Shown here: positions 1 through 64,000 of the stretch, piece by piece
Numbering within the stretch: the first letter of the stretch is position 1
How the letters are laid out: every line of letters starts with the position of its first letter
Source of the DNA: Thermoplasmata archaeon
Lineage (GTDB): Archaea; Thermoplasmatota; Thermoplasmata; Lutacidiplasmatales; UBA184
Assembly: GCA_022750155.1 (NCBI GenBank)
Contig: JAKIWG010000002.1
Location: 20,947-84,946 of the forward strand
Reading direction: 5' to 3'
DNA: 64,000 nucleotides
Translations under genes and position numbers: made by a program
The notes under the pieces: model-generated
The model's input: the letters and a program-made list of their open reading frames with translations, nothing else
Databases searched by the model: none
What the model was told of the DNA's origin: nothing

Positions 1-509
1 AGGACGTCGGGGGCTTCCTTCATCAGGACCCCCAGGGACTCGGTGGAACCGGCGAGGTCGCCGATCAATAGCTCGACCAGCGTCCCCGGAGAGGCGGCCC
101 GGATGGACCGGACGGTCTCGGCGAGGATGGCCGCCCCCCCGTCCTCCAGGTCGTCCCGGCACACCTGGGTCAGCACCACGTAGCGAAGGCCCCAGGAACG
201 GACCGCCTCGGCGACGCGCGACGGTTCGCTCTCGTCCACCGCGCCACGGCCCCAGCGGGTCTCGACGGCGCAGAAGGTGCATCGACGGCTGCATTGCGTG
301 CCGAGCAGCATGAGCGTGGCCGTCCCCGCCGACCAGCACTCCGAAAGGTTGGGGCAACGCGCTTCCCGGCACACGGTGCCGAGTCCCTGACCGTGGAGGA
401 TCGACCGGACCCTCGGGTATTCTCCCGAGGGGGGTCGGCTCCGGATCCATTCGGGCAAGCGGGGGGAAGGCGCCGGCGCCGCCGAGACGCTCGGGGGGGC
501 GGCCGACAC
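1..509 (-). CDS. lipA: Lipoyl synthase LipA; 3' end runs off the window. Putative GTG start at 509, in frame 24 nt after the cdc6 stop.
   Basis: Manual minus-strand translation gives RLPEWIRSRPPSGEY...LHGQGLGTVCREARCPNLSECW...GTQCSRRCTFCAV...VCRDDLEDGGA. These are the two LipA cysteine motifs (CPNxxECW and CxxxCxFCxV) and the RDDL box. The track lists no ORF here because the 3' end has no stop within the window. Confidence 0.7.
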   Translation of the reverse strand, partial: MSAAPPSVSAAPAPSPRLPEWIRSRPPSGEYPRVRSILHGQGLGTVCREARCPNLSECWSAGTATLMLLGTQCSRRCTFCAVETRWGRGAVDESEPSRVAEAVRSWGLRYVVLTQVCRDDLEDGGAAILAETVRSIRAASPGTLVELLIGDLAGSTESLGVLMKEAPDV

Positions 510-533
510 GGCCGAGCCACCCGGGGTTCGGTT

Positions 534-1757
534 TTAGGCTTTCCCCGTGGCGCTGCCGAGGCGCGACTCCACGAGGGTCCTGAGGAAGCTGGCGGGGACC
601 TCGTCCATGCTCAATCGGGCCGATTGGCCGGATCCGACCGGTTCCACCTGGACGAGTCCTTCGCGTTCGAGCTCCTTGACCGTCCGCCAGAAGGTGACCC
701 GGCTCATCGCCTTCGTCCCGTACTCCTCGGTAAGCGCCTGATAGGCGAGGCGGACGCGCTCCGTCGGGGAGGCGGTCCGGGGGCCCCGGAGGGTCCGAGC
801 GATCGCGAGCAGGACGAGCAGGGCGTTCTGGGAGAGCTCCTCGAGCTTGCCCTCCGTCATCGTCGGGAGGACGGAGCCCTTGGCCGCGCGGACGTGCTCC
901 GGAGTGATCTCGGCCGAGCCCTCCGCCTCGGCCGACCTCGCCGCGCCGACGAGGATCTCGAGGGCGAAGCGCGCGTCGCCTCCCGTGGAGGACGCCCGCG
1001 CGATCTGGTCGAGCACCTCGGGGGAATAGCTTCCCGGCCGAAGGGCGAGCTCGGCGCGGAACGCGAGGATCCGGGACAGTCCCTCGCGGTCGTACGGAGC
1101 GAGCTGAAGGCGGTGCGTGACCCCGAAGCTCGAGCGGCTCGCGGCGTCGAGGTACGGGAGGACGTCCTCCGCGGCCACCAGGAAGAGCGAGATCGATCCC
1201 AACCCGACCTCTCCGGGTCGCGAGAGCAGGTAGAGGAGCTTCGTCTCCTGGCGCACGAGGGCACTGACCTCGTCGAGGATGACGAATAGGTGGCGCGGGT
1301 TCTTGCGGATCCCTTGCTCGAAGACGTCGAGCATCTCGCTCAGCGAGTATCCCCGGTCCGGCAGGGAGACCCCTACGCCCCTCAGGAGCTGGAGCAGGAT
1401 CGTGCGGTCGTTCGACCGACGCCAGCAGTTGACGTACATCTTCATGACCGGGAGGTCGCCGATCCTTCCCGCGCGTTGGAGGTCTTCGCCGAGGCGATTG
1501 GCCAAAGCCGTCTTGCCGCTCCCGATCCCCCCGGTCAGGAGCTGGTGGTACGGCAGGCCCTTCGCCAGACCCGCCCGGTAGCGCTGGGTCAGCAGACCGA
1601 CCTCCTTCTCCCGCCCCACGAGGCGCGGGGGGAGGAACGCGGGGTCGAGTGTTTCCTCGGCCTTCAGGATCCGGTTCACGGCGCGCTCCGCTCGACCGAG
1701 ACGGAGGACGTAGATTATCTTCCCGGTCGGGCCCGGGCCCGGCGTCGCTCGATCCAT
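534..1757 (-). CDS. cdc6: Orc1/Cdc6 replication initiator, AAA+ with a winged helix
   Basis: Walker A GGIGSGKT, the VNCWRR and DEVS boxes and a C-terminal winged helix. The N-terminus (ILKAEETLDPAFLPPRLVGRE) is typical of Orc1. The start is chosen at the internal Met (MDRATPG); the longer ORF start at 1826 would overlap tmk. Confidence 0.85.
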   Translation of the reverse strand: MDRATPGPGPTGKIIYVLRLGRAERAVNRILKAEETLDPAFLPPRLVGREKEVGLLTQRYRAGLAKGLPYHQLLTGGIGSGKTALANRLGEDLQRAGRIGDLPVMKMYVNCWRRSNDRTILLQLLRGVGVSLPDRGYSLSEMLDVFEQGIRKNPRHLFVILDEVSALVRQETKLLYLLSRPGEVGLGSISLFLVAAEDVLPYLDAASRSSFGVTHRLQLAPYDREGLSRILAFRAELALRPGSYSPEVLDQIARASSTGGDARFALEILVGAARSAEAEGSAEITPEHVRAAKGSVLPTMTEGKLEELSQNALLVLLAIARTLRGPRTASPTERVRLAYQALTEEYGTKAMSRVTFWRTVKELEREGLVQVEPVGSGQSARLSMDEVPASFLRTLVESRLGSATGKA

Positions 1758-2347
1758 GGGGCCAACGCCGAGTCGACCTCCGCCGCGACGAACTCGGCCG
1801 GGCGGCTGCCGTCCACGACCAACCACCGGTGCTCGAGCGCGAGGCGTCGGTACGCCCGGTCGACCCTCGAGAGGGTCCGTCGACGCTCGAGGGGAGCGCG
1901 ACCTCTTCCCCGCGCACCCACCCGCTTCAGGGCCTCGTCGGGCGAGAGGTGAAGCAGCACGACCCGGTCGGGCACGACCGTGACGCCGCGCTGCAGGCGG
2001 TGCATCCGGGCGGCGACCCCGGCGGGCACCGCGCTCCCCTGGTAGGCGAGGGTCGAGTAGAAAGTGCGGTCCGTCAGGACGACGTCGTGCTCCGCCAACG
2101 CGGTGTCAAGCTTCGGGCGCGCGATGAGGCGGTCGAGCGTGAAGACCATGGCGCTCGCCCACGGGTCCTTCGGCGCCAGCTGTTGGGCGAGGCGACCGAG
2201 GTCGGGGTCGGAAGGCTCCCGGCGCGTGGCGACCGTCCACGTTCGGTTCCGCCACCGTCGGACGAGGCGTCGCTGAAGCGTGGACTTGCCGGACCCATCG
2301 ATCCCTTCCAGTGCGATCAGCACCCCCCGGTTCGGTCGGCGCCTCAT
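1715..2347 (-). CDS. tmk: Thymidylate kinase
   Basis: Internal start MRRRPNRGVLIALEGIDGSGKST gives the P-loop, and the rest is a dTMP-kinase fold of about 211 aa. An ATGA overlap joins it to the stop of the upstream hydrolase. Confidence 0.85.
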   Translation of the reverse strand: MRRRPNRGVLIALEGIDGSGKSTLQRRLVRRWRNRTWTVATRREPSDPDLGRLAQQLAPKDPWASAMVFTLDRLIARPKLDTALAEHDVVLTDRTFYSTLAYQGSAVPAGVAARMHRLQRGVTVVPDRVVLLHLSPDEALKRVGARGRGRAPLERRRTLSRVDRAYRRLALEHRWLVVDGSRPAEFVAAEVDSALAPWIERRRARARPGR

Positions 2348-3237
2348 CGCGTCGGCACCCCGTGGCGGACGGTGGGCAGGAATCCGTACACCTGCTCCAC
2401 CGCCTGCTCGAATGGGATCCGCAGGAGGTCGAGGTTCTCGGGCGCCGAGGCTCGGAGGGCCTTCGCCCGGCGCGCCACCGTGGCGAGGTCGAGCACCGCC
2501 CCCGGGCGTTTCGGGTCGTCGAGAAAGTCGGTCTCCCAGAACCACGGCCCCGGGTGGCGCAGGCTCCCCGCGACGGCATCGCGGGAGGCGAGGTAGGAGG
2601 GAACGATCCCGCCGAGCTCCTCGGGAGAGAGCACCGTCTTCGCGTAGTGCTTGACGAGCTTTCCCAGCGGGAACGACGCGCGGGCGGCGAACGCCGCCAA
2701 CTCCCGGTAGCCGGCCGCGTCGAGCTCTTCGCAGTGGACCACGGCCGGGCAGCCGACATCCCGGGCGATCTCGAGCGCGCTTCGGAGGACCTCGCTGCTC
2801 GCCTCGGCCAATTCGGGAGCGACGGCAAAGTGAGGACGCCCGATCTCGCCGAGGGCGACCGCCTTCCCTTCCTCCACCCATCGCCCGGCGAGTTCGAGGG
2901 CGGAACGCTGCAGTCCGACCGCAGCCTGGAGGCCGAGTGTTTCGGCAGCCCGGATCATGTCGATGGGATACGGCGCGACCGTCAGATACACCACCAGTCC
3001 GGTCTCGGCCTCCACCGCGCGCGCGATCCGCTCGGTGGTCTCGAACTGGGCGGCGTACTCCTCCAGTCGCGTCGGGGTCTTCGGGCCGTACTGCTGGGTG
3101 GCGAGGAACAGGTGCGTGCCGCCCGCGGCGCGGAATCGCTGGGCGGCCGCCACCCCCTCCCCGTCGGGCGAGAGGTGGCAGTGATGATCGACGACCGGAA
3201 GGTCGGACGGCTCGGCCACGACGCCCTCGAGGTTCAT
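2344..3237 (-). CDS. TatD-family metal-dependent hydrolase (TIM barrel)
   Basis: VVDHHCHL motif near the N-terminus, length of 297 aa, and operonic with tmk and cdc6. Confidence 0.7.
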   Translation of the reverse strand: MNLEGVVAEPSDLPVVDHHCHLSPDGEGVAAAQRFRAAGGTHLFLATQQYGPKTPTRLEEYAAQFETTERIARAVEAETGLVVYLTVAPYPIDMIRAAETLGLQAAVGLQRSALELAGRWVEEGKAVALGEIGRPHFAVAPELAEASSEVLRSALEIARDVGCPAVVHCEELDAAGYRELAAFAARASFPLGKLVKHYAKTVLSPEELGGIVPSYLASRDAVAGSLRHPGPWFWETDFLDDPKRPGAVLDLATVARRAKALRASAPENLDLLRIPFEQAVEQVYGFLPTVRHGVPTR

Positions 3238-3346
3238 TCCACCGAGGCGGGGGGGGCCCGCGGCGCGTCCGGTGGCGTGGGATGGTCGGACCGGCCGCGA
3301 ACCGTAGCGACGATCGACGCCCCCACGGGCGACATCGCCTCCGGCA

Positions 3347-3960
3347 CTATGAGCCTTCCCCGGCGGCGAGCCTTGCCTGGAACGCCCGGTCGTCGTCGTC
3401 CGGATCGGACAGCGCCCTACGCTCGAAGAAGTGTCGCAGGATGCGGCGCGTGAATCCCCACAGGACCCGACCCCGGTAGACCGTCGCGGGGACCTCGCGG
3501 GCTCCCTTCGAGGTCTCCCGGACCACCCACTCGGTCTCCGTGAGGCTCGACCTCGGAAGCCAGAAGACGTGCGCCACCTCGGTCCGGCTACGGGCCGTCG
3601 GACGGTTCGCCTGCGGCCCGAGCTGCGCGGCGAACACTCCGACGTTCATCTGGAACCGGGGGGCGTGGTCCGTACCGACATACCGCGGCGGGCCGGCAAG
3701 GTCCGCGGGACCGAGACCCACCTCCTCCCCGAGCTCTCGCACGGCCGTGGCTCGCAGGTCTGGGTCCGCCGGCTCGACGCGTCCTCCGGGGAGCGCGATC
3801 TGGCCCGAGGCGGGGTCCCCGGCCCGTACGGTCCGCTCGATCAGGAGGGTCTCGAGCTCCCGGGCCCCGTCGCGCATCAGGATCAGGACCGCGGCGTCCG
3901 CTCCTTCGGTCGGGGGACTCTCGGGGCGATGGAGGGCCAAGAGATCCGTCAGGGAGGGGA
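3347..3960 (-). CDS. NUDIX hydrolase; the start is uncertain (ORF open to 4099)
   Basis: Nudix box GGRVEPADPDLRATAVRELGEEVGL (GX5EX7REUXEEXGU). Confidence 0.65.
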
Positions 3961-3995
3961 TGGCCTTCGCCGTTCCAGGACCGGGAGCCGGCGAA

Positions 3996-4169
3996 TCACG
4001 ATTGCCAGTCGTAGGTGACCTTTTCGCGGGTGGCCTCGCGGTCGAGCGGGTTTTGCGATCGGGGCGCCAATCGCCGTTCGATCTGGGCAATGCGTCCACG
4101 CAACTCGCGGATCTGGCGGTCGAGTTCGGCCAGGCGATGTTCGACGTCTACGGCAGAGGGGGTGGCCAT
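3996..4169 (-). CDS. Small coiled-coil protein, hypothetical
   Basis: A GGAGA ribosome-binding site sits 4 nt upstream of the internal ATG (MATPSAVDV). The heptad-like stretch is RLAELDRQIRELRGRIAQIERRL. Confidence 0.4.
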   Translation of the reverse strand: MATPSAVDVEHRLAELDRQIRELRGRIAQIERRLAPRSQNPLDREATREKVTYDWQS

Positions 4170-4224
4170 TTGTCTCCGGTGAAGGGCATGCATGCACGGA
4201 TAGAAAAGAAACGCGCCGAGAGGT

Positions 4225-5049
4225 TCACCCGGCCGCGCTGGCCGACGCGCGGCCAGCCGATTCGAGTCGCTCGACGAACGACTCGATCGCGGCCGCGGTC
4301 TCCTCCGGGTGCTCTACCGGGACCAGGTGACCGCTCTGCGCGAACAGCTTGAGCTGGGCCCCTTGGATCGCCTGGCGGAGGAGACGACCGTGGGACCCGT
4401 CGACGACCGCATCATCGACTCCCTGGATGATCAGGGTCGGAAGCTTGATCTTCCCGAATCGCCCCCGAAGGTCGAAGGTCCGCACCGCCTCGCCCCATGC
4501 GAAGGCCCCGCGAAGGTCCCGGTCCCGCAGCTTCTCGCGCAGCGCATCCGCCACCTCCATGTGCGCCTCGATCCAATCCGGATAGAACAGATCCTTCAAC
4601 AACCGGAGCATGAACGCGTCGTACCCCTGCGTTCGATAGGTCTCCGCCCAGTTCTGAGCGACGGCGCGCGTGTGGTTGTCGCAATGGGTGGACGCGCCGA
4701 TGAGCGTCAGGCTCCGCAGCCATTCGGGAGTGTCGATGGCCCACTGGAGGGCGAGGAAGCCGCCCGCGCTGAGCCCGACCACGTGCGCCGAGGAGACGTC
4801 GTGGCGAGCGAGGAGGGCGCGCAGGTCCGCCTCCATCTCGGCGGACGTGAAGGTGAGGGCCGGAGGGGTCGGACTCCGGCCGTGGCCCCGGAGGTCGGGG
4901 GCGATGACGAGGAAACGCCGAGCGAGGGCCGGGATCACGCCCCGGAAGACGGTGTGGTCTCCCCCGAGGCCGTGGAGGAGGAGGATGGGGGGTCCGGAGC
5001 CCTCCACCCGGGCGAACAGTTCGACCGGGAGAGGGGCCGGCGCGGACAC
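4225..5049 (-). CDS. Alpha/beta-fold hydrolase
   Basis: HG oxyanion motif LLLHGLGGD and nucleophile elbow GLSAGG. Confidence 0.75.
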   Translation of the reverse strand: MSAPAPLPVELFARVEGSGPPILLLHGLGGDHTVFRGVIPALARRFLVIAPDLRGHGRSPTPPALTFTSAEMEADLRALLARHDVSSAHVVGLSAGGFLALQWAIDTPEWLRSLTLIGASTHCDNHTRAVAQNWAETYRTQGYDAFMLRLLKDLFYPDWIEAHMEVADALREKLRDRDLRGAFAWGEAVRTFDLRGRFGKIKLPTLIIQGVDDAVVDGSHGRLLRQAIQGAQLKLFAQSGHLVPVEHPEETAAAIESFVERLESAGRASASAAG

Positions 5050-5136
5050 GGCGCGCGGAGCGGGGCTCGATATTTACGATGGAGGGCGAACCGGCGGAGA
5101 CACCCTCTAATACGGTCGACCGGCTGTCTGAGGGCG

Positions 5137-5763
5137 ATGGCGAAAGGGGTCATGCTGATGAGCGGGGGGATCGACTCCCCCGTCGCGCTCGAGATGATCC
5201 TTCGACAGGGTCACGACATGATCGCGGTGCACATGGACAACCGCCCGTTCACCGACGACACGCCGCTCGAGAAGGTCACCGACCACCTGCGGCTCCTGCG
5301 CGAGCGCTCCGGGCAGAAGGTCCCGCTCTACGTGCTCCCGCACGGACCGACGCAGATCCAGCTCATGCGCAAGACCGACCGCCATGTGGGTTGTGTGCTG
5401 TGCCGACGGTTCATGTGGCGATCCGCCGAGAAGGTCGCCGAACGAGAGGGTGCGACGTTCCTGGTCACCGGCGAGGCCCTCGGCCAAGTGGCATCGCAGA
5501 CGCTCAGCAACATGCGCTCCGCGACGATCTCGGTCCGACTCCCGATCGTGCGCCCGCTCATCGGGTTCGACAAGCACGAGATCGAGACGCAGGCGAAGGC
5601 AATCGGCACCTACGGGATCTCGATCCGCCCCGGATTGTGCTGCCAGGCCGTGCCGGATCGCCCGGCCACCCGCTCCGGACTCGTTCAGATCCTCGGCGAA
5701 GAGGAGAAGATCGATGTCGACGCGATGATCGACGAGTGCGTCCGGCGTGCCGTCGTGATGTAG
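5137..5763 (+). CDS. thiI: ThiI-like PP-loop ATPase (tRNA sulfurtransferase / thiamine biosynthesis), short form without THUMP
   Basis: SGGIDSPVA PP-loop signature and a CVLCRR cysteine pair. The upstream in-frame part of the 484-aa ORF is antisense to the hydrolase gene. Confidence 0.65.
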   Translation: MAKGVMLMSGGIDSPVALEMILRQGHDMIAVHMDNRPFTDDTPLEKVTDHLRLLRERSGQKVPLYVLPHGPTQIQLMRKTDRHVGCVLCRRFMWRSAEKVAEREGATFLVTGEALGQVASQTLSNMRSATISVRLPIVRPLIGFDKHEIETQAKAIGTYGISIRPGLCCQAVPDRPATRSGLVQILGEEEKIDVDAMIDECVRRAVVM

Positions 5764-6057
5764 TCCGCCCGCCTCTCTTGGGGTCCTCCCCGGCCCGGCC
5801 ACGGCCCCACCACCGGATCGCTCGGGCAACTCCGAGCGTGGCCTTGGCGGGTAAGGGTACGGAACTGGCGTGGAACGACGCGGTATGTGCGAGTTCCGTG
5901 TCGCGGACTATCGCCCGGGAGGCGCGGCCCCACGTCTCGGGGGGTGGCTTTCATAAGGGAGAGGTACGTGCGCCCCCCCGCCCGGTCACCGACCTCGTTC
6001 CCCCGGCTCCAACTCTGCGGGGAGCGCCGCTCACCACCGGGCAACGGATCGAGAAGA

Positions 6058-7434
6058 ATGTACGAACGCAAACTACCCCTAAGCCGAATCTGGGCCACCG
6101 CCATCATCGTGGTGTTCGCCGTCGCGGGAGCATCGCTCCTGTTCGCGGCGAGCGGAAACGTCTCGGCCTCCCCCACCTGCAACCTGACCGTGAACTCGGA
6201 GAACCTGGCGAACAACGCCGTCCAGACGGCCATCAACAGCGCGAACCCCGGCTGGAGGATCTGCCTCGGCTCCGGTTCCTTCCCCGAGCAGCTCCACATC
6301 TCGACCTCCGGGCTCACCCTCGCGGGTGCGGGCGCCGGGCTGACGGTCATCGACCCTGCCAGCGTCAGCACCACGACCGTAGATTGGGACTCTAGCTCAC
6401 CCCAGGCGCCGTTGGCCGCCGTGATCCTCGTCGCCAACACCACGGGGGTCACCGTCGCGGGTCTCACGGTGAACGCGAGCGCGTCGGCGAGCTCGATCAC
6501 CGGCTGCGGCAGCGACTTCGTCGGCGTGGACTTCCAGAACTCCTCGGGCACGCTCACGCGCGCCACGGTCACCGGAGTCCAACTCAGCCCCTCGTTGTTG
6601 GGCTGCCAGAACCAACTCGCCGTGTATGCGTACACCGGTTGGTTCTCGACCTCGTTCGTTCCGTTCCCGCCGCTGCATGTCACCGTCTCCCAGACCTTGG
6701 TGACCGTGTACGGGAAGAACGCGATCACCTGCGATGACCCCGGTCTCACGTGCACGCTGAACGGCGACACGACCGTCGGCATCGGAGGGACCTCCGCGAC
6801 GGCTCAGAACGGCATCCAGGTGGCGTACGGCGCCGTGGGACATCTGCTGAACGACAAGGTCTCCGCGGACAACTACACGGGCGGCGGGTCGACCCTCGAC
6901 TGGTTCGGGACCGGCTTCCAGGCCTCGGGGATCCTGCTGTACAACGCGGGCGGCGGCACCACCGTCGCCCACTCGACGCTCTCGGGGGACCCCAACGCGA
7001 TCGCCGTCTTCGAGACGACGCCCTCGTCGGTCTACATCACCAACAACGGCATCACCGGCGCCGAAGGGTACGGTATCGTGGTGAACGGGGCGCCCGGCTC
7101 GACGGCGTACATCGGGAACAACACGGTCAACTCGGCGGCCACGGGGGCCCCGGGGATCCTGGTCGACAACGGGACGTTCAACGTCAGCCAGAACACCGTC
7201 TCTCACGTCAGCAACTCCGGGACGAACGGCGCGAGCCAGGTCGTCTGCGGAACGGGGAGCTATCTGAGCTGCCCGACGACGATGTCGATCCACACGGCGG
7301 CGGTCCAGGCGGTCTCGGAAGGGGCCGGCGGGCCGACCAGCGTGACGTTCTTCCACAACGGGTTCCACGCGGACGTGTTGAGCTTCGCCGCCGTCGCGAT
7401 GCCCACCGGGTCCGTGACGCTCCAGTGGGTCTAG
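6058..7434 (+). CDS. Secreted or membrane-anchored parallel beta-helix (pectate-lyase-fold) surface protein with many N-glycosylation sequons
   Basis: N-terminal signal anchor (IWATAIIVVFAVAGASLLFAA), repeated G/T/N/S-rich beta-helix rungs, and numerous N-x-S/T sites. Confidence 0.7.
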   Translation: MYERKLPLSRIWATAIIVVFAVAGASLLFAASGNVSASPTCNLTVNSENLANNAVQTAINSANPGWRICLGSGSFPEQLHISTSGLTLAGAGAGLTVIDPASVSTTTVDWDSSSPQAPLAAVILVANTTGVTVAGLTVNASASASSITGCGSDFVGVDFQNSSGTLTRATVTGVQLSPSLLGCQNQLAVYAYTGWFSTSFVPFPPLHVTVSQTLVTVYGKNAITCDDPGLTCTLNGDTTVGIGGTSATAQNGIQVAYGAVGHLLNDKVSADNYTGGGSTLDWFGTGFQASGILLYNAGGGTTVAHSTLSGDPNAIAVFETTPSSVYITNNGITGAEGYGIVVNGAPGSTAYIGNNTVNSAATGAPGILVDNGTFNVSQNTVSHVSNSGTNGASQVVCGTGSYLSCPTTMSIHTAAVQAVSEGAGGPTSVTFFHNGFHADVLSFAAVAMPTGSVTLQWV

Positions 7435-7660
7435 ATCGAACGGGGGAGATACGGGCCGGGGGATCCGACTCCCCCGACCCCGTCACGCCGGCAACCCTTT
7501 CCGAGGGCCGAGCGCCCCCCGTCCCGCCGAGTGAGCGAGGGGTACGGGCGGGTCCGGCGATTTGAAGCGACCCTGACCTTGCGAGAGAAGAGGTAATGGG
7601 CCTCGGGTCGCCTCCGGTGGAAGGGTCCGGGTCACCGGACCCATCGAAGAGAGGAGCGGC

Positions 7661-7945
7661 GTGCCGTACTATCAGTTGCGGGTCTGTTCGACGGGAGGGG
7701 CGTTCGAGGCCGTGCCCCGGCCCCGTCATTCCCTCGATCTGAAGTGGGTGCGGGAGAAGCTCGAAGCCGAGCAGATCCCGGTCACCGACGCCCGGGTGAT
7801 GCTCGTGATTCGACTCGAGCGGGAGGTCACGGTAAGCCGGGATGGCCGGATGCTGATCAAGAGCCGGGATTCGGCAGAGGCCGCCACGATCTTCGCCCGA
7901 TTGCAGCGACTGCTCGACCTCCCTGAGGTCGTCGCCGAGGACTAG
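7661..7945 (+). CDS. Hypothetical small protein (94 aa)
   Basis: GTG start preceded by GAGGAGCGG. It lies between a palindrome and the thiolase gene, and the sequence is not low-complexity. Confidence 0.45.
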   Translation: MPYYQLRVCSTGGAFEAVPRPRHSLDLKWVREKLEAEQIPVTDARVMLVIRLEREVTVSRDGRMLIKSRDSAEAATIFARLQRLLDLPEVVAED

Positions 7946-7972
7946 CACAGGTATCATGCGGCCGGGAGGCGG

Positions 7973-9127
7973 ATGCGCGAAACCTGGGTAGTCGGGGCCG
8001 CCACGAACCGCTTTGGCAAGATGGCCGAAACGGGGCGGGAGGCCGCCTCCAAGGTGGCGCTCGCGGCGATCGAGTCGGCGGGGATGGAACCGAAGGACAT
8101 CGAGCAGACCTTCGTCAGCAACGCCTTCGGGGTCGCCGAGCGCCAGGCGCACCTCGGGCCCCTCATCAACACGGCGCTCGGGATCCCGGAGGCACCGTCG
8201 TGCACCATCGAGTCGGCGTGCTCCTCTTCCAGCGCCTCGCTCCACGAGGCGTACGTCCACGTCGCGGGCGGATTCTCGGATGCCGTCCTGGTCGTGGGGG
8301 TGGAGAAGCTCTCCCACCTCGATACCCTCGCGGCCACCAGCTACTTCGCCATGGGCGCGGACTACGCGTTCGAGACCCGGAACGGAGCGACGTTTCCCGG
8401 GCTGTACGCGACCCTTGCGAGCGCCTACCAGAAGCGGTTCGGGACCCCCCCGGAGGAATTCGGGGCGGTGGCCGTGAAGAACCACGCGAACGCGGCGATG
8501 AACCCCCACGCCCACTTCCAGAAACCGATCTCCATGGCCACGTACCTCGCTTCGCCCGTGATCGCATCCCCCCTGCGCCTCTACGACTGCTGCCCCTTCT
8601 CCGACGGCGCGTCGGCCGTGGTGGTCGCGTCGCGCGAACGGTACCCTTCGCCGCCTTCGGAGCCGCTGGTGATCCGGGCGTCGACCCGCAGCGGATCCGT
8701 CGCCGATCTGCACGATCGCGCCACCCTCACGGGACTGCCGGCCACCCGAACGGCCGCCGCCAAGGCGTATCGCCAGGCGGGCGTGGAGCCCGGCCAGATC
8801 GATTTCGCCGAGGTCCACGACTGCTTCACCGTCGCCGAGGTCATGGCGCTCGAGGACCTCGGGTTCTTCTCCCCCGGGACCGCAGGCGCCGCCACGGTCG
8901 AGGGGGTGACCGCCCACGACGGTCGGTTTCCGGTGAACCCGTCCGGGGGGCTCAAGGCCAAGGGCCACCCGATCAGCGCGACCGGGGCCGCCCAGGTCGT
9001 GGAGATCTTCGAACAGTTCAACGGCCGAGCCGGGGGCCGGCAGGTCCCGAAGACCGGTCTCGCGCTCGCCCACAACGTCGGGGCGACCGGTGGGTCGTGC
9101 TCGGTCCACATCTTCGGCCGACGGTGA
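7973..9127 (+). CDS. Thiolase-like protein (SCP-x / acetyl-CoA acetyltransferase family)
   Basis: Thiolase fold with the active-site region CSSSSAS and a C-terminal GHPISATG. It pairs with a downstream DUF35 gene, as in archaeal thiolase/HMG-CoA synthase complexes. Confidence 0.8.
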   Translation: MRETWVVGAATNRFGKMAETGREAASKVALAAIESAGMEPKDIEQTFVSNAFGVAERQAHLGPLINTALGIPEAPSCTIESACSSSSASLHEAYVHVAGGFSDAVLVVGVEKLSHLDTLAATSYFAMGADYAFETRNGATFPGLYATLASAYQKRFGTPPEEFGAVAVKNHANAAMNPHAHFQKPISMATYLASPVIASPLRLYDCCPFSDGASAVVVASRERYPSPPSEPLVIRASTRSGSVADLHDRATLTGLPATRTAAAKAYRQAGVEPGQIDFAEVHDCFTVAEVMALEDLGFFSPGTAGAATVEGVTAHDGRFPVNPSGGLKAKGHPISATGAAQVVEIFEQFNGRAGGRQVPKTGLALAHNVGATGGSCSVHIFGRR

Positions 9128-9140
9128 AGCGGGAGGTCGG

Positions 9141-9542
9141 ATGGGGGACGAGTCGACGACGGAGGGCCATTCGATCGAGGAGTATCGCCGGGGCTACGAG
9201 CAGGAGCGCCGACTTCGGGGGTTTCGCTCTCAGTGCGGGTTCACCACCGTGACCTGGGGGCTGCTCTGTCCCCAATGCGGGAAACGCGACCTGGCCGAGG
9301 CCGACCTGGTGGGAACGGGCCGAGTGGCGGCGTTTTCCGTTCAGCAGGTTCCGTCGGACGAGTTCCTGAACGATGTTCCCTACGCCTACGTCGTCGTCGA
9401 CCTGGACGGGGGAGGCCGCATCACCGGATGGATGCCGAGCGTCCGTTCGGAGGCCGAGCTGACGATCGGGGACCGCGTGCGGTTCGTCGAAAGCTACAAG
9501 TCGGGCGTGCACTTCGAGAGAGACTCGAAGGACATGCCGTAG
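9141..9542 (+). CDS. DUF35 OB-fold/Zn-ribbon protein, thiolase partner
   Basis: CxxC...CxxC rubredoxin-like ribbon (CGFTTVTWGLLCPQCG) followed by an OB fold. It sits immediately after the thiolase gene. Confidence 0.7.
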   Translation: MGDESTTEGHSIEEYRRGYEQERRLRGFRSQCGFTTVTWGLLCPQCGKRDLAEADLVGTGRVAAFSVQQVPSDEFLNDVPYAYVVVDLDGGGRITGWMPSVRSEAELTIGDRVRFVESYKSGVHFERDSKDMP

Positions 9543-9554
9543 TTCGGCGCGTGG

Positions 9555-11285
9555 ATGGAGGCCGAAGGCACGAACGCCACAGGGCGGCCCTGGCACGCCC
9601 ACTACCCCGCCAACGTGCCGTGGGACCTCGCGGTCCCGGACCAGCGGCTCCACGAAGCGGTCGGAGAGTCCCTCCAGCGTTGGCCTGACCGCACGATGAT
9701 GGTCTACTACGGCGCCCGCTGGAGCTATGCACAGTTCTGGGAGGCCGCCGGCCGATTCTCGGCCGCGCTGGCCGCCGAAGGGGTCGGTCCGGGGGATCGC
9801 GTGGCCCTCTACCTGCCGAACTGTCCGGTGTACCCGATCGCCTTCTTCGGGGCCCTCCGGCGCGGGGCGACGGTCGTGCAGGTGAGCCCCCTCTACATCG
9901 GTCAAGACCTCGGTCGCCTCCTGAAGGACGCGGAACCGAAGGCGGTCGTCACGCTCGAGATCCTTTACCCGAACCTCGCCCGGGTCCGCCCCGAAGTGAC
10001 GGTTCCGGTCGCCTTTGTCGCACGGCTCCGCGAACTGTATCCGTGGTGGAAGCGGCCGTTCGTCAACATGGTCCTGAGACGGCAGAAGCTCCCCACGGAG
10101 GTCCCGAGGGGACCATCGATCCGACGCTGGTCGGATGCGATCGGCCCCCGGAGCCCCGTGCCGGACGCCACGGGCGACCCCGCCACCGAGGTCGCGGTCC
10201 TACAGTACACCGGGGGCACCACGGGCCGGCCGAAGGCGGCGATGTTGACGCACCGCAACCTGCTCGCCAACGCGCTCCAGTGCCAGGCGTGGTTCAATGT
10301 CGGGGAGGCGGGGTTCCCCGTGGTCCTCTGTTCGATCCCGTTCTTCCACGTCTATGGAATGACCGTCGCGCTCAACTATCCCCTCATCTCCGGGGCCACC
10401 CTGGTGCTCCAGACCCGTCCGGACATCGACGAGATCCTGCACCTCATCCAGAGATACCGACCCACCCAGTTCCCGGGGGTTCCCGCGCTCTACCAGGGGA
10501 TCAACCATCACCCGAAGCTCGGGCGCTACGACCTGCGATCGATCCGAGTCTGCGTGAGCGGGTCGGCGCCCCTGCCCCACGAGGTCGAGAAACGATTCGA
10601 GGAGCTCACGGGCGGATCGCTCGTCGAGGGGTACGGATTGACCGAGGCCTCGCCCGTGACTCACGCCAATCCCGTCGTCGGCCGACGGAAAACCGGCACC
10701 ATCGGCCTCCCCCTGCCGGCCACCGACCAGCGGGTCGTCGACCTCGAGGAGCCGTCGCGCGCCCCGCCCCCGGGCGAGGCGGGGGAACTGGCGGTCCGGG
10801 GTCCCCAGGTGATGCTCGGCTACTACCGGCATCCGGAGGAGACCGCCCTCGTCCTTCACGACGGCTGGCTGCTCACCGGGGACGTCGCCACCATCGATGA
10901 CGAGGGATACGTAACGATCGTCGACCGCAAGAAGGACATGATCGACGTCGCCGGGCTCAAGGTCTACCCCCGGGAGGTGGAGGAGGTCCTGTTCCAGCAT
11001 CCGGGGATCCTCGATGCGGCCGTCATCGGGCGCCTCGACGCGCAGCGGGGGGAAGTGGTCCACGCCGTCGTGGTGCCCCGCCCGGGGGTGACCGTGACCG
11101 AGGCCGAGCTGATCGGGTTCGTCCGAGAGCGGATCGCCCACTACAAGGCGCCGCGGTCGGTCGAATTCCGCTCCTCCCTTCCGAAGAGCGCGGTCCAGAA
11201 GGTGCTGAGGCGAGTGCTCCGTGAGGAGTCGGCCCGGGGCTCGGGCCTTCCCGATGCGGCCGCCCCTACCGACCCCGCGCGATGA
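9555..11285 (+). CDS. Long-chain fatty-acid-CoA ligase (AMP-dependent synthetase)
   Basis: AMP-binding motif YTGGTTGRPKAAMLTHRN and the GYGLTE and GWLLTGD motifs. Confidence 0.85.
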   Translation: MEAEGTNATGRPWHAHYPANVPWDLAVPDQRLHEAVGESLQRWPDRTMMVYYGARWSYAQFWEAAGRFSAALAAEGVGPGDRVALYLPNCPVYPIAFFGALRRGATVVQVSPLYIGQDLGRLLKDAEPKAVVTLEILYPNLARVRPEVTVPVAFVARLRELYPWWKRPFVNMVLRRQKLPTEVPRGPSIRRWSDAIGPRSPVPDATGDPATEVAVLQYTGGTTGRPKAAMLTHRNLLANALQCQAWFNVGEAGFPVVLCSIPFFHVYGMTVALNYPLISGATLVLQTRPDIDEILHLIQRYRPTQFPGVPALYQGINHHPKLGRYDLRSIRVCVSGSAPLPHEVEKRFEELTGGSLVEGYGLTEASPVTHANPVVGRRKTGTIGLPLPATDQRVVDLEEPSRAPPPGEAGELAVRGPQVMLGYYRHPEETALVLHDGWLLTGDVATIDDEGYVTIVDRKKDMIDVAGLKVYPREVEEVLFQHPGILDAAVIGRLDAQRGEVVHAVVVPRPGVTVTEAELIGFVRERIAHYKAPRSVEFRSSLPKSAVQKVLRRVLREESARGSGLPDAAAPTDPAR

Positions 11286-12459
11286 GGTCGCGGGAGACCA
11301 CGAGCCGTTGGATCTCGTTCGTCCCTTCGAAGATCTCGCTGATCCGCGCGTCCCGGTAGGCCCGCTCGATCGGGGTCCCGCGGATGTAGCCGAGACCGCC
11401 GTGGATCTGCAGCGCCTCGTCGATCGCGTCGGCGGCCCACTCCGAGGCGAGGCACTTGACGACGGCGGATTCGCGGGTCTTGTTCATCCGGTCGAGGCGG
11501 CTCCACGCCTTCGGGTCATTGCCCAGCCGGTCCTGCGAGGCCGCGGCGTGGTAGACGAGGTAGCGGAGGGCGTGGACGTGCATTCCGATGTCCGCGAGCT
11601 TGAACTGGATCGCCTCGAATTCGCTGATCGGCAGGCCGAACTGGGTGCGGTTCTTCGAGAACTCGAGGGCGGAGTCGAGCGCGGCCTCCATCCCTCCCAG
11701 CGATGCGGCAGCCAGGGAGACCCGCCCCACGTCGAGCGCCGTCATCGCGACGATGAACCCCTTGCCTACCTCCCCGAGGATGTTCTCCGGGCCGACGTCG
11801 ACGTGGTCGAGGATCAGCTCGGCGGTGGACGTGCCGTGGAGACCCATCTTCTTCTCGCACCGGCCCACGGAGAATCCCGGGGTCCCTCGGTCGAGGAGGA
11901 ACGCCGTCACCCCGCCGTTCGGCCCGAGCTTGAGGTCGTTGGCGGCGAGGAGGACGACGGTGTCGGCCTCGCGCCCGTTGGTCACGTAGATCTTGGTGCC
12001 CGTTAGCTCGAACCGCTCCCCCTTCGCCTCGGCGACCGTGTGGACCGCACCGGAGTCGCTGCCCGAGCCGGGCTCGGTCAGGCTGAACGCGAGCAGGCTC
12101 TCCCCGCGGGCGGCCGGGCCGAGCCACCGGCGTTTCTGCTCCGCCGTCCCGTAGTACAATAGGGGGGTCGTGCCGAGCGAGGTGTGGGCACCGACGATCG
12201 CGGCGTGCGAGGCGTCTACCTGCCCCATCTCCTCGAGGAGAATGCAGTAGCCGACCTTCCCGAGCCCGAGGCCCCCGAACTCCTCGGGCACGGGGACCCC
12301 GAAGTAGCCCTCGCTCTGCATCCGGCGGACGGTCGCCGTCGGGAACTCCTCCCGCTCGTCCATCTCCGCGACGATCGGGCCAATCTCGCGTTGCGCGAAG
12401 GAGCGGACCGCGGCGCGGAACGCCACCTGGTCCGGTGTGAACTCGAATTCGATCGGCAT
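11266..12459 (-). CDS. Acyl-CoA dehydrogenase
   Basis: ACAD fold with a C-terminal QIHGGLGY-type motif, 397 aa. Confidence 0.8.
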   Translation of the reverse strand: MPIEFEFTPDQVAFRAAVRSFAQREIGPIVAEMDEREEFPTATVRRMQSEGYFGVPVPEEFGGLGLGKVGYCILLEEMGQVDASHAAIVGAHTSLGTTPLLYYGTAEQKRRWLGPAARGESLLAFSLTEPGSGSDSGAVHTVAEAKGERFELTGTKIYVTNGREADTVVLLAANDLKLGPNGGVTAFLLDRGTPGFSVGRCEKKMGLHGTSTAELILDHVDVGPENILGEVGKGFIVAMTALDVGRVSLAAASLGGMEAALDSALEFSKNRTQFGLPISEFEAIQFKLADIGMHVHALRYLVYHAAASQDRLGNDPKAWSRLDRMNKTRESAVVKCLASEWAADAIDEALQIHGGLGYIRGTPIERAYRDARISEIFEGTNEIQRLVVSRDLIARGR

Positions 12460-12460
12460 C

Positions 12461-13273
12461 CTATTTCCCCGTGAACCTGGGCGGCCGGTGCTCCGCGAAC
12501 GAGCCGAGTCCCTCCCGGAGGTCCTCGCTGCCGAGTACCTCTCCCTCGAACGCCCGGGCCTCGAGCTCGAGGCCCGCCGATAGCGGCCGCTCCCTTCCTT
12601 CCCGCATCACCCGCTTCGCCGCCTGAACGGCGCGGGGGGCGCGCTGGCCGATGGTGTGGGCGAGGTCGCGCGCGGCGCGGAGCTCCTGTCCGGCGGGCAC
12701 AACCTGGTTGACCAGCCCGATGCGCCACGCCTCCGCCGCATGGATCATGCCCGCAGTGAAGATCATCTCCGCGGCCTTCGAAACCCCTAGCAGCCTCGGC
12801 AGCCGCTGGGTGCCCCCGTAGGCGGGCATGAGCCCGAACGACGTCTCCGGGGCGCCCAACTTCGCCGACTCCCCGGCGACCCGAAGGTCGCAGGCGAGCG
12901 CGAGCTCGAGACCTCCGCCGAGGGCGAGACCTTGGATGGCGCCGATCACCGGGGCGTTCAGCCCTGCAATGCGGGAGAAGAGGGCGTGACCATGGCGGAC
13001 GACCTTCGGGGCCTCGGCGAGGCCGATGGTGGCCATTTCCTTCAGGTCGGCGCCCGCGCAGAAGTTCTTCCCCTCCCCGGTCAGGACGACGCACCGGGTG
13101 CTCGGGGAGCGTTCGAGGGAATCGACTGCTTCGGCGAGGCCGGTCATGACGGCCGTGCTGAGTAAGTTGAGCGGGGGGTTCCGCAGCGTGAGCAGTTCGA
13201 CGCCGTCTCCCTCCGACCGGCGATCCACGAGCGACGACCCCACCCCTGCCCTCGGGGGAGGGAGCACCCGCAC
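12461..13273 (-). CDS. Enoyl-CoA hydratase (crotonase family)
   Basis: Crotonase signature ...NFCAGADLKE... and the GxAxGGGxELAL oxyanion region. Confidence 0.8.
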   Translation of the reverse strand: MRVLPPPRAGVGSSLVDRRSEGDGVELLTLRNPPLNLLSTAVMTGLAEAVDSLERSPSTRCVVLTGEGKNFCAGADLKEMATIGLAEAPKVVRHGHALFSRIAGLNAPVIGAIQGLALGGGLELALACDLRVAGESAKLGAPETSFGLMPAYGGTQRLPRLLGVSKAAEMIFTAGMIHAAEAWRIGLVNQVVPAGQELRAARDLAHTIGQRAPRAVQAAKRVMREGRERPLSAGLELEARAFEGEVLGSEDLREGLGSFAEHRPPRFTGK

Positions 13274-13350
13274 CCAGATAATCGCTCGCGCACGCCGTCG
13301 CGACGTGTGGGTTGAGCATAGGCTAAACGGGGGACCGCGATGAATCGGCG

Positions 13351-14550
13351 ATGAGCTATCGGGACCTGATCCCGCTCTCCTGCTACTCGCTGCTCGCGAG
13401 CAATCGCGGCAGCCTGTTCATCGTCTACCTGCCGACCTACCTGATCATCGTCAAGGGGGCCACGCCTCCCGAGGCGCTCGCGACGGTCTCGGTCGCGTAC
13501 GTCGCCGCCAGCCTCCTCGCTCCCGTGGCGGGGCGATGGTCGGACCGGGTGGGGCGTCGAAAGCCCTTCCTCCTGGGAGCGGAGCTGAGCGCGCTCCCGG
13601 TCTTCCTCCTCATCCCGTTCCTGGCGACGGCCGAGCTCGCGGGAGCGGCGTTCGTGGCGGCGAACGTCCTCCTCGCGTTCGGGGCGCCGGCCGTGAGCGC
13701 CTACGTCGCCGACGCGAGCCGGGCCGCGGAGCGCGGCGCGGGCTATGGACTGCTGAACGCCGCGGGGAACGCCGGGGGCATCGCGGGATTCGTCGCCATC
13801 GCCCTCCTGTCGATCCGGTACGGGTGGTCCGCCCTGTTCCCCTTCATCGTCGTCGTGATGGTGGGGACCGTGCTCGTCGTCGCGTTCTTCGTTCCCGAGG
13901 TCTCGGTGGCTCCGACGCCCCACCGCCGCCCGTGGCGCGAGTACCGGGCGCTCACGACGTTCAGCCTCGCGGTGTCGATCCGGGGCCTGGGCATGGGGGC
14001 CGTCGGAACGTTCTACGGCTACTACGCCACCCAGCTCGGGGCGAGCACCTGGCAGGTCGGAGTGATCGCGATCGTGGGGCTGGTGACCGGGGCACTGATC
14101 TCGATCCCGTTCGGACGGCTCGTCGACCGGCGGGGCGAGATCTCCGGGGTCCTCTGGGGGACGGTGCTGAGCCTGATCGGCATCGGGGTGTTCTTCGTCG
14201 CCACCACCTGGGGGGAGTTGATCCCCGCCCAGGTCCTCCGCGTCCTCGGCATCTCGCTGCTCTCCCCGGCCATGCTTTCGTATGCGGCGCGGCTCTCGCC
14301 CGAAGGACACCGGGCGGAGTTTCTCGGGGTGTTCAGCCTGGTCAATTCGACGTTCTGGAGCCTCGGCCCGCTCATCGGCGGCGTCGTGCTCGGCTTCTAC
14401 GGGGCTTCCGGTCTGTTCGTGTTCGCCGGGGTCACCGCGGTGATCTCCCTGATCGCGGTGGAGGGGCTGTACTACCGCGCCCCCCGACCGCCGCCGACCC
14501 CGGCGGCCGGGGTCCCGATGCCGGGACGCCCCTCGGCCCCGGGACCGTGA
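13351..14550 (+). CDS. MFS transporter
   Basis: 12 predicted TM helices and a DRxGRR loop motif. Confidence 0.75.
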   Translation: MSYRDLIPLSCYSLLASNRGSLFIVYLPTYLIIVKGATPPEALATVSVAYVAASLLAPVAGRWSDRVGRRKPFLLGAELSALPVFLLIPFLATAELAGAAFVAANVLLAFGAPAVSAYVADASRAAERGAGYGLLNAAGNAGGIAGFVAIALLSIRYGWSALFPFIVVVMVGTVLVVAFFVPEVSVAPTPHRRPWREYRALTTFSLAVSIRGLGMGAVGTFYGYYATQLGASTWQVGVIAIVGLVTGALISIPFGRLVDRRGEISGVLWGTVLSLIGIGVFFVATTWGELIPAQVLRVLGISLLSPAMLSYAARLSPEGHRAEFLGVFSLVNSTFWSLGPLIGGVVLGFYGASGLFVFAGVTAVISLIAVEGLYYRAPRPPPTPAAGVPMPGRPSAPGP

Positions 14551-14575
14551 TATAGGCGGCCTTCGTCAACAGACC

Positions 14576-15445
14576 GTGCAGCACACGACGTTCGCCGACG
14601 CCTCGGCGTCGTGGGAAGAGGCCCGGTTCGTCATCGCCGGGATCCCGTTCGACCGCACCACCTCCTTCCGCCCCGGAGCACGCTTCGGACCGGACTCGAT
14701 CCGCCAGCACTCCTGGAACTTCGAATCGTACGACCTCGAGACCGGGGTCGACCTCTCCGAGGTACCGGTCCACGACCTCGGGAACGCCGGGGAGTTCGGG
14801 AATGCGACGGACATGGCGAACTCCGTCCGGGAGGAGATCCGGCCGATCTACGCCGCCGGAAAGATCCCGATCGTGCTCGGAGGGGACCACGCGTGCTCTC
14901 CACCGTGCGTCGAAGCGTACCCGGACGGCGGGTCGCTCGGCGTCCTCTACATCGACGCCCACATGGACTTCCGGGCGAGCTATCTGGGCGACGCCCGGAG
15001 CCACGCCTGCTCGTCACGCCGGATCGTCGAGAAGCTGGGCGCGCGCAATGTCGTCGTGCTCGGCGTGCGCTCGGTATCGCGCGAGGAGCTCGACGACAAC
15101 AAGGAGATCGGCATGTCGTTCGTGAGCGCCCACGAGGTCGCCGAGGAGGGGATCGAGGCCTCGGTCCAGCGCGCCCTCAACATGCTGAAGACCGACCGGG
15201 TCTACATCTCGCTCGACATCGACGCCATCGACCCGGCGTACGCCGGTGGGACCGGCACCCCCGAGCCGTTCGGCCTGACGCCGCGGGACGTGAAGTACGC
15301 CATCGGCCAGGCGGCGCCGCGACTCGCGGGGATGGACATCATGGAGGTATCCCCTCACTACGACCACGGCAACACGAGCGCCCTCGCCGCCCGGTTCGCC
15401 CGCGAGGCGATCGTTCGGAACGTCCACGCCCTCCACGCGCGTTGA
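14576..15445 (+). CDS. speB: Agmatinase/arginase-family ureohydrolase
   Basis: Mn-binding motifs GGDHA, DAHMD and SLDIDAIDP. Confidence 0.8.
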   Translation: MQHTTFADASASWEEARFVIAGIPFDRTTSFRPGARFGPDSIRQHSWNFESYDLETGVDLSEVPVHDLGNAGEFGNATDMANSVREEIRPIYAAGKIPIVLGGDHACSPPCVEAYPDGGSLGVLYIDAHMDFRASYLGDARSHACSSRRIVEKLGARNVVVLGVRSVSREELDDNKEIGMSFVSAHEVAEEGIEASVQRALNMLKTDRVYISLDIDAIDPAYAGGTGTPEPFGLTPRDVKYAIGQAAPRLAGMDIMEVSPHYDHGNTSALAARFAREAIVRNVHALHAR

Positions 15446-15452
15446 GCGGTCG

Positions 15453-16109
15453 ATGGAGAGCGAGGTCCCGGTCCGAACGCCCCCGGCGGCTCGCGGGGCC
15501 GAGGCCTCGCTACGCAAGGTGGATTGGTGGGGATTCCCGGCGCTCCTGAAGGAGAGGGACTCGAAGGCGTACCGTCCGAAGGCCCTCGACGAACGGCTCC
15601 GCAAGGAACGGACCCGGACCGAGGCCCGCCTGCTCGTGGAGGCACGCCGACTCGGGGTCCGGACCCCGATCCTCTACGACATCGACCTGACCCACCACCG
15701 GCTGGTGATGGAGGAGCTCCCCGGACCGACCCTCAAGGCGTTGATCGACGGCGCCCAGGCCGACCCTGCCGCGCTCGAAGCTCCGCTGGTTCGATTCGGC
15801 GTCGCGATCGGCCGACTCCATGCCGGGGGCGTGACCCACGGGGACCTGACGAGCTCCAACGTGATATTCCCCGAGGGCCCCGGCGGTCCCCCCGCCCTGA
15901 TCGACCTCTCCATGGGCGTCCGCGGGCCTAGCCTCGAGGAGCTCGGCATCGACCTCCACCTCGTCGAGGAGGACCTGAAGGCCCTCCACCCACAGGGCGA
16001 GGAGCTCTTCCAGAAGTTCCTGACCGGGTACGCCGAGGGGAACCCGGGGGGCCATCGCGAGGTGGAGGAACGGGCGAAGGAGATCCGGGGCCGGGTCCGA
16101 TACGCCTGA
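15453..16109 (+). CDS. bud32: Bud32/Kae1-associated (RIO-type) serine/threonine protein kinase
   Basis: LLVEARRL...MEEL... and HGDLTSSNVIF catalytic loop; about 218 aa. Confidence 0.75.
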   Translation: MESEVPVRTPPAARGAEASLRKVDWWGFPALLKERDSKAYRPKALDERLRKERTRTEARLLVEARRLGVRTPILYDIDLTHHRLVMEELPGPTLKALIDGAQADPAALEAPLVRFGVAIGRLHAGGVTHGDLTSSNVIFPEGPGGPPALIDLSMGVRGPSLEELGIDLHLVEEDLKALHPQGEELFQKFLTGYAEGNPGGHREVEERAKEIRGRVRYA

Positions 16110-16127
16110 GCGCTCCGGTCCCGCGTG

Positions 16128-17612
16128 CTACGACGGTCGGACCCGCTCCAGCCCGAGGACCAACGCCGCGGGGAGCGCATCGATGAGGTCGGTCGCGATG
16201 AGACCGTCTCCCTTCTCGGCGGCGACCCGGTTTCCGGCCTCCCCCGCCCAGTAGGTCGCGAGGCGTGCCGCCCCCATCGACGGCACACCTTGGGCGAGGA
16301 GCGATCCGATGACCCCGGCGAGCACGTCCCCCGCTCCTGAGACGGTCATGGAGGGGGAGTGGGTCAGATTGAGACACGCCCGCTCCCCGTCGGTGATCAG
16401 GTCCGCCTCACCCTTCACGACGAGGGTGAGCCGGTGGGAGCGGGCCTGGGTGCGGGCGCGGGCCAGCCGCTCCTCGAGTTCGCGGACCGGGGCGGAATCG
16501 AACGACCTTCGGTACTCCCCATCGTTCGGGGTCGCCACGACCATCTGAGGATCCCGAGCCGAATTCCCTTCCCCGAGGGACGCGAGGGGCTGGATCGCAT
16601 CCGCGTCGACGACGATCGGGATCCGCCCGTCGAGCGACGCCACCAATCCCCCCAAGGCGGCGGCGGTCTCCGGGTGGGCTCCCGCGCCCATGCCGAGGAC
16701 GACGGCGGCCGGGGGAGCGGATTCGATCTCCGCCAGGATCGCGGGAACGTCGTCCGGGGTGAATCGGTCGGTGCCGATCGGTCGGACCACGAGCGCCGGG
16801 CTGAACGACTGGACCCGCTCTGCCGCCGGAAGCGGCGCGATGACGGTGGCCCGCTCGGCTCCGGATCGCAAGGCGGCCAGCCCCGCCAGGGCCGGGGCGC
16901 CGGCGTACGGTCCACCGCCGATGACGAGGAGGCGGCCCCGCCTCCCGCGGGCACCCCGCCGTACGGGGAAGTAGAGGAAGTCCCCGGGGCCGGTGCGCCG
17001 CAGGGCCTCCTCGGGGATGCCGATCGACCGAACGGTCACCTCCCCGCAGGTCTCCGCAGCCATCCCCGTCTTCATCGCCGTGAGGGCGACGGTCCATCGG
17101 GGTCGCAGCTTCACGTCGCCGCCGAGTCCGGTCGGGACGTCGATCGAGAGGACCGGAGCCCCGCTCGTCACGAGCTCGCTGACCGCCTCGAGATACGGCG
17201 AGCGAAGCGGCGGGGTCTGGCCCGTGCCCAGCATCGCGTCGAGGACGAGGGGGAACTCGGCGAGCTCGGTGGCCCGCGGGAGCCGTCCGGGCGTCGCGGA
17301 CCGGTTTCGGACCCTCTCCCAGCAACGTCGGGCGGCCGAGGAGCGGATCTCCGAGGGAGGCCGGAGCAGCCAGATCTCCGGGGCATACCCCCACTGGCTG
17401 AGGTAGAACGCCGCGCACGTTCCGTCGCCGCCGTTGTTGCCGGTCCCCGCGAGAATGGCGACGCGGGCCGGCGCAGGAGGCAGGTGACGGATCGCCTCCT
17501 CGGCGACGGCACGACCCGCATTCTCCATCAGGGCGTCGATCGAGATGCCGAGGCCGACGGCGTTGTGCTCGGCGACCGCCATCTCGAGCGCGGAGAGCGG
17601 CGACGCGTTCAC
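16128..17612 (-). CDS. nnr: Bifunctional NAD(P)H-hydrate repair enzyme Nnr (epimerase N-terminal domain plus ADP-dependent dehydratase C-terminal domain)
   Basis: YjeF N-terminal and C-terminal domains, with a carbohydrate-kinase motif GAGDVLAG. Confidence 0.8.
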   Translation of the reverse strand: MNASPLSALEMAVAEHNAVGLGISIDALMENAGRAVAEEAIRHLPPAPARVAILAGTGNNGGDGTCAAFYLSQWGYAPEIWLLRPPSEIRSSAARRCWERVRNRSATPGRLPRATELAEFPLVLDAMLGTGQTPPLRSPYLEAVSELVTSGAPVLSIDVPTGLGGDVKLRPRWTVALTAMKTGMAAETCGEVTVRSIGIPEEALRRTGPGDFLYFPVRRGARGRRGRLLVIGGGPYAGAPALAGLAALRSGAERATVIAPLPAAERVQSFSPALVVRPIGTDRFTPDDVPAILAEIESAPPAAVVLGMGAGAHPETAAALGGLVASLDGRIPIVVDADAIQPLASLGEGNSARDPQMVVATPNDGEYRRSFDSAPVRELEERLARARTQARSHRLTLVVKGEADLITDGERACLNLTHSPSMTVSGAGDVLAGVIGSLLAQGVPSMGAARLATYWAGEAGNRVAAEKGDGLIATDLIDALPAALVLGLERVRPS

Positions 17613-17622
17613 AGCGGTCCCG

Positions 17623-18054
17623 TCACGTGGGAGGCGGGGCCTCGGAGGGGGTCTCCCCGGTCGAGAAGATGTCGATGGACGAGGGGAGGAGGTTGCGACG
17701 CGCGAGGTACTGGGATTGGGTCCGGCTGTACCGGAACAGGATGTCCGCCTTCCCCTCCTGGAACCCCCAGGGCCGAAGGATCAGGAGGTCGCCCTCCCGG
17801 ATCCACATCTTCTTCTTCATCTTCCCCGTGATCCGGCCCATCCGGGAGATCGAATCCTCGCACATTACGCGTATCCGCGCGGCGCCGAGGAGCTGGCTCG
17901 CCACCCCAAAGATCTCCCCACGCTGCCTTCGCGGAAGCGGCAGGCGGCCGGTCTCCTCCCCGACCTCGCTGACCTCCGCGACCGGCGGGGTTTCCGCCGT
18001 CGGGGTCGCGGTCTCCTCCGTTCCGGGGGGGACCGACTTGGGGTTCTCCGCCAC
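17623..18054 (-). CDS. eif1a: Translation initiation factor aIF-1A (with an N-terminal extension)
   Basis: GEIFGV...ARIRV.C.D....GRI.GKM.K..WIREGD.L...W core typical of eIF1A; the spacing suggests it is operonic with nnr. Confidence 0.8.
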   Translation of the reverse strand: MAENPKSVPPGTEETATPTAETPPVAEVSEVGEETGRLPLPRRQRGEIFGVASQLLGAARIRVMCEDSISRMGRITGKMKKKMWIREGDLLILRPWGFQEGKADILFRYSRTQSQYLARRNLLPSSIDIFSTGETPSEAPPPT

Positions 18055-18079
18055 GTCGCTCGGAGACGGGCTCAGTATT

Positions 18080-18949
18080 TCAAGACGGGGGGACTCGCGG
18101 GAAGACGCGCTCCGGGTTGTCGAGCAGGATCGCTTCCTGGACCTCGCGCGAGACCGGCAGAGCCTGGAAGGCGCGCAGATTCTCCCCGATATCCTTCACT
18201 CCCGGCCCCGGCCAGTCCGTGCCGAACAGGAGCTTCGGGGCCAGCCGTTCGAGCCCGGGGAAGTACTCGAGGAGCTTGGCGGGCGGCACGCTCGAGAGCT
18301 CGAGGTAGACGCGTTCGAAGCGGCGGGCGAGGAACATCGCCTCGGCGGTCCAGAGCGGGCGACCTCCGTGCGCGAGGACGATCGTGAGATTGGGGAAGTC
18401 GATCGCGACGTCCTCGACCAGCATCGGCTGGCCGAACCGGTTCCGCGCGTTCGGGAAGACCGAGGTGCCGGTATGGAAGATGACGGGGATCCCCCGTTCT
18501 TCACAAGCCGAGTAGATCGCCCGGAGGCCCGGGGCGCTGCCGTCGACGTACCCGTTCGGCGCGAAGAGCTGGTGGGGTGGGTGGATCTTGAGGGCACGAA
18601 TCCCGAGCTCGTCGACCAGCCGTCGGACCTCGTCGCCCGGATTCGGGTGGCTCGGTAGGACGGAGCCGACGGCGATCAGTCGCTGCGGGTCGGCTCGGAC
18701 GTACTCCGCCACGAACTCGTTGGCGCGCTCGGTGTACCCGACGACCTGCGGGCTCACGTAGTTGACGAGGACGGCCCGGTCGATTCCGCACGAGTCGAGG
18801 TAGTTCAGGAATAGCTGGGGGTCGTGAAGGTACCGCTCGATCTGCTCGCCGGGGCCCGACGTGCCGAGCAGGGCCCTCGCGTGCGGGAGCATCTCCCAGA
18901 GCGGGTTGATGTGGACGTGGCAGTCGGTGATGCCCATCGACCGGCCCAC
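18080..18949 (-). CDS. Amidohydrolase-family (TIM-barrel metal-dependent hydrolase) protein
   Basis: N-terminal CHVHINP metal-binding motif and an amidohydrolase_2-like length and pattern. Confidence 0.65.
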   Translation of the reverse strand: MGRSMGITDCHVHINPLWEMLPHARALLGTSGPGEQIERYLHDPQLFLNYLDSCGIDRAVLVNYVSPQVVGYTERANEFVAEYVRADPQRLIAVGSVLPSHPNPGDEVRRLVDELGIRALKIHPPHQLFAPNGYVDGSAPGLRAIYSACEERGIPVIFHTGTSVFPNARNRFGQPMLVEDVAIDFPNLTIVLAHGGRPLWTAEAMFLARRFERVYLELSSVPPAKLLEYFPGLERLAPKLLFGTDWPGPGVKDIGENLRAFQALPVSREVQEAILLDNPERVFPRVPPS

Positions 18950-19033
18950 CGTGGCCGGGTATATGGGGCGTGGGGGGTCGATTCAACCCCGAGAGAGCCT
19001 TTATCTCACTCCTCCGCCCCTCGAGGATTCCGA

Positions 19034-19676
19034 GATGTCGAGTTCCCCTGCTTCGCTCGGACCGATGCCCAAGCTCCTGCGGTCGGCGCTCCTCGCGGAC
19101 CAGGAGGCCCTCCTTCGGGAGACCCGCGCCACCAAGTTGTACTTCTTCCCGGGACCGATCCTCGTGTTGATCGTCCTCGGGATCCTCGACTACGCGGCCG
19201 CTTCCGTACGCTACGGCTGGGGTGCGTTCCCGGGTCTCACCGCCCTGTTCGAGAAGATCCCTTCGGGGAACCCGCAGGGCACCTACCTGCTGATCTTCTT
19301 CCTGTTCGTCACGCTGCTCGCGGTGATCTGGCTGATCGTGCGATACCTGCGCTGGATCACCAACGTCTACGCCGTCACGACCCACCGGGTGATCGTCCAG
19401 AGCGGTATCCTCGGCCGGCAGTTCGATGAGATCCCCGTCGGGCAGGTCCGGGGCGTCGATGTCCACCAGTCGGTCCTGCAGCGGCTGCTCCGCTACGGCA
19501 CCGTTCGGGTGAGCGCGGAAGGGGGCGGCGGGCCCCGCTCGATCGGCAACGAGGACTGGGAAGGGATACCCCACCCGTTCGATTTCCAGCGGCTCATCGA
19601 GAGCGCGAACCAAGGGCTCTCGCGGGCGAACGCCGGCGGGAACTGGAACGCGGGTCCCTCGCCCCCCCGCCTGTAG
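19034..19676 (+). CDS. Membrane protein with a bacterial-type PH (bPH_2/YdbT-like) domain
   Basis: Two TM helices followed by the YAVTTHRVIVQSGILGRQFDEIPVGQVRGVDVHQSVLQRLLRYGTV motif of bPH_2 domains. Confidence 0.65.
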
Positions 19677-19732
19677 TCGGCGGCGCGCGCCCAAGGTTAA
19701 ATCGCCCGCCCCGCTCGCGGGGCGGAGCCGCA

Positions 19733-21034
19733 GTGCCGGATGATTTTGACGTCATCATAGTGGGAGCCGGCATGGCCGGCTGCGCGGCCGCGATCCGCCT
19801 CGCCCAGGGGGGCGCCCGCACGCTGCTCCTCGAGCGAGGGGCGGAAGCCGGTGCGAAGAACCTCTCCGGCGGGATCCTGTGGGGACACGACCTCGACGGG
19901 ATCCTCCCCCGGTGGTGGGAGGAGATGCCGGTCGAGCGCCACATCGTGCGAAAGCGCTTCGGCGTACTGACCCCGGAACGGGCCGCCTCCTTCGTCTTCT
20001 CCGACCCTGCCTGGACGAAACCCCCCTACGTCGCCCACGCCGTGCTCCGGGCACGGACCGACGCGTGGCTGGCGAAGAAGGCCGAGGAGGCCGGCGCCAC
20101 CGTCGTCACTTCCGTCCCCGTCGACCGTCTGAACTGGGAGGGCACGAAGGTCCACGGCGTGGTGCAGGGAGGGGAGACGATGACGGCCCCGGTCACGCTC
20201 CTGTGCGATGGAGCGAACTCCCGCCTCTCCCTCGGGACCCCGATCCGCCCGAACCCGCGTCTTCCGGCCGACGCCACCGAGCTCGGGATCAAGGAGGTCT
20301 ACCGGTTGCCCCGGGAGACCCTCGAGGAGCGATTTCAACTCTCCCCGCACGAGGGTCACGCCGAGGAGTGGATCGCCGGGATCTACCCCCCGGGAGTGAT
20401 GGCGGGCGGCTTCCTGTACACGAACGAGGACACGATCTCCCTCGGCCTCATCCTCAACATCGGCTCGCTGTTCGGCAAGGGGGTCTACTCGCACGACCTC
20501 ATGGAGCAGTTCAAGCTGCACCCGGCGATCTCGGCCCGACTGGACGGGGCGGAGCTCGTCGAGTACGGTGCGAAGCTGATCTCCTCCGGCTGGGCGAGCC
20601 GCCCGTCGGCCTGGCACGGGGAGGGGTGGATGGTCGCGGGGGACGCGGCCGGGTTCGTCTTCTCGAACGGCCTCGTGATCCAGGGCATGAACTATGCGGT
20701 CCGCACGGGTCTCGCCGCGGCCGAGGCGGCCCTCGCCTCGACGGCGTCGAAGGACCCATCCGCGGCGCAGCTCGCCGAGTACGACCGTCGGCTGGAATCG
20801 AGCGGCGTGGTCGCCGACTTCCGGGATTTCGAGGGGCTCGACCGCGTCAAATGGAACCCGAGGTTCTACTCGGCCTACCCCAGGATGGCGACGGCGGTGC
20901 TCGCGGGGTTCCTCGCCGACCCGTCGGAGTCCTCAGGGACGCTCCTCCACCGACTGCGCGACGTGCAAAAGGAGGTCGGAGTCTCGCTCCGCGGGCTCGT
21001 CGGCGACGGGATCGACCTCGTCCGCAACGTATGA
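19733..21034 (+). CDS. fixC: FAD-dependent oxidoreductase, FixC / ETF-quinone oxidoreductase-like
   Basis: DFDVIIVGAGMAGCAAA Rossmann motif; it converges on the etfAB genes. Confidence 0.75.
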   Translation: MPDDFDVIIVGAGMAGCAAAIRLAQGGARTLLLERGAEAGAKNLSGGILWGHDLDGILPRWWEEMPVERHIVRKRFGVLTPERAASFVFSDPAWTKPPYVAHAVLRARTDAWLAKKAEEAGATVVTSVPVDRLNWEGTKVHGVVQGGETMTAPVTLLCDGANSRLSLGTPIRPNPRLPADATELGIKEVYRLPRETLEERFQLSPHEGHAEEWIAGIYPPGVMAGGFLYTNEDTISLGLILNIGSLFGKGVYSHDLMEQFKLHPAISARLDGAELVEYGAKLISSGWASRPSAWHGEGWMVAGDAAGFVFSNGLVIQGMNYAVRTGLAAAEAALASTASKDPSAAQLAEYDRRLESSGVVADFRDFEGLDRVKWNPRFYSAYPRMATAVLAGFLADPSESSGTLLHRLRDVQKEVGVSLRGLVGDGIDLVRNV

Positions 21035-21037
21035 GAT

Positions 21038-22027
21038 TCAGCGACCGCGTACCCGACGGACCTCGGCGGTGAGCGCGGGGACGAGCTGGAACAGGTCGCC
21101 GGCGATCCCGTAATCGGCGACCTTGAAGATCGGGGCCTGGGCGTCGGAGTTGATCGCGACGATGACCCGGGAGCTGACCATGCCGACCAGGTGCTGGATG
21201 GCCCCGGAGATACCGATGGCGATGTAGAGCTGGGGGGAGACGGATTTTCCCGTCTGCCCGACCTGGAGCGAGGAGGGGCGCCATCCGGCATCGGTCACCG
21301 CCCGCGACGCCCCGACGGCCGCGCCGAGCGACTCGGCGAGGGCTTCGACGATCGCGAAGTTCTCCGGCGTCTTCACCCCACGTCCCCCGCTGACGACGAT
21401 CGACGCCTCGGCGAGGTCGGGACCCCGGCCCGTCGCCGACGCGGTGAACCCCGTCATCGTGGGGGCCCCGACGGGAACCTGGGGCAGAGTGGGGGCCCTG
21501 CGCTCGACCGGGGCCGCGTCGGCCGACGCGGCCGCCGGGGGGAACGTGTGGGGCCGGAGGGCCAGCACAGCCCGCTCTCCCGGGAGCTCGAGCCCCTGGG
21601 TCGCGCGCCCGCCGAAAATGGGCCGGGTCAGCTGGATCGGGCCGGGGGCCAACGGCTCGACGGCGGTGACGTTCGTCGCGACGCCTGCCTCCCACTCGAC
21701 CGCCAGCCGGCCGGCGAGGTCGCGCCCCTCCGAGGTCCCGGCAAGGAGGACGACCCGGGGGGCGAGCTCGCGAAGCAGTTCGGCGACCGTGCGGGCCCGG
21801 GCCGAGCTCGTCGTCCGGGCGAACGGCTCGCCCTCGACCGCCACGACCCGGTCGAGGCCCGCCCGGGAGAACTCCCCGACCCCCTCCGACGCAGGGGGCC
21901 CGACGTAGACTCCGATCACCGTCGCGCCGGCCCCGCCGATGCTCCGAGCGACGCCGATCGCCTCCCGGACCGGTTCGACGAGCCGCCCGTCGCGAAGCTC
22001 GGCCACGACGACCACTGCGCCGGTCAA
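21038..22027 (-). CDS. etfA: Electron transfer flavoprotein alpha subunit (FixB); start uncertain, the ORF is open upstream
   Basis: C-terminal FAD-binding region [19 protein letters not shown] and the ETF alpha fold. The upstream in-frame sequence overlaps etfB. Confidence 0.75.
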
Positions 22028-22821
22028 GGGAACACCTTCGCCTCCTCGCGCAGGAGGCGCACCAGCTGTGCGGCAGCGTCCTGCGGCGAGTCGTATCGGA
22101 TCATCTTCGCCCCCGTGCGGGGGGGAGGCAGTCGGAAGGTGCGACGCACCGTCCCGGGGATGGCGTGCGGTCCGAGGGTGGCGACGGTCGCTTCCCACGG
22201 GATCTTTTCGATCGCCGCCTTCCGGGATTTCAGGATGTTCGGGAGCTTGGCGGTACGGGGGTCGTTCCACGCCTGCTGGAGGCCGACGACGAGCGGGAGG
22301 GAGGACTCGACCTCCTCCAGGCCCCCCTCGATCGACCGTTGGAGGGTCAGCTGCCCGCGGGGCTCCTTCCATCGGAGGTTCGTCGCGTACCCGAGGGACG
22401 GCACCTTCAGCAGGGCGCCAAGCGCCCCGGCAAAGATCCCTCCCTCCTCATCCCCGGACTGGCGTCCGCAGAGGACGAGTCCGGAGAACGGCCCCGCGAT
22501 CGCCGTCGCGATGCACCGGGCCGACAGGACCGCGTCCGGGAGGAGGTCCGACGGATGCTCCACCCACGTCGCCGAGTCGCACCCGAGGGCGACGGCGGCC
22601 CTCAGCACCTCCTCGGTGCGGGGGGCCGGTCCGAACGAGAGGACGCGCACGCGGGAGCCGACGGTCGATTCTTTCAGGAGCAGCGCCTGCTCCACCGCGG
22701 ATTCGTCGTAGCCGGCGAGGACGAACTTCACGCCCTCCGGGTCGAGTGAGGCATGGGAAGCATCTGGGCGGAGCCGCGTCTCCGCCTCGGGGACCGGCTT
22801 GACCGCGACGACGATCTCCAC
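22024..22821 (-). CDS. etfB: Electron transfer flavoprotein beta subunit (FixA); GTG start
   Basis: [13 protein letters not shown]... ETF beta N-terminus. The rest of the 498-aa track ORF is antisense junk. Confidence 0.75.
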
Positions 22822-22832
22822 GACCGCGGCCC

Positions 22833-23983
22833 CTAGGCGTACCGCCGCAGGAGCTCGCGCGCGATGACGATCCGTTGGATCTCGTTCGACCCCTCGTAGA
22901 TCTGGGCGAGCTTGGCGTCCCTCAGCAGCTTTTCGACCGGATACTCCTTCATGTACCCGTAGCCGCCGAACACCTGGATCGCCTCGTCGGCCACGCGCAT
23001 GGCGGCGTCCGAAGCGAAGCACTTGGCGATCGACGACTCGAGGGTCCCCTTGCGGCCGTGGTCGATCTCCCAGGCGGCATTCCACGTGAGCAATCGGGAG
23101 GCATGGACGTCCTGGGCCATGTTCGCGAGCTTGATCTGGATCGCCTGGTGCTCGCTGATCGGCTTGCCGAAGGTATGGCGCTTGAGGGCGTAGGCCGAGG
23201 CGTGGTCGAGTGCCGCCTGCGCGATCCCCGTGGCGAGCGCACCGATGGGGGTGCGGGTCTGGTCGAGGGTGCGCATCGCGATCGAGAACCCGTCGCCCTC
23301 GGCCCCGAGTCGGTTGGCCACGGGGATGCGGGCCTTCTCGAAGCGGACGGTGCTGGTCGAGGAGGCGCGGTGACCCATCTTCTCCTCCTCGCGTCCGACC
23401 GTGACCCCCTCGGTGTCCCGGGGCAGGTAGAACGCGCAGATCGACTTGTGGCGGAGTTCCGGGTCGGTCGTCGCGAACACGGTGTAGAGCGACGCGTGGG
23501 GACCGTTGGTGATGAAGCACTTCTCCCCGTCGAGGACGTAGTGGTCTCCGTCCCGCGTCGCCCGGGTCTGGAGGGCGCCGGCGTCGCTCCCCCCACCGGG
23601 CTCGGTGAGGCAGAAGGAGGCGAGGTGGTAGCTGGAGCAGAACGGGGTGAGGACCGACTGCTTCTGCTCCGGGGTGCCGCCGAGCAGGATCGGTTCAAGG
23701 GCGAGGCAGTTGGCGATCACCGAGGTCGTCATGCCCGCGCAGGCGTGGGCGAGCTCCTCGACGATCACGCACTGGTCGACGAGCCCGAGCCCGCTCCCGC
23801 CGTACTCCGTCGGGATGTTGAGGTTCATCAGGCCGAGCTCCCAGGCCTTTCGCATCACTTCCTCCGGGAAGCGGCCCAGGCGGTCGCATTCGGCCGCCCG
23901 GGGGGCCATTTCGGTGCGCGCGAACTTGCGGGCGAGCTCCTGCAGACTCCGCTGCTCCTCGCTCAACCCAAAATCCGGCACCC
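22833..23983 (-). CDS. Acyl-CoA dehydrogenase (second copy); GTG start approximate
   Basis: ACAD fold with a C-terminal IYEGSNEIQR motif. The chosen start is VPDFGLSEEQ. Confidence 0.75.
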
Positions 23984-24011
23984 GTTCCCTCGAGGTCGCG
24001 CGCCAATCGGA

Positions 24012-24794
24012 ATGCGCTATATGATGTTTCAGTGGTCCGTTCGCGTGCGCGCGCCCCCGGGTCGGAGAAGGCCCTCCCCCGCAGGCCGGGTCCTCACCGT
24101 GGCCGGAGTCGCGCGCTACGACGCGGCCCGGGGACGACGTACCGGGGTCCCCGAGGTGATCCTGGCCGAGGGCAAGCGAACGGAGGAGCTCGTGCAGATC
24201 CTGCGGGCACTGTTCCGTGCGCATCGGGGGGCCCTGGTCTCCCGACTCTCCCCAGCCCAGGTCCGGGGATTGAAGTCCGCTCGAACCGTCGAACGACTCC
24301 CCATCACATTCCGGGCGCGGGAACGGGTGGCCGTCCTCGCCGGTTCGTTGGGAACACCCCCCGCTCAGGGACTCGTCGCGGTGGTGACCGCGGGCACCTC
24401 CGACCTGGCCGTGGCGGAGGAGGCCGAAGCGGTCCTCGAAGCGCTCGGCATCCGGTTCACCCGAGAGTATGATGTCGGCGTCGCCGGCCTCCATCGGCTG
24501 CTGTCCGCGGTCCGCCGCCTCGAGCGGAGGCGCCCGGACCTCTACCTAGCCTTCGCGGGTCGGGAGGGCGCCCTCCCCACGGTGCTCGCCGGCCTGGTCC
24601 GGGCGCCCGTCGTCGGTGTGCCCACCTCGATCGGGTACGGCCGAGGGGGCCGGGGGGAGGCCGCCCTCTCCGCCATGCTCCAGTCGTGTGCGCCGATCGC
24701 CGTCGTCAACATCGACGGGGGGGTGCCGGCGGCCCTGTTCGCCGCCCAGCTCCTGGGCGCGCGTTCCCGTCGTCTCAATCCACGAATCCCATAG
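24012..24794 (+). CDS. PurE-fold protein, LarB-like (AIR-carboxylase family)
   Basis: VAVVTAGTSDL...VGVPTS..G...L.S.L PurE-type motifs; the length of about 260 aa fits LarB better than PurE. Confidence 0.6.
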   Translation: MRYMMFQWSVRVRAPPGRRRPSPAGRVLTVAGVARYDAARGRRTGVPEVILAEGKRTEELVQILRALFRAHRGALVSRLSPAQVRGLKSARTVERLPITFRARERVAVLAGSLGTPPAQGLVAVVTAGTSDLAVAEEAEAVLEALGIRFTREYDVGVAGLHRLLSAVRRLERRRPDLYLAFAGREGALPTVLAGLVRAPVVGVPTSIGYGRGGRGEAALSAMLQSCAPIAVVNIDGGVPAALFAAQLLGARSRRLNPRIP

Positions 24795-24828
24795 CCTTTT
24801 GTTAGGCCGCGAACCTACGCGCGACGCC

Positions 24829-25734
24829 ATGGGCCGGACGCAGCTCTCGGAGGAGGCCGAGCGCGAGGAGGAGGAGGGCCGCGAGCGCTTCCACGCCGCC
24901 GAGACCAAACTTCGCGAACTCGGTTCCCGCCGTCAGTTGCTCCTCGACCAGGTCCACCAGCTCTCCGACCTCCAGAAGTCGCTCTACGACCGGCGTCAGC
25001 CCAAGCAGCAGCAACTCGATGACCTGCACAATGCCCACCGGGAGGTCGGCCACCAGCTCTCGGAGGCCCGGCGCCGGCGCGACGCGCTGCGGGCGGGCAT
25101 CGAGCAGGCCCTGATCGACGTCCGGATGGTCCGCCAGGAGCTCCCCAAGGGGGACCACGCCCGACCCGAGCAGCTCCGCCGGGAGATGGCCCAGCTCGAG
25201 CTCCGTCAGCAGACGCACGCCGTGCCGCTCGCCGAGGAGAACGCGCTCATCGGTCACCTCCGGGCGCTGCGAAAGCAGCTTCTCGTGGCCGAGAAGGAAC
25301 AGGGGGTCGTCGAAGCCCACGAGGCCCGCCGGAAGGCCGCCGACGAGACCCTCAAACAACGCCGTCTGGAGCTCGACCACCTGTCGGCCGAGGTTCAGAG
25401 GTTGCACGTGGAGCGCGACCGGAAGATGGAGGCGATGCGGAGCGTCCTGTTGGAGGTGGGCCAGCTCGTGGCCGAGATCCGGGAGAAGGGCCGACAGCGC
25501 GCCGAGGTCATGACCCGTCTCGACACCGCCAACCGACAGTTCATGGAGGTCGACCGGGAGTGCGGCGAGCTCATCGAGGCCTCCCGACGGCGCCGCCAGG
25601 AGGCTCGCCAGACGATGGGAGAGTACAATCGCGCGGTCCGCTCCAGCGTCTCCGGCCAGTCGGTGGTCGACCGGACGGCCGAGGCCCAGCTCGCCGAGCT
25701 CCTCAAACGCGGCCGGGTCACCCTGAGCGGGTAG
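24829..25734 (+). CDS. Archaeal coiled-coil protein (COG1340-like), hypothetical
   Basis: About 300 aa of heptad-rich R/E/Q/L sequence. Confidence 0.5.
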   Translation: MGRTQLSEEAEREEEEGRERFHAAETKLRELGSRRQLLLDQVHQLSDLQKSLYDRRQPKQQQLDDLHNAHREVGHQLSEARRRRDALRAGIEQALIDVRMVRQELPKGDHARPEQLRREMAQLELRQQTHAVPLAEENALIGHLRALRKQLLVAEKEQGVVEAHEARRKAADETLKQRRLELDHLSAEVQRLHVERDRKMEAMRSVLLEVGQLVAEIREKGRQRAEVMTRLDTANRQFMEVDRECGELIEASRRRRQEARQTMGEYNRAVRSSVSGQSVVDRTAEAQLAELLKRGRVTLSG

Positions 25735-25749
25735 ACCGGTCTTCCGGGC

Positions 25750-26712
25750 CTACGCGGCCGGGACGCCGGGGAAGACGTTGACGACGGTGACCATGAAGAT
25801 CAAGGTCTTGCCGACGACCTCCTGGTTGTAGTCCTCGGTGTAGGTGCCGTGGACCGGGTCGACGGCGGTCACGATGAACTTCCCGCCGCTCGCCGACGAA
25901 CATGGGCCTTTCCCGGAGAAGTCGCTTCCGACCACCAGTCCCGCCTGGCTTGGGGTCAGTTGGTTGACGAGGGTGATCTGCCCAGTCCCGTTGGCCGTGG
26001 AGGCGACGGCCGTGACCTCCACATTCCAGCCGGCGGGGTGGGCGGTGTCGCCGACCTGGGCCAGGTTCTCGACCGTGACGTAGGAGGAGTTGGCGCTCAG
26101 CACGAGGACCTCCCAGCCGTAGTGGGAGTCCCGGAACTCGGAACCGGAGGCGGCCAGCGCGCCGGGGTACTTCGCATTGAACGCCACGCCCGGCATCGTC
26201 TGGACGACGGGCAGGTATTGGGTCAATGGCTGGACCGACACGCACGCCGGGTTCGTGTACCCGTAGCCGAGCGCCGGGGGCACGATGACCGTCTCGGTCT
26301 GGTTCGGGAGGACCCCGACCAGGCCCTGCCAGAAGCCGGTGACGACCTGAATGAAGGAAAGATTGCCGAGCGAGTAGCCGGATTGGGGGGTGTTCCCGCC
26401 GACGTGGACGGCGAGGGGGGTGTAGTTCGAGGCCTGGAGGCCGCGGGCGTGGTACTCGATCGACTTCGGCCACGCCGCCGAGTTCGACCCCACGGCGTAG
26501 ACGGAGGTATCGAAGACCTTCCCGGCTTCGGGGCCGGAACCGTAGATCCCGATGTAGTTGACCGTCACGTTGTCCCCGACCTGGACCAGCCTCGGAGCGG
26601 CCGGATTGGACGGTCGGGAATGGTAGTACAGGTAGGCGGAGCCCGCACCCGCCCCGATGAGGACGATGGCGATGATGACGACGAGCGGCGTCCAGGAGAA
26701 CTTCGGGGGCAT
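25750..26712 (-). CDS. Membrane-anchored FKBP-type peptidyl-prolyl isomerase
   Basis: N-terminal TM anchor and FKBP motifs VTVNYIGIY...G.VFDTS plus a C-terminal LIFMVTVVNV. Confidence 0.65.
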   Translation of the reverse strand: MPPKFSWTPLVVIIAIVLIGAGAGSAYLYYHSRPSNPAAPRLVQVGDNVTVNYIGIYGSGPEAGKVFDTSVYAVGSNSAAWPKSIEYHARGLQASNYTPLAVHVGGNTPQSGYSLGNLSFIQVVTGFWQGLVGVLPNQTETVIVPPALGYGYTNPACVSVQPLTQYLPVVQTMPGVAFNAKYPGALAASGSEFRDSHYGWEVLVLSANSSYVTVENLAQVGDTAHPAGWNVEVTAVASTANGTGQITLVNQLTPSQAGLVVGSDFSGKGPCSSASGGKFIVTAVDPVHGTYTEDYNQEVVGKTLIFMVTVVNVFPGVPAA

Positions 26713-26972
26713 CGCGCAGATTCCTATGGGGGAGTGGGGGTCAGCATGTCGCAGGTCTCGTCACGGAATCGGAGAGACAGGTGTTCCTCATTCCCCCAGC
26801 CCCCGAACCGGGGGGTCATATAAATGGAGCGGGCCGCTGAGTCGACCCGCCGCGGGGAGGGTCGCGAAGGTGAACCGAACCTGCCGAGAGGATCCGCCGC
26901 AGAGTAGGGTGGGCGGGATTCCCAGCGCACCGTGGCACGCAGCGCGGTTCTCGCCCGTCGGAGCGGGTCGGT

Positions 26973-27299
26973 TCAGCAACGGGTCTTGGCCCATTCCAGG
27001 AGGGCCGAGGACCACGGGCGGGGTCGGGCGGCTCCGGCCGCCGGCGGATGCGCGGTCGCCCAGCACGGGAGCGTCATCCCCGCCGGTGAGACGAATGCGA
27101 GCAATCCTAGGAGAGGGGCCCCGATGGCGGCCGGCCCGGCCCACTCTCCCGGTCGGAGGAGACCGAGGAGATGACCGCCCCAGAGCGCCCCGCCGACCAC
27201 CACCGTGCCGACCAAAGCCCCGGAGACGGGCTTCGCCCAGCCGCCCCGGGGGTTGGGAACGTCAGGCGCGGTCGCGGAATCGGTGGGGGGCGCAGGCAT
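26973..27299 (-). CDS. Small hypothetical membrane protein, leaderless
   Basis: Two hydrophobic helices, and an A/T-rich TATA-like element 25-32 nt upstream of the ATG (from the sequence). Confidence 0.35.
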   Translation of the reverse strand: MPAPPTDSATAPDVPNPRGGWAKPVSGALVGTVVVGGALWGGHLLGLLRPGEWAGPAAIGAPLLGLLAFVSPAGMTLPCWATAHPPAAGAARPRPWSSALLEWAKTRC

Positions 27300-27347
27300 T
27301 GGTGCGCATAAATGCGCATAGGATGTATTTGAACCCCGGGGATTCGT

Positions 27348-28160
27348 TCAGGCCCGCCGGAGCCGACCCACGATGGGCTCCTCGAGCGTACCGGCTTCTT
27401 CGAGGCGGTTGAGGAGCCGCTCCGTGTGCTCCTCGGACCAACCGGCCCGAGCGCACCGCTCCTGCAGATCCCGAAGGTCCGCGTAGCCGTCGATCGAGGA
27501 GTCGCTCAGCTCGTCGACCAGGTCGAGGAACTCGGATTCCTGGGCGCGTTCGGAGGCGGTGGGCGCGGGTGAGCCAGGTTCCGGAATCGGCGCGACCGTT
27601 CTCGTTACGTGCCCCGGTGCGAGCGCCTCGGGACTCCGAGAACTTCCCGCCCGCGGCGCAGGGGTTCCCACCGGGTCGAGAGCGTCCACGACCGGACGTA
27701 GAAGATGTCGGTAGCTCGCGAATTCCGCCTCGGGATACCGCGCGCGGGAGGCCCGAGCCGCCTCGACCCATATCGCCGGGGGCGCCCCTTCCGGACCGGC
27801 GACCCTGGGGTGCGACCCAGTGGGGCCCGACTCGACGAGTCGGAGGCGGGCGAGGGACTGCGTGAGTATCTCGGAGTACACGTCCCGAAGCTCTGGGGGC
27901 TCGAGCCCGCGGATCGCCTCGACCCGGACTGAGGGACGCTCACTCCCATCCCGGGCCCGGTAGAGGTGGGCCTTTCCGACCACGAGGGATGCGACCGGCT
28001 CCTGCACGGCCCCCAACTGTTCCAGCCCCCTCGGTTGAAAGCTTCCTGCGGTCAGCGCCACCTCTCCCGTGGGGTCGGCGAGCCGTGACCTCAGGAACCC
28101 GGTCGCCCCGGGGGCCCCCTGGGGGGGTTCGATGGTTCCCGCGATCAGGACCCGGCTCAT
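27348..28160 (-). CDS. RPA-associated protein (RPAP, COG3390-like); internal ATG start
   Basis: It is directly downstream of rpa. The MSRVLIAGTIEPP... OB-fold start matches the RPA-associated proteins of Euryarchaeota. The upstream 220 codons of the track ORF are Arg/Pro-rich junk. Confidence 0.6.
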   Translation of the reverse strand: MSRVLIAGTIEPPQGAPGATGFLRSRLADPTGEVALTAGSFQPRGLEQLGAVQEPVASLVVGKAHLYRARDGSERPSVRVEAIRGLEPPELRDVYSEILTQSLARLRLVESGPTGSHPRVAGPEGAPPAIWVEAARASRARYPEAEFASYRHLLRPVVDALDPVGTPAPRAGSSRSPEALAPGHVTRTVAPIPEPGSPAPTASERAQESEFLDLVDELSDSSIDGYADLRDLQERCARAGWSEEHTERLLNRLEEAGTLEEPIVGRLRRA

Positions 28161-28276
28161 CCGAGCACCGTACGGGGAGACCAGGTGCGTCGCGGCCCGA
28201 TCGCCGGCCCCTTTTTCCTCGGAGCGGGCCGCCCGGAGCTCCGCGGTGAACACCCTCCATGCCACCTCGCGCGCGG

Positions 28277-29446
28277 TCAGGGCGAACCCCCCTCGAGCGC
28301 GCGGCGGAATCCGACGATCGACGCGTTCGGGACGGGGGCCGCCGGGGCCCATCGGTCGGCGAAGATCGTGACGCCGAACTCGTTGTGGACCGCCCTGCCC
28401 TCCACGAGGAAACGCCGACCGAACGTGCTCGACGACAGCATGTCCTCGAGGGCGGGTAGCTGGGCCGACGCCGCCCCGATACACTCGTCGAGGGTGCGAG
28501 CCAGGAGGGCCTCGGTCAGGGAACGCCCGAGCTCCACGGTGGCGGTCCCCGTCCCGTCGTCGAGGACGACTCGGGCCCGTAGGTCGGGGTAGCCCGACAC
28601 GTTGCCGTGGGTGCGACACACCCCCAGGGAGAGGGTCCGACGGCACTCGGGACATCGATGGACGAGGCCGCTCGGGGGCAGCACCCCCAACGCCCATCCC
28701 GCGACGGAAACACCGGCGGTGCCCAGCCGTCCCTCCAGATCCGCGAGAGTAAGGGTCGGGACGACGGCCAGCTCGTCGGCCGACGGAAGGTGACCTTCGG
28801 GCAACGGCTCGACCGTGCAACGCTCATCGAGTGTCACTTGAGGCTGGTCGCGGAACGACCGAACCACGGCGCCTCGGATCCGATACGCCGATCCCGGATC
28901 GAGATGGAAGTCGGACCATGCGGTGAACGGGATCTTTCCGGACGAATCGGCGAGCGTGCCCTCAAACAGCGTCTTCGCCTCCCCCCGGACCTCAACGGAC
29001 TTCGAGCGAACCGCGAGCACTCGAGCTTCCAGCCGGAACGAATCTTGACCGGGGGCGAGGTCCGACACGTCCGAGAGGGGCACCTCCTCGTCGGGAACGA
29101 CCGGGAGCTCGGATTCCTCAGCCGGCAGGACCCGTGTCCTCGAGTTGAACGTGAGCTCCGAACGCCCCCGGAACTCCCGGATCTGGATGTTCACCGCGCG
29201 TAGGAGAGTCCCGACCTCCACCTCCTCGTTCGGCGGGTCCCACCACGTGAAGCGGACGGTGGCCGTCCCGTCCGTCAGCAGCCCGGAGAGCACCGGACGG
29301 CTCCCCCCGTCCGACCGTCGTACCAGGTCGCGACGCTCGGCCCGTACCACGCGTCCTACGACCATCAGGGCACCCTCCATGGGCCGGAGGTCCCGCAGTC
29401 GGACCTCCCGGTAGTTCGGCGCGTCCGAGTCCGCCGGCAGTTCCAT
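28277..29446 (-). CDS. rpa: Replication protein A (single-stranded DNA-binding), OB folds plus a zinc ribbon
   Basis: Multiple OB-fold segments and the C4-type ribbon HRCPECRRTLSLGVCRTHG. Confidence 0.75.
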   Translation of the reverse strand: MELPADSDAPNYREVRLRDLRPMEGALMVVGRVVRAERRDLVRRSDGGSRPVLSGLLTDGTATVRFTWWDPPNEEVEVGTLLRAVNIQIREFRGRSELTFNSRTRVLPAEESELPVVPDEEVPLSDVSDLAPGQDSFRLEARVLAVRSKSVEVRGEAKTLFEGTLADSSGKIPFTAWSDFHLDPGSAYRIRGAVVRSFRDQPQVTLDERCTVEPLPEGHLPSADELAVVPTLTLADLEGRLGTAGVSVAGWALGVLPPSGLVHRCPECRRTLSLGVCRTHGNVSGYPDLRARVVLDDGTGTATVELGRSLTEALLARTLDECIGAASAQLPALEDMLSSSTFGRRFLVEGRAVHNEFGVTIFADRWAPAAPVPNASIVGFRRALEGGSP

Positions 29447-29502
29447 GAACGCTTCCCACGCCGGGAGCGGTTCAGGGGTTATAGCCCTCGAGAAGGCCGT
29501 GG

Positions 29503-30429
29503 ATGAAGCACGTCGGGAGGGAGCGTGTCGCGACGGCGACCCGGCACAACGTATTTCCCCCGCCCCGGCTCATTCTACCGCGCGTGGCGGTCAAGTTTCA
29601 GGCGCGGGTAGACAAGATCCTCGCCGCACGCGACTCGCTGTTGTGCGTCGGGCTCGACCCGGACCCGGCCCAGTTCCCCAAGCCGCTCCACCGCTTGGCG
29701 CCGGCGACCGCGCTCACCAAGTTCGTGGACGGGATCGTCACGGCCACGCTTCCCCACGCCGCGGCGTACAAGATGCAGTTCGGCTCGTACCTGGCATTCG
29801 GTCCGCCGGGATTCGCCGTCCTCGCCAAGCTGGTCCGCCGCATCGGGCCGACCCGGCTTCGGATCCTCGACCTCAAAGCGAACGATATCGGGAACACGAT
29901 GCGCCTGATCCGGGTGGGGGCGTTCGATGCATTCGGGTTCGACGCGGTGACGATCACCCCGTGGCTCGGATGGGAGACGCTCGAGCCGTTTCTCGCCGAC
30001 GGCACGCACGGTTTCTTCGTCGTCGCCCACTCCTCGAACCCGGGCGCTCCGGACTTTCAGGAGATCCCCACCCCCCGGGGCCCTCTCTGGCTGGCGGTCT
30101 GCGCCGAGGTGCGGCGGTTCGCCTCGGCGAACGGGAATGCCGGCGTGGTGGTCGGGGCGACCTACGCAGACGCGATCCGGCTCGCTCGCCAGACCCTGGG
30201 GAATGGCGTCCCGATCCTCGTGCCGGGGGTGGGGGCGCAGGGCGGCCAGCTCTCGACCACCGTGCGCGAGGGCGTCGACGCCCGGGGGCGCGCCTTGCTG
30301 GTCTCGGCGTCCCGAAGCATCCTGTTCGCGTCGAATGGGGCGGACTGGAAGAAGGCCGCGGGGACCGAGGCCAAGCGGCTGAAGTTGCAGATCAACCAGC
30401 TTCGCTCAGGGATCGGTACAGCGCGATGA
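29503..30429 (+). CDS. pyrF: Orotidine 5'-phosphate decarboxylase (type 2)
   Basis: LCVGLDPD motif, the ...LDLKANDIGNT lysine region and the overall length. Confidence 0.75.
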   Translation: MKHVGRERVATATRHNVFPPPRLILPRVAVKFQARVDKILAARDSLLCVGLDPDPAQFPKPLHRLAPATALTKFVDGIVTATLPHAAAYKMQFGSYLAFGPPGFAVLAKLVRRIGPTRLRILDLKANDIGNTMRLIRVGAFDAFGFDAVTITPWLGWETLEPFLADGTHGFFVVAHSSNPGAPDFQEIPTPRGPLWLAVCAEVRRFASANGNAGVVVGATYADAIRLARQTLGNGVPILVPGVGAQGGQLSTTVREGVDARGRALLVSASRSILFASNGADWKKAAGTEAKRLKLQINQLRSGIGTAR

Positions 30430-31525
30430 GCTGCCCGGCCACCGTCGGCAGCCCGTAGCGCTCCTCGGCGCGTTTCCGCGCCGCGGCACCCATCCGCCGT
30501 CGGCGGGCCGGGTCGTCGAGGAGCTCGAGGATCTTCGCCCCCAGGTCGCCGCCGATGAGCGGCTCGGCGAGGAGTCCTTCCTTGCCGGGCTCGATCACCT
30601 CGCGGACCCCGGGCATGTCGGCGGTCACCACCGGTAGGCCGGAGGCCATCGCCTCCGCGACCGCCAACCCGAACCCTTCCAGGCGATTCTGGCTCGGAAA
30701 GACGAACAGGTCCGCCGCGCACAGGTAGGTAGGGAGCTCCGCGTCGCTCACCTCGGCGCAGAACCGGACTCGGTCCAGCACGCCGAGCCGCGCGGCGAGG
30801 CTCTGCAGCCCGGCGAGGCGGGGACCCCGCCCCACGATCAGCGCCGTGACGTCGTCCGGGAGCGCCGGCAGCGTCCGCAGGAGCACTTCGATCCCCTTGT
30901 GGGGGACCAGGCGGCCGGTGAAGGCGAGCACGCGCTTGCCGTCGAGGTCCAGCCGCTGCTTGAGTTCCGTCGCGCCGACCCCGGGTCGGAACCGATCCAG
31001 GTCGACGGACGACGGAATGATCTCGAGCGCACGGCCGCGCAGCGGCGCCGACGTGAGCCCGTAGCTTCGGGTGTGGACGATCACCCGGTCCACCCCCTCC
31101 AGCGTCGGCGGGAGCAGCAGCTTCTCGTACAGCCGGGTCGCGAGTCGGCCGAGCGCCCCGGAGATGTAGAGGTCGCAATGGTAGGTGAGGCAGACCGGCA
31201 CCTTGCGATTTCGGAGACCCCGTACTGCGAAATAGGAGGTGAGCGGGGGCGGATAGTGAAGGTGGACGATGTCGGGCGTCAAGGCGCGAATCGCCCGGCC
31301 CACGCCGTAGTCGATCGGGGTGTTGAGCACGACCCCGAGCGACTTCGCCCGCAGGACCCTAACGCCGTCGACCTCCTCCTCGGCCGGGAGCCCGCGATGA
31401 TGGCGGGAGGTGAGCACCGTCACCTCGTGGCCTTGCCGGACGAACTCTCCGGCGATCGCGCGGACGTGCGATTCGACGCCCCCCGCGTGCGGGTGGTAGA
31501 ACGGGGTCACCTGGAGAATGCGCAC
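30392..31525 (-). CDS. GT4-family glycosyltransferase
   Basis: GT-B fold with E...E motifs (EGFGLAVAEAMASGLPVV). Confidence 0.8.
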   Translation of the reverse strand: MRILQVTPFYHPHAGGVESHVRAIAGEFVRQGHEVTVLTSRHHRGLPAEEEVDGVRVLRAKSLGVVLNTPIDYGVGRAIRALTPDIVHLHYPPPLTSYFAVRGLRNRKVPVCLTYHCDLYISGALGRLATRLYEKLLLPPTLEGVDRVIVHTRSYGLTSAPLRGRALEIIPSSVDLDRFRPGVGATELKQRLDLDGKRVLAFTGRLVPHKGIEVLLRTLPALPDDVTALIVGRGPRLAGLQSLAARLGVLDRVRFCAEVSDAELPTYLCAADLFVFPSQNRLEGFGLAVAEAMASGLPVVTADMPGVREVIEPGKEGLLAEPLIGGDLGAKILELLDDPARRRRMGAAARKRAEERYGLPTVAGQLIALYRSLSEAG

Positions 31526-31599
31526 GGTTCGCTGACCGACTCCGCGCTCTTACCAGCACCGCTCGCGAGGGGAGGCCGCCGGGCCCCGGGCACGCACGC

Positions 31600-32532
31600 C
31601 TACGGTCCGCTGGTCCCGGCGGGGGATGCGCGGGACTCCCGGGTCTGCATGAGTTCGGACGAGGGAAGGTTCTGGATGTCGAGCCCCCGCATCGCCTCGC
31701 CGAGACCGGTCGAGATCTTCGCGAGGTACGCCGCGTCCTCGAAATGGAGGGAGGCCTCGACGATCGCGCGCGCGACCTTGATCGGATGCTCGGCCTTGAA
31801 GATCCCGCTGCCGACGAAGACGCCATCGACTCCCAACAGCCGGCAGAGCGCGGCGTCCGCCGGCGTGGCGATGCCGCCCGCGGCGAAGTTCACGACCGGC
31901 AGGCGGCCGAGCTTCTGGACCTCGAGTACGAGCGCCTCGGGCACCCGCTCGTGGGCCGCCCACGCGCCAATCTCCTTCTTGGGCATCTTCTGGAGGTCGG
32001 CGACCTCGCTACCGATCTGGCGGATGTGACGGATCGCCTCGACGACGTTGCCCGTGCCGGCTTCTCCCTTGGTGCGGATCATCGCCGCCCCCTCGTCGAC
32101 ACGTCGGAGCGCTTCGCCCAGATTGCGAGCACCGCAGACGAACGGCACCTTGAACGACTTCTTCTCGACGTGCCGGAACGGGTCGGCGGGCGTCAGCACC
32201 TCCGATTCGTCGACCATGTCGACCTTCAGGGCCTCGAGGATCCGCGCCTCGGCCGTGTGGCCGATCCGGCACTTGGCCATCACCGGGATCGAGACCCGCT
32301 CGCGGATCTCGCGGATCTTGTTCGGGTCGGCCATCCGGGCCACCCCCCCCAACGCTCGGATGTCGGCGGGAACCCGCTCGAGCGCCATCACGGCCACCGC
32401 GCCGGCCTCCTCCGCGGTCGCCGCCTGGTCGGCGGTGGTGACGTCCATGATGACGCCCCCCTGCTGCATCTTGGCGAACCCGCGCTTGAGGAGTTCGGTG
32501 CCGAAACGGAGCTTCAAACTGGCGTCGGACAT
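31600..32532 (-). CDS. pdxS: Pyridoxal 5'-phosphate synthase subunit PdxS
   Basis: [18 protein letters not shown] and [17 protein letters not shown] motifs; the internal ATG (MSDASLKLR) is taken as the start. Confidence 0.9.
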
Positions 32533-32624
32533 CGTCAGGGCCGCCGACGCGGAACGCGTATAAGAGATTGGGTACCGCTCGAAGTTCCTGACGGAAACAG
32601 GTAAGAGGGTCCGGGCCATGGCGC

Positions 32625-32720
32625 CCGATGCTGGGGGAGCTGTGACTCGGCTGAGAGGACGGGAGCCGCCCGTCGACCCCACGAACCTGATCGGGGTAAT
32701 GCCCGCGAAGGGAACGCGAT
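32625..32720 (+). promoter_or_regulatory. TPP (THI-box) riboswitch in the 5' leader of the ABC transporter operon, with a TATA box near 32559-32567
   Basis: The sequence reads CTGGGGGAGC...GGCTGAGAGG...CGACCCCACGAACCTGATCGGGGTAATGCCCGCGAAGGGAAC. This matches the conserved THI element: CUGGGG, CUGAGA, ACCC and GAACCUGAUC.GGUAAUGCC.GCG.AGGGAA. Confidence 0.75.
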
Positions 32721-32758
32721 GTGCGACCTAACAGCTCCCGCCCGCGCCTGGCGGGGTC

Positions 32759-33943
32759 ATGGGTAGTTCGAAGGCGGGAACGCACGCCGAAACGCCTCGA
32801 CCCCGTCGGCGGAGCGCCGGCCAGACCGGCCGCGCCATCGCCGCCGTGGCCGTGGCCCTCCTCGTCGCGCTCGGTGCGTACGGCGGGTGGGCGTACCTCC
32901 TCGAGCATCCGGCGAACGGTCGCCCCACGCTGGTGATCTACGCCTACTCGAGCCTGTTCAACAACAATTGCGCGAGCACGACGCCGGTGTATGATGCCGT
33001 CTTCGGCGAGTTTGCCCGCTCCCACGGAGTCAATGTGGAGCTCACCTGTCCCGGCGGGACGCTCGTCAGCACGCTGGTCGCGGAGAAGAGCGCCCCCGGG
33101 GCGGACCTCGTGATCGGGCTCGACGAGCTGACCGGGCCCCAGGCGGATTCGGCCGGCGTATTGACGCCCTACCTGTCCCCCGAGCTCGCCCACGTCCCCG
33201 CGGAGCTCGTGAACGGCCTCGCCCCCGACCACACGCTCACGCCGTACGAGTCCGGCTATCTGGCGATCGACTACAACGACTCCTTCGCGCTCCAGACCGG
33301 GGGCGCCGTGGCGCGGAGCGCCTTTCCGGATTTCGTGCAGAATTCCACGTGGGCGAAGGGGTTGGTCGTCGAGAACCCCACGACGGACATCACGGGGGAG
33401 GAGTTCCTCGCATGGCAGGTCGAGTTCTACTCGCAGGTGCTGCACCAGGACTGGCACTCTTTCTGGCGGAGTGTGGACGCCAACCACCTCCCGACCGCCC
33501 CGGATTGGACGACCGCGTTCAACGAGTTCTCCCAGGCGAGCGGGAATCCGCCGATGGTCGTCAGCTACGCCACGGACCCGGCGTACTACGTCTACACGTA
33601 CAACGCCACTTCCCCGTTCCACGCCACCCTCTCCTACTGGAACGGGACGTTCTACGGATGGAAGACGACGTACGGCCTGGGAATCGTCCGCGGAAGCAGC
33701 CACACGACGCTCGACCAGGAGTTCATCGACTGGTTCCTCCAGGGAAACGTCCAGTCCGAGATCCCGCTCAATGAATGGGAGTATCCGGCCAACGCCACGA
33801 CGCCGCTGCCCTCCGTGTACGCGAACGCCTTCCTCCCGAGCGGGGTCGTGGCGCTCAACAACGGGACCACCCCGGGCGCCGTGGCGTCGGCCCTGCCTGG
33901 CTGGCTCGACGACTGGCAATCGATGGAGAACGCGGCCGGCTGA
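32759..33943 (+). CDS. ABC transporter substrate-binding protein (thiamine / iron(III)-type, TbpA-like)
   Basis: N-terminal signal anchor, a periplasmic-binding-protein fold, and its position downstream of the TPP riboswitch. Confidence 0.75.
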   Translation: MGSSKAGTHAETPRPRRRSAGQTGRAIAAVAVALLVALGAYGGWAYLLEHPANGRPTLVIYAYSSLFNNNCASTTPVYDAVFGEFARSHGVNVELTCPGGTLVSTLVAEKSAPGADLVIGLDELTGPQADSAGVLTPYLSPELAHVPAELVNGLAPDHTLTPYESGYLAIDYNDSFALQTGGAVARSAFPDFVQNSTWAKGLVVENPTTDITGEEFLAWQVEFYSQVLHQDWHSFWRSVDANHLPTAPDWTTAFNEFSQASGNPPMVVSYATDPAYYVYTYNATSPFHATLSYWNGTFYGWKTTYGLGIVRGSSHTTLDQEFIDWFLQGNVQSEIPLNEWEYPANATTPLPSVYANAFLPSGVVALNNGTTPGAVASALPGWLDDWQSMENAAG

Positions 33944-35550
33944 TGCGGCGACCGGAGCCGGGGCTCGCGGGGCTCGTTCCGCTGCTGCTCTTCGTCGGCG
34001 GATTCGCCCTCCTCCCACCGGTCCTCCTGTTCCTGATGGCGTGGAGCGCCGAGGGCGGCGCCACCGGGCTCTCCCAGCTTCTCGGCGACCCTCTGAACCA
34101 GGCTGCGATCGCCAACTCCCTCGTCCAGGGCGGGTTGAGCGCGGCGGCGGCCGTCGCGGTGGGCTATCCCGCCGGGGTGTTCCTCGGTCGGTACCAGTTC
34201 AAGGGTCGGGACGCGGTGCTCGCGCTGTTCTCGGTGCCGTTCCTCCTGCCCACGCTCGTGGTCGTCGCCGGCGTCGAGGACCTGTTCGGGCCGCTCGGTA
34301 TCGTACGCGCGGTCGCGCCGAGCCTCGGGTTCCTGGGCGACGGCCTCGGCGGGATCCTCCTCGTGAACGTCTGCTTCAACCTCCCGCTCGTGGCGCTGTT
34401 GACCGCCGTGGGGGTGGAGAGTGCGGACTCCCGGCGGGAGGAGGCCGTGGCCGTGCTCGGCGGAGGGCCCGGGAGGTCGTACCTCGAGGTCTGGGGACCG
34501 CCCTCGTGGGTCGGGGCGGGCGCCGGCGCCTTGCTCACTTTCCTGTTCTCGGCGATGGCGTTCGCAGCGCCGCTCCTCGTATGCGGCCCCCGTTGTTACA
34601 CCCTGGAGGCTCGGATCTTCACCCTCGACCAGCAGCTCGTGCAGCCGGGGGCGGCCGGCCTGCTCGCGTTGAGCGCGGTGATGCTCCTCGCCCTCCCCAC
34701 GCTGTCCTACCTGTGGCTCGTGACCCGATTGCGGGAGCGAAGGTCGGCGAGCGAACCCGCCCTGCGGCCGGTCCCATGGGGTCGGCCCGTGGGACTCGCC
34801 CTGGCGGCGGCTACTGGCGCCGTCGTCGTATTGATCGGGAGCCTCGCCGCGGCGGTCGGGTTCCGGGCGCTCCATCCGGCCGCCGGGGGCCAGGGCGGGC
34901 TGTTCAGTCCCGAGGTGACCCAGCGTTTGGGCATCTCCAGTGTCGGCGCCCTCGGAAACACCCTGTTCTTCGCCGCCGGTGCCGCGGTCGTGGCCGTGCT
35001 CCTCGGGATCCTGGCCGGCTTCCTGATGCGCACCTACCCCCCTCTCGCCCGACCCGTCCAGCTCCCGCTGTTCCTACCGCTCCTCGTTTCGCCGGTCATC
35101 CTCTCGTTCTCGGTCGCTGAATTCTGGCGGCCCCTGCTCGGAGGGGAATCGGACGTCTGGTTCCTGATCCTCCTGAGTCAGGCCACGCTCGCCCTCCCGT
35201 TCGCGACGCAGAGCCTTTGGGTCGGCCTGCGTCGCGTGCCGGCGTCGTACGGCGAAGGCGCGCGCACCCTCGGCGCACGCCCGATGACCGCCTATCTGGA
35301 CGCGGAACTCCCGCTGGTCCGGGGCGCGCTGCTGGCGGCCGCGGTCTTCGCGTTCGCCCTCGGGCTCGGGGAATTCACGGCCACCTACTTTCTCGCCACC
35401 CCGAGGTTCTCGACGTGGACGGTCGAGCTGTACCACCTTCAATCCCTGCGGGAGTACGCCGCGGCGGACCAGCTGGCGTTCGCCTTGCTGCTGCTGAGCT
35501 TCGTGAGCTTCCTCGGGTTGCTCGTGGGAGGTCGGCGTGTCCGGTTCTGA
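33943..35550 (+). CDS. ABC transporter permease (duplicated 6-TM, ThiP-like)
   Basis: 12 TM segments with two EAA-like loops; an ATGA overlap joins it to the substrate-binding protein gene. Confidence 0.75.
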   Translation: MRRPEPGLAGLVPLLLFVGGFALLPPVLLFLMAWSAEGGATGLSQLLGDPLNQAAIANSLVQGGLSAAAAVAVGYPAGVFLGRYQFKGRDAVLALFSVPFLLPTLVVVAGVEDLFGPLGIVRAVAPSLGFLGDGLGGILLVNVCFNLPLVALLTAVGVESADSRREEAVAVLGGGPGRSYLEVWGPPSWVGAGAGALLTFLFSAMAFAAPLLVCGPRCYTLEARIFTLDQQLVQPGAAGLLALSAVMLLALPTLSYLWLVTRLRERRSASEPALRPVPWGRPVGLALAAATGAVVVLIGSLAAAVGFRALHPAAGGQGGLFSPEVTQRLGISSVGALGNTLFFAAGAAVVAVLLGILAGFLMRTYPPLARPVQLPLFLPLLVSPVILSFSVAEFWRPLLGGESDVWFLILLSQATLALPFATQSLWVGLRRVPASYGEGARTLGARPMTAYLDAELPLVRGALLAAAVFAFALGLGEFTATYFLATPRFSTWTVELYHLQSLREYAAADQLAFALLLLSFVSFLGLLVGGRRVRF

Positions 35551-36532
35551 CCTGCTCCGCGTCGAGGGGCTCTCCTCCGCCTGGGGAGCGACTCCGGTCC
35601 TTAGGAACGTCACCTTCCGCGTCACCGAGGGCGAGTTCCTCGCGCTCATGGGCCCGAACGGCAGTGGAAAGACGACCCTGCTCCGGCTGATCGCCGGCCT
35701 CGACCGGGCGGTTTCCGGGAGCATCCGGCTGCGCGGAGCGTCCCTCGACGGGGTGCCCGCCCACCGGCGCGGCATCGGGCTCCTGTTCCAGGACCCGGAC
35801 CTGTTTCCGAACCGCTCGGTGTGGGAGAACGTCGCCTACGGTCCCCAGGTCCAGAAGATGTCCTCCCGGGCGGTCGAAGCGCGGGTGGAGGAGATGCTCG
35901 AACTGCTGCGGCTCCGACCGCTGGCGGACCGGCGGCCGGATCAGCTCTCCGGCGGCGAGCGGCAGCGGGCGGCCCTCGCCCGAACGCTCGCGCCCCAACC
36001 CGCGCTCGTGCTGCTCGACGAGCCGTTCGCCTCCGTCGATGCCGAAATACGGCTCGAGCTCCGCGCGGAGTTCCGAAAGGTGCTCGCCCAGCGCCGAACC
36101 GCCGCGATCCTCGTCACCCACGACCGGGAGGAGGCCTTGTTCCTGGGGGATCGGGTGGCCGTCCTCCTCGAAGGGGAGCTCCGGCAGACGGGTTCGGCCG
36201 AAGGCCTCCACCGCCACCCCGCCGACGAGGAGGTGGCGCGGTTCCTCGGCTACAATGTGATCGAACTCGACGGGGCCTGGCACGCGGTCGACCCGTTCGA
36301 TCTGGAAGTCGCGGACGGTGGGACCGGGGGAATCGAAGTCGAGGTCGTGGCTTCGGGTTGGTCCCATCGGGGTCGAAGCGTCCTGGTCCGGGCGCCGGGG
36401 GGGGCGGTCTGGCAGATGTTCACCGCGTCCGATGCACCCCCGACCGAGGTGGGGAGTTCGCTCCGGATCCGGTGGCAGCGGGCCGTCCGCCTTGGGACAA
36501 GAGGGGTCCTAGACCAATCTCATATGGAGTGA
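35537..36532 (+). CDS. ABC transporter ATP-binding protein
   Basis: Walker A GPNGSGKTT, LSGGERQR signature, Walker B LLLDEP, and a C-terminal TOBE-like domain. Confidence 0.85.
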   Translation: MSGSDLLRVEGLSSAWGATPVLRNVTFRVTEGEFLALMGPNGSGKTTLLRLIAGLDRAVSGSIRLRGASLDGVPAHRRGIGLLFQDPDLFPNRSVWENVAYGPQVQKMSSRAVEARVEEMLELLRLRPLADRRPDQLSGGERQRAALARTLAPQPALVLLDEPFASVDAEIRLELRAEFRKVLAQRRTAAILVTHDREEALFLGDRVAVLLEGELRQTGSAEGLHRHPADEEVARFLGYNVIELDGAWHAVDPFDLEVADGGTGGIEVEVVASGWSHRGRSVLVRAPGGAVWQMFTASDAPPTEVGSSLRIRWQRAVRLGTRGVLDQSHME

Positions 36533-36548
36533 TGGTTCCTCCCGGGCG

Positions 36549-39500
36549 GTGTCCCGAGAACCCCCTCGTCGGATCGGTTGGCCACGGTGGGGCCCTGTCG
36601 CCATCGTGCTGATCTTTCTCCTGAGCGTCCTCCCGATGCCCTCCGGTTTCCTGGCCAACGGCCCGGGGCTCACGCCGGCGCGCGAGCACCCGGTCGCAGC
36701 CCCCGCCGCGCCCCGTGCCGGATCCCACGTCCTGTCTCACCCGTTGCCGAACCAGCCCGCCCCTGTGTTCCACGGACTCGCCCAGGGCGCGTACCGGTCG
36801 AACGGCGTCACTCCCGCGTCCTGGGGCGGTTCCAAGTTGCCCCCGGGGGCCCCGATCCCCAGGAACCTCCTCTCGCATCCGGCCAACTGGTCGGACCCCA
36901 ACGGCTCCGGCATCAACTGGACGGCGCTCGCCAAGTTCTGCTACGGCGTCTGGCCGACCGGGGGCGGGCAGGCGCAGTACCTCGCCAACTGCTACGGCCA
37001 CGATGAGCCGGGCCTCGATCCCTACTCGAACCTGCCGGGCAGCGGCGGCAACGTCAGCTGGAACATCACGCTCCCGACGGGCCGCAACGACACCGAGATC
37101 CAGTCGGCCCTCTACTCCGCGATCTGGTTCGGAATGGTGCTCACGGACCCCTACGCATGGATGGACCAATGTTTCCTGGAGCTCCAGTTCTACCCGGACA
37201 GCAGCTGGGGGCTGTCGCAGGGCAGCGCCGGGAACTGGGTGGGGGCGGCCGTCGCCTGGCAGATTGAAGCCGCCACCGGCGCCGAGGACCCGTGCTTCTA
37301 CCAGCAGCTCACCGTGCAGGGCTCCTCGAACTATTTCAACATGTTCGGCGGCGACAACATCCGCGTCACGATGACGGGCTGGATCGGATCCCCGTACGGC
37401 GAGAACCTCACCATCACCGATGTCACCGGCGGCGGCACGTCGTTCGTCAACCTGTACAACTCGGCATTGTACTACCCCCTCGACCCGTCCTACCTCACGT
37501 CCAGCTTCCCCAACGCCCTGCAGTGGACCCCGGGAGGCGAGCTGCCCGTTTCCTTCGCGTTCGAGACGGGTCACTCCAACTCGAACTTCCCGAACACCAA
37601 CCAGTACGGGGGGTGCAGCGCCGGCCCTCCCCCGCCGACCCCCACGAATCCGTCGGTGCCCTGCCCGAGCTACGACCCCGGCAGCTGGGCGAACGATACC
37701 GTCACCCCGTGGCTGATCCAGCCTCCCGTCTTCTTCAACGCCACCGCCCGGGAGACCGCGACGCAGGTGGGGTTCACCCAGGATTTCGCCGCGATCCTGT
37801 TCATCGACGGGATCAGCAACGGCGCGTGCCTCGGCCGCGACGGATCGGCCTGGTGCTCGTACCCCTGGTACAGCTTCTCGTGCCTTTGGAATGCCTTCGA
37901 GTTCGGCGCCACCGACTACCCTGGCGTGACCCGGGACTTCGGGAAGTACAACGAGTACCCCCGCCCGTTCCTCACCGATAGCGCGAATCTGGGCTACTAC
38001 CCCCCGGGGAACTTTTCGGTCCCCGGGTGCGCGAGCCCCACCTATTCTATCGTAATCGGAGCCCTCGGCGGGAGCGGTGCCGGTACCGCCCGCCTCCTCG
38101 GCACGGGGACGACCACCTCGTCGAACGTCACCGGTCTCACGGTCGGCCAGTATGCGCTGAGTGCCGAACCGAGCCCGGGGTATCGGCTGATCCACTGGGT
38201 CACCACCGGAGGGGCGAGCGTCGACTTCACGAACAGTCCGTGGGCTTCCCTCAACGTGACCGGCAATGGGAGCGTCACGGCCGTGTTCGGCCCGATCACC
38301 GCCGGCACCGTGACGATCCATTTCGTCGACGAACGGGGATGGGGTTGGCAGGCCATCGGTCCGGGCCTGCTCTACGACCCGGTCCCCTCGACCAAGAGCC
38401 TCGGGGTCAACGGGTCGATCACCCTCTTGCCTGGAGTCTATTCGATCCTCGGGTACGCGAAACCCGGATTCAACTTCACCGCTTGGCAGTCCAACAACTC
38501 CGGAGCCAGCGTGGCGGCCGATGGGTTCCCGTACACCTGGCTGGTGGTGACGGGATCGACGAGCGTCGTCCGGATCAATGTCACGTTCACCCCGAGCTTC
38601 GCGAACGCATCGGTCACGATCTCCTGGTTCGGGGCCACCGGGGCGGTCACGTTCAACGGCCAGTCGGTAGGGAACGGCGCCGGGTTCAGCCTCGCGGTCG
38701 GCACGTACCCCCTCGTGGCCACCCCCTCGAGCGGAAACGCGGTCGGGTACATCAGCGCGGGCGGCATCGGCATCGTGCTCGACCAGCACGACGCGACGAA
38801 TGTCACGGTGGAGGCGGGGTTCGTTTCGATCGTGGTCATGTTCGACCTGGCCGCGACGGTCACCGTCGCCACCGCCGGAGGGGATGGCAACGTGTCGATC
38901 GACGGTCTCCCGTTCGCCGGAAACCATTCGGCGGTGGTCCTGCCCGCGATCTTCGCCCCGGGGGAGTTCACCCTCTACGCCACCGAACCCACCGGGAAGG
39001 CGTTCTCCCGCTGGACGGTCGCCAACCCGGCGGACCTGTGGGTCGTCAATCCCAACGCCGCCGTCACCGCGATCTGGGTCAACACCTCGTCGACCCTCAC
39101 CGCGCATTACGTCCCCGCGGCCTCGCTCTATCCGGTCGTGATCCGGATCTCGCCCGCGGGGTCGGGTTCCGTCTCCCTCGACGGAGGGCCATGGACCACC
39201 ACCTCCCCGTGGTTTCTCAATCTCTCGGCCGGCGCCCACCTCTTGGAGGTCACCCCCGGGTCGATGTACGTCGCGTCCTGGACCTCCGCGGGGGGGCTCA
39301 CCCATTCGGCGCCGCCCTCCGTGTATCCCGTGGGCGCCCAGCTCCTAGGCGTCGGCACCAAGCCGGGCTGGCTGAATGGCACGTTCACCCGGCCATCGGG
39401 GGTGTACTTCCCAGTGACGATCGTCGCCGAAGACGCGACCGGGAAGGTCAAGATCGACGGGGTCGCCCGCCCCAACGGGGGGACGATCGTCCTCCTCCCG

Positions 39501-40865
39501 GGCAGCCACACCGTCACGGCGAGTTTCCCGGCTCCGCTCGCCTTCGTCGGGTTCGAGGCGACCTCCAACCTGACGTTGGTGACGTCCCCCTTCGCGACGA
39601 CGGTGAACGTGCAGGGCGCCGGCACCGTCTACGCGATCTCGACCTGGCCGATCGCGCTCAGCGTGAAGGCCAACGTGACCGGGGGCCGCGCGCCGCTCCC
39701 CGTCTCGTTCTCGAGCGGCGTGGCGGGAGCGAGGGCTCCCTGGACGATCACGTGGAACTTCAATGACGGATCGACCCCGGTGATCGGCGCGTTCGCGAAC
39801 CACACGTTCGCCGTCGCCGGATTCTACAACGTGACGACCACGGTGATGGATTCGGTCGGCGGGAGCGGTTCGATGGTGACGCTGATCAAGGTCCTCCCTC
39901 CGGCCCTCACCGCGCTCGCCGTCGCCAACGTCACGAGCGGGATCGCCCCCCTCACCGTCTCGTTCGTCGGGCACGGGTCGAGCGGCGTCCCGCCCTACAC
40001 CTACAACTGGACCTTCGGAGATGGTAGCGCGAAGGTCATCCAGCAGAACGCCACCCACACGTTCACCAATCCCGGGACGTTCACCGTCAACTTCTACCTC
40101 AATGACAGCGCGCGCCAGCACGTGGTCTTCCCCATGATGATCGTGGCCAGCTCCTCGCTGACCGCTTCGATCGCGGCGTCCCCTCTCTCCGGGGCGGCGC
40201 CGCTCGTCGTGAAATTCCAGGGGGTCGCCCACAAGGGGACCTCGCCGTACACGTACGCCTGGGCGTTCGGGGACGGCGTCGACGCGTCGGGCGCGAACGT
40301 GAGCTACACCTACCGGGTCGCCGGTACCTACAACGTCTCCTTACTGGTCAACGACCGGTTCGGGAGCCTCGCGAGCTCTAGCGTCGAAGTGAACGTCACC
40401 CCGCAGTTCTTCCCGCTCTCGGTCTCGATCGTCGAGTCTTCGGGGAACGTCACGCTCGGAAAATCCGTGACGATCCGCGCCGATGCCACCGGCGGCACCC
40501 CGCCGTACACCTACCTATGGGGAGGCCTGCCCCCGGGTTGTACCGGGGCCGGCGTCTCCTTCACGTGCACCCCGACGGCCAACGGCACCTACCAGCCGAA
40601 CGTCACGGTGGGCGACAGCGCTCCGGGGGACTCGGCCTCGACCACGGTCCAGCTCATCGTCTACAAGTCGCCTTCCACGGGACCCGGCGGCCCGGGCTCC
40701 ACCCCCACCTCGATCACGAGCGCGTCGTCCCTTGCGTGGGTCCCCTATGTGGCGATCGCCGTCCTGATCGGAGCGGGCGTCGTCGCGTTCGCGATGTACC
40801 GGCGACGGCCCCCCTCCTCGGCCGAGGGGGGCTCCGACGACGCGCCCGACCCGGGCGCAGAGTAG
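36549..40865 (+). CDS. Giant surface glycoprotein (1438 aa) with C-terminal PKD repeats and a C-terminal TM anchor
   Basis: Signal/TM at the N-terminus (VAIVLIFLLSVL), very dense N-x-S/T sequons, and four PKD-like repeats (..PLTVSF..G..PYTY.W.FGDGS). It ends with the TM helix AWVPYVAIAVLIGAGVVAFAMY plus RRRP. Confidence 0.75.
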   Translation: MSREPPRRIGWPRWGPVAIVLIFLLSVLPMPSGFLANGPGLTPAREHPVAAPAAPRAGSHVLSHPLPNQPAPVFHGLAQGAYRSNGVTPASWGGSKLPPGAPIPRNLLSHPANWSDPNGSGINWTALAKFCYGVWPTGGGQAQYLANCYGHDEPGLDPYSNLPGSGGNVSWNITLPTGRNDTEIQSALYSAIWFGMVLTDPYAWMDQCFLELQFYPDSSWGLSQGSAGNWVGAAVAWQIEAATGAEDPCFYQQLTVQGSSNYFNMFGGDNIRVTMTGWIGSPYGENLTITDVTGGGTSFVNLYNSALYYPLDPSYLTSSFPNALQWTPGGELPVSFAFETGHSNSNFPNTNQYGGCSAGPPPPTPTNPSVPCPSYDPGSWANDTVTPWLIQPPVFFNATARETATQVGFTQDFAAILFIDGISNGACLGRDGSAWCSYPWYSFSCLWNAFEFGATDYPGVTRDFGKYNEYPRPFLTDSANLGYYPPGNFSVPGCASPTYSIVIGALGGSGAGTARLLGTGTTTSSNVTGLTVGQYALSAEPSPGYRLIHWVTTGGASVDFTNSPWASLNVTGNGSVTAVFGPITAGTVTIHFVDERGWGWQAIGPGLLYDPVPSTKSLGVNGSITLLPGVYSILGYAKPGFNFTAWQSNNSGASVAADGFPYTWLVVTGSTSVVRINVTFTPSFANASVTISWFGATGAVTFNGQSVGNGAGFSLAVGTYPLVATPSSGNAVGYISAGGIGIVLDQHDATNVTVEAGFVSIVVMFDLAATVTVATAGGDGNVSIDGLPFAGNHSAVVLPAIFAPGEFTLYATEPTGKAFSRWTVANPADLWVVNPNAAVTAIWVNTSSTLTAHYVPAASLYPVVIRISPAGSGSVSLDGGPWTTTSPWFLNLSAGAHLLEVTPGSMYVASWTSAGGLTHSAPPSVYPVGAQLLGVGTKPGWLNGTFTRPSGVYFPVTIVAEDATGKVKIDGVARPNGGTIVLLPGSHTVTASFPAPLAFVGFEATSNLTLVTSPFATTVNVQGAGTVYAISTWPIALSVKANVTGGRAPLPVSFSSGVAGARAPWTITWNFNDGSTPVIGAFANHTFAVAGFYNVTTTVMDSVGGSGSMVTLIKVLPPALTALAVANVTSGIAPLTVSFVGHGSSGVPPYTYNWTFGDGSAKVIQQNATHTFTNPGTFTVNFYLNDSARQHVVFPMMIVASSSLTASIAASPLSGAAPLVVKFQGVAHKGTSPYTYAWAFGDGVDASGANVSYTYRVAGTYNVSLLVNDRFGSLASSSVEVNVTPQFFPLSVSIVESSGNVTLGKSVTIRADATGGTPPYTYLWGGLPPGCTGAGVSFTCTPTANGTYQPNVTVGDSAPGDSASTTVQLIVYKSPSTGPGGPGSTPTSITSASSLAWVPYVAIAVLIGAGVVAFAMYRRRPPSSAEGGSDDAPDPGAE

Positions 40866-40872
40866 CGACGGT

Positions 40873-41556
40873 TCAGTCGGAATCGTCGCGGCGCTCGCGC
40901 CGCCTTGGGGGTCCCCGGCGGTCGCTGAACCCACCACGGCTCGGAGGGCGGCCGGAGCTTCGGAACCCGCCGGGTCGCCCTCGACCGTAGGAGGAGAATC
41001 CCCGGCTGCCGCCCCGCTCCCCGCGTCCGCCATCCGGCGAGCGTCGGGGGAGCGTGAAGCGGTTACCGCAGGAGTCGCAGATCCCCGTCACGCCCCCATC
41101 TTCGTTGGTCTCGAATCGCAGGGGTCCGCCGCACTCCCGGCACGGTCGGGCCCGCTCAGCCCCTCCGCCGCGGCGGTCGCCGCCCCGGTCGTCGTCGCGC
41201 GGACGGGCCCGGAACGCCGGTCGCTCCTCGCGCTCGGTGACCTCTTCCGGGGCGCCCGTGCGCTGGAGCTTGAAGACGAAAGTACGGTCGCAGACGTCAC
41301 ATTCCGCGGAGATCGCCCCGCGTCCCTTGAGCGAGAGCTCCGTCGCGGAGCCGCACTCCGGGCACTTGACCTCGATCGAGGGGGGCATGGAACCCTCCTC
41401 CGCGGAGACCGCGGGAGCCTCGGCCACCAGGGGGGGGCCGCCGGCGGAAAGGATCAGGATGGTGTGCTGGCAGCCCGAGCAGGTTCCCGTCTGCATCTGG
41501 GCGGCGGTGGGCACGAACTCGACTTGGGCGCCGCATTCCGGGCAACTCTTCTCCAT
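40873..41556 (-). CDS. Zinc-ribbon (x3) protein with an RGG/RG-rich disordered C-terminal tail
   Basis: CPECG...CSGC, CPECG...CDVC and CRECG...CDSCG ribbons, then GGRGERGGSRGFSSYGRGRPGGFRSSGRPPSRGGFSDRRG. Confidence 0.55.
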   Translation of the reverse strand: MEKSCPECGAQVEFVPTAAQMQTGTCSGCQHTILILSAGGPPLVAEAPAVSAEEGSMPPSIEVKCPECGSATELSLKGRGAISAECDVCDRTFVFKLQRTGAPEEVTEREERPAFRARPRDDDRGGDRRGGGAERARPCRECGGPLRFETNEDGGVTGICDSCGNRFTLPRRSPDGGRGERGGSRGFSSYGRGRPGGFRSSGRPPSRGGFSDRRGPPRRRERRDDSD

Positions 41557-41659
41557 GGGGGACCGGTAACCTGCGACCCGCGCCCCTACATTAGGAGCGC
41601 GCTCCGGCGACGGGGTCGCGGTTTTCCCGGGGACGTCCCGTGCTATCCCGGGCCTCGCC

Positions 41660-42553
41660 TCACGCCTCGAGCTCGAAAACCGCGTGGAGGATCCCGAACT
41701 CCTCCTCCATTCGGCGTCGCAGTTCGCGGACGACGGTCATGGAGGCCTGGACGCTCTGCTCGCTGACCCGGACGTGCGCGGTCATGCAGACCAGCGTCGG
41801 ACACACCGCCCAGACGTGCACGTCGTGCACCTCCTGGACCGAAGGGACCGCGCGCACGCTGTCCATGATCCGGGCGACGGAAAGATGCCTCGGCACCGAC
41901 TCGGTCAGCACCTCCCAGGTCCCGCGGAACAGGGGGAACGACTCGTAGACCAGGATGCCGGCGATCACGAGGGCGGCCCCGGCGTCGGCCGAGAGGTATC
42001 CGGGTCGAAGTAGCAGGACTAACCCGTCGGCGATGAGCGCGCCGGTGATCAGCAGGTCGCTCGCGAGGTGGACGATCACGCTGCGGAGGTTGAGGTCCTG
42101 GACCCTTCGCGGGACCCGGCCGAGGACCGCGAGGCTGACCGCCCGCAGCCCGAGGGTCGGGGCGGCGGCGAACAGGATCCACCACGGGTCTACGGCCCCG
42201 GCGAAGGAGGTGCCGGAACGCAACGCGACGACGGCGGTGAAGGCGAACACGAGGCCGGTTCCCAGCACGAGCGCCCCGTTGAAGAATCCCGCGAACACCT
42301 CGAAACGATGGGCCCCGAACGTGAGCTCGCGGTCGGCCCCCCGCTCGGTCGCGGCGAGGGCGGAGTAGGAGACCGCGAACGCCAGCAGGTCGGGGAGGTT
42401 GTGGACGGCGTCGACGGTCAGGGAGAGGCTGCGCGAGAACAGCGCCCCGATGGATTCGACCACCAGGATCCCGAAGGAGAGGACCACCGCGAGCCGGAGC
42501 CCGCGGATCACGCTCTCCTCGGCTTCGTCCTCGCCGTGGGTCAGCCGAGCCAC
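41660..42553 (-). CDS. Cation diffusion facilitator (CDF) family transporter
   Basis: 6 TM helices, HxxxD in TM helices, and a C-terminal cytoplasmic domain HDVHVWAV. Confidence 0.8.
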   Translation of the reverse strand: MARLTHGEDEAEESVIRGLRLAVVLSFGILVVESIGALFSRSLSLTVDAVHNLPDLLAFAVSYSALAATERGADRELTFGAHRFEVFAGFFNGALVLGTGLVFAFTAVVALRSGTSFAGAVDPWWILFAAAPTLGLRAVSLAVLGRVPRRVQDLNLRSVIVHLASDLLITGALIADGLVLLLRPGYLSADAGAALVIAGILVYESFPLFRGTWEVLTESVPRHLSVARIMDSVRAVPSVQEVHDVHVWAVCPTLVCMTAHVRVSEQSVQASMTVVRELRRRMEEEFGILHAVFELEA

Positions 42554-42995
42554 TCGCTCTCCCCGGGGAATCGACGGGTTCGTACGGGGCAGATCCGCCG
42601 GGCCGGGCGCCCCATCCTAGGGGGTCGCGATGCGCGCCCCCGCGACGCAGCGAGTTCCCTCATCAGATGGGGCGCACCTGGGGCTCTGGCCACGGGCTCC
42701 GGAAGTCGGGCGCCACCTTGAGGATGCCCCCGACCCCTCGGAGGCCGGGTGAATCCGGACCAAAGGGCGCTCGACCCTTCGATGAGGCAGGGGCATCCTG
42801 CGGGAGGGCCCCACGGCGCCATCGAGATCGCGACCCTCGGAGGGTCGGGCTCCGGCGGACGCACCGTTCGACCTGCCGTGATGCCCCCGATTCCAATCCC
42901 CGCCGAATCTCGGGGCCCGCATCGCGGCCGCCACAGAACGAAGGAAGAGGTTCGGCGGCGGGGGAGCGATCGCCCTCCCGCCGTCGGGCGAGCGC

Positions 42996-43952
42996 CTACG
43001 CGATGGTGATCGATTGGAGCGTAGCACCGTTCCCTAGCGTGGCCATGTTGACGGTCGCGACCGAGGTCCCGGCCCACGGATGAAGGAGGTTCAGCTGGTC
43101 GGCGAACGCATACGTGTAGAGGTACAGGCTGATGACCAACACGTAGTGGTGGCTCTTGACCATGTACGACCCGTTGGTCCACGACGTGAACGGGGTGGCG
43201 CCGTTCCATGTGAACGCGTTGAATCCGACCGCGTTGTAGCCATACTGGAAGGCGTAGCCGGAGGAACCGGTGGTGTTCGAGCAGGTGGGGGTCCCGTAGT
43301 TGTAGCAGTCGGTGTAGTTCTGCCAGTAGGAGTCGTTGTACGCGTACAACGAGCTCCCGTTGGTGGAGTACCAGGTGTTGTTGTTCAGGTCCTGCAGGTA
43401 CAGGTACATCGAGAAGTCGAGGTAGGCTCCGTCCTGGCAATAGCCGTACGAGTACGAGTTCAACGACGGATTGAAGTTCACGCTCTTCGCCGGGCAGCCA
43501 CCGGTCGTGAACGAATCGAGCGTCGCGAGGTTGAGGGTCCAGCTCGAGCTGATCGAGTGGTTCCCGTTCTTGGAGACCGTGAAGGGAATGGCGATCAGGA
43601 GCCCGCTCTGCGCCGAGGCGGAGGAGGAGCCCCCGACGTAGCTAAGCGACTTGCCGCAGGCCGACGCCGAGGCGGAGTCGACGGCGGAGAGGCCGCCGGT
43701 CGTCGGGCTCCACTTCGGGACGTTGACCTTCGACTTGCCGCACCCGGAGGTAGACGAGGACGAGCTCGGCTGGCTCACGGTGTGCTTGTAGGCGGGCGTC
43801 ATGACCTTGAGGGCATGCACGGCCCCGGCGCCGGCCGGGGCGAGTACCATCAGCAGGGTGACGGCGGCAGCGAACCCGGTGGTTCCGACGGCCATCGCTC
43901 GACCCGACCAAGAGCCCTGGGTTCGTCGCGTGTCTTTCCCGTACTCTCCCAT
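42996..43952 (-). CDS. Secreted Cys-, Tyr- and Asn-rich protein, hypothetical
   Basis: Signal peptide MAVGTTGFAAAVTLLMVLAPAGAGA, paired cysteines and many N-glycosylation sequons. Confidence 0.5.
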   Translation of the reverse strand: MGEYGKDTRRTQGSWSGRAMAVGTTGFAAAVTLLMVLAPAGAGAVHALKVMTPAYKHTVSQPSSSSSTSGCGKSKVNVPKWSPTTGGLSAVDSASASACGKSLSYVGGSSSASAQSGLLIAIPFTVSKNGNHSISSSWTLNLATLDSFTTGGCPAKSVNFNPSLNSYSYGYCQDGAYLDFSMYLYLQDLNNNTWYSTNGSSLYAYNDSYWQNYTDCYNYGTPTCSNTTGSSGYAFQYGYNAVGFNAFTWNGATPFTSWTNGSYMVKSHHYVLVISLYLYTYAFADQLNLLHPWAGTSVATVNMATLGNGATLQSITIA

Positions 43953-44091
43953 ATGTATTCTTTCCGGCCTCGAGGTCGACTGCGGCCATCGGCCGAAGGC
44001 CCTTGAGGCGAAGCGGCGAACCGAGTGGGGGTATTTAGCCCTGGGACCAGTCGACTCGGACCGCAGCGGACCCGTGAGCCGGTTCCGTCGG

Positions 44092-45033
44092 TCAAGGTCT
44101 CCCCGTCGATCGCCGTACCGAGGACCGAACGGGGCGGCGAAATGCCCAGCGAAGGAACAGGTGGCTTCCGCCCCTGCGGACCCCGACGAGCGAACCCCAA
44201 CGCGGGTGATCCGGGGCAAATATCCGTCCGGCGACGAGGCCCGGCCGTCCGAGGGGATCCGTGCGTCCCGCGACCTGGGGGGCCAGCGTGAGAAACAGCT
44301 CGTCCAGCAGCTCCTCGGCGAAAAAGTCCCCCATGAGGTGGGGTCCGCCCTCCACCAGAACGAGCCCCCGGATACCGGTCGCCCTGACGGCGCCGAGCAC
44401 CGCGGAGGCTGGAATCCGACCGGAGCGCTGCACGGGCGCGACCTCGACCGACGGGAGATCCTCCGCCCTTCCCAATTTCCTTGCCCCCGAGGTGGTCGTT
44501 ACGATGAGCACGGGGGCTTCACCGCTCGCAAAGACGGGGAGTCGAAGGTCGAGCTCCCCGCTGGACGACACGAACACGTTGAGGGGAACGGGAGGCTTTC
44601 CCGCGCGCCGCCGGAGCTCGTCGTACTCCCAGGCCAACTTCGGATAGACGTGGGAGGCGCTCCAGATGTGCCGCGGGACGGCGCGAAGTGTGCCGGCCCC
44701 GACGACCACCGCGTCTGCCGAGGCGCGAAGGATTCCCATCAGGATCCGGTCCCGCGGGTCGAACCCCGTGATCTCGCCGCCGCTCGATCGCCCGGGCCCC
44801 AGGAGGGCGGTGACACCGTCGAGGGTGGTGGCGAAGTTGGCGATGACGAATGCCGGGGAGCCACTCTTTCGGAGACGCAGGGGGCCGTACACCTCGGAGA
44901 GCCGTCGGGGCAGGTCGACGAGCGGACCTCTCGTGTGATCGAAGAGAAGCTCGAGTCGGGCGAGGCGGGTCAATGGACACCGTTCCGAGGAGTGGGTCGA
45001 TTCGGCCGGCGAGTGCGCCGGTGTTGAGCACAT
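44092..45033 (-). CDS. RibD C-terminal domain / dihydrofolate-reductase-like reductase (candidate for an archaeal riboflavin pathway pyrimidine reductase)
   Basis: DHFR-like fold: ...FVIANFATTLDGV... and GG..L...F..ELLDEL.L..AP. Confidence 0.6.
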   Translation of the reverse strand: MCSTPAHSPAESTHSSERCPLTRLARLELLFDHTRGPLVDLPRRLSEVYGPLRLRKSGSPAFVIANFATTLDGVTALLGPGRSSGGEITGFDPRDRILMGILRASADAVVVGAGTLRAVPRHIWSASHVYPKLAWEYDELRRRAGKPPVPLNVFVSSSGELDLRLPVFASGEAPVLIVTTTSGARKLGRAEDLPSVEVAPVQRSGRIPASAVLGAVRATGIRGLVLVEGGPHLMGDFFAEELLDELFLTLAPQVAGRTDPLGRPGLVAGRIFAPDHPRWGSLVGVRRGGSHLFLRWAFRRPVRSSVRRSTGRP

Positions 45034-45352
45034 CGGGTCATTCGAAGAGCGTCTGGGGAAGTGGCCCGGCCGTATTACGGCAGGGCTCCCAGTTCAGCCC
45101 CTTCCGTAGCCCGGAATGACCGGCGCCTCCCCCGTCGCGTAACCCGTGAGCGGGCGTCCGGCTCGACGGGGCGACGCGGCGGCCGACTCTGGATGACCGA
45201 CACCTTCCCCCGCGTTACAGCGTCCGCGCGATCGGGTCGCCCTGCGCCGTACCACGCGCGCGGTCGGATCGCACCTAGCGCGCGAGGAATCCGGTCGGGG
45301 TGGGAACGCAGCGAATGTCGAGCAGCCATTATGTACGTCGACCGGCTGGTCG

Positions 45353-45820
45353 ATGCCCATGAAGGGTCCGCCAGGCTGGGCGTACAAGGCCTTAGGTATC
45401 CTCACGGGAGTGACGTTGCTCCTCCTCGTAACCCAGTACCTGCTCGGCCTTTGGACCGCTGCATATGCGCCGGCCACTTTCACCAGCGACACGACGTTTC
45501 CATCCCTCGACTGGCACTACAATATCGGGTTCATCCTCGGCCTCCTCTCGATCGCGGTGATCATCGTCGCCGCGCTCAGCCGACAGGTTCGCCTCATCGT
45601 ACCGGCCGTGGTCCTCTTCGTGGCGGTGTTGCTTGCGGGGATGTTCGGTTCCCGATTCGTGGGAACCACTCCCAACGACCCGCGATTCGCTTTCGCGATG
45701 GGCGTGATGTTCCTGGTGGCCTTCGGAGCCGCGATGGGACTCGCGGGTCAGCTCGCCCGGAGGCGCTGGCCTTCGTCGGGTCCAACGTCCCCCGCCGGGG
45801 CCCCGGTCCCATCCAGTTAG
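45353..45820 (+). CDS. Hypothetical 4-TM membrane protein
   Basis: Four hydrophobic helices and no junk composition. Confidence 0.45.
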   Translation: MPMKGPPGWAYKALGILTGVTLLLLVTQYLLGLWTAAYAPATFTSDTTFPSLDWHYNIGFILGLLSIAVIIVAALSRQVRLIVPAVVLFVAVLLAGMFGSRFVGTTPNDPRFAFAMGVMFLVAFGAAMGLAGQLARRRWPSSGPTSPAGAPVPSS

Positions 45821-46128
45821 TCCCCTAGTGAGGGGCGTCGTTCACATTCGGCGTGCAAACCCTGGTTCGTCCCGGGTTCGGGCATCCCCCGGAGCTTCTC
45901 TGTCGGCCCGGCTTGAGTGAAGACGTAACGAGGAACCCCCGCGGCAACCCGTTCGGGGTGATCGACCGAAAGGACTCGAGGGTGGAAAGCGTGCCCGGCA
46001 GAGGCGAGCGGTCCCCGATTTGGGGGGTGGTACCGCCGGATCTCGAGCGCTGCTCGAATCCGGTAGGGGGAACACTCCTCGCCGCGACGCAGCCACTACT
46101 TTTAAGGCCCCAAGCCCGTGCCGCGTCC

Positions 46129-46911
46129 ATGCGACTGGTCAGCTTGGGCCTACTGGGAACCATCGGCGTGCTCCTCCTCGCCATACTGCCCGCAGCGGGC
46201 GCCGCCGCACCCCTCAGCGGTGTGGTCACGACGTGCAGCTCGACCTGGAGCTGCCAGTTCACCTTCAATACCTCGGCGGGCACGGGCTGGGCCCACGGCG
46301 TCGGGAACGCGGGCTACGGCAGGGCCGGAGTGATTTCTCTCCAGCTCCCGGGCGAGTCGAAGGCCTCGTACAATCTGAGCTACAACACCTGGATCGGCAG
46401 CCTGATCGGCACCTACACCTATTGGACCGAGGGGCAGTTCTTCGGCACCGACGTGAACACGGGGTACGTCGTCTTCGGCAATACCAACACGAACTACACG
46501 ATCACCTGCCACGGCCACAGCGGCCACGGCGGGGGATGCACCTACACGTACACCACGGACAATGGCACGATCGTCGTCCGCTTCACGCACGCCGAGCAGA
46601 CCATGACCTCTCTGTCCTGCTCTCCGACCAGCATCAACGTGGCCGGCAAGACGACCTGCACCGCCACCGTGACGAACCTCTGGAACAGCACGAACTACCC
46701 CGCGGGGAAGATTCACTTCGCGAGTTCGGGCGGAGGAAAGTTCTCGAACATGGGGACGTGTACTCTCTCCTCCAACGGCACCTGCACGTTCACTTGGCAT
46801 CCGTCCGATAATACCTGCAGCTTCTCGACCCTCTCTGCGACCTACGGAGGGACCGCCAAGTTCTACCACAGCAGCGGATCGACGCTCGAGGGCGTCACCG
46901 GCGGTTGCTAG
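46129..46911 (+). CDS. Secreted protein with an Ig-like (Big) domain, hypothetical
   Basis: Signal peptide MRLVSLGLLGTIGVLLLAILPAAGAA, Cys pairs and N-glycosylation sequons; the internal ATG is taken as the start. Confidence 0.5.
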   Translation: MRLVSLGLLGTIGVLLLAILPAAGAAAPLSGVVTTCSSTWSCQFTFNTSAGTGWAHGVGNAGYGRAGVISLQLPGESKASYNLSYNTWIGSLIGTYTYWTEGQFFGTDVNTGYVVFGNTNTNYTITCHGHSGHGGGCTYTYTTDNGTIVVRFTHAEQTMTSLSCSPTSINVAGKTTCTATVTNLWNSTNYPAGKIHFASSGGGKFSNMGTCTLSSNGTCTFTWHPSDNTCSFSTLSATYGGTAKFYHSSGSTLEGVTGGC

Positions 46912-47059
46912 GTACCCCATGGTCGCCCCCGCCTCCCCGTGAGGGGGGGGCCAGCCACGCCAAGCTTGCCACAGGGCCGCGCGCCCCTCGTCGCCGGTTC
47001 CTTCGTCCTCAGGCGACGTGCGTCGCTGGAACCTCGGCCGAGGTCGATTGCCTCGCCGA

Positions 47060-47107
47060 GAAAGAAGGGGGACGCCCGTGCCGGGAATCGCCCCAAATCT
47101 GAGACTC
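47060..47107. repeat. Degenerate direct repeat of the 3' half of tRNA-Arg (putative att remnant)
   Basis: 47060-47107 aligns at about 80% identity to 49576-49621, the acceptor 3' strand, T-arm and anticodon-stem 3' strand of the tRNA (shared GAAAG..ACGCCCGTGC.GGGA.T.G..CCCA..TCTGAG.CTC). Confidence 0.5.
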
Positions 47108-47130
47108 GAGGGTTCGTTCTCGAGGACGAT

Positions 47131-47357
47131 TCAATCCTCCACCTCGCGTGGCCGATCCGCGACGGCGGCCCTTCCGTGGGCGATGAACCCGATCAAGTCC
47201 TTCGACGACTTTGGTCGATGTCGGCGAACTACCACTTCGCCCTCGCGCACCTCCCAAGCGAGGACGTCCCCCTCCTGGATGCCGACCTCATCTCGGACGG
47301 CCCTGGGGGCCACAGTAAGGTTTCCCTTGGAGACTTCGGACTCGCTGAGAACGGTGA
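47131..47357 (-). pseudogene. AbrB/SpoVT-domain (antitoxin-like) ORF with no canonical start; probably decayed
   Basis: Manual translation gives a full swapped-hairpin domain (VSKGNLTVAPRAVRDEVGIQEGDVLAWEVREGEVVVRR), but no in-frame ATG, GTG or TTG covers the N-terminal half. The track calls only the C-terminal 60 aa. Confidence 0.4.
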
Positions 47358-47509
47358 ACTACAGGAGGCCAACAATGAGTCCTGATCGTCACCAGGTCGC
47401 GCGGTTCTAACAGAGGGAAACGCCCGTGATGGGATTCCCTCCAATTCTAGGGTGTCGGGATTCGTTCATTAGAGACCGAGAGTGCGGATCACGGCCCCGG
47501 CCGCCGAAT

Positions 47510-47911
47510 TCAGATGGTGGTGACCCCCGGCAATCCGGCCAAGGCCGCATCACTGGTGTAGAGTTCGGCGCCAAAGCGGCGCGCAGTGGCGAGGATCTGT
47601 GCATCGGAGAGGTGCAGCCGGTGCGCGAGACTGAAATCCGCGGCCTCGAGGGCGATATCTCGGTCTATCGCAACCACCCGTGTTCGGTCTAAGGCGGCTA
47701 CGTCCCGAAGTGCGGTTTCCTCACCGAGCGCGCCTTTCACCCGCTTGTAGACCTCACACAAAACGACGACCGAGGTGATGATCGCCTGGACGTCCACCCG
47801 ATCAATCACCCGGTTGTAGTCAGGGGCCTTCGGCCCCCCCATGAACCGCTCGATCCACCCATAGCTGTCGATGCAGATGGGGTGCGCCGGTGCCCTATCA
47901 GAATCGGTCAT
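47510..47911 (-). CDS. vapC: PIN-domain toxin VapC
   Basis: ICIDSYGWIERF N-terminus with D...E...D...D acidic residues; 133 aa; overlaps vapB by 14 nt. Confidence 0.8.
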   Translation of the reverse strand: MTDSDRAPAHPICIDSYGWIERFMGGPKAPDYNRVIDRVDVQAIITSVVVLCEVYKRVKGALGEETALRDVAALDRTRVVAIDRDIALEAADFSLAHRLHLSDAQILATARRFGAELYTSDAALAGLPGVTTI

Positions 47912-48107
47912 TCTTGTCCCGGAGTTCCTTGAGCTCCACGCGCGCGTGCATCCCCTTTGTCTTCTCGAAAGGTGCGATCGGCACCAAGTGGAGCACCCCG
48001 TGCTTGACGATGACGGCGAGTTTGTCTCCGGGCCGAATGTGCTGTTCCCTACGTACTCGTTCGGGGATGACCACCTGGAACTTCGGCGAGACCGTGACCG
48101 CCTCCAT
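47898..48107 (-). CDS. vapB: AbrB/SpoVT-type antitoxin VapB
   Basis: SPKFQVVIPERVRREQHIRPGDKLAVIVKHGVLHLVPI swapped-hairpin domain. Confidence 0.75.
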   Translation of the reverse strand: MEAVTVSPKFQVVIPERVRREQHIRPGDKLAVIVKHGVLHLVPIAPFEKTKGMHARVELKELRDKNDRF

Positions 48108-48354
48108 GGATGCCGTATGAGTGGCATGACAGGCAGATGGATGATGATTTCGTCGTACGTATGGTCCATCGACAGCCTTGGCGAATTCCTGCCCGACCGC
48201 TTCGAAGTTCGTCCGAGGGAGGCCACTTCAGCCTGGGGAACCCATCTAGGAGGTGGGGGGCATTCACGAATCGGGCACATTGTCTACCCGGGGCAGCTGT
48301 TCCGCTATCGTTTCATCGTCTCAGCCGGAGGGTGAGTCGACCCCTTCCGGAGCC

Positions 48355-48828
48355 CTACCCGAGTGAGCTGACGCGTGCTGGACTACGATGACTAGAGCCG
48401 GCAGAGCCTGCCCCGGGACCTGGAACATAGGAAATGTTGAGCTTAGGGCCCAATAGGCGGATGGGCCCGGTCCCAGAGTCGGGGTGAGAATTCCACCTCG
48501 AGCCGAAGTGGATCAGTGTGAGAAGGACGGGAAGCACATCGGCCCCCTTCTCCGCCAATTGCCATCTCGTGTAGGTCCGAGTTCGCTCCGCTCGGATGAT
48601 GAAGCCGCTTCGCTCGAGCTCGGAAAGCCGCATGGCGAGTATTCGTTTGCTCATCCCGGGGGTCGTTCGAAGCAGCTGGTTGAATCGCTGTGCCCGACCG
48701 AGAGCGATGTTCATCAGAACGAGCAGGGCCCACTTCCGACCTAGTACTCCGAGGCTGGCTTGTACGGGATAGGCCGAGAACTTGAGCTCGATGAAAACAT
48801 GCTGCCGGCGGCGAGATGCTGCGACCAA
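48355..48828 (-). CDS. HxlR-family winged-helix transcriptional regulator
   Basis: GRKWALLVL...RFNQL...PGMSKRILAMRLSELERSGFI motif; the local GC content is about 55%. Confidence 0.7.
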   Translation of the reverse strand: MVAASRRRQHVFIELKFSAYPVQASLGVLGRKWALLVLMNIALGRAQRFNQLLRTTPGMSKRILAMRLSELERSGFIIRAERTRTYTRWQLAEKGADVLPVLLTLIHFGSRWNSHPDSGTGPIRLLGPKLNISYVPGPGAGSAGSSHRSPARVSSLG

Positions 48829-48903
48829 TTCCGACCTACTTCGATTCGCCTACCGACACTTATAGGCCGAGGCTGATAAGGGACTCCAACGGAAGGGGAC
48901 CCA

Positions 48904-49359
48904 ATGGTCTATCTGAAGGATGAAGGAAGCACGTTCGACGCTCCAATCGATGTCGTTTGGAAGTACGTTTTCGGAGGCGAGGGCCACGATGGCGCTCACA
49001 AGACGACGCGGAACCCCAAGTTCGAGAAAGTTTCGGAGATAACGTTCATCTACGGCTCCGAACGGCTCTTACGGGGTAAGTGGGCACCTGATCGAATGCG
49101 GATTTCCATGTTCCCCCCCGTCTCGGTGGTCACGGAATGGCTCGAGGGGGTGCTCGCGGGATCGAAGCTCGTCTACGTTTACTCCCCGCATGGGGACAAG
49201 ACTCGAATCGATGTGTACGGCGAGTTTACGTCAATGACGCTCCCGACGAGCGAGGTCGAAGCGGCTGCTCGAGACTTTCTGCAGAGCGAGTACGACGCCG
49301 ACGCTCCCGCGATCCGGGCTTTCCTGTCAAAGGAGAAGGGAACGGCCCGAAAGTCTTAG
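48904..49359 (+). CDS. SRPBCC (Bet v1/polyketide-cyclase-like) domain protein, hypothetical
   Basis: A 151-aa alpha/beta pattern, divergent from the HxlR regulator; low-GC islet. Confidence 0.45.
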   Translation: MVYLKDEGSTFDAPIDVVWKYVFGGEGHDGAHKTTRNPKFEKVSEITFIYGSERLLRGKWAPDRMRISMFPPVSVVTEWLEGVLAGSKLVYVYSPHGDKTRIDVYGEFTSMTLPTSEVEAAARDFLQSEYDADAPAIRAFLSKEKGTARKS

Positions 49360-49585
49360 CCCAGGCTTGAAGCCGGTGGCTTCCCTCAGGGCGAGTTCTT
49401 CGTGAGCCCACCGTTTCGCCGACAGGAGGGTGAATCTTTGCGGGACGATGGCATGGTCTAACCCCCCCCACAGTAGGAGAGCCGGGGCCGAAGGTCGCTG
49501 ATCGACTCCACCGGGGTCCGAATCGGCCCGAGGTGAAGTCGGATCTTCGAATGAGCTGGTGGGGCTTCGGGCGGGGAAAGGGGAA

Positions 49586-49694
49586 CGCCCGTGCTGGGAT
49601 TTGAACCCAGGTCTGAGGCTCCGCAGGCCTCTAGGATAATCCAGTGTAGCGGGGCGGGAGCGAATCCCGCACCCCGTAGCTACCCCACACGGGC
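49586..49694 (-). tRNA. tRNA-Arg (anticodon GCG) with a ~37-nt insertion (putative non-canonical intron) between the D-stem and anticodon stem
   Basis: Acceptor GCCCGTG/CACGGGC with discriminator G; T-arm CTGGG-TTCAAAT-CCCAG; anticodon arm GAGGC-CUGCGGA-GCCUC. The D-stem is GGGG/TCCT with two G-U pairs, and the D-loop region holds an extra hairpin (GTAGC...GGGG..GGG-ATTCGCT-CCC.CCCC...GCTAC). Confidence 0.6.
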
Positions 49695-49841
49695 ATCGGA
49701 GATGTTCTGTTCCGTCCCCGGCGCGCCGAGGAGGGTCCAATATAAAAGCGGGGCGAGGGATTTGGGCTCGCGGCGGAGGACTTTATACCGCGGGGGGGTC
49801 CGTCGACCTGTCCGCGCCCCTCGGGGTGCGAGCGCTAACCG

Positions 49842-51155
49842 ATGGAGGAGGGGAGCCTGTCGGACCCCTGGCCTCGGCTGAAGGGGTTGCCGATGGGCAC
49901 CACTGTCGAGCTCGCGGGCGCCGACGGGCGGACATGGCAGGGCACCCTGGTGCCCTCGCACGAGCTTTCGGGGGAGCGCATCGTACAGCTGAAGCTGGAC
50001 TCCGGATACAACGTCGGGATCCGGGTCCATCCGGCCGACCGTCTGGTCGTGCTCGAACGACCCGCTCGCGCCAACGGGGAGCCATCCGCATCCGGTGCTT
50101 CGCCGGCGCCGGAGATCTTGCCGGGTCACGTAGCGCTGCTCACTACCGGTGGGACGATTGCGTCCCGGGTGGACTACCGGACTGGCGGGGTGCGTCCGGT
50201 CCGTGAGGAGTCTGAGATCCTATCGTTCTACCCCGACCTCAGCCGCGACGGCCCCGTCCACGTCATTCCGGTGTTCGACCGCCTGAGCGAGGAGATCTCC
50301 CCACCCGATTGGGCGACCCTCGCCGCCCACGTGGCGGAGGCGTTCCGTCGGGGGGCCCACGGCGTGGTCATCGCGCACGGCACGGACACCCTGGCCTTCA
50401 CGTCGGCCGCCCTGGCCTTCCAGCTCCGCAGGCTTCCGGGGCCGGTCGTGCTGGTTGGGGCCCAGCGTTCTCCGGACCGCCCCTCTTCCGACGGGCCGGG
50501 CAATCTGCAGGCCGCGGTCCGGCTCGCGCGCCATACCACGCTGGGGGAAGTGGTCGTGCTCATGCACGCGGGGCTTTCCGACGATCGCTACGCGATTCAT
50601 CGTGGAACCCGCGTTCGCAAGATGCATTCGAGCCGTCGCGATGCGTTCCAGAGCCGCAACGGACCGCCGCTCGGATGGGTGGGGGCGGAAGGGGTCGTCC
50701 TCGACCAGCCGTACCGGTCGGCCGAGGCCGGGGAGGTCACCGTGGAGCCGCTCGAGTCCCGGGGCGGCATCCTCTGGTCGTTCCCCGGCCTCGATGCGGC
50801 GTCGGCGGCCCGTTTCGTCGAGCCCCTGCGGGGGGTCGTGCTCGCGGGAACCGGACTCGGCCACGTCAGCTCGATCCACCTCCCGTGGATCCGCGAGGCG
50901 GTGAAGCGCGGGGTCGTGGTGGCGATGACGACACAGTGTCTGGAGGGTCCTGCCGATCCGTTCGTGTATGCGACGGGCAGGGAGCTACTACGTGCGGGCG
51001 TCCTCTACCTCGACGACCTGCTTCCGGAAACGGCGTATGCGAAGATGCTCTGGGCGCTCGCGGCGTCGACCGACCCCGTCGAGGTCCGACGCCTGATGAA
51101 GCTCGACCTCGCCGGGGAGTTCTCGCCGCGGCACAGCGTGGGGGGCCCCGCGTGA
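49842..51155 (+). CDS. gatD: Glu-tRNA(Gln) amidotransferase subunit D
   Basis: Asparaginase-like TTGGTIAS threonine motif and the archaeal GatD N-terminal domain. Confidence 0.9.
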   Translation: MEEGSLSDPWPRLKGLPMGTTVELAGADGRTWQGTLVPSHELSGERIVQLKLDSGYNVGIRVHPADRLVVLERPARANGEPSASGASPAPEILPGHVALLTTGGTIASRVDYRTGGVRPVREESEILSFYPDLSRDGPVHVIPVFDRLSEEISPPDWATLAAHVAEAFRRGAHGVVIAHGTDTLAFTSAALAFQLRRLPGPVVLVGAQRSPDRPSSDGPGNLQAAVRLARHTTLGEVVVLMHAGLSDDRYAIHRGTRVRKMHSSRRDAFQSRNGPPLGWVGAEGVVLDQPYRSAEAGEVTVEPLESRGGILWSFPGLDAASAARFVEPLRGVVLAGTGLGHVSSIHLPWIREAVKRGVVVAMTTQCLEGPADPFVYATGRELLRAGVLYLDDLLPETAYAKMLWALAASTDPVEVRRLMKLDLAGEFSPRHSVGGPA

Positions 51156-53023
51156 AGGCGGGCCTCGAGGTCCACCAGCAGCTCGCGACGAACAAGCTGT
51201 TCTGCGCATGTCCGTCGGAGCTCTCCGAGTCGGTGACCGCGGTCGTCCGACGGAGGCTGAGGGCGACCGGGGGCGAGAGCCACCAGATCGACCCCGCGGC
51301 CGCGTTCCAGGCGGCCCGGGGGCTGACGTACGCCTACGAGGCGGTGACGACGAGCTGTCTCGTTGACCTCGACGAAGAGCCCCCCCACCCCCTCAACGAG
51401 GACGCGCTCAACGTCGCCCTTACGATGGCGCTCCTGCTCCACGCGCGTCCGCTCGACGAGGTCGAGGTGATGCGGAAGATCGTGGTCGACGGGTCGAACA
51501 CCGCCGGCTTCCAACGGACCGCGCTCGTCGCGGTCGATGGGTTCGTGGAGGTCGCCGGTCGCCGATACAGCACCCCGACGATCTGCCTGGAGGAGGACGC
51601 GGCCCGCAAGGTCGGGGAGGAGCAGGACGAGCTCGGGTACCGGCTCGACCGGCTGGGGATCCCCCTCATCGAGATCGCGACGGGTCCCGAAATCCGCTCG
51701 GGCGCCGAGGCCCGAGAGGTCGCCGAGGAGCTGGGAGCGCTTCTTCGGGCCACGGGCAAGGTCCGGCGGGGGATCGGAAGCATTCGCGAGGACCTCAACG
51801 TCTCGACGGAGGGCGGGGCCCGGGTCGAGATCAAGGGGGTCCAGGAACTACGATTGCTCCACCGGTACGCGGAGATCGAGGAGGAACGCCAGAAGGTGCT
51901 CCTAGGGGTGCAAGGCACCCTCCGTGATCGGAAGGTCCTGCCCCCGGAAGGGTTGCCGATGGATGTTTCGGACGCGCTTCGTCCGGTGGCGTCCGGGCCG
52001 ATGGGGGAGGCCCTCGCCCGTGACGGACGCGTGATCGCACTCGGACTGCCCGGATTCTCCGGGCTGCTGCGGTCCCCCCCCGGGTCGGGCGAGCGCCTCG
52101 GCCGGGAACTCGCGGACTCCGCACGGGCCGCGGGGCTTCGCGGGCTATTCCATTCCGACGAGGTCCCCGCCCAAGGCGTCGATGCCTCGTGCGCCTCGAC
52201 GCTGCGTGCACGGCTCGGCCTGGGACCAGAGGACGCATTCGTACTGTTCGCGGAGCGGCCGGTCGGCTCGGCCGAACGGGCCGTCGCGGCGGTCCGACGT
52301 CGTGCGCGACAGGCGATCGAGGGGATCCCCTCGGAGACGCGGGACCCGTTGCCGGACGGAAGGAGCCGGTACTCCCGCCCCCTCCCGGGTCGGGACCGGA
52401 TGTATCCGGAGACGGACGTGCCGCCGATCCCAGTGACCGCCGAGCGTCTCGATCGCCTGAGGGCCTCGCTCCCCCAGCGTCCGGAGCTCGTGCGAGCGCG
52501 GATCGTCCGGGAGACCGGGCTCGGCGGCGAGCTGGTTCGACAAATGCAGCGCTCCGGCGACCTCGAGCTGTTCGAGACGCTGGTCGGCCAGGGGCATTCC
52601 GCCGGGTCCGTGAGCCGCCTGCTTACGCAGGACCTCCCCGCGGTGCGCGAGCAGGTGCCGAGCGGCTCGGAGCGGTTCTCCGGGAGCCTGCTGGACTCGG
52701 TGCTCACCGAACTCGACCGGGGGGCGTTCTCCAAGGAAGGGCTCCCGCCGGTGCTCCTTGCGCTCTCGAGAGGCGCCGTCTCGGTGGAGGAGGCGATCCA
52801 ACGGGCGGGGCTCGCCCAGATGTCGACGACCGAGCTGCGCGAGGCGGCGAACCGACTCGTATCGGAGAACCGCGCGATGATCGACGAACGAGGGCCGGCC
52901 GCGTTCTCGCCGCTCATGGGGGACCTCATGCGCGCCGTGCGGGGCCGCCGGGACGGCAAAGAGGTCGCCGAAGCGTTGCGGGCTGCCCTCTCCGATCGTC
53001 CGGCGCCGACCGGCGGGGCGTAA
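51152..53023 (+). CDS. gatE: Glu-tRNA(Gln) amidotransferase subunit E; GTG start overlapping the gatD stop
   Basis: VKAGLEVHQQL...NKLFC.C GatE/GatB N-terminus, an insertion domain and a C-terminal YqeY-like tail. Confidence 0.9.
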   Translation: MKAGLEVHQQLATNKLFCACPSELSESVTAVVRRRLRATGGESHQIDPAAAFQAARGLTYAYEAVTTSCLVDLDEEPPHPLNEDALNVALTMALLLHARPLDEVEVMRKIVVDGSNTAGFQRTALVAVDGFVEVAGRRYSTPTICLEEDAARKVGEEQDELGYRLDRLGIPLIEIATGPEIRSGAEAREVAEELGALLRATGKVRRGIGSIREDLNVSTEGGARVEIKGVQELRLLHRYAEIEEERQKVLLGVQGTLRDRKVLPPEGLPMDVSDALRPVASGPMGEALARDGRVIALGLPGFSGLLRSPPGSGERLGRELADSARAAGLRGLFHSDEVPAQGVDASCASTLRARLGLGPEDAFVLFAERPVGSAERAVAAVRRRARQAIEGIPSETRDPLPDGRSRYSRPLPGRDRMYPETDVPPIPVTAERLDRLRASLPQRPELVRARIVRETGLGGELVRQMQRSGDLELFETLVGQGHSAGSVSRLLTQDLPAVREQVPSGSERFSGSLLDSVLTELDRGAFSKEGLPPVLLALSRGAVSVEEAIQRAGLAQMSTTELREAANRLVSENRAMIDERGPAAFSPLMGDLMRAVRGRRDGKEVAEALRAALSDRPAPTGGA

Positions 53024-53039
53024 CGGGGGGCCGCGGGCG

Positions 53040-53795
53040 GTGGTGCCACGGCGCGGCTCCGGCTCGCGTCCGATCCGGGCGGTGGTCACCGACATAGACG
53101 GCACCCTCACCGATCACGATCGACGCCTCGACACGAAGGCGGTCGAACTCCTTCGGACGCTTCACGACGCCCAGGTCCCGGTCTTCCTCGCGACCGGCAA
53201 CGTGCTTCCCATCGCCCTGGCGCTCCATCGGTCGATCGGTCTTACCGGGCCGATCGTCGCGGAGAACGGGGGGATCCTCTACGAGCGCCGGGACGGGGTC
53301 GAGCACATCGAGCGGCTCGCGAGGCGCGCGCTCGCGCTGACCCAGTTCCGTCGACTCCGCCGGCGGGGGTTCGACCTTCGGCCGTTGTTCACCGACCGAT
53401 GGCGCGAGACGGAGGTCGGGCTCGAGCCGAATGTCGAGCCCGGCGAACTCGCCCCCTTCCTCCGAGGAACCCCCGTCCGGGTGGAAGGGACGGGGTTCGC
53501 CATCCATCTCATGGAACGGGGGGCCGGGAAGTTGCCGGCGCTGCGGCGAGCGCTGCGGACCTCGGGACTGACCCTCTTCGATTGCCTCGTCGCCGGGGAC
53601 GGGGACAACGACGTGGCGATGCTCCGGGCCGCGGGCTGGGCGGTCACCTTCGCTTCGGGAAGCCCGAGGGCGAAGAAGGCGGCCGACTACGTCGCCGACG
53701 CGTCGTCCTCGCAGGGTTTCGTCGAAGCCCTTAAGGCGAGCGGGGTGGTCCCGGGCCGTGGCTCCAGTCGGAGGAGCGACGATGCTCGTCGGTAG
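53040..53795 (+). CDS. HAD-IIB phosphatase (archaeal phosphoglycolate-phosphatase-like)
   Basis: DIDGTLTD motif I, FLATGN motif II and GDGDNDVAML motif IV. Confidence 0.75.
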   Translation: MVPRRGSGSRPIRAVVTDIDGTLTDHDRRLDTKAVELLRTLHDAQVPVFLATGNVLPIALALHRSIGLTGPIVAENGGILYERRDGVEHIERLARRALALTQFRRLRRRGFDLRPLFTDRWRETEVGLEPNVEPGELAPFLRGTPVRVEGTGFAIHLMERGAGKLPALRRALRTSGLTLFDCLVAGDGDNDVAMLRAAGWAVTFASGSPRAKKAADYVADASSSQGFVEALKASGVVPGRGSSRRSDDARR

Positions 53796-53964
53796 CTGCG
53801 CACGCTGCGGCGCGCCGGCGACGCTGCGCTGCACCTTCTGCGGGCGCACGTTCTGCCACAACTGCTTGGACGCCGACGAGCGGGTCTGTCCGGAGTGTCA
53901 CGCGATGCAGAAGAAGCAGAAGGGACCGACGGGGATCCGGCTCCCCCCCTCACGCCGGGGCTGA
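53782..53964 (+). CDS. Small zinc-finger protein (4x CxxC)
   Basis: CARC..CTFC..CHNC..CPEC; it overlaps the HAD gene stop by 14 nt. Confidence 0.4.
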   Translation: MLVGSCARCGAPATLRCTFCGRTFCHNCLDADERVCPECHAMQKKQKGPTGIRLPPSRRG

Positions 53965-53991
53965 ACGCGCTCGGCGCGCCGTTCGGGCCGG

Positions 53992-54354
53992 CTAGTATTC
54001 CGCTCCGGGGAGCACGAACGGGCCCCGCGGGGCCCCGCGCGCGACGAGGAGGAGGACGACCCCGACGAACCCGGTGACCGCTCCGAAGGCGGCGGTCGCC
54101 CAGGCGTACGTCCCGAGGTGGGTGGTGATGAGCGAGGGGCCGACGGTCCATCCACCGGACGGGGCCGTCGCGTGGAGCGCGAGATTGAGCGACAGGGCGA
54201 GGCCCCAACCGAGGACGATGAGCACCCCCCCGGCGATGAACAGGCCGATCCGGTCGTCTCCGCCCGGATCCTCGGAAGGAACGGCGGGCGTCTCCTGCAG
54301 GTCCGTCACGGGCGTCGATGGGACGATCCCATCGTAATATCCGTTGCCCCGCAC
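53992..54354 (-). CDS. Hypothetical small membrane protein
   Basis: Three hydrophobic helices. Confidence 0.4.
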   Translation of the reverse strand: MRGNGYYDGIVPSTPVTDLQETPAVPSEDPGGDDRIGLFIAGGVLIVLGWGLALSLNLALHATAPSGGWTVGPSLITTHLGTYAWATAAFGAVTGFVGVVLLLVARGAPRGPFVLPGAEY

Positions 54355-54422
54355 CCCGACCGGTCACCGCGCGGTGCGTCGTGACGCTGGGGGCCTCCCG
54401 GAGCTCGGCGACGACCGTTCGC

Positions 54423-54719
54423 CTAGGCGAATCCGGGGACCGACTTGGAATCCTTGCTGCCCATCTTGACCGGGGCACGCCGAAGTTCCTTCGGGCACTC
54501 CACCAGCCGGACGAGCGGCGCGGACTGGACGATGTAGGCCGGGAGGCCGGTGTTCGGGTCGTGGCCGGCGCGCAGGATGTTCATGATCTCGAGCTTGACC
54601 TCGATGATCGAGCCGTCCTTCAGCTTCAGGCGGACTTTCGCATCGCCCTCGATCGCCGTATAGTCGACGATCTCGGCGTTCGATAGGTCCGGTTGGGGAC
54701 CCCCCTGTCCTCCGATCAT
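54423..54719 (-). CDS. Hypothetical 98-aa protein in the position normally held by rpl1
   Basis: An ATGA overlap with the rpl11 stop implies cotranscription. I do not recognise a family. Confidence 0.5.
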   Translation of the reverse strand: MIGGQGGPQPDLSNAEIVDYTAIEGDAKVRLKLKDGSIIEVKLEIMNILRAGHDPNTGLPAYIVQSAPLVRLVECPKELRRAPVKMGSKDSKSVPGFA

Positions 54720-55177
54720 GAGTTCCTCGCCGCGACCCGCGCCTTCAGCAGGAGCCTCGGGTCCTGGCCGTCGACGGTCAATCCCATCGAGGTGCAGGTG
54801 CCGATGACCTGGTTGACCTTCTCCTCGACGCTGCGGCCGAACAGGTCCGCGCCCTTCGCGTCGGCGATCCGGCGGACCGCCTCGAGCGATACGTCGCCCA
54901 GGACCTCGCCTTTCGGCTTCCCGGATCCCTTCTCCTTCCCGGCTTCCTTCAGGAGCAGGGCGGCGACGGGGGGTCGGCCGACCTCGAGCGTGAAGGCGCG
55001 GGTGTTCGCATCGACCTTGATCAGCACGGGGACCCGCATCCCCTCGAACTGCTTGGTCTGTTCGTTGATCTTCTGGACGACCTGTGCGACGTTCACGCCG
55101 AGCGGCCCGAGGGCCGCTCCGAGCGTCGCGCCCGCGGCCGCCTTTCCTCCCTCGACCAGCACACTGACTTCAGGCAT
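54716..55177 (-). CDS. rpl11: 50S ribosomal protein L11 (uL11)
   Basis: ...GKAAAGATLGAALGPLGVNV...PVLI.V...R.F.... uL11 N-terminal domain and linker. Confidence 0.9.
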   Translation of the reverse strand: MPEVSVLVEGGKAAAGATLGAALGPLGVNVAQVVQKINEQTKQFEGMRVPVLIKVDANTRAFTLEVGRPPVAALLLKEAGKEKGSGKPKGEVLGDVSLEAVRRIADAKGADLFGRSVEEKVNQVIGTCTSMGLTVDGQDPRLLLKARVAARNS

Positions 55178-56165
55178 TCTTGCCTCCTCCTCCCTTCTCC
55201 AGCATGCGGACGTGGTCTCCCCGCACCGTGACGGGGATCGGCACGACCGCTTCGATGAGCTCGACGGTGATCTCCTCCTTGGCCTGGTCGATCTTCCGGA
55301 CCCGGGCCTTCTCGCCCTTGAACGGCCCGGCGATGAGCTCGACGATCGCCCCTTCGACGAACCCTTCGACCGTGATCTTCGGGACGAGCAGGGGCTCGAC
55401 CTCCTTCAACGTGGTCTCCCCGGCGACGAGTCCGCGGGCCTTGCGGATCCCCTTGAGCATCTCGTGGACGCCCTCGAAGCTCATCCCCTCGGCGAAGACG
55501 TACCCGCGCAGCGCGGCCGGCACCAGCAGGGCGAAGACGACGTCCGGCTTCTCCTCGGCCCGGGCGAGGAGCGTGTCGGCGACCTCGCGCTCGTAGCCTC
55601 GGGAGGTCTTGATGGCCAGGACGGCCTGGCGGGCGACGCACGACAGGATCGATTTCGCCGGGCGGCTCCCGTCCTCCCACTGCGCGGAGAGGCGGATCTC
55701 GACCTTGTCGCCATATCGGACCCCCACCGGGGCCGTGATCTCGAAGGAGAACGGGACCGGGACTCCGGGTTGGAGGGTCACCGTCGATTGCTGCTTCGCC
55801 CCCACGATCTCCTGGAAGCTCCGCTTGCCGGGGGGGAGCCAGGAGACCGGCCACTCGGCGCCCTCGCCCGGATAGGTCGACGTGTAGGCGATCTCGACCT
55901 GAACCGTCGCGGCCCCCGCGTTGGGATGCGCGCTCGAAAGGACCACGGAGAGGGTGGTGATCGTGCCGGCGGTGACGGGGCGCATCGCGTCGTCGGCGAC
56001 CTTGAAGGAGAGCAGTCCGGGCAGCTCCGCCTTCGGCGGGGTCGGGGGAGCGGCCGTCACGGCGGTGCCGGGGGTGGCGGCCGCCGGCCCCTTTGCGGGG
56101 GCGACGGCGGCGGGGCTCTCCCCGCTCAACAGACCGATGCCCTCCTCCGGAGGATTTGCCCGCAT
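55170..56165 (-). CDS. spt5: Transcription elongation factor Spt5/NusG (NGN plus KOW) carrying an apparent ~180-aa N-terminal extension
   Basis: The C-terminal 150 aa are canonical: NGN (AVLAIKTSRGYEREVADTLLAR...GYVFAEG..FEGVHEMLKGIRKARGLV) and KOW (VELIAGPFKGEKARVRKIDQAKEEITVEL). The ORF stays open to an ATG 21 nt after secE. There is no canonical start codon immediately upstream of the NGN domain. Confidence 0.7.
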   Translation of the reverse strand: MRANPPEEGIGLLSGESPAAVAPAKGPAAATPGTAVTAAPPTPPKAELPGLLSFKVADDAMRPVTAGTITTLSVVLSSAHPNAGAATVQVEIAYTSTYPGEGAEWPVSWLPPGKRSFQEIVGAKQQSTVTLQPGVPVPFSFEITAPVGVRYGDKVEIRLSAQWEDGSRPAKSILSCVARQAVLAIKTSRGYEREVADTLLARAEEKPDVVFALLVPAALRGYVFAEGMSFEGVHEMLKGIRKARGLVAGETTLKEVEPLLVPKITVEGFVEGAIVELIAGPFKGEKARVRKIDQAKEEITVELIEAVVPIPVTVRGDHVRMLEKGGGGKNA

Positions 56166-56186
56166 GGATGACCGTCCCGCCGATCC

Positions 56187-56432
56187 CTACAGGCCCTGGA
56201 AGTAGTTCGTCCAGAGCCAGGGGCCGGCCTGAGAGAAGAAGATGTAGATCATGAACCCGACGGAGCCGATGATCACGGCGCCGAGCGCGGTGACCTCGAG
56301 GACCTTGACGTACTCGTCGACGGCGGGCTTGCGCGCCATCCGCAGGATGCGCCCGTACTTCCCGTGCCCGACGTTGCGTAGCCGCCCGTCGAACTGGTCC
56401 TGTACTTGCCGTGCGCGGTCGAGGAATGCCAT
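56187..56432 (-). CDS. secE: Preprotein translocase subunit SecE (Sec61 gamma)
   Basis: LRMARKP..DEY motif followed by a single TM helix; conserved position between ftsZ and spt5. Confidence 0.8.
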   Translation of the reverse strand: MAFLDRARQVQDQFDGRLRNVGHGKYGRILRMARKPAVDEYVKVLEVTALGAVIIGSVGFMIYIFFSQAGPWLWTNYFQGL

Positions 56433-56439
56433 GGTGCAC

Positions 56440-57564
56440 CTAACGGACGAGGTCGATCTCCGGACCGGACTTGCGGGCCGAGGCAGCCCCGCCGGGGGCC
56501 CCTCCGAAAATCTGGGGGGATTTAACTCCGGTGACCACCAACATCACGCGGATCGTGCTCTGCATCGTCGGGTCGACGGCGGCCCCCCAGATGATCCGTG
56601 CCGTCGGGGAGATCGCTTTCTGGACGACCTCGGCGGCCTTCTGCGCCTCGCTGACGGTCATGTCCGGGCCGCCCGTCACGTTGATGAGGGCGCCGGTGGC
56701 CCCCGCGATGTCCACGCGAAGGAGCGGGGAGTTGATCGCCTCGAGGACCGCGTCCTCGGCCCGGTTGTCGCTTTCGGACTCGCCGATGCCGATGAGGGCG
56801 ACGCCGCCGCCCTTCATGATCGTCCGAAGGTCGTTGAAATCCAGGTTGACGAGGCCGGGGCGGGTGATGATCTCGGTGATGCCCCGGATGGCACGGGCGA
56901 GCACGGAGTCGGCCACCTTGAATGCGGTTTGGATCGGTAGACGGGGCACGAGCTCCAGGAGACGGTCGTTGGGGATGGTGATCACGGTGTCGATCGTCGA
57001 ACGCAGCCGCTCGAGTCCCCACATCGCGTTCTCGGCACGGACGAGCCCCTCGGAGGTGAACGGTAGCGTGCAGACGGCGATCGTGAGCGGATTGCCGCCG
57101 TTCGCGTCCTTGGCGAGCTGGGCGACCACCGGCGCCGAACCGGTCCCGGTGCCTCCCCCCAGACCGAGGGTGATGAACACCATGTCGCTGTCCGAGAGGG
57201 CCTTCTTGAGCTCCTCCTCGGCCTCGTGGGCCGCCTGCTCCCCGACCTGGGGGAGTGCGCCCGCCCCGAGACCGCGGGTCAGCCTGCGCCCCAGGAGGAT
57301 CTTCTTGGGGGCATGGATGGCGAGCAGGTGCTGAGCGTCGGTGTTGCACGCGACCATGTCGGCGCCGGAGAGTCCCTCCTCCGCGAGCCGATTGATCGTG
57401 TTGCATCCTCCGCCCCCGCAGCCTACGACCTTGATGTTGGTCTTCAGGGAGGCAAGGACCGACTCCAGTTCGGCGTCGTCCGCCCCGGGAGCCGGGGGGC
57501 TCGGCACGCCGCGCTTGGGGTCTTGCGGAAGGTGGGAGAGAATCTCCTGGGCTAGCGGTCGCAT
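56440..57564 (-). CDS. ftsZ: Cell division GTPase FtsZ
   Basis: VVGCGGGGCN, GGGTGTGSAPV tubulin signature and NVDFAD-like motif. Confidence 0.9.
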   Translation of the reverse strand: MRPLAQEILSHLPQDPKRGVPSPPAPGADDAELESVLASLKTNIKVVGCGGGGCNTINRLAEEGLSGADMVACNTDAQHLLAIHAPKKILLGRRLTRGLGAGALPQVGEQAAHEAEEELKKALSDSDMVFITLGLGGGTGTGSAPVVAQLAKDANGGNPLTIAVCTLPFTSEGLVRAENAMWGLERLRSTIDTVITIPNDRLLELVPRLPIQTAFKVADSVLARAIRGITEIITRPGLVNLDFNDLRTIMKGGGVALIGIGESESDNRAEDAVLEAINSPLLRVDIAGATGALINVTGGPDMTVSEAQKAAEVVQKAISPTARIIWGAAVDPTMQSTIRVMLVVTGVKSPQIFGGAPGGAASARKSGPEIDLVR

Positions 57565-57705
57565 GACGGTAATCCTCGAGGCGGGGAGCAGACACCATCT
57601 TATAAATCGCTAGCCGAGTCGGGAGGCTCGGATTCCTCTCGGTTCCGCGGTCGTTCCACCGAGGGGGAATCGCCGTCGGGCGAACGCACCGGGCGCCCGC
57701 GGTCG

Positions 57706-58617
57706 GTGGAACGCCGTCCGCTCGGCGTGACCATCGGAAACCGGACGCCCCGCCGTTCTCCGAGGGAGGGAAATCTCTCCAGGCCGGTCGTGGGACCCGA
57801 CGGAAGCTCGACCCCCCATGGCGCGGTGGTCGCGGGCTATATCCCCGAATCCGTCTCGCGGGTGGGGTCGGCCTTGGACTACGCCGCGTGGGCGCCGTAC
57901 TACGAGCGGATCCGGCTCGAGCTGGGATTCGACCTCGCCCGCGAGCGCTCGAGCGCCGACCGGCTGCTCGAGCTCCTGCCGGCCGACGCGCCGTTGGATC
58001 CGTTGGGGCATCTCCAGGGGTTGGTCCGGGGACGCGACGCCATCGTGGTGGGCCTCGCCCCCCGTTGGGGTGCACCCCCGATATGGGTGCTACCCGCGGG
58101 CCGGACCCACCCGGTCGTGCTCGCCGCCGACGGCGCGGCGAGCCGGTGTCTCGACGCGGGGATCGTGCCCGAGATCGTCGTCACCGACCTCGACGGGCCC
58201 GTGCCCGCCGAGGTGCTGGCGAACTCGAAGGGTGCGGCCGTGGTATTGCACGCTCACGGGGACAATCTCGAGGCATTGGACCGATGGGCGCCCGAGTTCC
58301 ACCGGAACGTCGTGGGGTCATGGGCCGGGAAACCCGAGCCGCGACTCCTCGACGTCGGCGGGTTCACCGACGGTGACCGGGCCGCCTTCCTGGCGAGCGC
58401 GCTCGGCGCGCGTCGAGTGCTCCTCTGGGGATTCGAGTTCGCGAACGTCGACGAGGAGCCCCCCGGGCAACGCCTACGGAAGCTGGCGAAGTTGCGGTGG
58501 GCACGCGAGGTGCTCGGGGTGTTGAGCCGCTCGGGCGCGGCTCCGCTCCTGTGGTGGAGACGGGACGGGGCGATCGTGCCCTATGAGGTCGGGATCAGCG
58601 GGGCATCGACCCAGTAG
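57706..58617 (+). CDS. mptE: MptE-like 6-hydroxymethyl-7,8-dihydropterin pyrophosphokinase (DUF115); start uncertain
   Basis: VVTDLDG and HAHGDN motifs typical of the archaeal HPPK-like family. Confidence 0.55.
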   Translation: MERRPLGVTIGNRTPRRSPREGNLSRPVVGPDGSSTPHGAVVAGYIPESVSRVGSALDYAAWAPYYERIRLELGFDLARERSSADRLLELLPADAPLDPLGHLQGLVRGRDAIVVGLAPRWGAPPIWVLPAGRTHPVVLAADGAASRCLDAGIVPEIVVTDLDGPVPAEVLANSKGAAVVLHAHGDNLEALDRWAPEFHRNVVGSWAGKPEPRLLDVGGFTDGDRAAFLASALGARRVLLWGFEFANVDEEPPGQRLRKLAKLRWAREVLGVLSRSGAAPLLWWRRDGAIVPYEVGISGASTQ

Positions 58618-60341
58618 ACCGCCTCGGGGCCGTTCTCGTATACCGCGACGAAAGGGGGGGCGTCGAACCAGGCGCTCGCGTTCGCGCTGAGGGGGAGCGC
58701 AGGAGCGCTCGGGTCGAGGGCGACCCCGGTATCTCGCATGGTCTCGTCGACCGCGACGGCGTTGATGGGCAGCAGCTTCGGTAGCGTGTGCGGCGCGTTC
58801 GCGCCTCGTAATTCGTCCATCGCCGCCTTAGGATCCTTTCCCACGAAGAGGGCCGGGGTCGAGTCCCACGTCGCCCGATTCCCGTCAAATCCAAAGATCA
58901 TCGAACTCAGCCGATGGTCCGAAGCGACGACGGCTCCGGCCGGGATCGCCGACCCGACCCACATCCAGAGCGCGGCGTCCTGCGAGGTCAGTCCCTCCTG
59001 GAACCCTCCGAAATCCGATGGGGGTGGGTACACGATCGCGGCGTTGGCGGCCAGCAGGACCACGAGCCCGAGCGAGCCGGCGATCAGTGCCTGCCGGCCG
59101 GAGCGATCGCCCCACCGGGCCACGAGGCGGCCGCCGCCCACGGCGATGAGGAGGCCGACGGGGATGAGCAGGTACTCCGGGTGCCGGGAGGGGAGGATCT
59201 CCGGATTGTTCGTCGAAAGCGCGAACAGGGCGGAGAGCCCGAGCGCGAGGAGCCAGGCGATCGCCAACGGGCCGATGCGGCTCACGGTGACCAGGCGACG
59301 TGTCCCCGAGGCGAGCGGGATGCTCACGAGCAGGGGTGCGAAGAAGACCACGGCGGAAGGCACGGTCGTCTGTGCGGTGGCCGGAAGGGGGACCACGATG
59401 AGGAGCCCCACGCCGAGGAACAATCCGCTCAGGATCACGACCGCATCGCGGAGCAAGCTGCGGTCGCTGGGGAATCCTACGCGCGCCCGGGTCGAGCCCG
59501 CGGACCTTCGGCGCCTCCACCGAATGAGCTGGGCGAGGACGACCATCCCCACGACCGCTCCGCCACCCAGCGCGACCACCACGGCTCCCGCGGGGAGTCC
59601 GTGGGACCCCTCGGAGAGGATCGGAAGGAACGGCGCGGCGTAGGCGCTCCAGTAGGCCAACATCCCGAGGACGAACGCGGTGAGGAAGGCTAGCTCGCGG
59701 GCGGGGAACCTCGTGCTCCACAGCCCCGGCTTCCACAGCTCGAGCAGGACGAACGACCCGAGGGCGCTCGCCAGGAAGAAGTAGCTCGACAGGTGGTGGG
59801 TGACCACGAGCGACGCCGCGGTCAGGGCGAGGGGGAGGTACCAGCGCCGGTCGCGCCGCCCCTCGACGAACATCCAGAGCGCCCCGATCACGAGGAAGTC
59901 CCCGAGGGCGAGGGGCGCCGGATGGGCGAGGGAGAACATCCTCGGCATGAAGACGGAGGCGAACCCGGCGCCCAGGATCGCGACCGAGTCGTTCGGGAAG
60001 AGGCGGCGGAACAGCAGGAACAACGGCAGGACGGACAGGACGGACAGGACCGGGACGATCGTCGTCAACGCGGTGAGCGGGTCGACGCCGAACGCCTGGG
60101 AGCCGGTGGCGGAGAGCAGGAAGATCCCCGGAAAATTCGGGTAGGCGAAGCCCCACCCGAGGTACGACGCACCGGTCGGCACGTGGCCCGTGGAGACGAG
60201 GGCCGATGTCAGATGGTAGTACTCCCCGGTGTCCGAGCCGAAGATCGCGAAGGATAGGCGGGGCTCGAGCGAGAGGAAGACGAGGAGCAGGCCGAGCGAG
60301 AGGAGCCAGCAGAGATGGCCCCGGTCCATCGTCCGCTCCAT
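58581..60341 (-). CDS. Large polytopic membrane protein, GT-C-type glycosyltransferase-like (not AglB: no WWDYG motif)
   Basis: About 13 TM helices and a C-terminal soluble domain. Confidence 0.45.
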   Translation of the reverse strand: MERTMDRGHLCWLLSLGLLLVFLSLEPRLSFAIFGSDTGEYYHLTSALVSTGHVPTGASYLGWGFAYPNFPGIFLLSATGSQAFGVDPLTALTTIVPVLSVLSVLPLFLLFRRLFPNDSVAILGAGFASVFMPRMFSLAHPAPLALGDFLVIGALWMFVEGRRDRRWYLPLALTAASLVVTHHLSSYFFLASALGSFVLLELWKPGLWSTRFPARELAFLTAFVLGMLAYWSAYAAPFLPILSEGSHGLPAGAVVVALGGGAVVGMVVLAQLIRWRRRRSAGSTRARVGFPSDRSLLRDAVVILSGLFLGVGLLIVVPLPATAQTTVPSAVVFFAPLLVSIPLASGTRRLVTVSRIGPLAIAWLLALGLSALFALSTNNPEILPSRHPEYLLIPVGLLIAVGGGRLVARWGDRSGRQALIAGSLGLVVLLAANAAIVYPPPSDFGGFQEGLTSQDAALWMWVGSAIPAGAVVASDHRLSSMIFGFDGNRATWDSTPALFVGKDPKAAMDELRGANAPHTLPKLLPINAVAVDETMRDTGVALDPSAPALPLSANASAWFDAPPFVAVYENGPEAVYWVDAPLIPTS

Positions 60342-60469
60342 CGCGTCCCTCCCGTGCGGGAGCGGCGTCCCGAGCTATAATCGGGGCGCCCCGGAGCATC
60401 GCGGAGGAGTTCGCGCAAAATTGCGAGCCATACTCATAAATAGGAGGGCCAAGTGGGGCGCCAATCGAG

Positions 60470-60874
60470 GTGATTCCGATTCCTTCGTCGGCCAAGGGGA
60501 AGAAGCCGAAACCGTCGGCGAAGAAACCTCATCCCGCGACGAAGGCCAAGCCCTCGCGACCCGCGGCCCGGCCCCCGGCCCCGCACTCTACGAAGGCACC
60601 GGCCAAGCCCTCGAAACCCTCCCCCAAACCCTCCAAGCCCGTGGGGAAGCCGACCGGCGGTTCGGCCCCCGCCAAGCCCCCCGCGGCGCCGGTCGGTCCC
60701 CCGCGGAGCCCCGACGCGCGGCGCCACGTGCTCTCGCTCTCCTTCCTGCGGGACGGGGACGAGTTCATGGCGCGGCTCGAGACGGATGCCGGCCAGATCA
60801 CCGAGCTGAAGAACCGTTCCCTCGACCAGCTGCTGACGCTCGTCGCCAACGAGCTCGAAGACCTGCTCGAGTGA
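60470..60874 (+). CDS. Lys/Pro/Ala-rich basic protein with a C-terminal folded domain; leaderless GTG start
   Basis: A KP-rich tail (KKPKPSAKKPHPATKAKPSRP...) with frequent AAG/AAA codons, atypical for random GC-rich sequence. A TATA-like CATAAATAGG lies about 28 nt upstream of the GTG. Confidence 0.5.
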   Translation: MIPIPSSAKGKKPKPSAKKPHPATKAKPSRPAARPPAPHSTKAPAKPSKPSPKPSKPVGKPTGGSAPAKPPAAPVGPPRSPDARRHVLSLSFLRDGDEFMARLETDAGQITELKNRSLDQLLTLVANELEDLLE

Positions 60875-61330
60875 TCAGGACCTGCCGCGGCCGAGCGGCG
60901 GGGAGAACGGGCCGTACAGGAGCCCGGACTCGAACACGTAGTGGCGGGCCCGGCCATCGGGCGGGGTGAGCCGTACCAGCTCGGTCGGCGCCGGGGTGAG
61001 CGGGCCGGCGGGGTACTGCTCCTCGACCCACAGGCGGGTGGCCGGAGGGGCGGGGAACCGGCGGACCCGTCCCCCGCGCTCCCGTACCCACAGCTCATCG
61101 TCGGCGATGCGGACGGCCGAGGGCGTTCTTCCGAACGTCAACCAGAGCCCGGCCGCCGCGAGGGCGAGCGTGAGGAGCGATAGGCCGAGCGGTACGAGCG
61201 GGTTGGCCTCGGCGACCGGGACCGGCCCGGTGTAGGAGAGTCCGAGCGTGATGCCGAAGATCGCCGCGAGCGCCCCGCCATACAGGGTGAACAGCCGACG
61301 GGCGCGCCGGAGCGCGGCGTCGTTGCGCAC
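60875..61330 (-). CDS. Hypothetical 2-TM membrane protein
   Basis: Two N-terminal hydrophobic helices followed by a soluble domain. Confidence 0.4.
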
Positions 61331-61482
61331 GAAGCTCTCCGGAGCCCTCGCCCCGGGGACCCCCGGGGGGGAGGGGGTCGAGACGCGGCGGGAGATTCGT
61401 ACGGGACGGGAGGTCGCCAGGGGAGCCCTCCACCGTGAACCGGGGCCGCAGACCCTTAAACCTGCCGTTCATTTTCGCGCCG

Positions 61483-61893
61483 ATGCCGAGCCGGACGGAG
61501 TATCTGTGGATCGAGACGGAGCGGCGACGCCAATTCGTGAACCTGACCGAGCAGGTCCGCTCCATCGTGCGGGGGAGCGGCGTCCGGGAGGGGATGGCGC
61601 TCGTCTCGGCGATGCACATCACCGCGAGCGTCTTCGTCAACGACAACGAGGACGGGCTCCTTCACGACATCGAGCGATGGGCGGACCGGCTGGCCCCGCC
61701 GGGCGAGTACGAGCACCACCGGACCGGGGAGTCGAACGGGGACGCGCACCTGAAGAACCTGCTGCTCGGCCACCAGGTGGTGCTCCCGGTCACCGCCGGG
61801 GACCTCGACCTCGGACCCTGGGAACAGGTGTTCTACGGGGAGTTCGACGGACAACGGCGCAAGCGCGTCGTGGTGAAGGTCCTCGGGGAGTGA
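61483..61893 (+). CDS. yjbQ: YjbQ/UPF0047 family protein (secondary thiamine-phosphate synthase)
   Basis: [14 protein letters not shown] and [11 protein letters not shown] motifs. Confidence 0.75.
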
Positions 61894-61902
61894 GCCGCAG
61901 GC

Positions 61903-63015
61903 TCAGGCTTCGAGCGCGGGGTCCATCGCGGCGGGGCCGGCCCGTCCGCTCGGCTGGGGGAGTGGGGTGGAGAGGTCCACCAGCGGGAGCTTCCGGGCGA
62001 TCTCCCGGGCCATCGCACTGCACGAGGAGGGCGGGACCGGCCGCTCCGTGTATCCGGGGAGGGCGAGGTCGTAGGTGACGACCTTCTTCTCGGCGATCGT
62101 CTCCCAGACCGCCCGCCAGACGCGGTCGGCGGCCTCGAGCTCACCGAGGTGTCGAAGCATCAGCTCGACGCAGAGGATCTCGGCCACCGGGTTCGCCTTG
62201 TCCTGACCGGCGTACTTCGGTGCGGAGCCGTGGACCGGCTCGAACACCGCGAGCGAGTCCCCATAGAGCGCGCCCGGGGCGACGCCGAGCCCGCCCGCCA
62301 GGCCCGCGCACAGGTCCGACAGGATGTCCCCGAAGAGGTTCGTCGTGACGATCACGTCGTACTCCTCGGGCTTCTTGACGAGCTGCATGCACATGTTGTC
62401 GACCAGGCGCTCGTCCGACGCGATGTCCGGATAGTGCGTCGCCATTTCCCGGAACGCGCTCTGGAAGAGCGCGCCCGTCGTCTTCATGATGTTCGCCTTG
62501 TGGACGGCGGTCACGCGTCGACGCTTCTCGCGGCGCGCGAGCTCGAAGGCGAACCGGATGATCCGGTCGGACGCCTTTCGCGTGATGACGTTGACCGTCT
62601 CGGCCGCGCTGTGGTCGCGGTCGACCCAATGCTCGACCCCGGAGTAGAGCCCCTCGGTGGCCTCCCGGACGACGATGAGGTTCGTCTGCGGAAACCGGGT
62701 GCCCTCGCCGGCGATCGCCCGGGCCGGGCGCACCGACGCGAACAGGTCGAGCTGCTGACGGAGCGCCACGTTCACCGAGCGGAACCCGCCGCCGATCGGG
62801 GTCGTGATCGGCCCCTTGAGCGCCAGGCGGTTGCGCCGGATCGAATCGAGGACCTCCTCCGGGAGGGGGGTGCCTCGCGCCCGGATCGCCGACTCCCCGG
62901 CCTCGACTACCTCCCAGTCGAAGGAGACGCCCGTCGCCTCCGCGACGAGCCGGGCCGCGCCCGTCACTTCCGGGCCGATCCCGTCGCCCGGAATCAGGGT
63001 GACTCGATGACGCAT
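61903..63015 (-). CDS. Isopropylmalate/isocitrate dehydrogenase-family enzyme
   Basis: [12 protein letters not shown]-terminus and the [10 protein letters not shown] metal/substrate loop. Confidence 0.8.
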
Positions 63016-63048
63016 GGTCCGACCCGGGCGCCCGAGGGCGGAGGTCGC

Positions 63049-63879
63049 TTAACCGTTTCCTTGCGGGCCGACGCCCGGATTCGCGGGAGACACCGCGGGG
63101 GCGACCGTCCCGGCCCCGCCAATGGCCGGCAGCACGCAGCGCAACACGGCGTCCCGAACTTGCTCCTCGGACGGCTCCGTGGTCCAGACGACCACGACCG
63201 GGTCCCAGGTCTCTTTGGCGATGTCCGCGACCTCGATACGAGCCGGAGGGGTGTCCAGGCGAGGCCCACGGACCGTCGCGCGAACCTGCTCCAGCGTCGC
63301 CTCGAGCTCGGCGATCGTCACGCGATGCGGGACGGTAAAGCGGATCCGCTGGGAGCGCAGGGTCCGCGGAGTCAGGTGTACGACCAGGGCGGTCAGGACG
63401 ACGGAGTTCGGGACCTTTGCGACCCGGCCGGAGTCGAGCTGTATGGTCGTGTAGAACAGGCCGACGTCGAGGACCGTCCCGCTGTAGGCCGGGTACACCA
63501 GCTCGTGCGGGTACGTCGACCCGATGGCCCCGTAGCTCGCCGATACGATCGAGATCCTCTCGTAGGGCCGAAACGGTCCGACGACGATGATTACGAGGCC
63601 GGCGAACATGTTGCCGAGCACGGTTTGGCTGGCGAGGCCGAGGACGACGCCGGCAAGCGCGCTACCGAAGAAGAGGTTCTGGATCGAGACGCCGCTCAGC
63701 CCAAACAGGGCGAAGCCGGCGATGAGGGCGATGAGCACGTTCAACAGGACGCGGACGATGCTCACGCGGCGAGCGGCCCCCTCCGCTTCCATGTACGCCT
63801 GGATCGCGCGGCCGAACGCCCAGGCGAACAGGTAGGCGACCAGGACGATCACGCCGGCTTCGAGGAGCTCGAAGTCCAC
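63049..63879 (-). CDS. Small-conductance mechanosensitive channel (MscS family)
   Basis: 3 TM helices followed by an MscS beta-domain (...NMFAGLVIIVVGPFRPYERISI...). Confidence 0.75.
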   Translation of the reverse strand: MDFELLEAGVIVLVAYLFAWAFGRAIQAYMEAEGAARRVSIVRVLLNVLIALIAGFALFGLSGVSIQNLFFGSALAGVVLGLASQTVLGNMFAGLVIIVVGPFRPYERISIVSASYGAIGSTYPHELVYPAYSGTVLDVGLFYTTIQLDSGRVAKVPNSVVLTALVVHLTPRTLRSQRIRFTVPHRVTIAELEATLEQVRATVRGPRLDTPPARIEVADIAKETWDPVVVVWTTEPSEEQVRDAVLRCVLPAIGGAGTVAPAVSPANPGVGPQGNG

Positions 63880-64000
63880 GTTGGAGACCGGCTGCGGAAC
63901 GAGGCGGGCTCTCGAGGAGACGAGCAGGATCGTGAGCGCGATCCCGGTCAGAATGGTCGCGATGATGTCCCGCAGGAGGGCGGCCCAGACGGTCAGGCGA

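Follow-up and report, generated by a model that had tools for sequence, protein, structure and literature searches.

TPP riboswitches commonly precede thiBPQ in Bacteria. In the thiM leader of E. coli, TPP binding frees an anti-Shine-Dalgarno (anti-SD) strand that hides the ribosome-binding site.

Among Archaea, TPP riboswitches are sporadic (PMC5473149). Those of the Thermoplasmatales stand upstream of transporters in Thermoplasma acidophilum, T. volcanium, Ferroplasma acidarmanus and the AMD 'plasmas', and the leader and the downstream transporter are reported to be expressed together in metatranscriptomes (bioRxiv 10.1101/538918). The published cases, Thermoplasma and Ferroplasma, agree with an earlier note on the DNA analysed here, according to which archaeal TPP riboswitches are mostly known from Thermoplasmata. 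Lutacidiplasma is a forest-soil archaeon of ~69% GC and ~2.1 Mb, and the paper on the Lutacidiplasmatales mentions neither thiamine nor riboswitches (PMC9287336).

In this work we analysed a TPP riboswitch in a 64-kb stretch of DNA (called the window, ~70% GC) from a thermoplasmatan archaeon. The element shares the aptamer architecture and the ligand-contact blocks with the bacterial thiBPQ (tbpA) leaders and thiM, and its score is above the family threshold. Like the thiBPQ leaders, it lies in the 5' leader of a thiamine-type importer, and the SD-sequestering logic of E. coli thiM would be shared as well. In contrast to the bacterial systems, the host is archaeal, a very short P1 probably stands at the very beginning of the transcript, and the SD-like tract lies only 1-3 nt from the start codon. 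The competing strand would pair not with P1 but with P2/P3, or with the P3 3' strand and J3-2 CUGAGAGG in most of the genus. The Thermoplasmatales switches belong to the same archaeal class and RNA family and also have a transporter downstream. However, they precede a multi-transmembrane protein (an MFS transporter in family f20, described below) and usually occur in two copies in f20, while the present switch is a single copy with a three-gene ABC importer and a separate hairpin platform.

Results

A full-length TPP aptamer lies in the leader of an ABC importer

The window was scanned with cmscan at the gathering thresholds of all 4227 Rfam families. RF00059 (TPP) was the sole match in the 64 kb (61.3 bits versus a gathering score of 54.3, E 1.4e-9), and the untruncated match covered model positions 1-105 of 105. 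A local repeat of the scan with permissive filters gave E 1.1e-11 for this match and no other match in 32400-32900. The strongly conserved consensus blocks, which are GGGG.GC of P2/P3, GCUGAGA, ACCC and GAACCUGAUC..GG.UAAU.CC.GCG.AGGGA, were all present in the cmscan alignment. The same alignment contained the ligand-contact blocks, CUGAGA of the pyrimidine sensor and ACCUGAUC...UAAU...GCG.AGGGA of the pyrophosphate sensor, whose columns were invariant or nearly so across the 28 usable loci that we compared. The aptamer is on the same strand as the ThiB-like gene and upstream of it, and 27 nt separate the end of the Rfam match from that gene. The coordinates of all features are collected in Table 1.

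The helices were then compared among the 28 loci. RNAalifold recovered P2, P3, P3a, P4 and P5 independently from a MAFFT alignment, with compensatory changes at 8 of 21 pairs. P1 was found as a 4-pair helix directly flanking the core. Its cells were paired in 67.9% (20-51% when the helix was slid), all four pairs showed compensatory changes, and none of 500 shuffles reached the observed covariation. The window itself has only three P1 pairs. All of P1, P2, P3, P3a, P4 and P5 were thus found, with covariation.

The earlier note had described a near-consensus THI element between a TATA box (GTATAAGAG) and the start of the binding-protein gene, and had proposed a covariance-model search and a P1-P5 fold as checks. 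Our results confirmed this description: the element lies at that place, the full-model score is above the gathering threshold, all conserved blocks are present, and the helices form with compensatory changes. The element is a member of the TPP riboswitch family and carries every defining feature that can be tested computationally. That the aptamer is genuine we consider at least almost certain.

Table 1. Features of the riboswitch locus (positions in the window)
Feature	Position	Strand	Basis
TPP riboswitch aptamer (Rfam envelope)	32623..32731	+	RF00059, RNAalifold, P1 covariation
P1	32629-32631/32716-32718	+	
P2	32633-32636/32677-32680	+	
P3	32638-32642/32648-32652	+	
J3-2 CUGAGA	32651-32656	+	
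P3a	32658-32662/32670-32674	+	
P4	32686-32688/32709-32711	+	
P5	32692-32695/32702-32705	+	
Putative switching strand	32732..32746	+	complementarity to P2/P3 5' strands
Hairpin predicted to bury the purine-rich ribosome-binding tract	32734..32757	+	comparison across 28 loci
ThiB/TbpA-like thiamine-type substrate-binding protein, 394 aa	32759..33943	+	TIGR01254, 2qry
Fused double permease, ThiP-like architecture, 535 aa	33943..35550	+	two BPD_transp_1 stretches
ABC transporter ATPase, ThiQ position	35537..36532	+	PF00005 E 6.9e-37
AT-rich box GTATAAGAG, candidate TATA box of divergent pdxS	32559..32567	-	position
Candidate BRE/TATA-like box GGAAACA GGTAAGAG of the riboswitch-thiBPQ transcript	32593..32607	+	position

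The downstream importer is ThiBPQ-like

The binding protein reached 107 bits with TIGR01254, the NCBIfam subfamily of thiamine substrate-binding proteins (SBPs), which has a cut-off of 93.4. Its best solved relative was E. coli TbpA (2qry, E 1.4e-14, residues 52-388), and its relatives are named thiamine ABC SBPs by both NCBI and JGI. These results support the thiamine-type substrate that the earlier note had assigned to the transporter. ATG 32759 is the sole possible in-frame start of the gene. The permease ATG overlaps the upstream TGA (TGATG), and the GTG start of the ATPase gene stands 5 nt after GGGAGGU and overlaps the permease end, so that the three genes are joined by overlapping stop and start codons.

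The operon resembles E. coli ThiBPQ in three points: the binding protein aligns with TbpA over nearly the full length, the two permease domains are fused into a protein of ThiP size, and the order is SBP-permease-ATPase. In contrast, the similarity is low and all components are far under the equivalog cut-offs. The binding protein scored 51.9 versus 317 for the ThiB equivalog TIGR01276. The ThiP models aligned with the permease over residues 92-582 but reached only ~57-63 versus 395-970, and the ATPase was under all equivalog cut-offs, including those of ThiQ (139-143 versus 245-298). Since all three components failed these cut-offs, we named the importer ThiBPQ-like rather than an orthologue of proven specificity. 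Another difference is that E. coli TbpA has a periplasmic signal peptide, while the translation of the archaeal protein reads as an N-terminal membrane anchor instead. The best 120 binding-protein homologues all came from the same archaeal lineage and are uninformative on a transfer from Bacteria.

The substrate is probably thiamine, TMP or TPP, as judged from these family assignments. The TPP riboswitch upstream and a genome in which no precursor-use pathway was found give indirect support for the substrate.

Two AT-rich boxes between pdxS and the aptamer

A pdxS gene (31600-32532, minus strand; PdxS equivalog, 472 bits) lies divergently upstream of the riboswitch, and this arrangement was found in all same-genus loci. 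The intergenic region contains two AT-rich boxes. The earlier note had taken the GTATAAGAG box for the TATA box of the riboswitch, and this part of it is probably wrong, because in 22 loci this box tracks pdxS while the other box tracks the aptamer. In the window, 29 nt separate the centre of GTATAAGAG from the pdxS ATG, and the GTATAAGA-type box of the 22 loci keeps a distance of 29-40 nt to the start of pdxS. It stays with pdxS even when the spacer is 177 nt (three loci) or ~700 nt (two loci). In 22 of 22 loci the second box, mostly of the form aaA(c/t)(g/c)TTAAT, has its centre 27-33 nt 5' of the P2 GGGG, and this spacing to the aptamer holds whatever stands upstream.

The fixed distance between GTATAAGAG and pdxS suggested that this box is most likely the promoter of pdxS and not of the riboswitch. 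In Archaea, transcription usually starts ~26 nt from the centre of the TATA box. With this spacing, GTATAAGAG would fit a leaderless or nearly leaderless pdxS mRNA, and the second box predicts an mRNA start a few nucleotides before P1. We therefore infer that the importer transcript starts at ~32626-32632.

It is also conceivable, though we think it unlikely, that GTATAAGAG drives the riboswitch or works in both directions. This would place the leader start at ~32590 and lengthen P1 with nucleotides from further upstream. GTATAAGAG is the clearest AT-rich element of the intergenic region, the proximal box (GGTAAGAG) is a weak TATA box for this genome, and a longer leader does allow an extended, interrupted P1 in the aptamer-enforced fold. 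These points are opposed by the behaviour of both boxes in the 22 loci, where one follows pdxS at every spacer length and the other keeps its distance to P2. We therefore continue with the proximal box as the candidate promoter of the importer.

A conserved hairpin abuts the start codon

Between the aptamer and the importer gene, the arms CCCGCC (32737-32742) and GGCGGG (32750-32755) form a hairpin. A hairpin was present at the same place in 28 of 28 loci. The arms covary, as CUCCGC/GCGGAG, CUCUGC/GCAGAG, CUCCGG/CCGGAG, CCCCCG/CGGGGG, CCCGCC/GGCGGG and CUUUCUCC/GGAGAAAG. In a model-fitted alignment of 25 loci, 79.8% of the cells of the helix were paired (47-64% when slid), and 9 cells were changed on both sides, which none of 500 shuffles reached; this alignment leans towards structure and the sequences are related, so we regard these values as moderate evidence. 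No covariation signal for the hairpin was observed in the plain MAFFT alignment (A1), because the loop length shifts the register.

The fold energy of the window hairpin is -12.7 kcal/mol, which in a sequence of ~70% GC is no stabler than that of dinucleotide shuffles (z -0.62, 46 of 200 as good). Hairpin stability alone was dropped as evidence, since the z-scores versus dinucleotide shuffles are weak in high-GC loci; it is the comparison with relatives that supports the window hairpin.

The 3' arm is purine-rich, with GCGGAGG in most of the genus and GGCGGGG at 32750-32756 in the window. On its sequence, this arm is Shine-Dalgarno-like and matches the anti-SD. The 16S 3' end, GGAUCACCUCCU, was taken from five same-genus genomes, as none is assembled in the window's own genome. 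The mean energy of the leader/anti-SD duplex was -8.5 kcal/mol, compared with -5.6 kcal/mol at 951 crude gene starts of this genome. Shine-Dalgarno use was mildly enriched in the genome, as judged crudely from ORFs rather than from predicted genes. The gap between the hairpin and the start codon measures 1 nt in the window, 1-4 nt within the genus and 8-10 nt in low-GC outgroups. GGAGG stands only 1-3 nt before the start codons of the genus, closer than the 5-9 nt that are mildly favoured in this genome.

The hairpin strand is complementary to the aptamer core

The putative switching strand overlaps the 5' arm of the hairpin. Its segment CAGCUCCC (32732-32739) is complementary to GGGAGCUG (32635-32642), which forms the 5' strands of P2 and P3. 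RNAduplex gave -24.8 kcal/mol for the duplex of platform and aptamer in the window, and the CAGCUCCC/GGGAGCUG pairing appeared in the minimum-free-energy fold when no constraint was set. Most of the genus has CCUCUCCGCCGGnnC instead, whose partner GnnCCGGCUGAGAGG comprises the P3 3' strand and the conserved J3-2. One locus has a differing platform, UGCCCAGCU/AGCUGGGCA, and a CUCUCCGCCGG platform occurs in an orthologue. Changes in the hairpin loop are matched by changes in the variable end of P3 (GGUUC/GAACC, GGUGC/GCACC and GGUC/GACC).

In alignment A1 the alternative helix was paired in 73.4% (40-47% when slid), and none of 500 shuffles was as high. Across the 28 loci, the duplex energy of the platforms with their own aptamers was -22.1 kcal/mol, compared with -19.9 kcal/mol for other aptamers, and none of 20000 permutations was as good; both tests are inflated by the relatedness of the sequences.

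The accessibility of the start site was modelled on transcripts beginning at P1. The mean unpaired probability from -12 to +3 was 0.49 in the free RNA and 0.38 with the aptamer enforced. The drop was in the expected direction in 25 of 28 loci, although it was modest and absent in some relatives. In the window the value fell from 0.51 to 0.34. With 10 extra 5' nucleotides, no change was found in the window (0.40 versus 0.42), and the modelled accessibility thus depends on the transcript start. Only 22% of the pairs of the aptamer are formed in the free minimum-energy fold of the window; the price of enforcing the aptamer is 6.8 kcal/mol, which nanomolar TPP binding would outweigh by our estimate.

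These data suggest the following switch. At high TPP the aptamer P1-P5 would close, and the strand 32732-32746 would be free to pair with GGCGGGG before AUG 32759. This pairing would hide the ribosome-binding site and the start codon and turn importer synthesis off. At low TPP the strand would invade the 5' side of P2/P3 (GGGAGCUG), leaving the start site open. We infer both the OFF direction and the translational mechanism. Repression of the importer in response to TPP is very probable, and that it acts through sequestering of the start site appears somewhat more likely than not.

A genuine aptamer could instead act on transcription, by premature termination or polymerase pausing, or on mRNA decay, with an incidental hairpin. 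The window hairpin is not significant alone, the thermodynamic switching signal is modest and Shine-Dalgarno use is only mildly enriched, and a dissected archaeal TPP expression platform was not found in the literature. Archaeal transcription termination requires oligo-T. No T-run and no terminator-like site was found between the aptamer and the AUG; there was no run of 5 T near the leader and only two in the 64-kb window. A scan for bacterial-type promoters and terminators found nothing. Moreover, the hairpin always abuts the start codon, its covarying arms always hold the purine tract on the 3' side, and its 5' arm is complementary to the aptamer. We consider control through transcription or decay improbable and prefer translational sequestering.

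The riboswitch and its linkage to the importer are conserved

A TPP match was found in 24 of 24 same-genus genomes of a first draw; one fragmented assembly had two, on duplicate contigs. In this draw, matches were also found in two other families of the class, f3 (2 of 2) and f10. Riboswitch and binding-protein gene occurred together in all 24 of these same-genus genomes and in three further families of the class. A second draw added 9 of 10 further same-genus genomes and four other genera of the family. The tallies include two unpublished genomes, G019 (first draw) and G128 (second draw), on which no conclusion depends and whose sequences were left out of all alignments. A binding-protein homologue (40-77% identity) was directly downstream in all 28 usable loci. 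Counted from where the aptamer model begins, its first in-frame ATG or GTG followed at 129-140 nt. The genome of the window, a 2.13-Mb assembly (93.7% complete), contains a single TPP match. A match by chance, or a decayed and non-functional relic, might be argued from a score just 7 bits over the gathering threshold and the weak P1 of the window, but chance is excluded by one copy in the genome at the same site in relatives. The first-searched same-genus genomes and other families all keep the element before the same gene; its ligand-contact blocks are invariant and its helices carry compensatory changes, which leaves this explanation a negligible probability.

In 151 genomes of the class, TPP matches occurred in six families, counting f3 of the first draw, and the other sampled families had none. 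The ABC binding protein is downstream in f1, f3 and f10. Family f20 (low GC, complete genomes of 1.5-2.0 Mb, usually two copies) has an MFS transporter downstream, and its start codon is often inside the aptamer 3' end. This context agrees with what has been published on Thermoplasma and Ferroplasma. In f27 and f29, the downstream gene encodes an AIR-synthase-related protein (ThiL-like fold) or an NCS1 permease. A phylum-wide draw showed matches in only one family outside the class (5 of 9).

The closest public record is a forest-soil MAG labelled 'Methanobacteriota archaeon' (77% identity). Many homologues of 52-59% identity are labelled 'thiamine ABC transporter substrate-binding protein [Thermoplasmata archaeon]' by NCBI. 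This label of the closest named homologues agrees with the Thermoplasmata lineage that had been guessed from the sequence. The traits described for Lutacidiplasma would fit as well, and the host is a possible member of the Lutacidiplasmatales.

Genes for thiamine synthesis were not found in the genome

No ThiC, Thi4, ThiE, ThiN, ThiD or thiamine pyrophosphokinase (TPK) was detected in the 2.13-Mb genome at its 93.7% completeness; the Thi4 search gave only sub-threshold FAD-fold matches. ThiL was present on contig 46 of the genome, at 46704-47582 (223.5 bits versus a cut-off of 184). In 30 further same-genus genomes, the ThiC search found only a 62-residue fragment at one MAG contig end. The ThiD search found weak partial matches within proteins of ~500 aa in these genomes, with a single marginal match over the cut-off (30.8 bits versus 27). 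Absence from MAGs cannot prove a loss, but the pattern is consistent.

The gene content suggests that the genus is probably unable to make thiamine or to use its precursors. Without synthesis or precursor use, the importer would have to supply the vitamin in intact form or as its phosphates. The host is probably auxotrophic for thiamine, and its sole TPP switch would limit uptake. A literature search on ThiR or on thiamine auxotrophy in soil Thermoplasmata found nothing relevant.

Discussion

Our results are best explained if a thiBPQ-like mRNA begins with a functional TPP riboswitch that works as a translational OFF switch in an auxotrophic host. Taken as a whole, this explanation is fairly likely. 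The riboswitch class itself is ordinary, and the novelty is modest: it consists of the lineage and the ABC-importer context in Archaea, of a conserved platform that seems to oppose P2/P3 and not P1, and of the predicted auxotrophy.

A stronger statement joins two parts, a new TPP platform, in which the transcript starts at a vestigial P1 and an anti-SD strand opposes the aptamer core, and obligate thiamine scavenging throughout the genus. That both hold jointly is a tentative proposal, with the balance slightly against it. If it is true, the anti-SD strand would compete not with P1 but with P2/P3, or with the P3 3' strand and the universally conserved, SD-mimicking CUGAGAGG, and this would be the first mutation-testable mechanistic model of translational riboswitch control in Archaea. 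The whole genus, among the abundant Thermoplasmata of acid soils, would depend obligately on scavenged thiamine, with one RNA-controlled route of uptake and without a known thiamine kinase or pyrophosphokinase.

The riboswitch gives a substrate assignment to an otherwise weakly annotated ABC importer, and it extends archaeal TPP riboswitches beyond the MFS-transporter context of the Thermoplasmatales to ABC importers. The conserved, covarying platform is a test case for translational riboswitch control in Archaea, which has been barely studied so far. Together with the missing biosynthesis genes, the riboswitch predicts that an uncultured genus of soil archaea depends on external vitamin B1, which could help in bringing it into culture and in modelling how vitamins are cross-fed in soil.

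Probable promoter of the divergent pdxS gene

The AT-rich box between the riboswitch and pdxS appears to be the TATA box of pdxS. Across 22 related loci, its distance to the pdxS ATG was kept at 29-40 nt. Because only 29 nt separate the centre of the box from the ATG in the window, our results suggested that the pdxS mRNA is leaderless or nearly so.

Other genes of the window and of the genome

Downstream of the importer operon lies a very large ORF; its 1438-aa product carries three PKD domains close to the C-terminus and is probably a surface protein. No tRNA gene was detected in the window by ARAGORN. The Rfam tRNA model gave a match of 24 bits, versus a gathering score of 29, which may represent an atypical or degenerate gene.

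The thiamine-pathway enzymes were also sought in the whole assembly. ThiL (TMP kinase) is encoded outside the window, but none of ThiC, Thi4, ThiE, ThiN, ThiD and TPK was found in this genome, and no enzyme responsible for phosphorylating imported thiamine was accounted for there.

Table. Coordinates of the features (window positions unless a contig or locus is named)
Feature	Position	Strand
pdxS	31600-32532	-
Candidate TATA box	32559-32567	
Very large ORF	36549-40865	+
tRNA-like match	49586-49655	-
ThiL	contig 46, 46704-47582	
f27/f29 riboswitch-linked locus (other family of class)	L044:290-1339	
f27/f29 riboswitch-linked locus (other family of class)	L055:416-1471	
f27/f29 riboswitch-linked locus (other family of class)	L058:61-1470	

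Riboswitch loci of other genomes

At the same-genus locus L018, the match to the binding-protein gene in the expected frame begins only at residue 164, which points to a frameshift or an assembly error in that MAG.

In two high-GC families of the class (f27 and f29), the ABC or MFS transporter downstream of the TPP riboswitch is replaced by an AIR-synthase-related protein (ThiL-like fold) or an NCS1 permease. NCS1 permeases are of the cytosine/purine/thiamine type.

In the low-GC family f20, presumed to be Thermoplasmatales, the MFS transporter gene has its start codon 84-95 nt from the beginning of the aptamer match, within the 3' end of that match (loci L036, L038, L040, L045, L047 and L056). 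In this family, the start codon may be masked by the aptamer alone, without a separate platform.

Follow-up and report, generated by a model that had tools for sequence, protein, structure and literature searches.

SSV1 in Sulfolobus targets a tRNA-Arg gene at an att site of about 44 bp. SSV integrases carry attP inside their own gene, which is split on integration. This class I mode, together with 'gene capture', is cited in Badel et al. 2021 (PMC8371274), who also summarise the pNOB8-type elements (class II, lambda paradigm; She et al. 2002, 2004), in which the 3' part of a tRNA gene is the target, the att core is duplicated as direct repeats and an integrase gene with the motif R..YxxR..Y adjoins the tRNA without being disrupted. 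Integrated elements leave tRNA gene fragments behind in Thermococcaceae and other prokaryotes (van der Gulik et al. 2023, PMC9897764). In acidophilic archaea, genomic islands are located at the 3' ends of tRNAs, with a GC content below that of the host and with VapBC, RelBE or MazEF cargo (BMC Genomics 2025, PMC12302457).

The 2.5-kb islet described here lies in a 64-kb window (the whole stretch of DNA analysed) of a soil archaeon of the Thermoplasmata. Like SSV1-type integrations, it involves a tRNA-Arg target with a duplicated 3' part, and captured SSV1-type remnants likewise decay in place. Integration of the SSV type was rejected because the islet is not bordered by int(N) or int(C) fragments and the related integrases carry YxxR, not KxxR; in relatives the integrase gene is intact beside the tRNA instead of being split. 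The pNOB8 type is closer: the tRNA 3' target and the direct repeats of the att core are shared by the islet, and the intact integrase with R..YxxR..Y by its relatives. The locus differs from that type in that the element in the window has no integrase at all, and in that the relatives' integrase family lacks a Pfam match and could be assigned by us to none of the 17 families named in PMC8371274. A partial tRNA copy at the far end also marks the elements of PMC9897764, but those are mostly intact and span ~9–23 kb, whereas here there are two heavily reduced tandem units of 0.33 and 2.1 kb. The islands of PMC12302457 share the tRNA 3' end, the GC content below that of the host and the VapBC-type cargo; tRNA-Arg, however, is named nowhere in that survey (0 occurrences), and we did not come across this integrase family or Lutacidiplasmatales-like soil hosts in it.

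The locus comprises the following features:

47065..47129, no strand assigned: distal att copy A, with core 47073–47090 (CGCCCGTGCCGGGAATCG), a tRNA-like extension to 47107 and an element-side arm to 47129 that includes GGTTCGT
47131..47313, minus strand: decayed AbrB/SpoVT-like antitoxin gene (Pfam MazE_antitoxin, E = 1.4e-5, profile positions 13–46 only)
47414..47479, no strand assigned: internal att copy B at the unit 1/unit 2 junction, with core 47421–47438 (CGCCCGTGATGGGATTCC) and an element-side arm to 47479
47510..47911, minus strand: vapC, PIN-domain toxin of 133 aa (Pfam PIN, E = 3e-12, 2–115 of 120 profile positions; GC3 0.746)
47898..48107, minus strand: vapB, AbrB/MazE-type antitoxin of 69 aa (Pfam MazE_antitoxin, E = 9e-8; NCBIfam AbrB domain, E = 8.9e-11)
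48355..48828, minus strand: HxlR-family transcription regulator (Pfam HxlR, E = 1.3e-15; start codon uncertain)
48904..49359, plus strand: 151-aa protein with a predicted SRPBCC (START/Bet v 1-like helix-grip) fold
49578..49621, no strand assigned: proximal att copy, made up of the 3' part of the tRNA plus 8 nt of its trailer, with core 49586–49603; reference for repeat families D1 and D3 and for the repeat alignments
49586..49694, minus strand: tRNA-Arg(GCG), with an intron-like insert of ~35 nt in the D-loop at about 49644–49678

The tRNA gene ends where a preliminary description of this DNA had placed it. Neither ARAGORN in its default mode nor Rfam at the gathering threshold calls any tRNA in the window; both programs miss tRNA-Arg(GCG) because of the putative D-loop intron, and deletion of ~38 nt from the D-loop region leads ARAGORN to call a tRNA-Arg (gcg). 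The acceptor and T arms are predicted to be intact. The gene lies upstream of gatD, is kept in 35 related loci and has near-invariant exons, as compared across the 34 distinct sequences from those loci. In archaea, the bulge-helix-bulge motif found at splice sites pairs a 4-bp helix with a 3-nt bulge on either side. The predicted structure of the D-loop insert contains a GUAGC/GCUAC helix, a clean 3-nt bulge (UAC) and an inner helix in which six pairs show compensatory changes, so that the one bulge lies between conserved and covarying helices. A second bulge is not evident, and we therefore liken the insert to the relaxed hBH/HBh' form. By its sequence, the tRNA-Arg(GCG) at one end of the islet is a real gene, intact and functional-looking.

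The 3' part of this gene is present in three direct copies of one orientation, counting the gene itself. The preliminary description had recognized the outer pair, with 47060–47107 copying 49576–49621 at about 80% identity. Local alignment bears this out, with 35 of 44 columns identical (80%) between copy A (47065–47107) and 49578–49621; the two intervals as first delimited share 37 matches. The alignment score of 24.5 compares with a mean of 11.6 ± 1.2 for the maxima of 200 shuffles, none of which exceeds 16, and the best score of this type in the remainder of the window, on both strands, is 13.5. An additional copy of the tRNA end, copy B, was overlooked at first and lies at 47414–47438 (score 19.0 against the tRNA end, over 47414–47436). 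This third copy divides what had been described as a single islet into two tandem units. Copies A and B align with a score of 24.5 over 47066–47129 and have in common the core, a 1-nt deletion in the T-loop and ~40 nt of arm. Past ~65 nt the sequences following them are unrelated, and the unit interiors show no similarity (score 15, shuffles 13.3 ± 1.4). By manual count, the two core copies in the window are degenerate, matching the tRNA core at 14/18 and 15/18 positions, so the original boundaries are approximate. A local alignment search found no further att copy to the left of 47065.

Tandem accretion at att sites, with cis-mobilisable elements (CIMEs) whose mobilisation in trans has been demonstrated, is known from the ICEs of Streptococcus. 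The islet has the same layout of attL, unit, internal att, unit and attR, and its units likewise lack a recombinase; with its direct att copies between unrelated units, it is a tandem accretion array of this CIME-like kind, for which at least three such copies are expected. The Streptococcus systems differ in being bacterial and in using another integrase, and mobilisation in trans is hypothetical here.

Composition changes at the repeats. The interval 47108–49578 has 60.5% GC, compared with 69.1% for the whole window and 70% for the right flank, and is the lowest-GC stretch of its length (2.47 kb) in the window, the minimum elsewhere being 66.1%; its lowest 400-nt windows go down to 57.5%. 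A drop had been noted before, although its size had been given as ~68% to ~55% rather than the actual ~70% to ~60%. GC3 lies between 0.665 and 0.786 in the five islet genes and averages 0.876 ± 0.040 in 47 host ORFs. In this comparison, which had been set beforehand, both measures were sharply unlike those of the flanks and were low only in the repeat-bounded interval; the genes immediately left of copy A are host-like.

The five gene assignments of the preliminary description stand, that of the SRPBCC protein by predicted fold only. The AbrB-like gene is the sole gene of unit 1 (~330 bp). No ATG, GTG or TTG lies upstream of its ORF, where the frame continues through the first strand, and no toxin gene follows it. 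In unit 2, vapB precedes vapC, with a 14-nt overlap between the two genes; the gene layout points to a type II VapBC toxin–antitoxin system, apparently as an intact pair. The HxlR gene and the 151-aa gene are divergently transcribed. The 151-aa protein has no match in Pfam, NCBIfam or a PDB sequence search, and exact-sequence look-ups of this protein and of GatD found nothing. Its AlphaFold (AF2) model (pLDDT 90.7) has the topology β, α, α, six β-strands and a long C-terminal helix. The top match of the model in a Foldseek search of the PDB is TTHA0849 (TM 0.78), and START, Bet v 1, ARO/CYC, PYL and CoxG proteins are also found, so that the predicted fold places the protein in the SRPBCC (START/Bet v 1) superfamily. 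There are 260 homologs, with 74–88% identity among the 120 matches listed. At the DNA level, the 0.9-kb HxlR–SRPBCC module (48414–49339) is 71–79% identical to loci in other Thermoplasmata. These loci are unrelated, variable and rich in IS and toxin–antitoxin genes, and in MAG AcS5-58 the module is on a different contig from the repeat-free tRNA site. The HxlR–SRPBCC pair is mobile cargo in this lineage. It is somewhat GC-poor in every host examined, and part of the GC dip is therefore intrinsic to this cargo.

The same site in relatives shows the ancestral order of ABC genes, giant secreted protein, tRNA-Arg and gatD. In three of the related loci (L019, L026 and L028) the site is empty, with only 61–271 nt between the big gene and the tRNA. 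A synteny check that the preliminary description had called for found no islet gene within 10 kb of tRNA-Arg(GCG) in 46 related loci; as noted above, homologs of the HxlR–SRPBCC pair occur at other variable loci. Six relatives instead carry other islets, 0.9–3.9 kb in size and flanked by the ~18-nt core CGCCCGTGCTGGGATTCG in exact or near-exact form. In L012 (both copies), L020, L021 and L024 the repeat stops at the identical T-loop position. Several very small islets with exact core repeats contain no integrase and measure 863 bp (L020), 1.2 kb (L021) and 1.5 kb (L012); arrays of more than one unit occur in both L012 and the window. About 20 nt past the core, the motif GGATTCGT is found in window copies A and B and in L012, L020, L027, L054 and L055. 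The copy A arm, which carries a motif of this type, can be aligned with the copy B arm, and the latter is alignable by eye with the L020 arm at ~70%. Conservation of this element-side arm extends across islets whose cargo is unrelated. A toxin–antitoxin label for the relatives' cargo was considered and rejected as mostly lacking profile support: only the PIN domain of L024 is significant, weak scores include ParE (E = 0.0035, which fails the Pfam cutoff) and AbiEii (E = 0.028), and neither the L020 gene pair nor the two small genes of L058 have a profile match.

At some of these sites an integrase is present. In L058/L059, L061 and L008, a tyrosine integrase of ~450 aa lies ~60 nt downstream of tRNA-Arg(GCG), the L008 copy being truncated. 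The order in L058/L059 is gatE, gatD, tRNA-Arg(GCG), a 62-nt gap, integrase, two small genes and giant protein; the element has 62.9% GC against 71.1% in the flank, and the one in L058, comprising the integrase and the two small genes, is only ~2 kb long. A distal att copy was searched for in L058 and not found. The tRNA–integrase junction is the same in L061 and L008. In L053, a 483-aa ORF directly adjoins the core and matches the phrog_1 integrase family (E = 1.3e-8). Pfam gives no match for this protein and a PDB sequence search only noise; identifying it took PHROGs together with the predicted fold and the conserved motif. The family has 268 matches at E ≤ 0.001, many of those named being Thermoplasmata MAGs, and R159, K203, Y287xxR290, H317 and Y325 are invariant within it. 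All 43 PDB chains matched by the AF2 model (pLDDT 88) at E ≤ 0.05 are tyrosine recombinases, including XerA, IntI, Cre and lambda Int. Judged by these residues, which fit the pNOB8-type motif R..YxxR..Y of PMC8371274, and by the predicted fold, the family is a Pfam-invisible tyrosine integrase of the pNOB8/lambda (intact-gene) type. Among mid-size ORFs beside the relatives' tRNA, reading revealed no recombinase and an HMM scan added only the truncated L008 one.

The window itself contains no integrase or integrase fragment: the family HMM gives a best E-value of 7 against the six-frame translation of the 64 kb, and tblastn finds nothing in the islet. The presence of the integrase at the same site in the relatives thus marks the window element as a remnant rather than a complete member, and the link to the family runs through relatives with at most 68% GatD identity. 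By manual comparison, the trailer-side arm of the window does not look like those of the elements that encode an integrase. Scans of viral contigs in IMG/VR with the core–arm junction, the tRNA-side core and the 151-aa protein as queries revealed neither a free nor a viral form.

We consider it likely that 47073–49585 is the remnant of two small integrative elements that belonged to one family and integrated at tRNA-Arg(GCG). The preliminary reading of a tRNA-targeted element thus gains support from the empty sites, the other core-bounded islets, the conserved arm and the integrase at the same tRNA in relatives. Each element would have entered by site-specific recombination between its attP and the chromosomal tRNA-Arg(GCG) gene, at the 3' end of the latter. 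The att core would comprise the discriminator, the 3' strands of the acceptor and T-stems and the start of the T-loop, ~18 nt in all, plus a few purine-rich trailer bases, and the recombinase would be the ~450-aa pNOB8/lambda-type tyrosine integrase, its gene remaining intact after integration. At every integration the tRNA would be rebuilt with element-borne sequence and the previous tRNA end displaced outward, giving the array copy A, unit 1, copy B, unit 2 and tRNA. Unit 1 would then be the older remnant, with the decayed AbrB-like gene as its survivor. Later internal deletions would have taken out the integrase together with most cargo; the integrase is absent, as first described, and its loss is the reading that we favor. 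Unit 2 would retain the vapBC pair, presumably because of addiction, and the HxlR–SRPBCC regulator/ligand-binding module, which appears to move among soil Thermoplasmata.

An alternative that we regard as unlikely is that the units never had an integrase and were att-bounded cassettes (cargo, core and conserved arm) served in trans by the integrase of a larger resident element of the same family, comparable to cis-mobilisable elements or integron cassettes. The tiny integrase-less islets with exact core repeats in L020, L021 and L012, an arm shared by islets with unrelated cargo, the multi-unit arrays of L012 and the window and the larger integrase-carrying elements in the same lineage all fit such a model. 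Yet simple loss of the integrase from an element like that of L058, with ~2 kb of integrase and two small genes, would look alike; neither free cassettes nor circular junctions were found, nor any cassette in identical form at two different sites; and the trailer-side arms of the mini-islets show no visible conservation in manual comparison. Extended to soil Thermoplasmata as a whole, this model would describe a system at tRNA-Arg(GCG) that captures, stacks and exchanges integrase-less toxin–antitoxin and regulatory mini-cassettes in trans, a proposal to which we likewise give only a small chance. Its Pfam-invisible pNOB8-type integrase may then reside on larger primase-encoding elements, and the units in the window may be old cassettes rather than decayed complete elements.

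A single integration, with copies A and B arising by later local tandem duplication of the att region or unequal crossing-over, would account for the closer relationship of A and B to one another than to the tRNA, with the shared 1-nt deletion and arm. We find it improbable, given that the flanking sequences diverge beyond ~65 nt and that the same arm is present in elements of other genomes, which identifies it as part of the family attP architecture rather than a local copy; a simple tandem duplication was rejected because the unit interiors share no similarity. The reading that has least in its favor, and that we think scarcely tenable, is that the islet is native DNA whose repeats reflect chance or tRNA-pseudogene debris and whose low GC is gene-specific. 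The GC-poor HxlR–SRPBCC module is in keeping with it; against it are repeat scores well out of reach of the shuffles and of all other parts of the window, the lack of any islet gene within 10 kb of this tRNA in 46 related loci, and the existence of both empty and integrase-occupied sites.

With two successive integrations as the preferred history, the islet of this soil archaeon is a genomic scar of a well-known kind. The finding is modest in reach and leaves the understanding of how such elements work unchanged. It identifies tRNA-Arg(GCG) beside gatD as a recurrent insertion hotspot in Lutacidiplasmatales-like soil archaea and ties it to a large family of tyrosine integrases missed by standard Pfam annotation. 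Because routine finders miss the target tRNA on account of its putative D-loop intron, islands at tRNA-Arg(GCG) will be overlooked in MAG annotation.

The low-GC islet (about 47065-49694) lies between tRNA-Arg(GCG) and the outermost partial copy of its 3' end. The features that define this locus are as follows.

36549-40865: giant secreted protein, the ancestral neighbour of the tRNA site
49586-49694, minus strand: tRNA-Arg(GCG), called by ARAGORN once about 38 nt are taken out of the D-loop region
about 49644-49678, minus strand: D-loop insert of the tRNA, about 35 nt and structured
49842-51155: GatD with a GatD_N domain, followed by a GatE-like ORF

The window is archaeal. Its best-matching loci belong to MAGs of soil Thermoplasmata, Candidatus Lutacidiplasma silvani among them, none with a GatD identity above 68%. 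Neither default-mode ARAGORN nor Rfam (gathering threshold) reports a tRNA at 49586-49694, but deleting the ~38 nt restores tRNA-Arg(GCG), bearing out the tRNA-Arg of the preliminary description. The gene, interrupted in the same way, is found upstream of gatD at 35 related loci; across 34 distinct aligned sequences its exons hardly vary, and the insert differs in sequence but keeps its position. Over the 34 aligned soil Thermoplasmata relatives, RNAalifold folds the insert into a conserved GUAGC/GCUAC helix and an inner helix, with a 3-nt UAC bulge between them; six pairs of the inner helix show compensatory changes. We read it as a putative intron of relaxed, bulge-helix-bulge-like form, with approximate splice sites. 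Among splicing endonucleases, the ability to cut non-canonical introns is known only for the (alpha-beta)2 and epsilon2 types, and the enzyme of Thermoplasmatales is of the alpha'2 type (PMC5829648). A tRNA(CAT) in L056 (about 9860-9985) looks interrupted in much the same way. Elsewhere in the window, ARAGORN's intron mode proposes tRNA-Trp with a 319-nt intron (7071-7484, plus strand) and tRNA-Asn with a 986-nt intron (59601-60680, minus strand); both lie across long ORFs of high GC3 and are likely false positives. The sole Rfam match in the window at the gathering threshold is a TPP riboswitch (RF00059, 32623-32731, plus strand, 61.3 bits).

The repeat of the tRNA end is real: exact alignment of 47065-47107 (copy A) with 49578-49621 gives 35 identical columns out of 44 and a score of 24.5, against maxima averaging 11.6 ± 1.2 in 200 shuffles, none above 16, and a best score of 13.5 elsewhere in the window. 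Both copies reported previously stand, but a third, copy B at 47414-47436 (score 19.0), had been overlooked, so that the islet holds two units in tandem. Copies A and B have in common the same arm (the element-side sequence beyond the shared core) and a 1-nt deletion, while the interiors of the units they bound are unrelated. This pattern fits the successive integration of two elements of the same family better than a local duplication of the copies. The T-loop of the present tRNA carries the minority allele TTCAAAT, whereas the majority allele TTCGAAT is the one that copies A and B resemble; the difference would fit an element having replaced the tRNA end with its own sequence, though this is no more than an inference.

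The repeat-bounded DNA has a GC content of 60.5%, against 69-70% in the flanks, and no other 2.47-kb stretch of the window is as low; the dip is genuine, although the earlier estimate of a fall from 68% to 55% overstates it. Codon usage points the same way, with GC3 of 0.665-0.786 in islet genes against 0.876 ± 0.040 in host ORFs. Genes directly left of copy A are host-like (0.79-0.84).

The same site has been used repeatedly in relatives. Six loci (L012, with two copies, L020, L021, L024, L027 and L033) repeat the end of the tRNA at a point 0.9-3.9 kb downstream of it, exactly or nearly so over the core CGCCCGTGCTGGGATTCG, and the repeat ends at an identical T-loop position in both L012 copies, L020, L021 and L024. 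On the element side, about 20 nt past the core, the motif GGATTCGT occurs in copies A and B and in L012, L020, L027, L054 and L055. Copy B and L020 are alignable over ~30 nt beyond the core although their cargo is unrelated. The tRNA-Arg(GCG) site is an insertion hotspot with a defined att core. In L012 (Ca. Lutacidiplasma silvani, 5000-9750), two near-exact repeats delimit two units; past the outer repeat lie more fragmented copies of the same two-gene cassette (wHTH and a 273-aa protein), suggesting a longer array. Four of the 35 gatD-anchored contigs with the tRNA (L008, L010, L013, L031) stop within ~420 nt of its 3' end, that of L008 within an integrase gene, which would fit assemblies breaking at elements that vary among strains.

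The recurring ancestral order is ABC-transporter genes, giant secreted protein, tRNA-Arg and gatD. The sites in L019, L026 and L028 are empty, with merely 61-271 nt from the giant gene to the tRNA, and no islet-gene homologs occur within 10 kb of tRNA-Arg(GCG) in 46 gatD-anchored loci; the synteny comparison with empty sites thus agrees with insertion. In the window the gap is 8.7 kb; foreign composition and bounding repeats are confined to its last 2.5 kb. The other ~6.2 kb (40866-47065) holds roughly six genes, including those for a RibD_C protein, a membrane protein and an Ig-like secreted protein, and is near host-like in composition. It shows no synteny with any relative compared and no detectable att copy. 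Among these relatives, the membrane protein (45353-45820) has its sole homolog within the repeat-bounded islet of L012. This segment may be an older, ameliorated insertion.

All five genes originally called in the islet hold. The vapC (PIN-domain toxin) and vapB (AbrB/MazE-type antitoxin) genes overlap by 14 nt; a further AbrB-like frame lacks both a toxin partner and a start codon ahead of its first strand; the HxlR gene is confirmed. The 151-aa protein, on record with exact sequence as L3K19_01300 from a Thermoplasmata MAG, gave no match in sequence-family searches, but its confident predicted model is a helix-grip fold matching START, ARO/CYC, PYL and CoxG structures, which supports the SRPBCC call. 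The divergent HxlR and SRPBCC genes form a discrete module, with DNA homology spanning 48414-49339 at 71-79% identity and a GC content of 58%, as in lower-GC hosts (57-60%). The SRPBCC protein has 260 matches, 74-88% identical among the best 120, exceeding the identity of GatD. Its homologs have other genomic locations, with IS elements and PIN/VapB pairs nearby, and in MAG AcS5-58 the module and a repeat-free tRNA site are on different contigs. The module is widespread and highly conserved in soil Thermoplasmata (L047, L049-L052), where it occupies variable regions that also hold IS110 and other transposases as well as PIN/VapB pairs.

Scanning metagenomes for the junction of core and arm led to L053, where a 483-aa ORF begins ~55 nt from the core. 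It has no match in a Pfam search but matches the phrog_1 integrase (E = 1.3e-8). Its family (P0121-P0240; L053, L056-L061, L008), ~450 aa without a Pfam domain on record, yields 268 matches at E ≤ 0.001, and its members are frequent among Thermoplasmata MAGs. In L058/L059 the order is gatE, gatD, intron-containing tRNA-Arg(GCG), a 62-nt gap, integrase, two small genes and the giant secreted protein; the integrase occupies exactly the window's site, in an element of 62.9% GC against 71.1% in the flank. In L061 tRNA-Arg(GCG) is followed by the integrase and then by 11 kb or more of element genes, among them one for a D5-type primase-helicase; the tRNA-integrase junction occurs also in L008, where the contig end interrupts it. 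Members also adjoin tRNA-Arg(CCT) in L060 and the intron-containing tRNA(CAT) in L056; both elements carry Prim-Pol (primase) and resolvase genes, and L056 also a D5-type domain and a DNA methylase. R159, K203, Y287xxR290, H317 and Y325 are invariant. R..YxxR..Y is the pNOB8-type motif and KxxR the SSV-type (archaeal integrase classes are reviewed in PMC8371274); the invariant residues fit the former. The predicted structure (pLDDT 88) matches 43 PDB chains at E ≤ 0.05, all tyrosine recombinases, including XerA, IntI, Cre, lambda Int and the Tn1549 integrase.

The repeats, foreign composition, empty sites and integrase at the same tRNA in relatives support the proposal of an integrative element. 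An SSV-type identity is rejected, the related integrases having YxxR rather than KxxR. No remnant of such an integrase gene was found in the 64-kb window, and very small integrase-less islets with exact repeats occur in relatives; given the latter, a less likely reading is that the units are cassettes mobilised in trans that never had their own integrase. As a whole, the evidence supports two eroded integrative elements of pNOB8/lambda type lying in tandem at the tRNA-Arg(GCG) 3' end. The underlying phenomenon is well known: the islet resembles cases in which an integrated element leaves a tRNA fragment behind (PMC9897764), here a partial copy, and the tRNA-linked, GC-poor islands bearing toxin-antitoxin cargo in acidophilic archaea (PMC12302457). 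The integrase family to which this site leads is a large group of tyrosine integrases encoded beside tRNA 3' ends.

Follow-up and report, generated by a model that had tools for sequence, protein, structure and literature searches.

Does this archaeal locus encode an Spt5 of twice the usual size, or has the start of its spt5 gene been called too far upstream? No transcription factor other than Spt5/NusG is conserved across all cellular life, and the archaeal version of this factor is regarded as a minimal two-domain form (PMC7819879, PMC7593976). In the window, i.e., the whole 64-kb stretch of DNA analysed here, the spt5 open reading frame starts with an ATG at position 56165 and predicts a product of 331 aa. 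An earlier note, made from the sequence alone, had left two alternatives: a new N-terminal domain, or a non-standard start. Homologues, open frames, a conserved start, selection and AF2 models all supported the former, and the extension is coding, conserved, folded and fused to Spt5 in a housekeeping locus.

The spt5 locus and its canonical core

The gene order is ftsZ-secE-spt5-rpl11, with all four genes on the minus strand (Table 1). This is the cluster recognised in the earlier note, and its members were confirmed by Pfam and NCBIfam models (for SecE, TIGR00327 scored 46 bits, above its cutoff of 36.2). Only 21 nt separate the TAG stop of secE from the spt5 ATG, and at its other end spt5 shares 8 nt with rpl11, at the stop of the former and the ATG of the latter. 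A conserved 98-aa protein is also encoded nearby, at 54423-54719. With secE and rpl11 as its direct neighbours, the window gene is the housekeeping spt5 of a Lutacidiplasmatales-type (TMEG) Thermoplasmata archaeon, a soil archaeon belonging to a clade that is uncultured throughout (PMC9287336). A protein 100% identical to it (P0001) is annotated as 'transcription elongation factor Spt5 [Thermoplasmata archaeon]'. We found neither an Spt4 gene nor a P-stalk-like tail within the 64-kb window, a span too small for these absences to be informative.

Table 1 Features of the long spt5 gene and of its neighbours in the window
Feature	Coordinates	Strand	Residues	Details
ftsZ	56440..57564	-		upstream of secE; Pfam Tubulin and FtsZ_C
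secE	56187..56432	-		81 aa; directly upstream of spt5; NCBIfam secE models
spt5, long form	55170..56165	-		open reading frame of 331 codons and TGA stop at 55170-55172
Start Met and conserved N-terminal peptide	56121..56165	-	1-15	MRANPPEEGIGLLSG
Disordered Pro/Ala/Thr-rich spacer	56022..56120	-	16-48
Nine-strand Ig-like beta-sandwich	55626..56021	-	49-180
NGN domain	55380..55625	-	181-262	Pfam Spt5-NGN at 184-260
Linker, KOW and Gly-rich C-terminal tail	55173..55379	-	263-331	PF00467 at 272-302
rpl11	54716..55177	-		directly downstream of spt5; Pfam Ribosomal_L11_N and Ribosomal_L11

The C-terminal half of the protein is that of an ordinary archaeal Spt5. The archaeal Spt5 model TIGR00405 (145 positions) matched residues 184-324 with 147 bits (cutoff 70), and the NGN domain is followed by a single C-terminal KOW (PF00467, E 1e-6), the two together spanning residues 181-324. 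Canonical archaeal Spt5 proteins (TIGR00405; 3p8b, 9bct and 4zn1/3lpe) have 147-152 aa and begin with NGN, in agreement with the length of about 150 aa given in the earlier note, whereas the window protein has 331 aa and its NGN begins at residue 181. From residues 2-5 onward, the proteins of P. furiosus (3p8b), T. kodakarensis (9bct) and M. jannaschii (4zn1) align with its residues 181/182-324, so that, as had been noticed, NGN and KOW occupy the C-terminal half of the 331-codon frame behind an extension of 180 residues, made up of a peptide, a spacer and an Ig-like domain. Both structure alignment and AF2 showed an uninterrupted NGN, with the extra domain preceding its first strand.

This core is nearly invariant in the family (median dN/dS of 0.07) and, for this reason, binding to the polymerase clamp, pairing with Spt4 and the interactions of KOW have presumably been retained. 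NGN Glu-192, invariant in the family, is aligned with the Glu of the GQE motif of P. furiosus, which we take to be the Spt4-contacting residue; its conservation suggests that the long Spt5 still uses Spt4. Contact with Spt4 is made by a conserved Glu of NGN (PMC7593976).

Coding status and start of the extension

As stated in the earlier note, the frame remains open back to the ATG located 21 nt after the secE stop. Since the TAG of secE is itself an in-frame stop 8 codons upstream of this ATG, M1 is the first possible start. Other in-frame ATG, GTG or TTG codons occur at positions 13, 36, 61, 74, 121, 129 and 147, the next one being found only at codon 215. The closest to NGN is, as previously observed, the GTG 34 codons before it, which falls within an invariant motif, APVGVRYGD. 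The open frame by itself is weak evidence for coding, because a run of 180 open codons has a chance probability of ~0.025 in DNA of 69% G+C and many long spurious ORFs are listed for the window; it is the comparative data that carry the case.

Comparison with related Spt5 orthologues, proposed in the earlier note, retrieved >120 full-length homologues of 325-337 aa, with 72-88% identity and 97-100% query coverage. The extension is encoded in at least 155 GTDB species representatives, the carriers being metagenome-assembled genomes of Lutacidiplasmatales/TMEG-type Thermoplasmata. A stop codon in this interval in related genomes had been named as one observation that would overturn the idea of a new domain, but the frame ran uninterrupted from the extension into NGN in all 80 fetched loci. 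In the 63 loci with a callable start, the secE stop was always found 0-35 nt upstream of the spt5 start. The start codon is conserved, as is the N-terminal motif 7-8 residues further on, whereas the family alignment contains no conserved start codon at the NGN boundary (consensus ARQAVLAIK). The extension, which includes the segment ANPPEEGIGLLSGESPAAVAPAK, resembles the core in third-position G+C content (GC3 of 0.91 and 0.93, respectively). Median dN/dS values were 0.39 for the N-terminal motif, 0.79 for the spacer and 0.41 for the sandwich, and the sandwich reached 0.12 in the comparison with the closest relative, indicating purifying selection. On conservation, dN/dS and GC3, we rejected a chance open frame in high-G+C DNA.

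Could the 180 upstream codons nevertheless be a separate or untranslated segment, with a ~150-aa Spt5 whose translation begins at the NGN boundary with a non-standard start? The start of canonical archaeal Spt5 at NGN would agree with such an arrangement, as would the tendency of high G+C to keep frames open by chance. However, no stop separates the two parts in the 80 loci or in the distant homologues, the nearest start codon lies well before NGN and none is conserved there, and the extension is under selection at the protein level. Furthermore, the last strand of the sandwich is predicted to continue straight into the first strand of NGN, and no full-length copy of the domain standing alone emerged when 1.84 billion representatives were scanned exhaustively with an HMMER profile. 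The frame, start and selection data therefore largely refute both initiation at an internal or non-standard codon and an independent gene upstream, and we consider that the synthesis of two products is extremely improbable.

Structure and distribution of the N-terminal module

The module has three parts. Its N-terminal peptide, of acidic-hydrophobic character, has the core [DE]-[EG]-I-G-L-L-[ST]-G and, across the family, the consensus M-x-G-x-P-x-[DE]-[ED]-G-I-G-L-[LI]-[ST]-G-E. GIGL is present in 118 of the 121 full-length N-termini, one subclade has the variant EEIGLLSG, and distant homologues start with MGLFGD, MGLFDD or MGLLDD. The Pro/Ala/Thr-rich linker described in the earlier note corresponds to the spacer, which in the window protein contains 33% A, 24% P and 12% T and which measures 19-39 aa (median 34) in the family, with 30% P and 28% A. 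Its sequence is nearly free to vary (dN/dS ~0.8), and its length and composition are kept. Residues 1-48 are predicted to be disordered and have a pI of 4.9, with pLDDT values of 40-45 for the peptide in both AF2 models and <55 for the spacer. AF2 gave no support for donor-strand complementation or any other docking of the peptide in cis, which fits a partner in trans without proving one.

The third part is the beta-rich segment that had been read from the sequence. The structure prediction of the first 180 residues suggested in the earlier note gave a confident beta-sandwich of nine strands (residues 52-178; pLDDT 84-95, about 90). Its last strand (170-178) is followed by a two-residue turn and then by the first strand of NGN (181-187), with pLDDT 92-93 across the junction (170-190). 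Since the last strand turns directly into NGN, the sandwich is probably held rigidly against it. Two loops are conserved, YTSTYPGEGAEWPVxW..PPGKR (94-115) and APVGVRYGD (145-153). The latter, the most conserved, most likely lies at the end of the sandwich where the chain exits to NGN, as the predicted strands 137-144, 154-163 and 170-178 are consecutive and joined by short loops. With a net charge of 0 and a pI of 7.1, the sandwich is not basic, which lends no support to nucleic-acid binding.

Structural neighbours of the domain were Ig-like sandwiches, including the pilins CooA, CfaB and FimA. A chaperone-usher pilin-type incomplete Ig fold, completed in cis by the N-terminal peptide as donor strand, was rejected, as both AF2 models predict a complete and confident sandwich without the peptide. 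Such a generic fold points to no ligand, and the much faster evolution of the domain compared with the core suggests that its role may be peripheral.

Residues 1-180 could not be assigned to any known family. In the window protein, residues 1-183 had no match in Pfam or NCBIfam, and the E-set Pfam models gave none at their gathering thresholds. Only distant members showed borderline or sub-threshold matches to FixG_C (E 1.4e-6) and NPCBM_assoc (E 1.4e-5); P0156 obtained 24.7 bits with the former (cutoff 25.6) and 23.6 with the latter (cutoff 24.4), and E-set matches were found in only 2 of 7 diverse members. With the E-set families FixG_C, NPCBM_assoc (NEW3) and DUF11, the domain shares the beta-sandwich fold and a P-x-G-x-x-Y-G motif before the last strands. 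Members of these families typically occur outside the cytoplasm, as parts of enzymes and surface proteins, whereas the domain studied here is a cytoplasmic one, joined to a transcription factor. We found no described N-terminal domain of archaeal Spt5 in the literature searched or among solved structures.

The architecture recurs in the Spt5 of a few distant low-GC Thermoplasmata, where the gene again lies in an ftsZ-secE-spt5-rpl11 locus (L081-L085). Three of these long proteins (P0152, P0163 and P0156; 36-41% identity) carry the same three-part module. In distant homologues the module retains only 20-32% identity, with GLF/GLL and acidic residues still recognisable. Because it is shared by these distant species, the architecture appears to be old and maintained. 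Neither the conserved N-terminal peptide nor the occurrence in low-GC Thermoplasmata had been mentioned in the earlier note. The exhaustive HMMER scan with the N-terminal module retrieved only 17 matches. All the informative ones were Spt5 of Thermoplasmata, and three, with E of 1e-5 to 6e-4, were large and repetitive (rich in Ig repeats in two cases) and uninformative. Short matches of 103-218 aa look like protein fragments, and several are annotated as 'partial'. Word-index searches with N-terminal queries yielded mostly fragments and, oddly, failed to recover the full-length homologues.

Possible roles of the extra domain and peptide

The nearest analogues of this arrangement are the extra domains of the NusG proteins of Thermotoga maritima (DII, 2xhc) and Aquifex aeolicus (insert, 1m1g). 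In all of them a lineage-specific folded accessory domain has been added to the universal factor, but the bacterial domains sit inside NGN, whereas that of the long Spt5 is N-terminal to it. A comparison of the sandwich with DII and with the Aquifex insert found no structural likeness, and we rejected a structural kinship between them. Eukaryotic Spt5 also has a disordered acidic stretch ahead of NGN (PMC7819879), comparable to residues 1-48 of the archaeal protein. Nevertheless, the archaeal stretch is short, rich in Pro and Ala and followed by an Ig-like domain that eukaryotic Spt5 does not have at that place, and we detected no sequence relationship between the two regions.

The explanation that we favour, held as a whole with moderate confidence, is that translation from the ATG at 56165 produces a 331-aa Spt5 in which a lineage-specific three-part module of 180 residues stands ahead of the NGN-KOW core and serves in docking and peptide capture. 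NGN would carry the sandwich to the clamp/cleft region of RNA polymerase as an accessory docking surface, through which Spt5 may gain additional contacts with polymerase subunits or with a partner bound to the polymerase. Tethered by its flexible arm, the N-terminal peptide would serve as a short linear motif that captures another partner in the vicinity of the elongation complex. By analogy, the docking proposal would be supported by the precedent of T. maritima DII, which binds RNA polymerase subunits and dsDNA (PMC5224480) and has been proposed to help recruitment to the elongation complex (PMC5224480; PMC7819879). It might even be that the long Spt5 is a coupling hub, its rigidly held sandwich and its IGLL peptide bringing a specific second machine to each RNA polymerase engaged in elongation. 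We regard this extended version as doubtful; the candidate partners would be translation GTPases or the ribosome, the termination factor FttA/aCPSF1, a chromatin protein and the membrane.

Other roles can be weighed against this one. The sandwich could be an accessory that binds nucleic acids, like DII or the Aquifex insert, holding on to the upstream DNA duplex or to nascent RNA and thereby stabilising Spt5 on the elongation complex. Indeed, non-specific nucleic-acid binding is known for both tmNusG-DII and the aaNusG insert, with DII modelled beside the upstream dsDNA (PMC5224480), and NGN adjoins DNA in bacteria, archaea and eukaryotes alike (PMC7593976). Nonetheless, the neutral sandwich does not favour such binding, and we find this role unlikely. 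A mainly structural one, in which the module would stabilise NGN, perhaps buttressing or partly replacing Spt4, and would not itself engage any partner, the tail being a relic of the ancestral protein that was fused, would agree with the rigid and confidently predicted junction, with the probable NGN-proximal position of the most conserved loop and with the rapid evolution of the domain. Yet an N-terminal motif that is almost universal in the family and still recognisable in distant homologues would be difficult to account for if it bound nothing, and the invariant Glu-192 suggests that Spt4 has not been dispensed with. We thus judge a purely structural appendage rather improbable.

The tethered peptide might also mimic another tail motif, coupling transcription to a different machine. 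The ribosomal P-stalk has a GLxxLF tail that recruits translation GTPases, and ESCRT-III N-termini provide the membrane-inserting MGLFG-type motif. The resemblance is one of sequence only (an acidic run, G-I-G-L-L or G-L-F, and a long flexible Ala/Pro or Lys/Glu spacer). However, stalk motifs are C-terminal whereas that of Spt5 is N-terminal, and a motif so short is likely to be matched by chance. We consider mimicry highly unlikely.

Under the favoured combination of docking and peptide capture, as under any role of the module, a widespread soil and peat archaeal lineage with at least 155 species-level genomes has doubled in size what is apparently its only housekeeping Spt5. It constitutes a natural experiment in the grafting of accessory domains onto a core elongation factor and, in archaea, parallels both the DII domains of bacteria and the N-terminal region found in eukaryotes. 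The 180 residues merit a family model of their own, lest these genes be read as having mis-called starts, and the conserved peptide motif offers a concrete handle for finding partners. If the long Spt5 were indeed a coupling hub, it would have, across a whole archaeal order, a role without counterpart in the two-domain archaeal Spt5 and would have converged in function on the regulatory N-terminus of eukaryotic Spt5.

The spt5 gene and its neighbours

In the protein encoded by the spt5 ORF of the window, Pfam assigned residues 184-260 to Spt5-NGN and residues 272-302 to KOW, and the archaeal Spt5 equivalog of NCBIfam (TIGR00405, 145 positions) matched residues 184-324 at 147 bits. Neither Pfam nor NCBIfam searches returned a match for residues 1-183. 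Solved archaeal Spt5 proteins are 147-152 aa long (P. furiosus 3p8b, T. kodakarensis 9bct, M. jannaschii 4zn1) and align from their residues 2-5 onto residues 181/182-324. Thus NGN is normally where archaeal Spt5 starts, as an earlier note on this DNA had presumed. By core and locus the window protein is a member of this family, but it departs from the usual ~150-aa architecture starting at NGN.

We also confirmed that the spt5 ATG lies 21 nt past the secE TAG. Since this TAG is the nearest in-frame stop for spt5, M1 is the first possible start. In-frame ATG, GTG or TTG triplets occur at codons 1, 13, 36, 61, 74, 121, 129 and 147 and then only at 215; GTG-147, 34 codons upstream, is indeed the nearest start-type codon before NGN.

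Features of the spt5 region in the window
Feature	Position	Strand	Remarks
ftsZ	56440-57564	-	neighbour of spt5
secE	56187-56432	-	neighbour of spt5
spt5	55170-56165	-	331 codons (ORF listing)
rpl11	54716-55177	-	neighbour of spt5
492-aa ORF	54693-56171	+	overlaps spt5 in another frame
448-aa ORF	55093-56439	-	overlaps spt5 in another frame
98-aa ORF	54423-54719	-	start overlaps rpl11 stop (ATGA)
120-aa ORF	53992-54354		no family match
68-aa Cys-rich ORF	53758-53964	+	CARCG...CTFCG...CHNC...CPEC
HAD-family hydrolase gene	53040-53795		

The spt5 stop and the rpl11 ATG (55175-55177) overlap by 8 nt. At its C-terminus Spt5 has a Gly-rich tail, K-G-G-G-G-K-N-A, whose coding sequence is AAGGGAGGAGGAGGCAAGAATGCC (55170-55196, minus strand); the Gly codons in it constitute a Shine-Dalgarno-like run, GGAGGAGGAGG, 5-8 nt before that ATG. 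This dual use may partly account for the conservation of a GGGKSGG tail in all Spt5 homologues of our alignments. The 98-aa ORF, which holds the position where rpl1 usually follows, had no Pfam or NCBIfam match, but of 81 related loci searched 72 conserve it, at 64-92% identity; it appears to be an uncharacterised small protein of the spt5-rpl11 operon in the Lutacidiplasmatales-type clade. Three distant long-Spt5 loci (L081-L083) lack it downstream of rpl11, and in two others (L084 and L085) no rpl11 was called downstream of the long spt5. L084 also carries two tandem ftsZ genes, instead of one, upstream of secE-spt5 (1142-3474). The Cys-rich ORF, flanked by the hydrolase gene and the 120-aa ORF, showed sub-threshold B-box/zinc-ribbon matches (ANCHR-like_BBOX, E 3e-4).

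Coding status and architecture of the N-terminal extension

An open frame is by itself little proof of coding in this window (69% G+C): the chance of 180 codons staying open, computed from its base composition, is ~0.025, and the ORF listing includes many spurious, overlapping frames 300-500 aa long. The 492-aa and 448-aa ORFs that overlap spt5 are such high-G+C by-products and not genes, with translations rich in Arg, Gly and Pro; it is the spt5 frame that is conserved.

Comparative data are decisive. A protein search retrieved over 120 homologues 325-337 aa long, with 72-88% identity across 97-100% of the query, all from Thermoplasmata MAGs (one labelled Candidatus Lutacidiplasmatales). When one genome per GTDB species was scanned, 155 species representatives proved to encode the extension, among them Candidatus Lutacidiplasma silvani. 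Extension and NGN-KOW core share one uninterrupted frame in 80/80 fetched loci, and the stop codon that the earlier note had envisaged within this interval in related genomes is absent. An internal or non-standard start near NGN, one of the two options then proposed, and a separate upstream gene are both essentially refuted. In the 63 loci with complete genes, spt5 starts 0-35 nt beyond the secE stop (54 ATG, 7 GTG and 2 TTG). By Nei-Gojobori estimates over these 63 genes, median dN/dS rises from 0.07 in the core to 0.39 in residues 1-15, 0.41 in the beta region (0.12 against the closest relative) and 0.79 in the spacer. The extension has a GC3 of 0.91, the core one of 0.93. The homologues, shared frame, start position, dN/dS and GC3 argue strongly that the extension is translated and under selection, bearing out the ~180-residue extension initially described. 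Frameshifted versions of the long spt5 in several database entries (P0136, P0145, P0149) and in one long-read MAG locus (L025) contain out-of-frame Arg/Pro-rich stretches within otherwise matching proteins and look like assembly errors rather than pseudogenes.

Alignments and two AlphaFold2 runs, one on the N-terminal 180 residues (31 sequences) and one on the full-length protein (42 sequences), delineated three parts, in agreement with the linker and beta-rich segment first noticed. The N-terminal peptide has the consensus M-x-G-x-P-x-[DE]-[ED]-G-I-G-L-[LI]-[ST]-G-E, with GIGL in 118 of 121 full-length N-termini and an EEIGLLSG variant in one subclade. Its pLDDT is 40-45 in both models and, therefore, no docking back onto Spt5 is predicted. 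A disordered spacer of 19-39 residues follows (median 34; 30% Pro, 28% Ala), its sequence almost unconstrained in evolution. The third part is a predicted beta-sandwich of nine strands across residues 52-178 (pLDDT 84-95), with two strongly conserved loops, YTSTYPGEGAEWPVxW..PPGKR (94-115) and APVGVRYGD (145-153). Only a two-residue turn separates its last strand (170-178) from NGN strand 1 (181-187), with pLDDT 92-93 over the junction; given this lack of a linker, the sandwich should sit rigidly on NGN. Strands 137-144, 154-163 and 170-178 are consecutive in the model, with short loops between them, and from this strand order the APVGVRYGD loop should lie at the NGN-proximal end. The homologues and the predicted fold joined to NGN favour the other original option, a new N-terminal domain, and the module is almost certainly real and fused to Spt5.

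Distant homologues and the fold of the sandwich

When 1.84 billion representative proteins were scanned exhaustively with an HMMER profile of the N-terminal module, there were only 17 hits; the sole informative matches were Spt5 proteins of Thermoplasmata/Thermoplasmatota, and no stand-alone full-length copy of the sandwich domain turned up. The short hits, part of which had their ends checked, seem to be fragments or to come from frameshifted assemblies. Informative matches outside the close clade originate from low-GC Thermoplasmata or Thermoplasmatota MAGs and are Spt5 proteins rich in Lys and Glu: P0152 (321 aa), P0153 (326 aa), P0156 (308 aa) and P0151/P0163 (305 aa). Identity in the N-terminal module is only 20-32%, and yet they keep the same layout: an MGLFGD, MGLFDD or MGLLDD N-terminus, a charged Pro-rich spacer, a sandwich with (T)EGAEW and P-x-G-x-R-Y-G-D motifs, and NGN and KOW last. 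The ftsZ-secE-spt5-rpl11 context also surrounds these distant genes; by this locus, the long form is the housekeeping gene and not a paralogue. These sequences also put the fusion before the Lutacidiplasmatales radiation. The host is most likely a member of this group, formerly the Terrestrial Miscellaneous Euryarchaeota Group, uncultured archaea of ~69% G+C from acidic soils and peat (PMC9287336).

Two distant members gave borderline Pfam matches, to FixG_C (E 1.4e-6) and NPCBM_assoc/NEW3 (E 1.4e-5), a loose placement of the sandwich within the E-set Ig-like superfamily; the Spt5 of the window itself is below threshold for every Pfam family in this region. One SRA-derived protein from the profile scan (P0150, 213 aa, with no contig) lacks NGN, its KOW domain coming straight after the N-terminal motif, spacer and Ig-like domain; either an assembly chimera or a genuine NGN-less variant could explain it.

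Possible roles of the N-terminal module

In every NusG/Spt5, NGN attaches to the clamp coiled-coil and spans the cleft of the elongating polymerase (PMC7593976); a domain anchored on NGN strand 1 must go to that site as well. In our preferred reading, the sandwich would offer an accessory docking surface for polymerase subunits or a polymerase-bound partner, and the IGLL peptide, on its flexible arm, might act as a tethered short linear motif capturing a second partner. The precedent is DII, the extra domain of T. maritima NusG, which binds RNAP subunits and dsDNA and has been proposed to help recruitment to the elongation complex (PMC5224480, PMC7819879). We consider the docking mechanism a tentative proposal with a little less than an even chance of being correct. 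The window Spt5 would work somewhat like those bacterial NusG proteins that carry extra domains but does not belong among them: its domain is N-terminal whereas theirs are inserted, the folds do not match, and lineage and habitat differ.

The same precedent would suggest that the sandwich is a DII-like nucleic-acid binder, but this reading is weakened by its neutral charge (pI 7.1) and its lack of structural similarity to NusG extra domains. A purely structural buttress is likewise weakened, here by the near-invariance of the terminal motif, kept even in distant homologues. The N-terminal peptide also bears some resemblance to the tail of the ribosomal stalk and to N-termini that insert into membranes, and might mimic one of them.

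Public annotation already names these 331-aa proteins 'transcription elongation factor Spt5' and, therefore, the gene model is not new. The N-terminal domain and the three-part organisation appear undescribed: an N-terminal domain of archaeal Spt5 is described nowhere in the literature searched, which included a 2026 survey of elongation-factor domains in ~40 archaeal proteomes (PMC13289920) and a GTDB-wide NusG/Spt5 survey (PMC7593976). The long Spt5 of these uncultured hosts is widespread and cleanly defined, and would surprise a transcription specialist.
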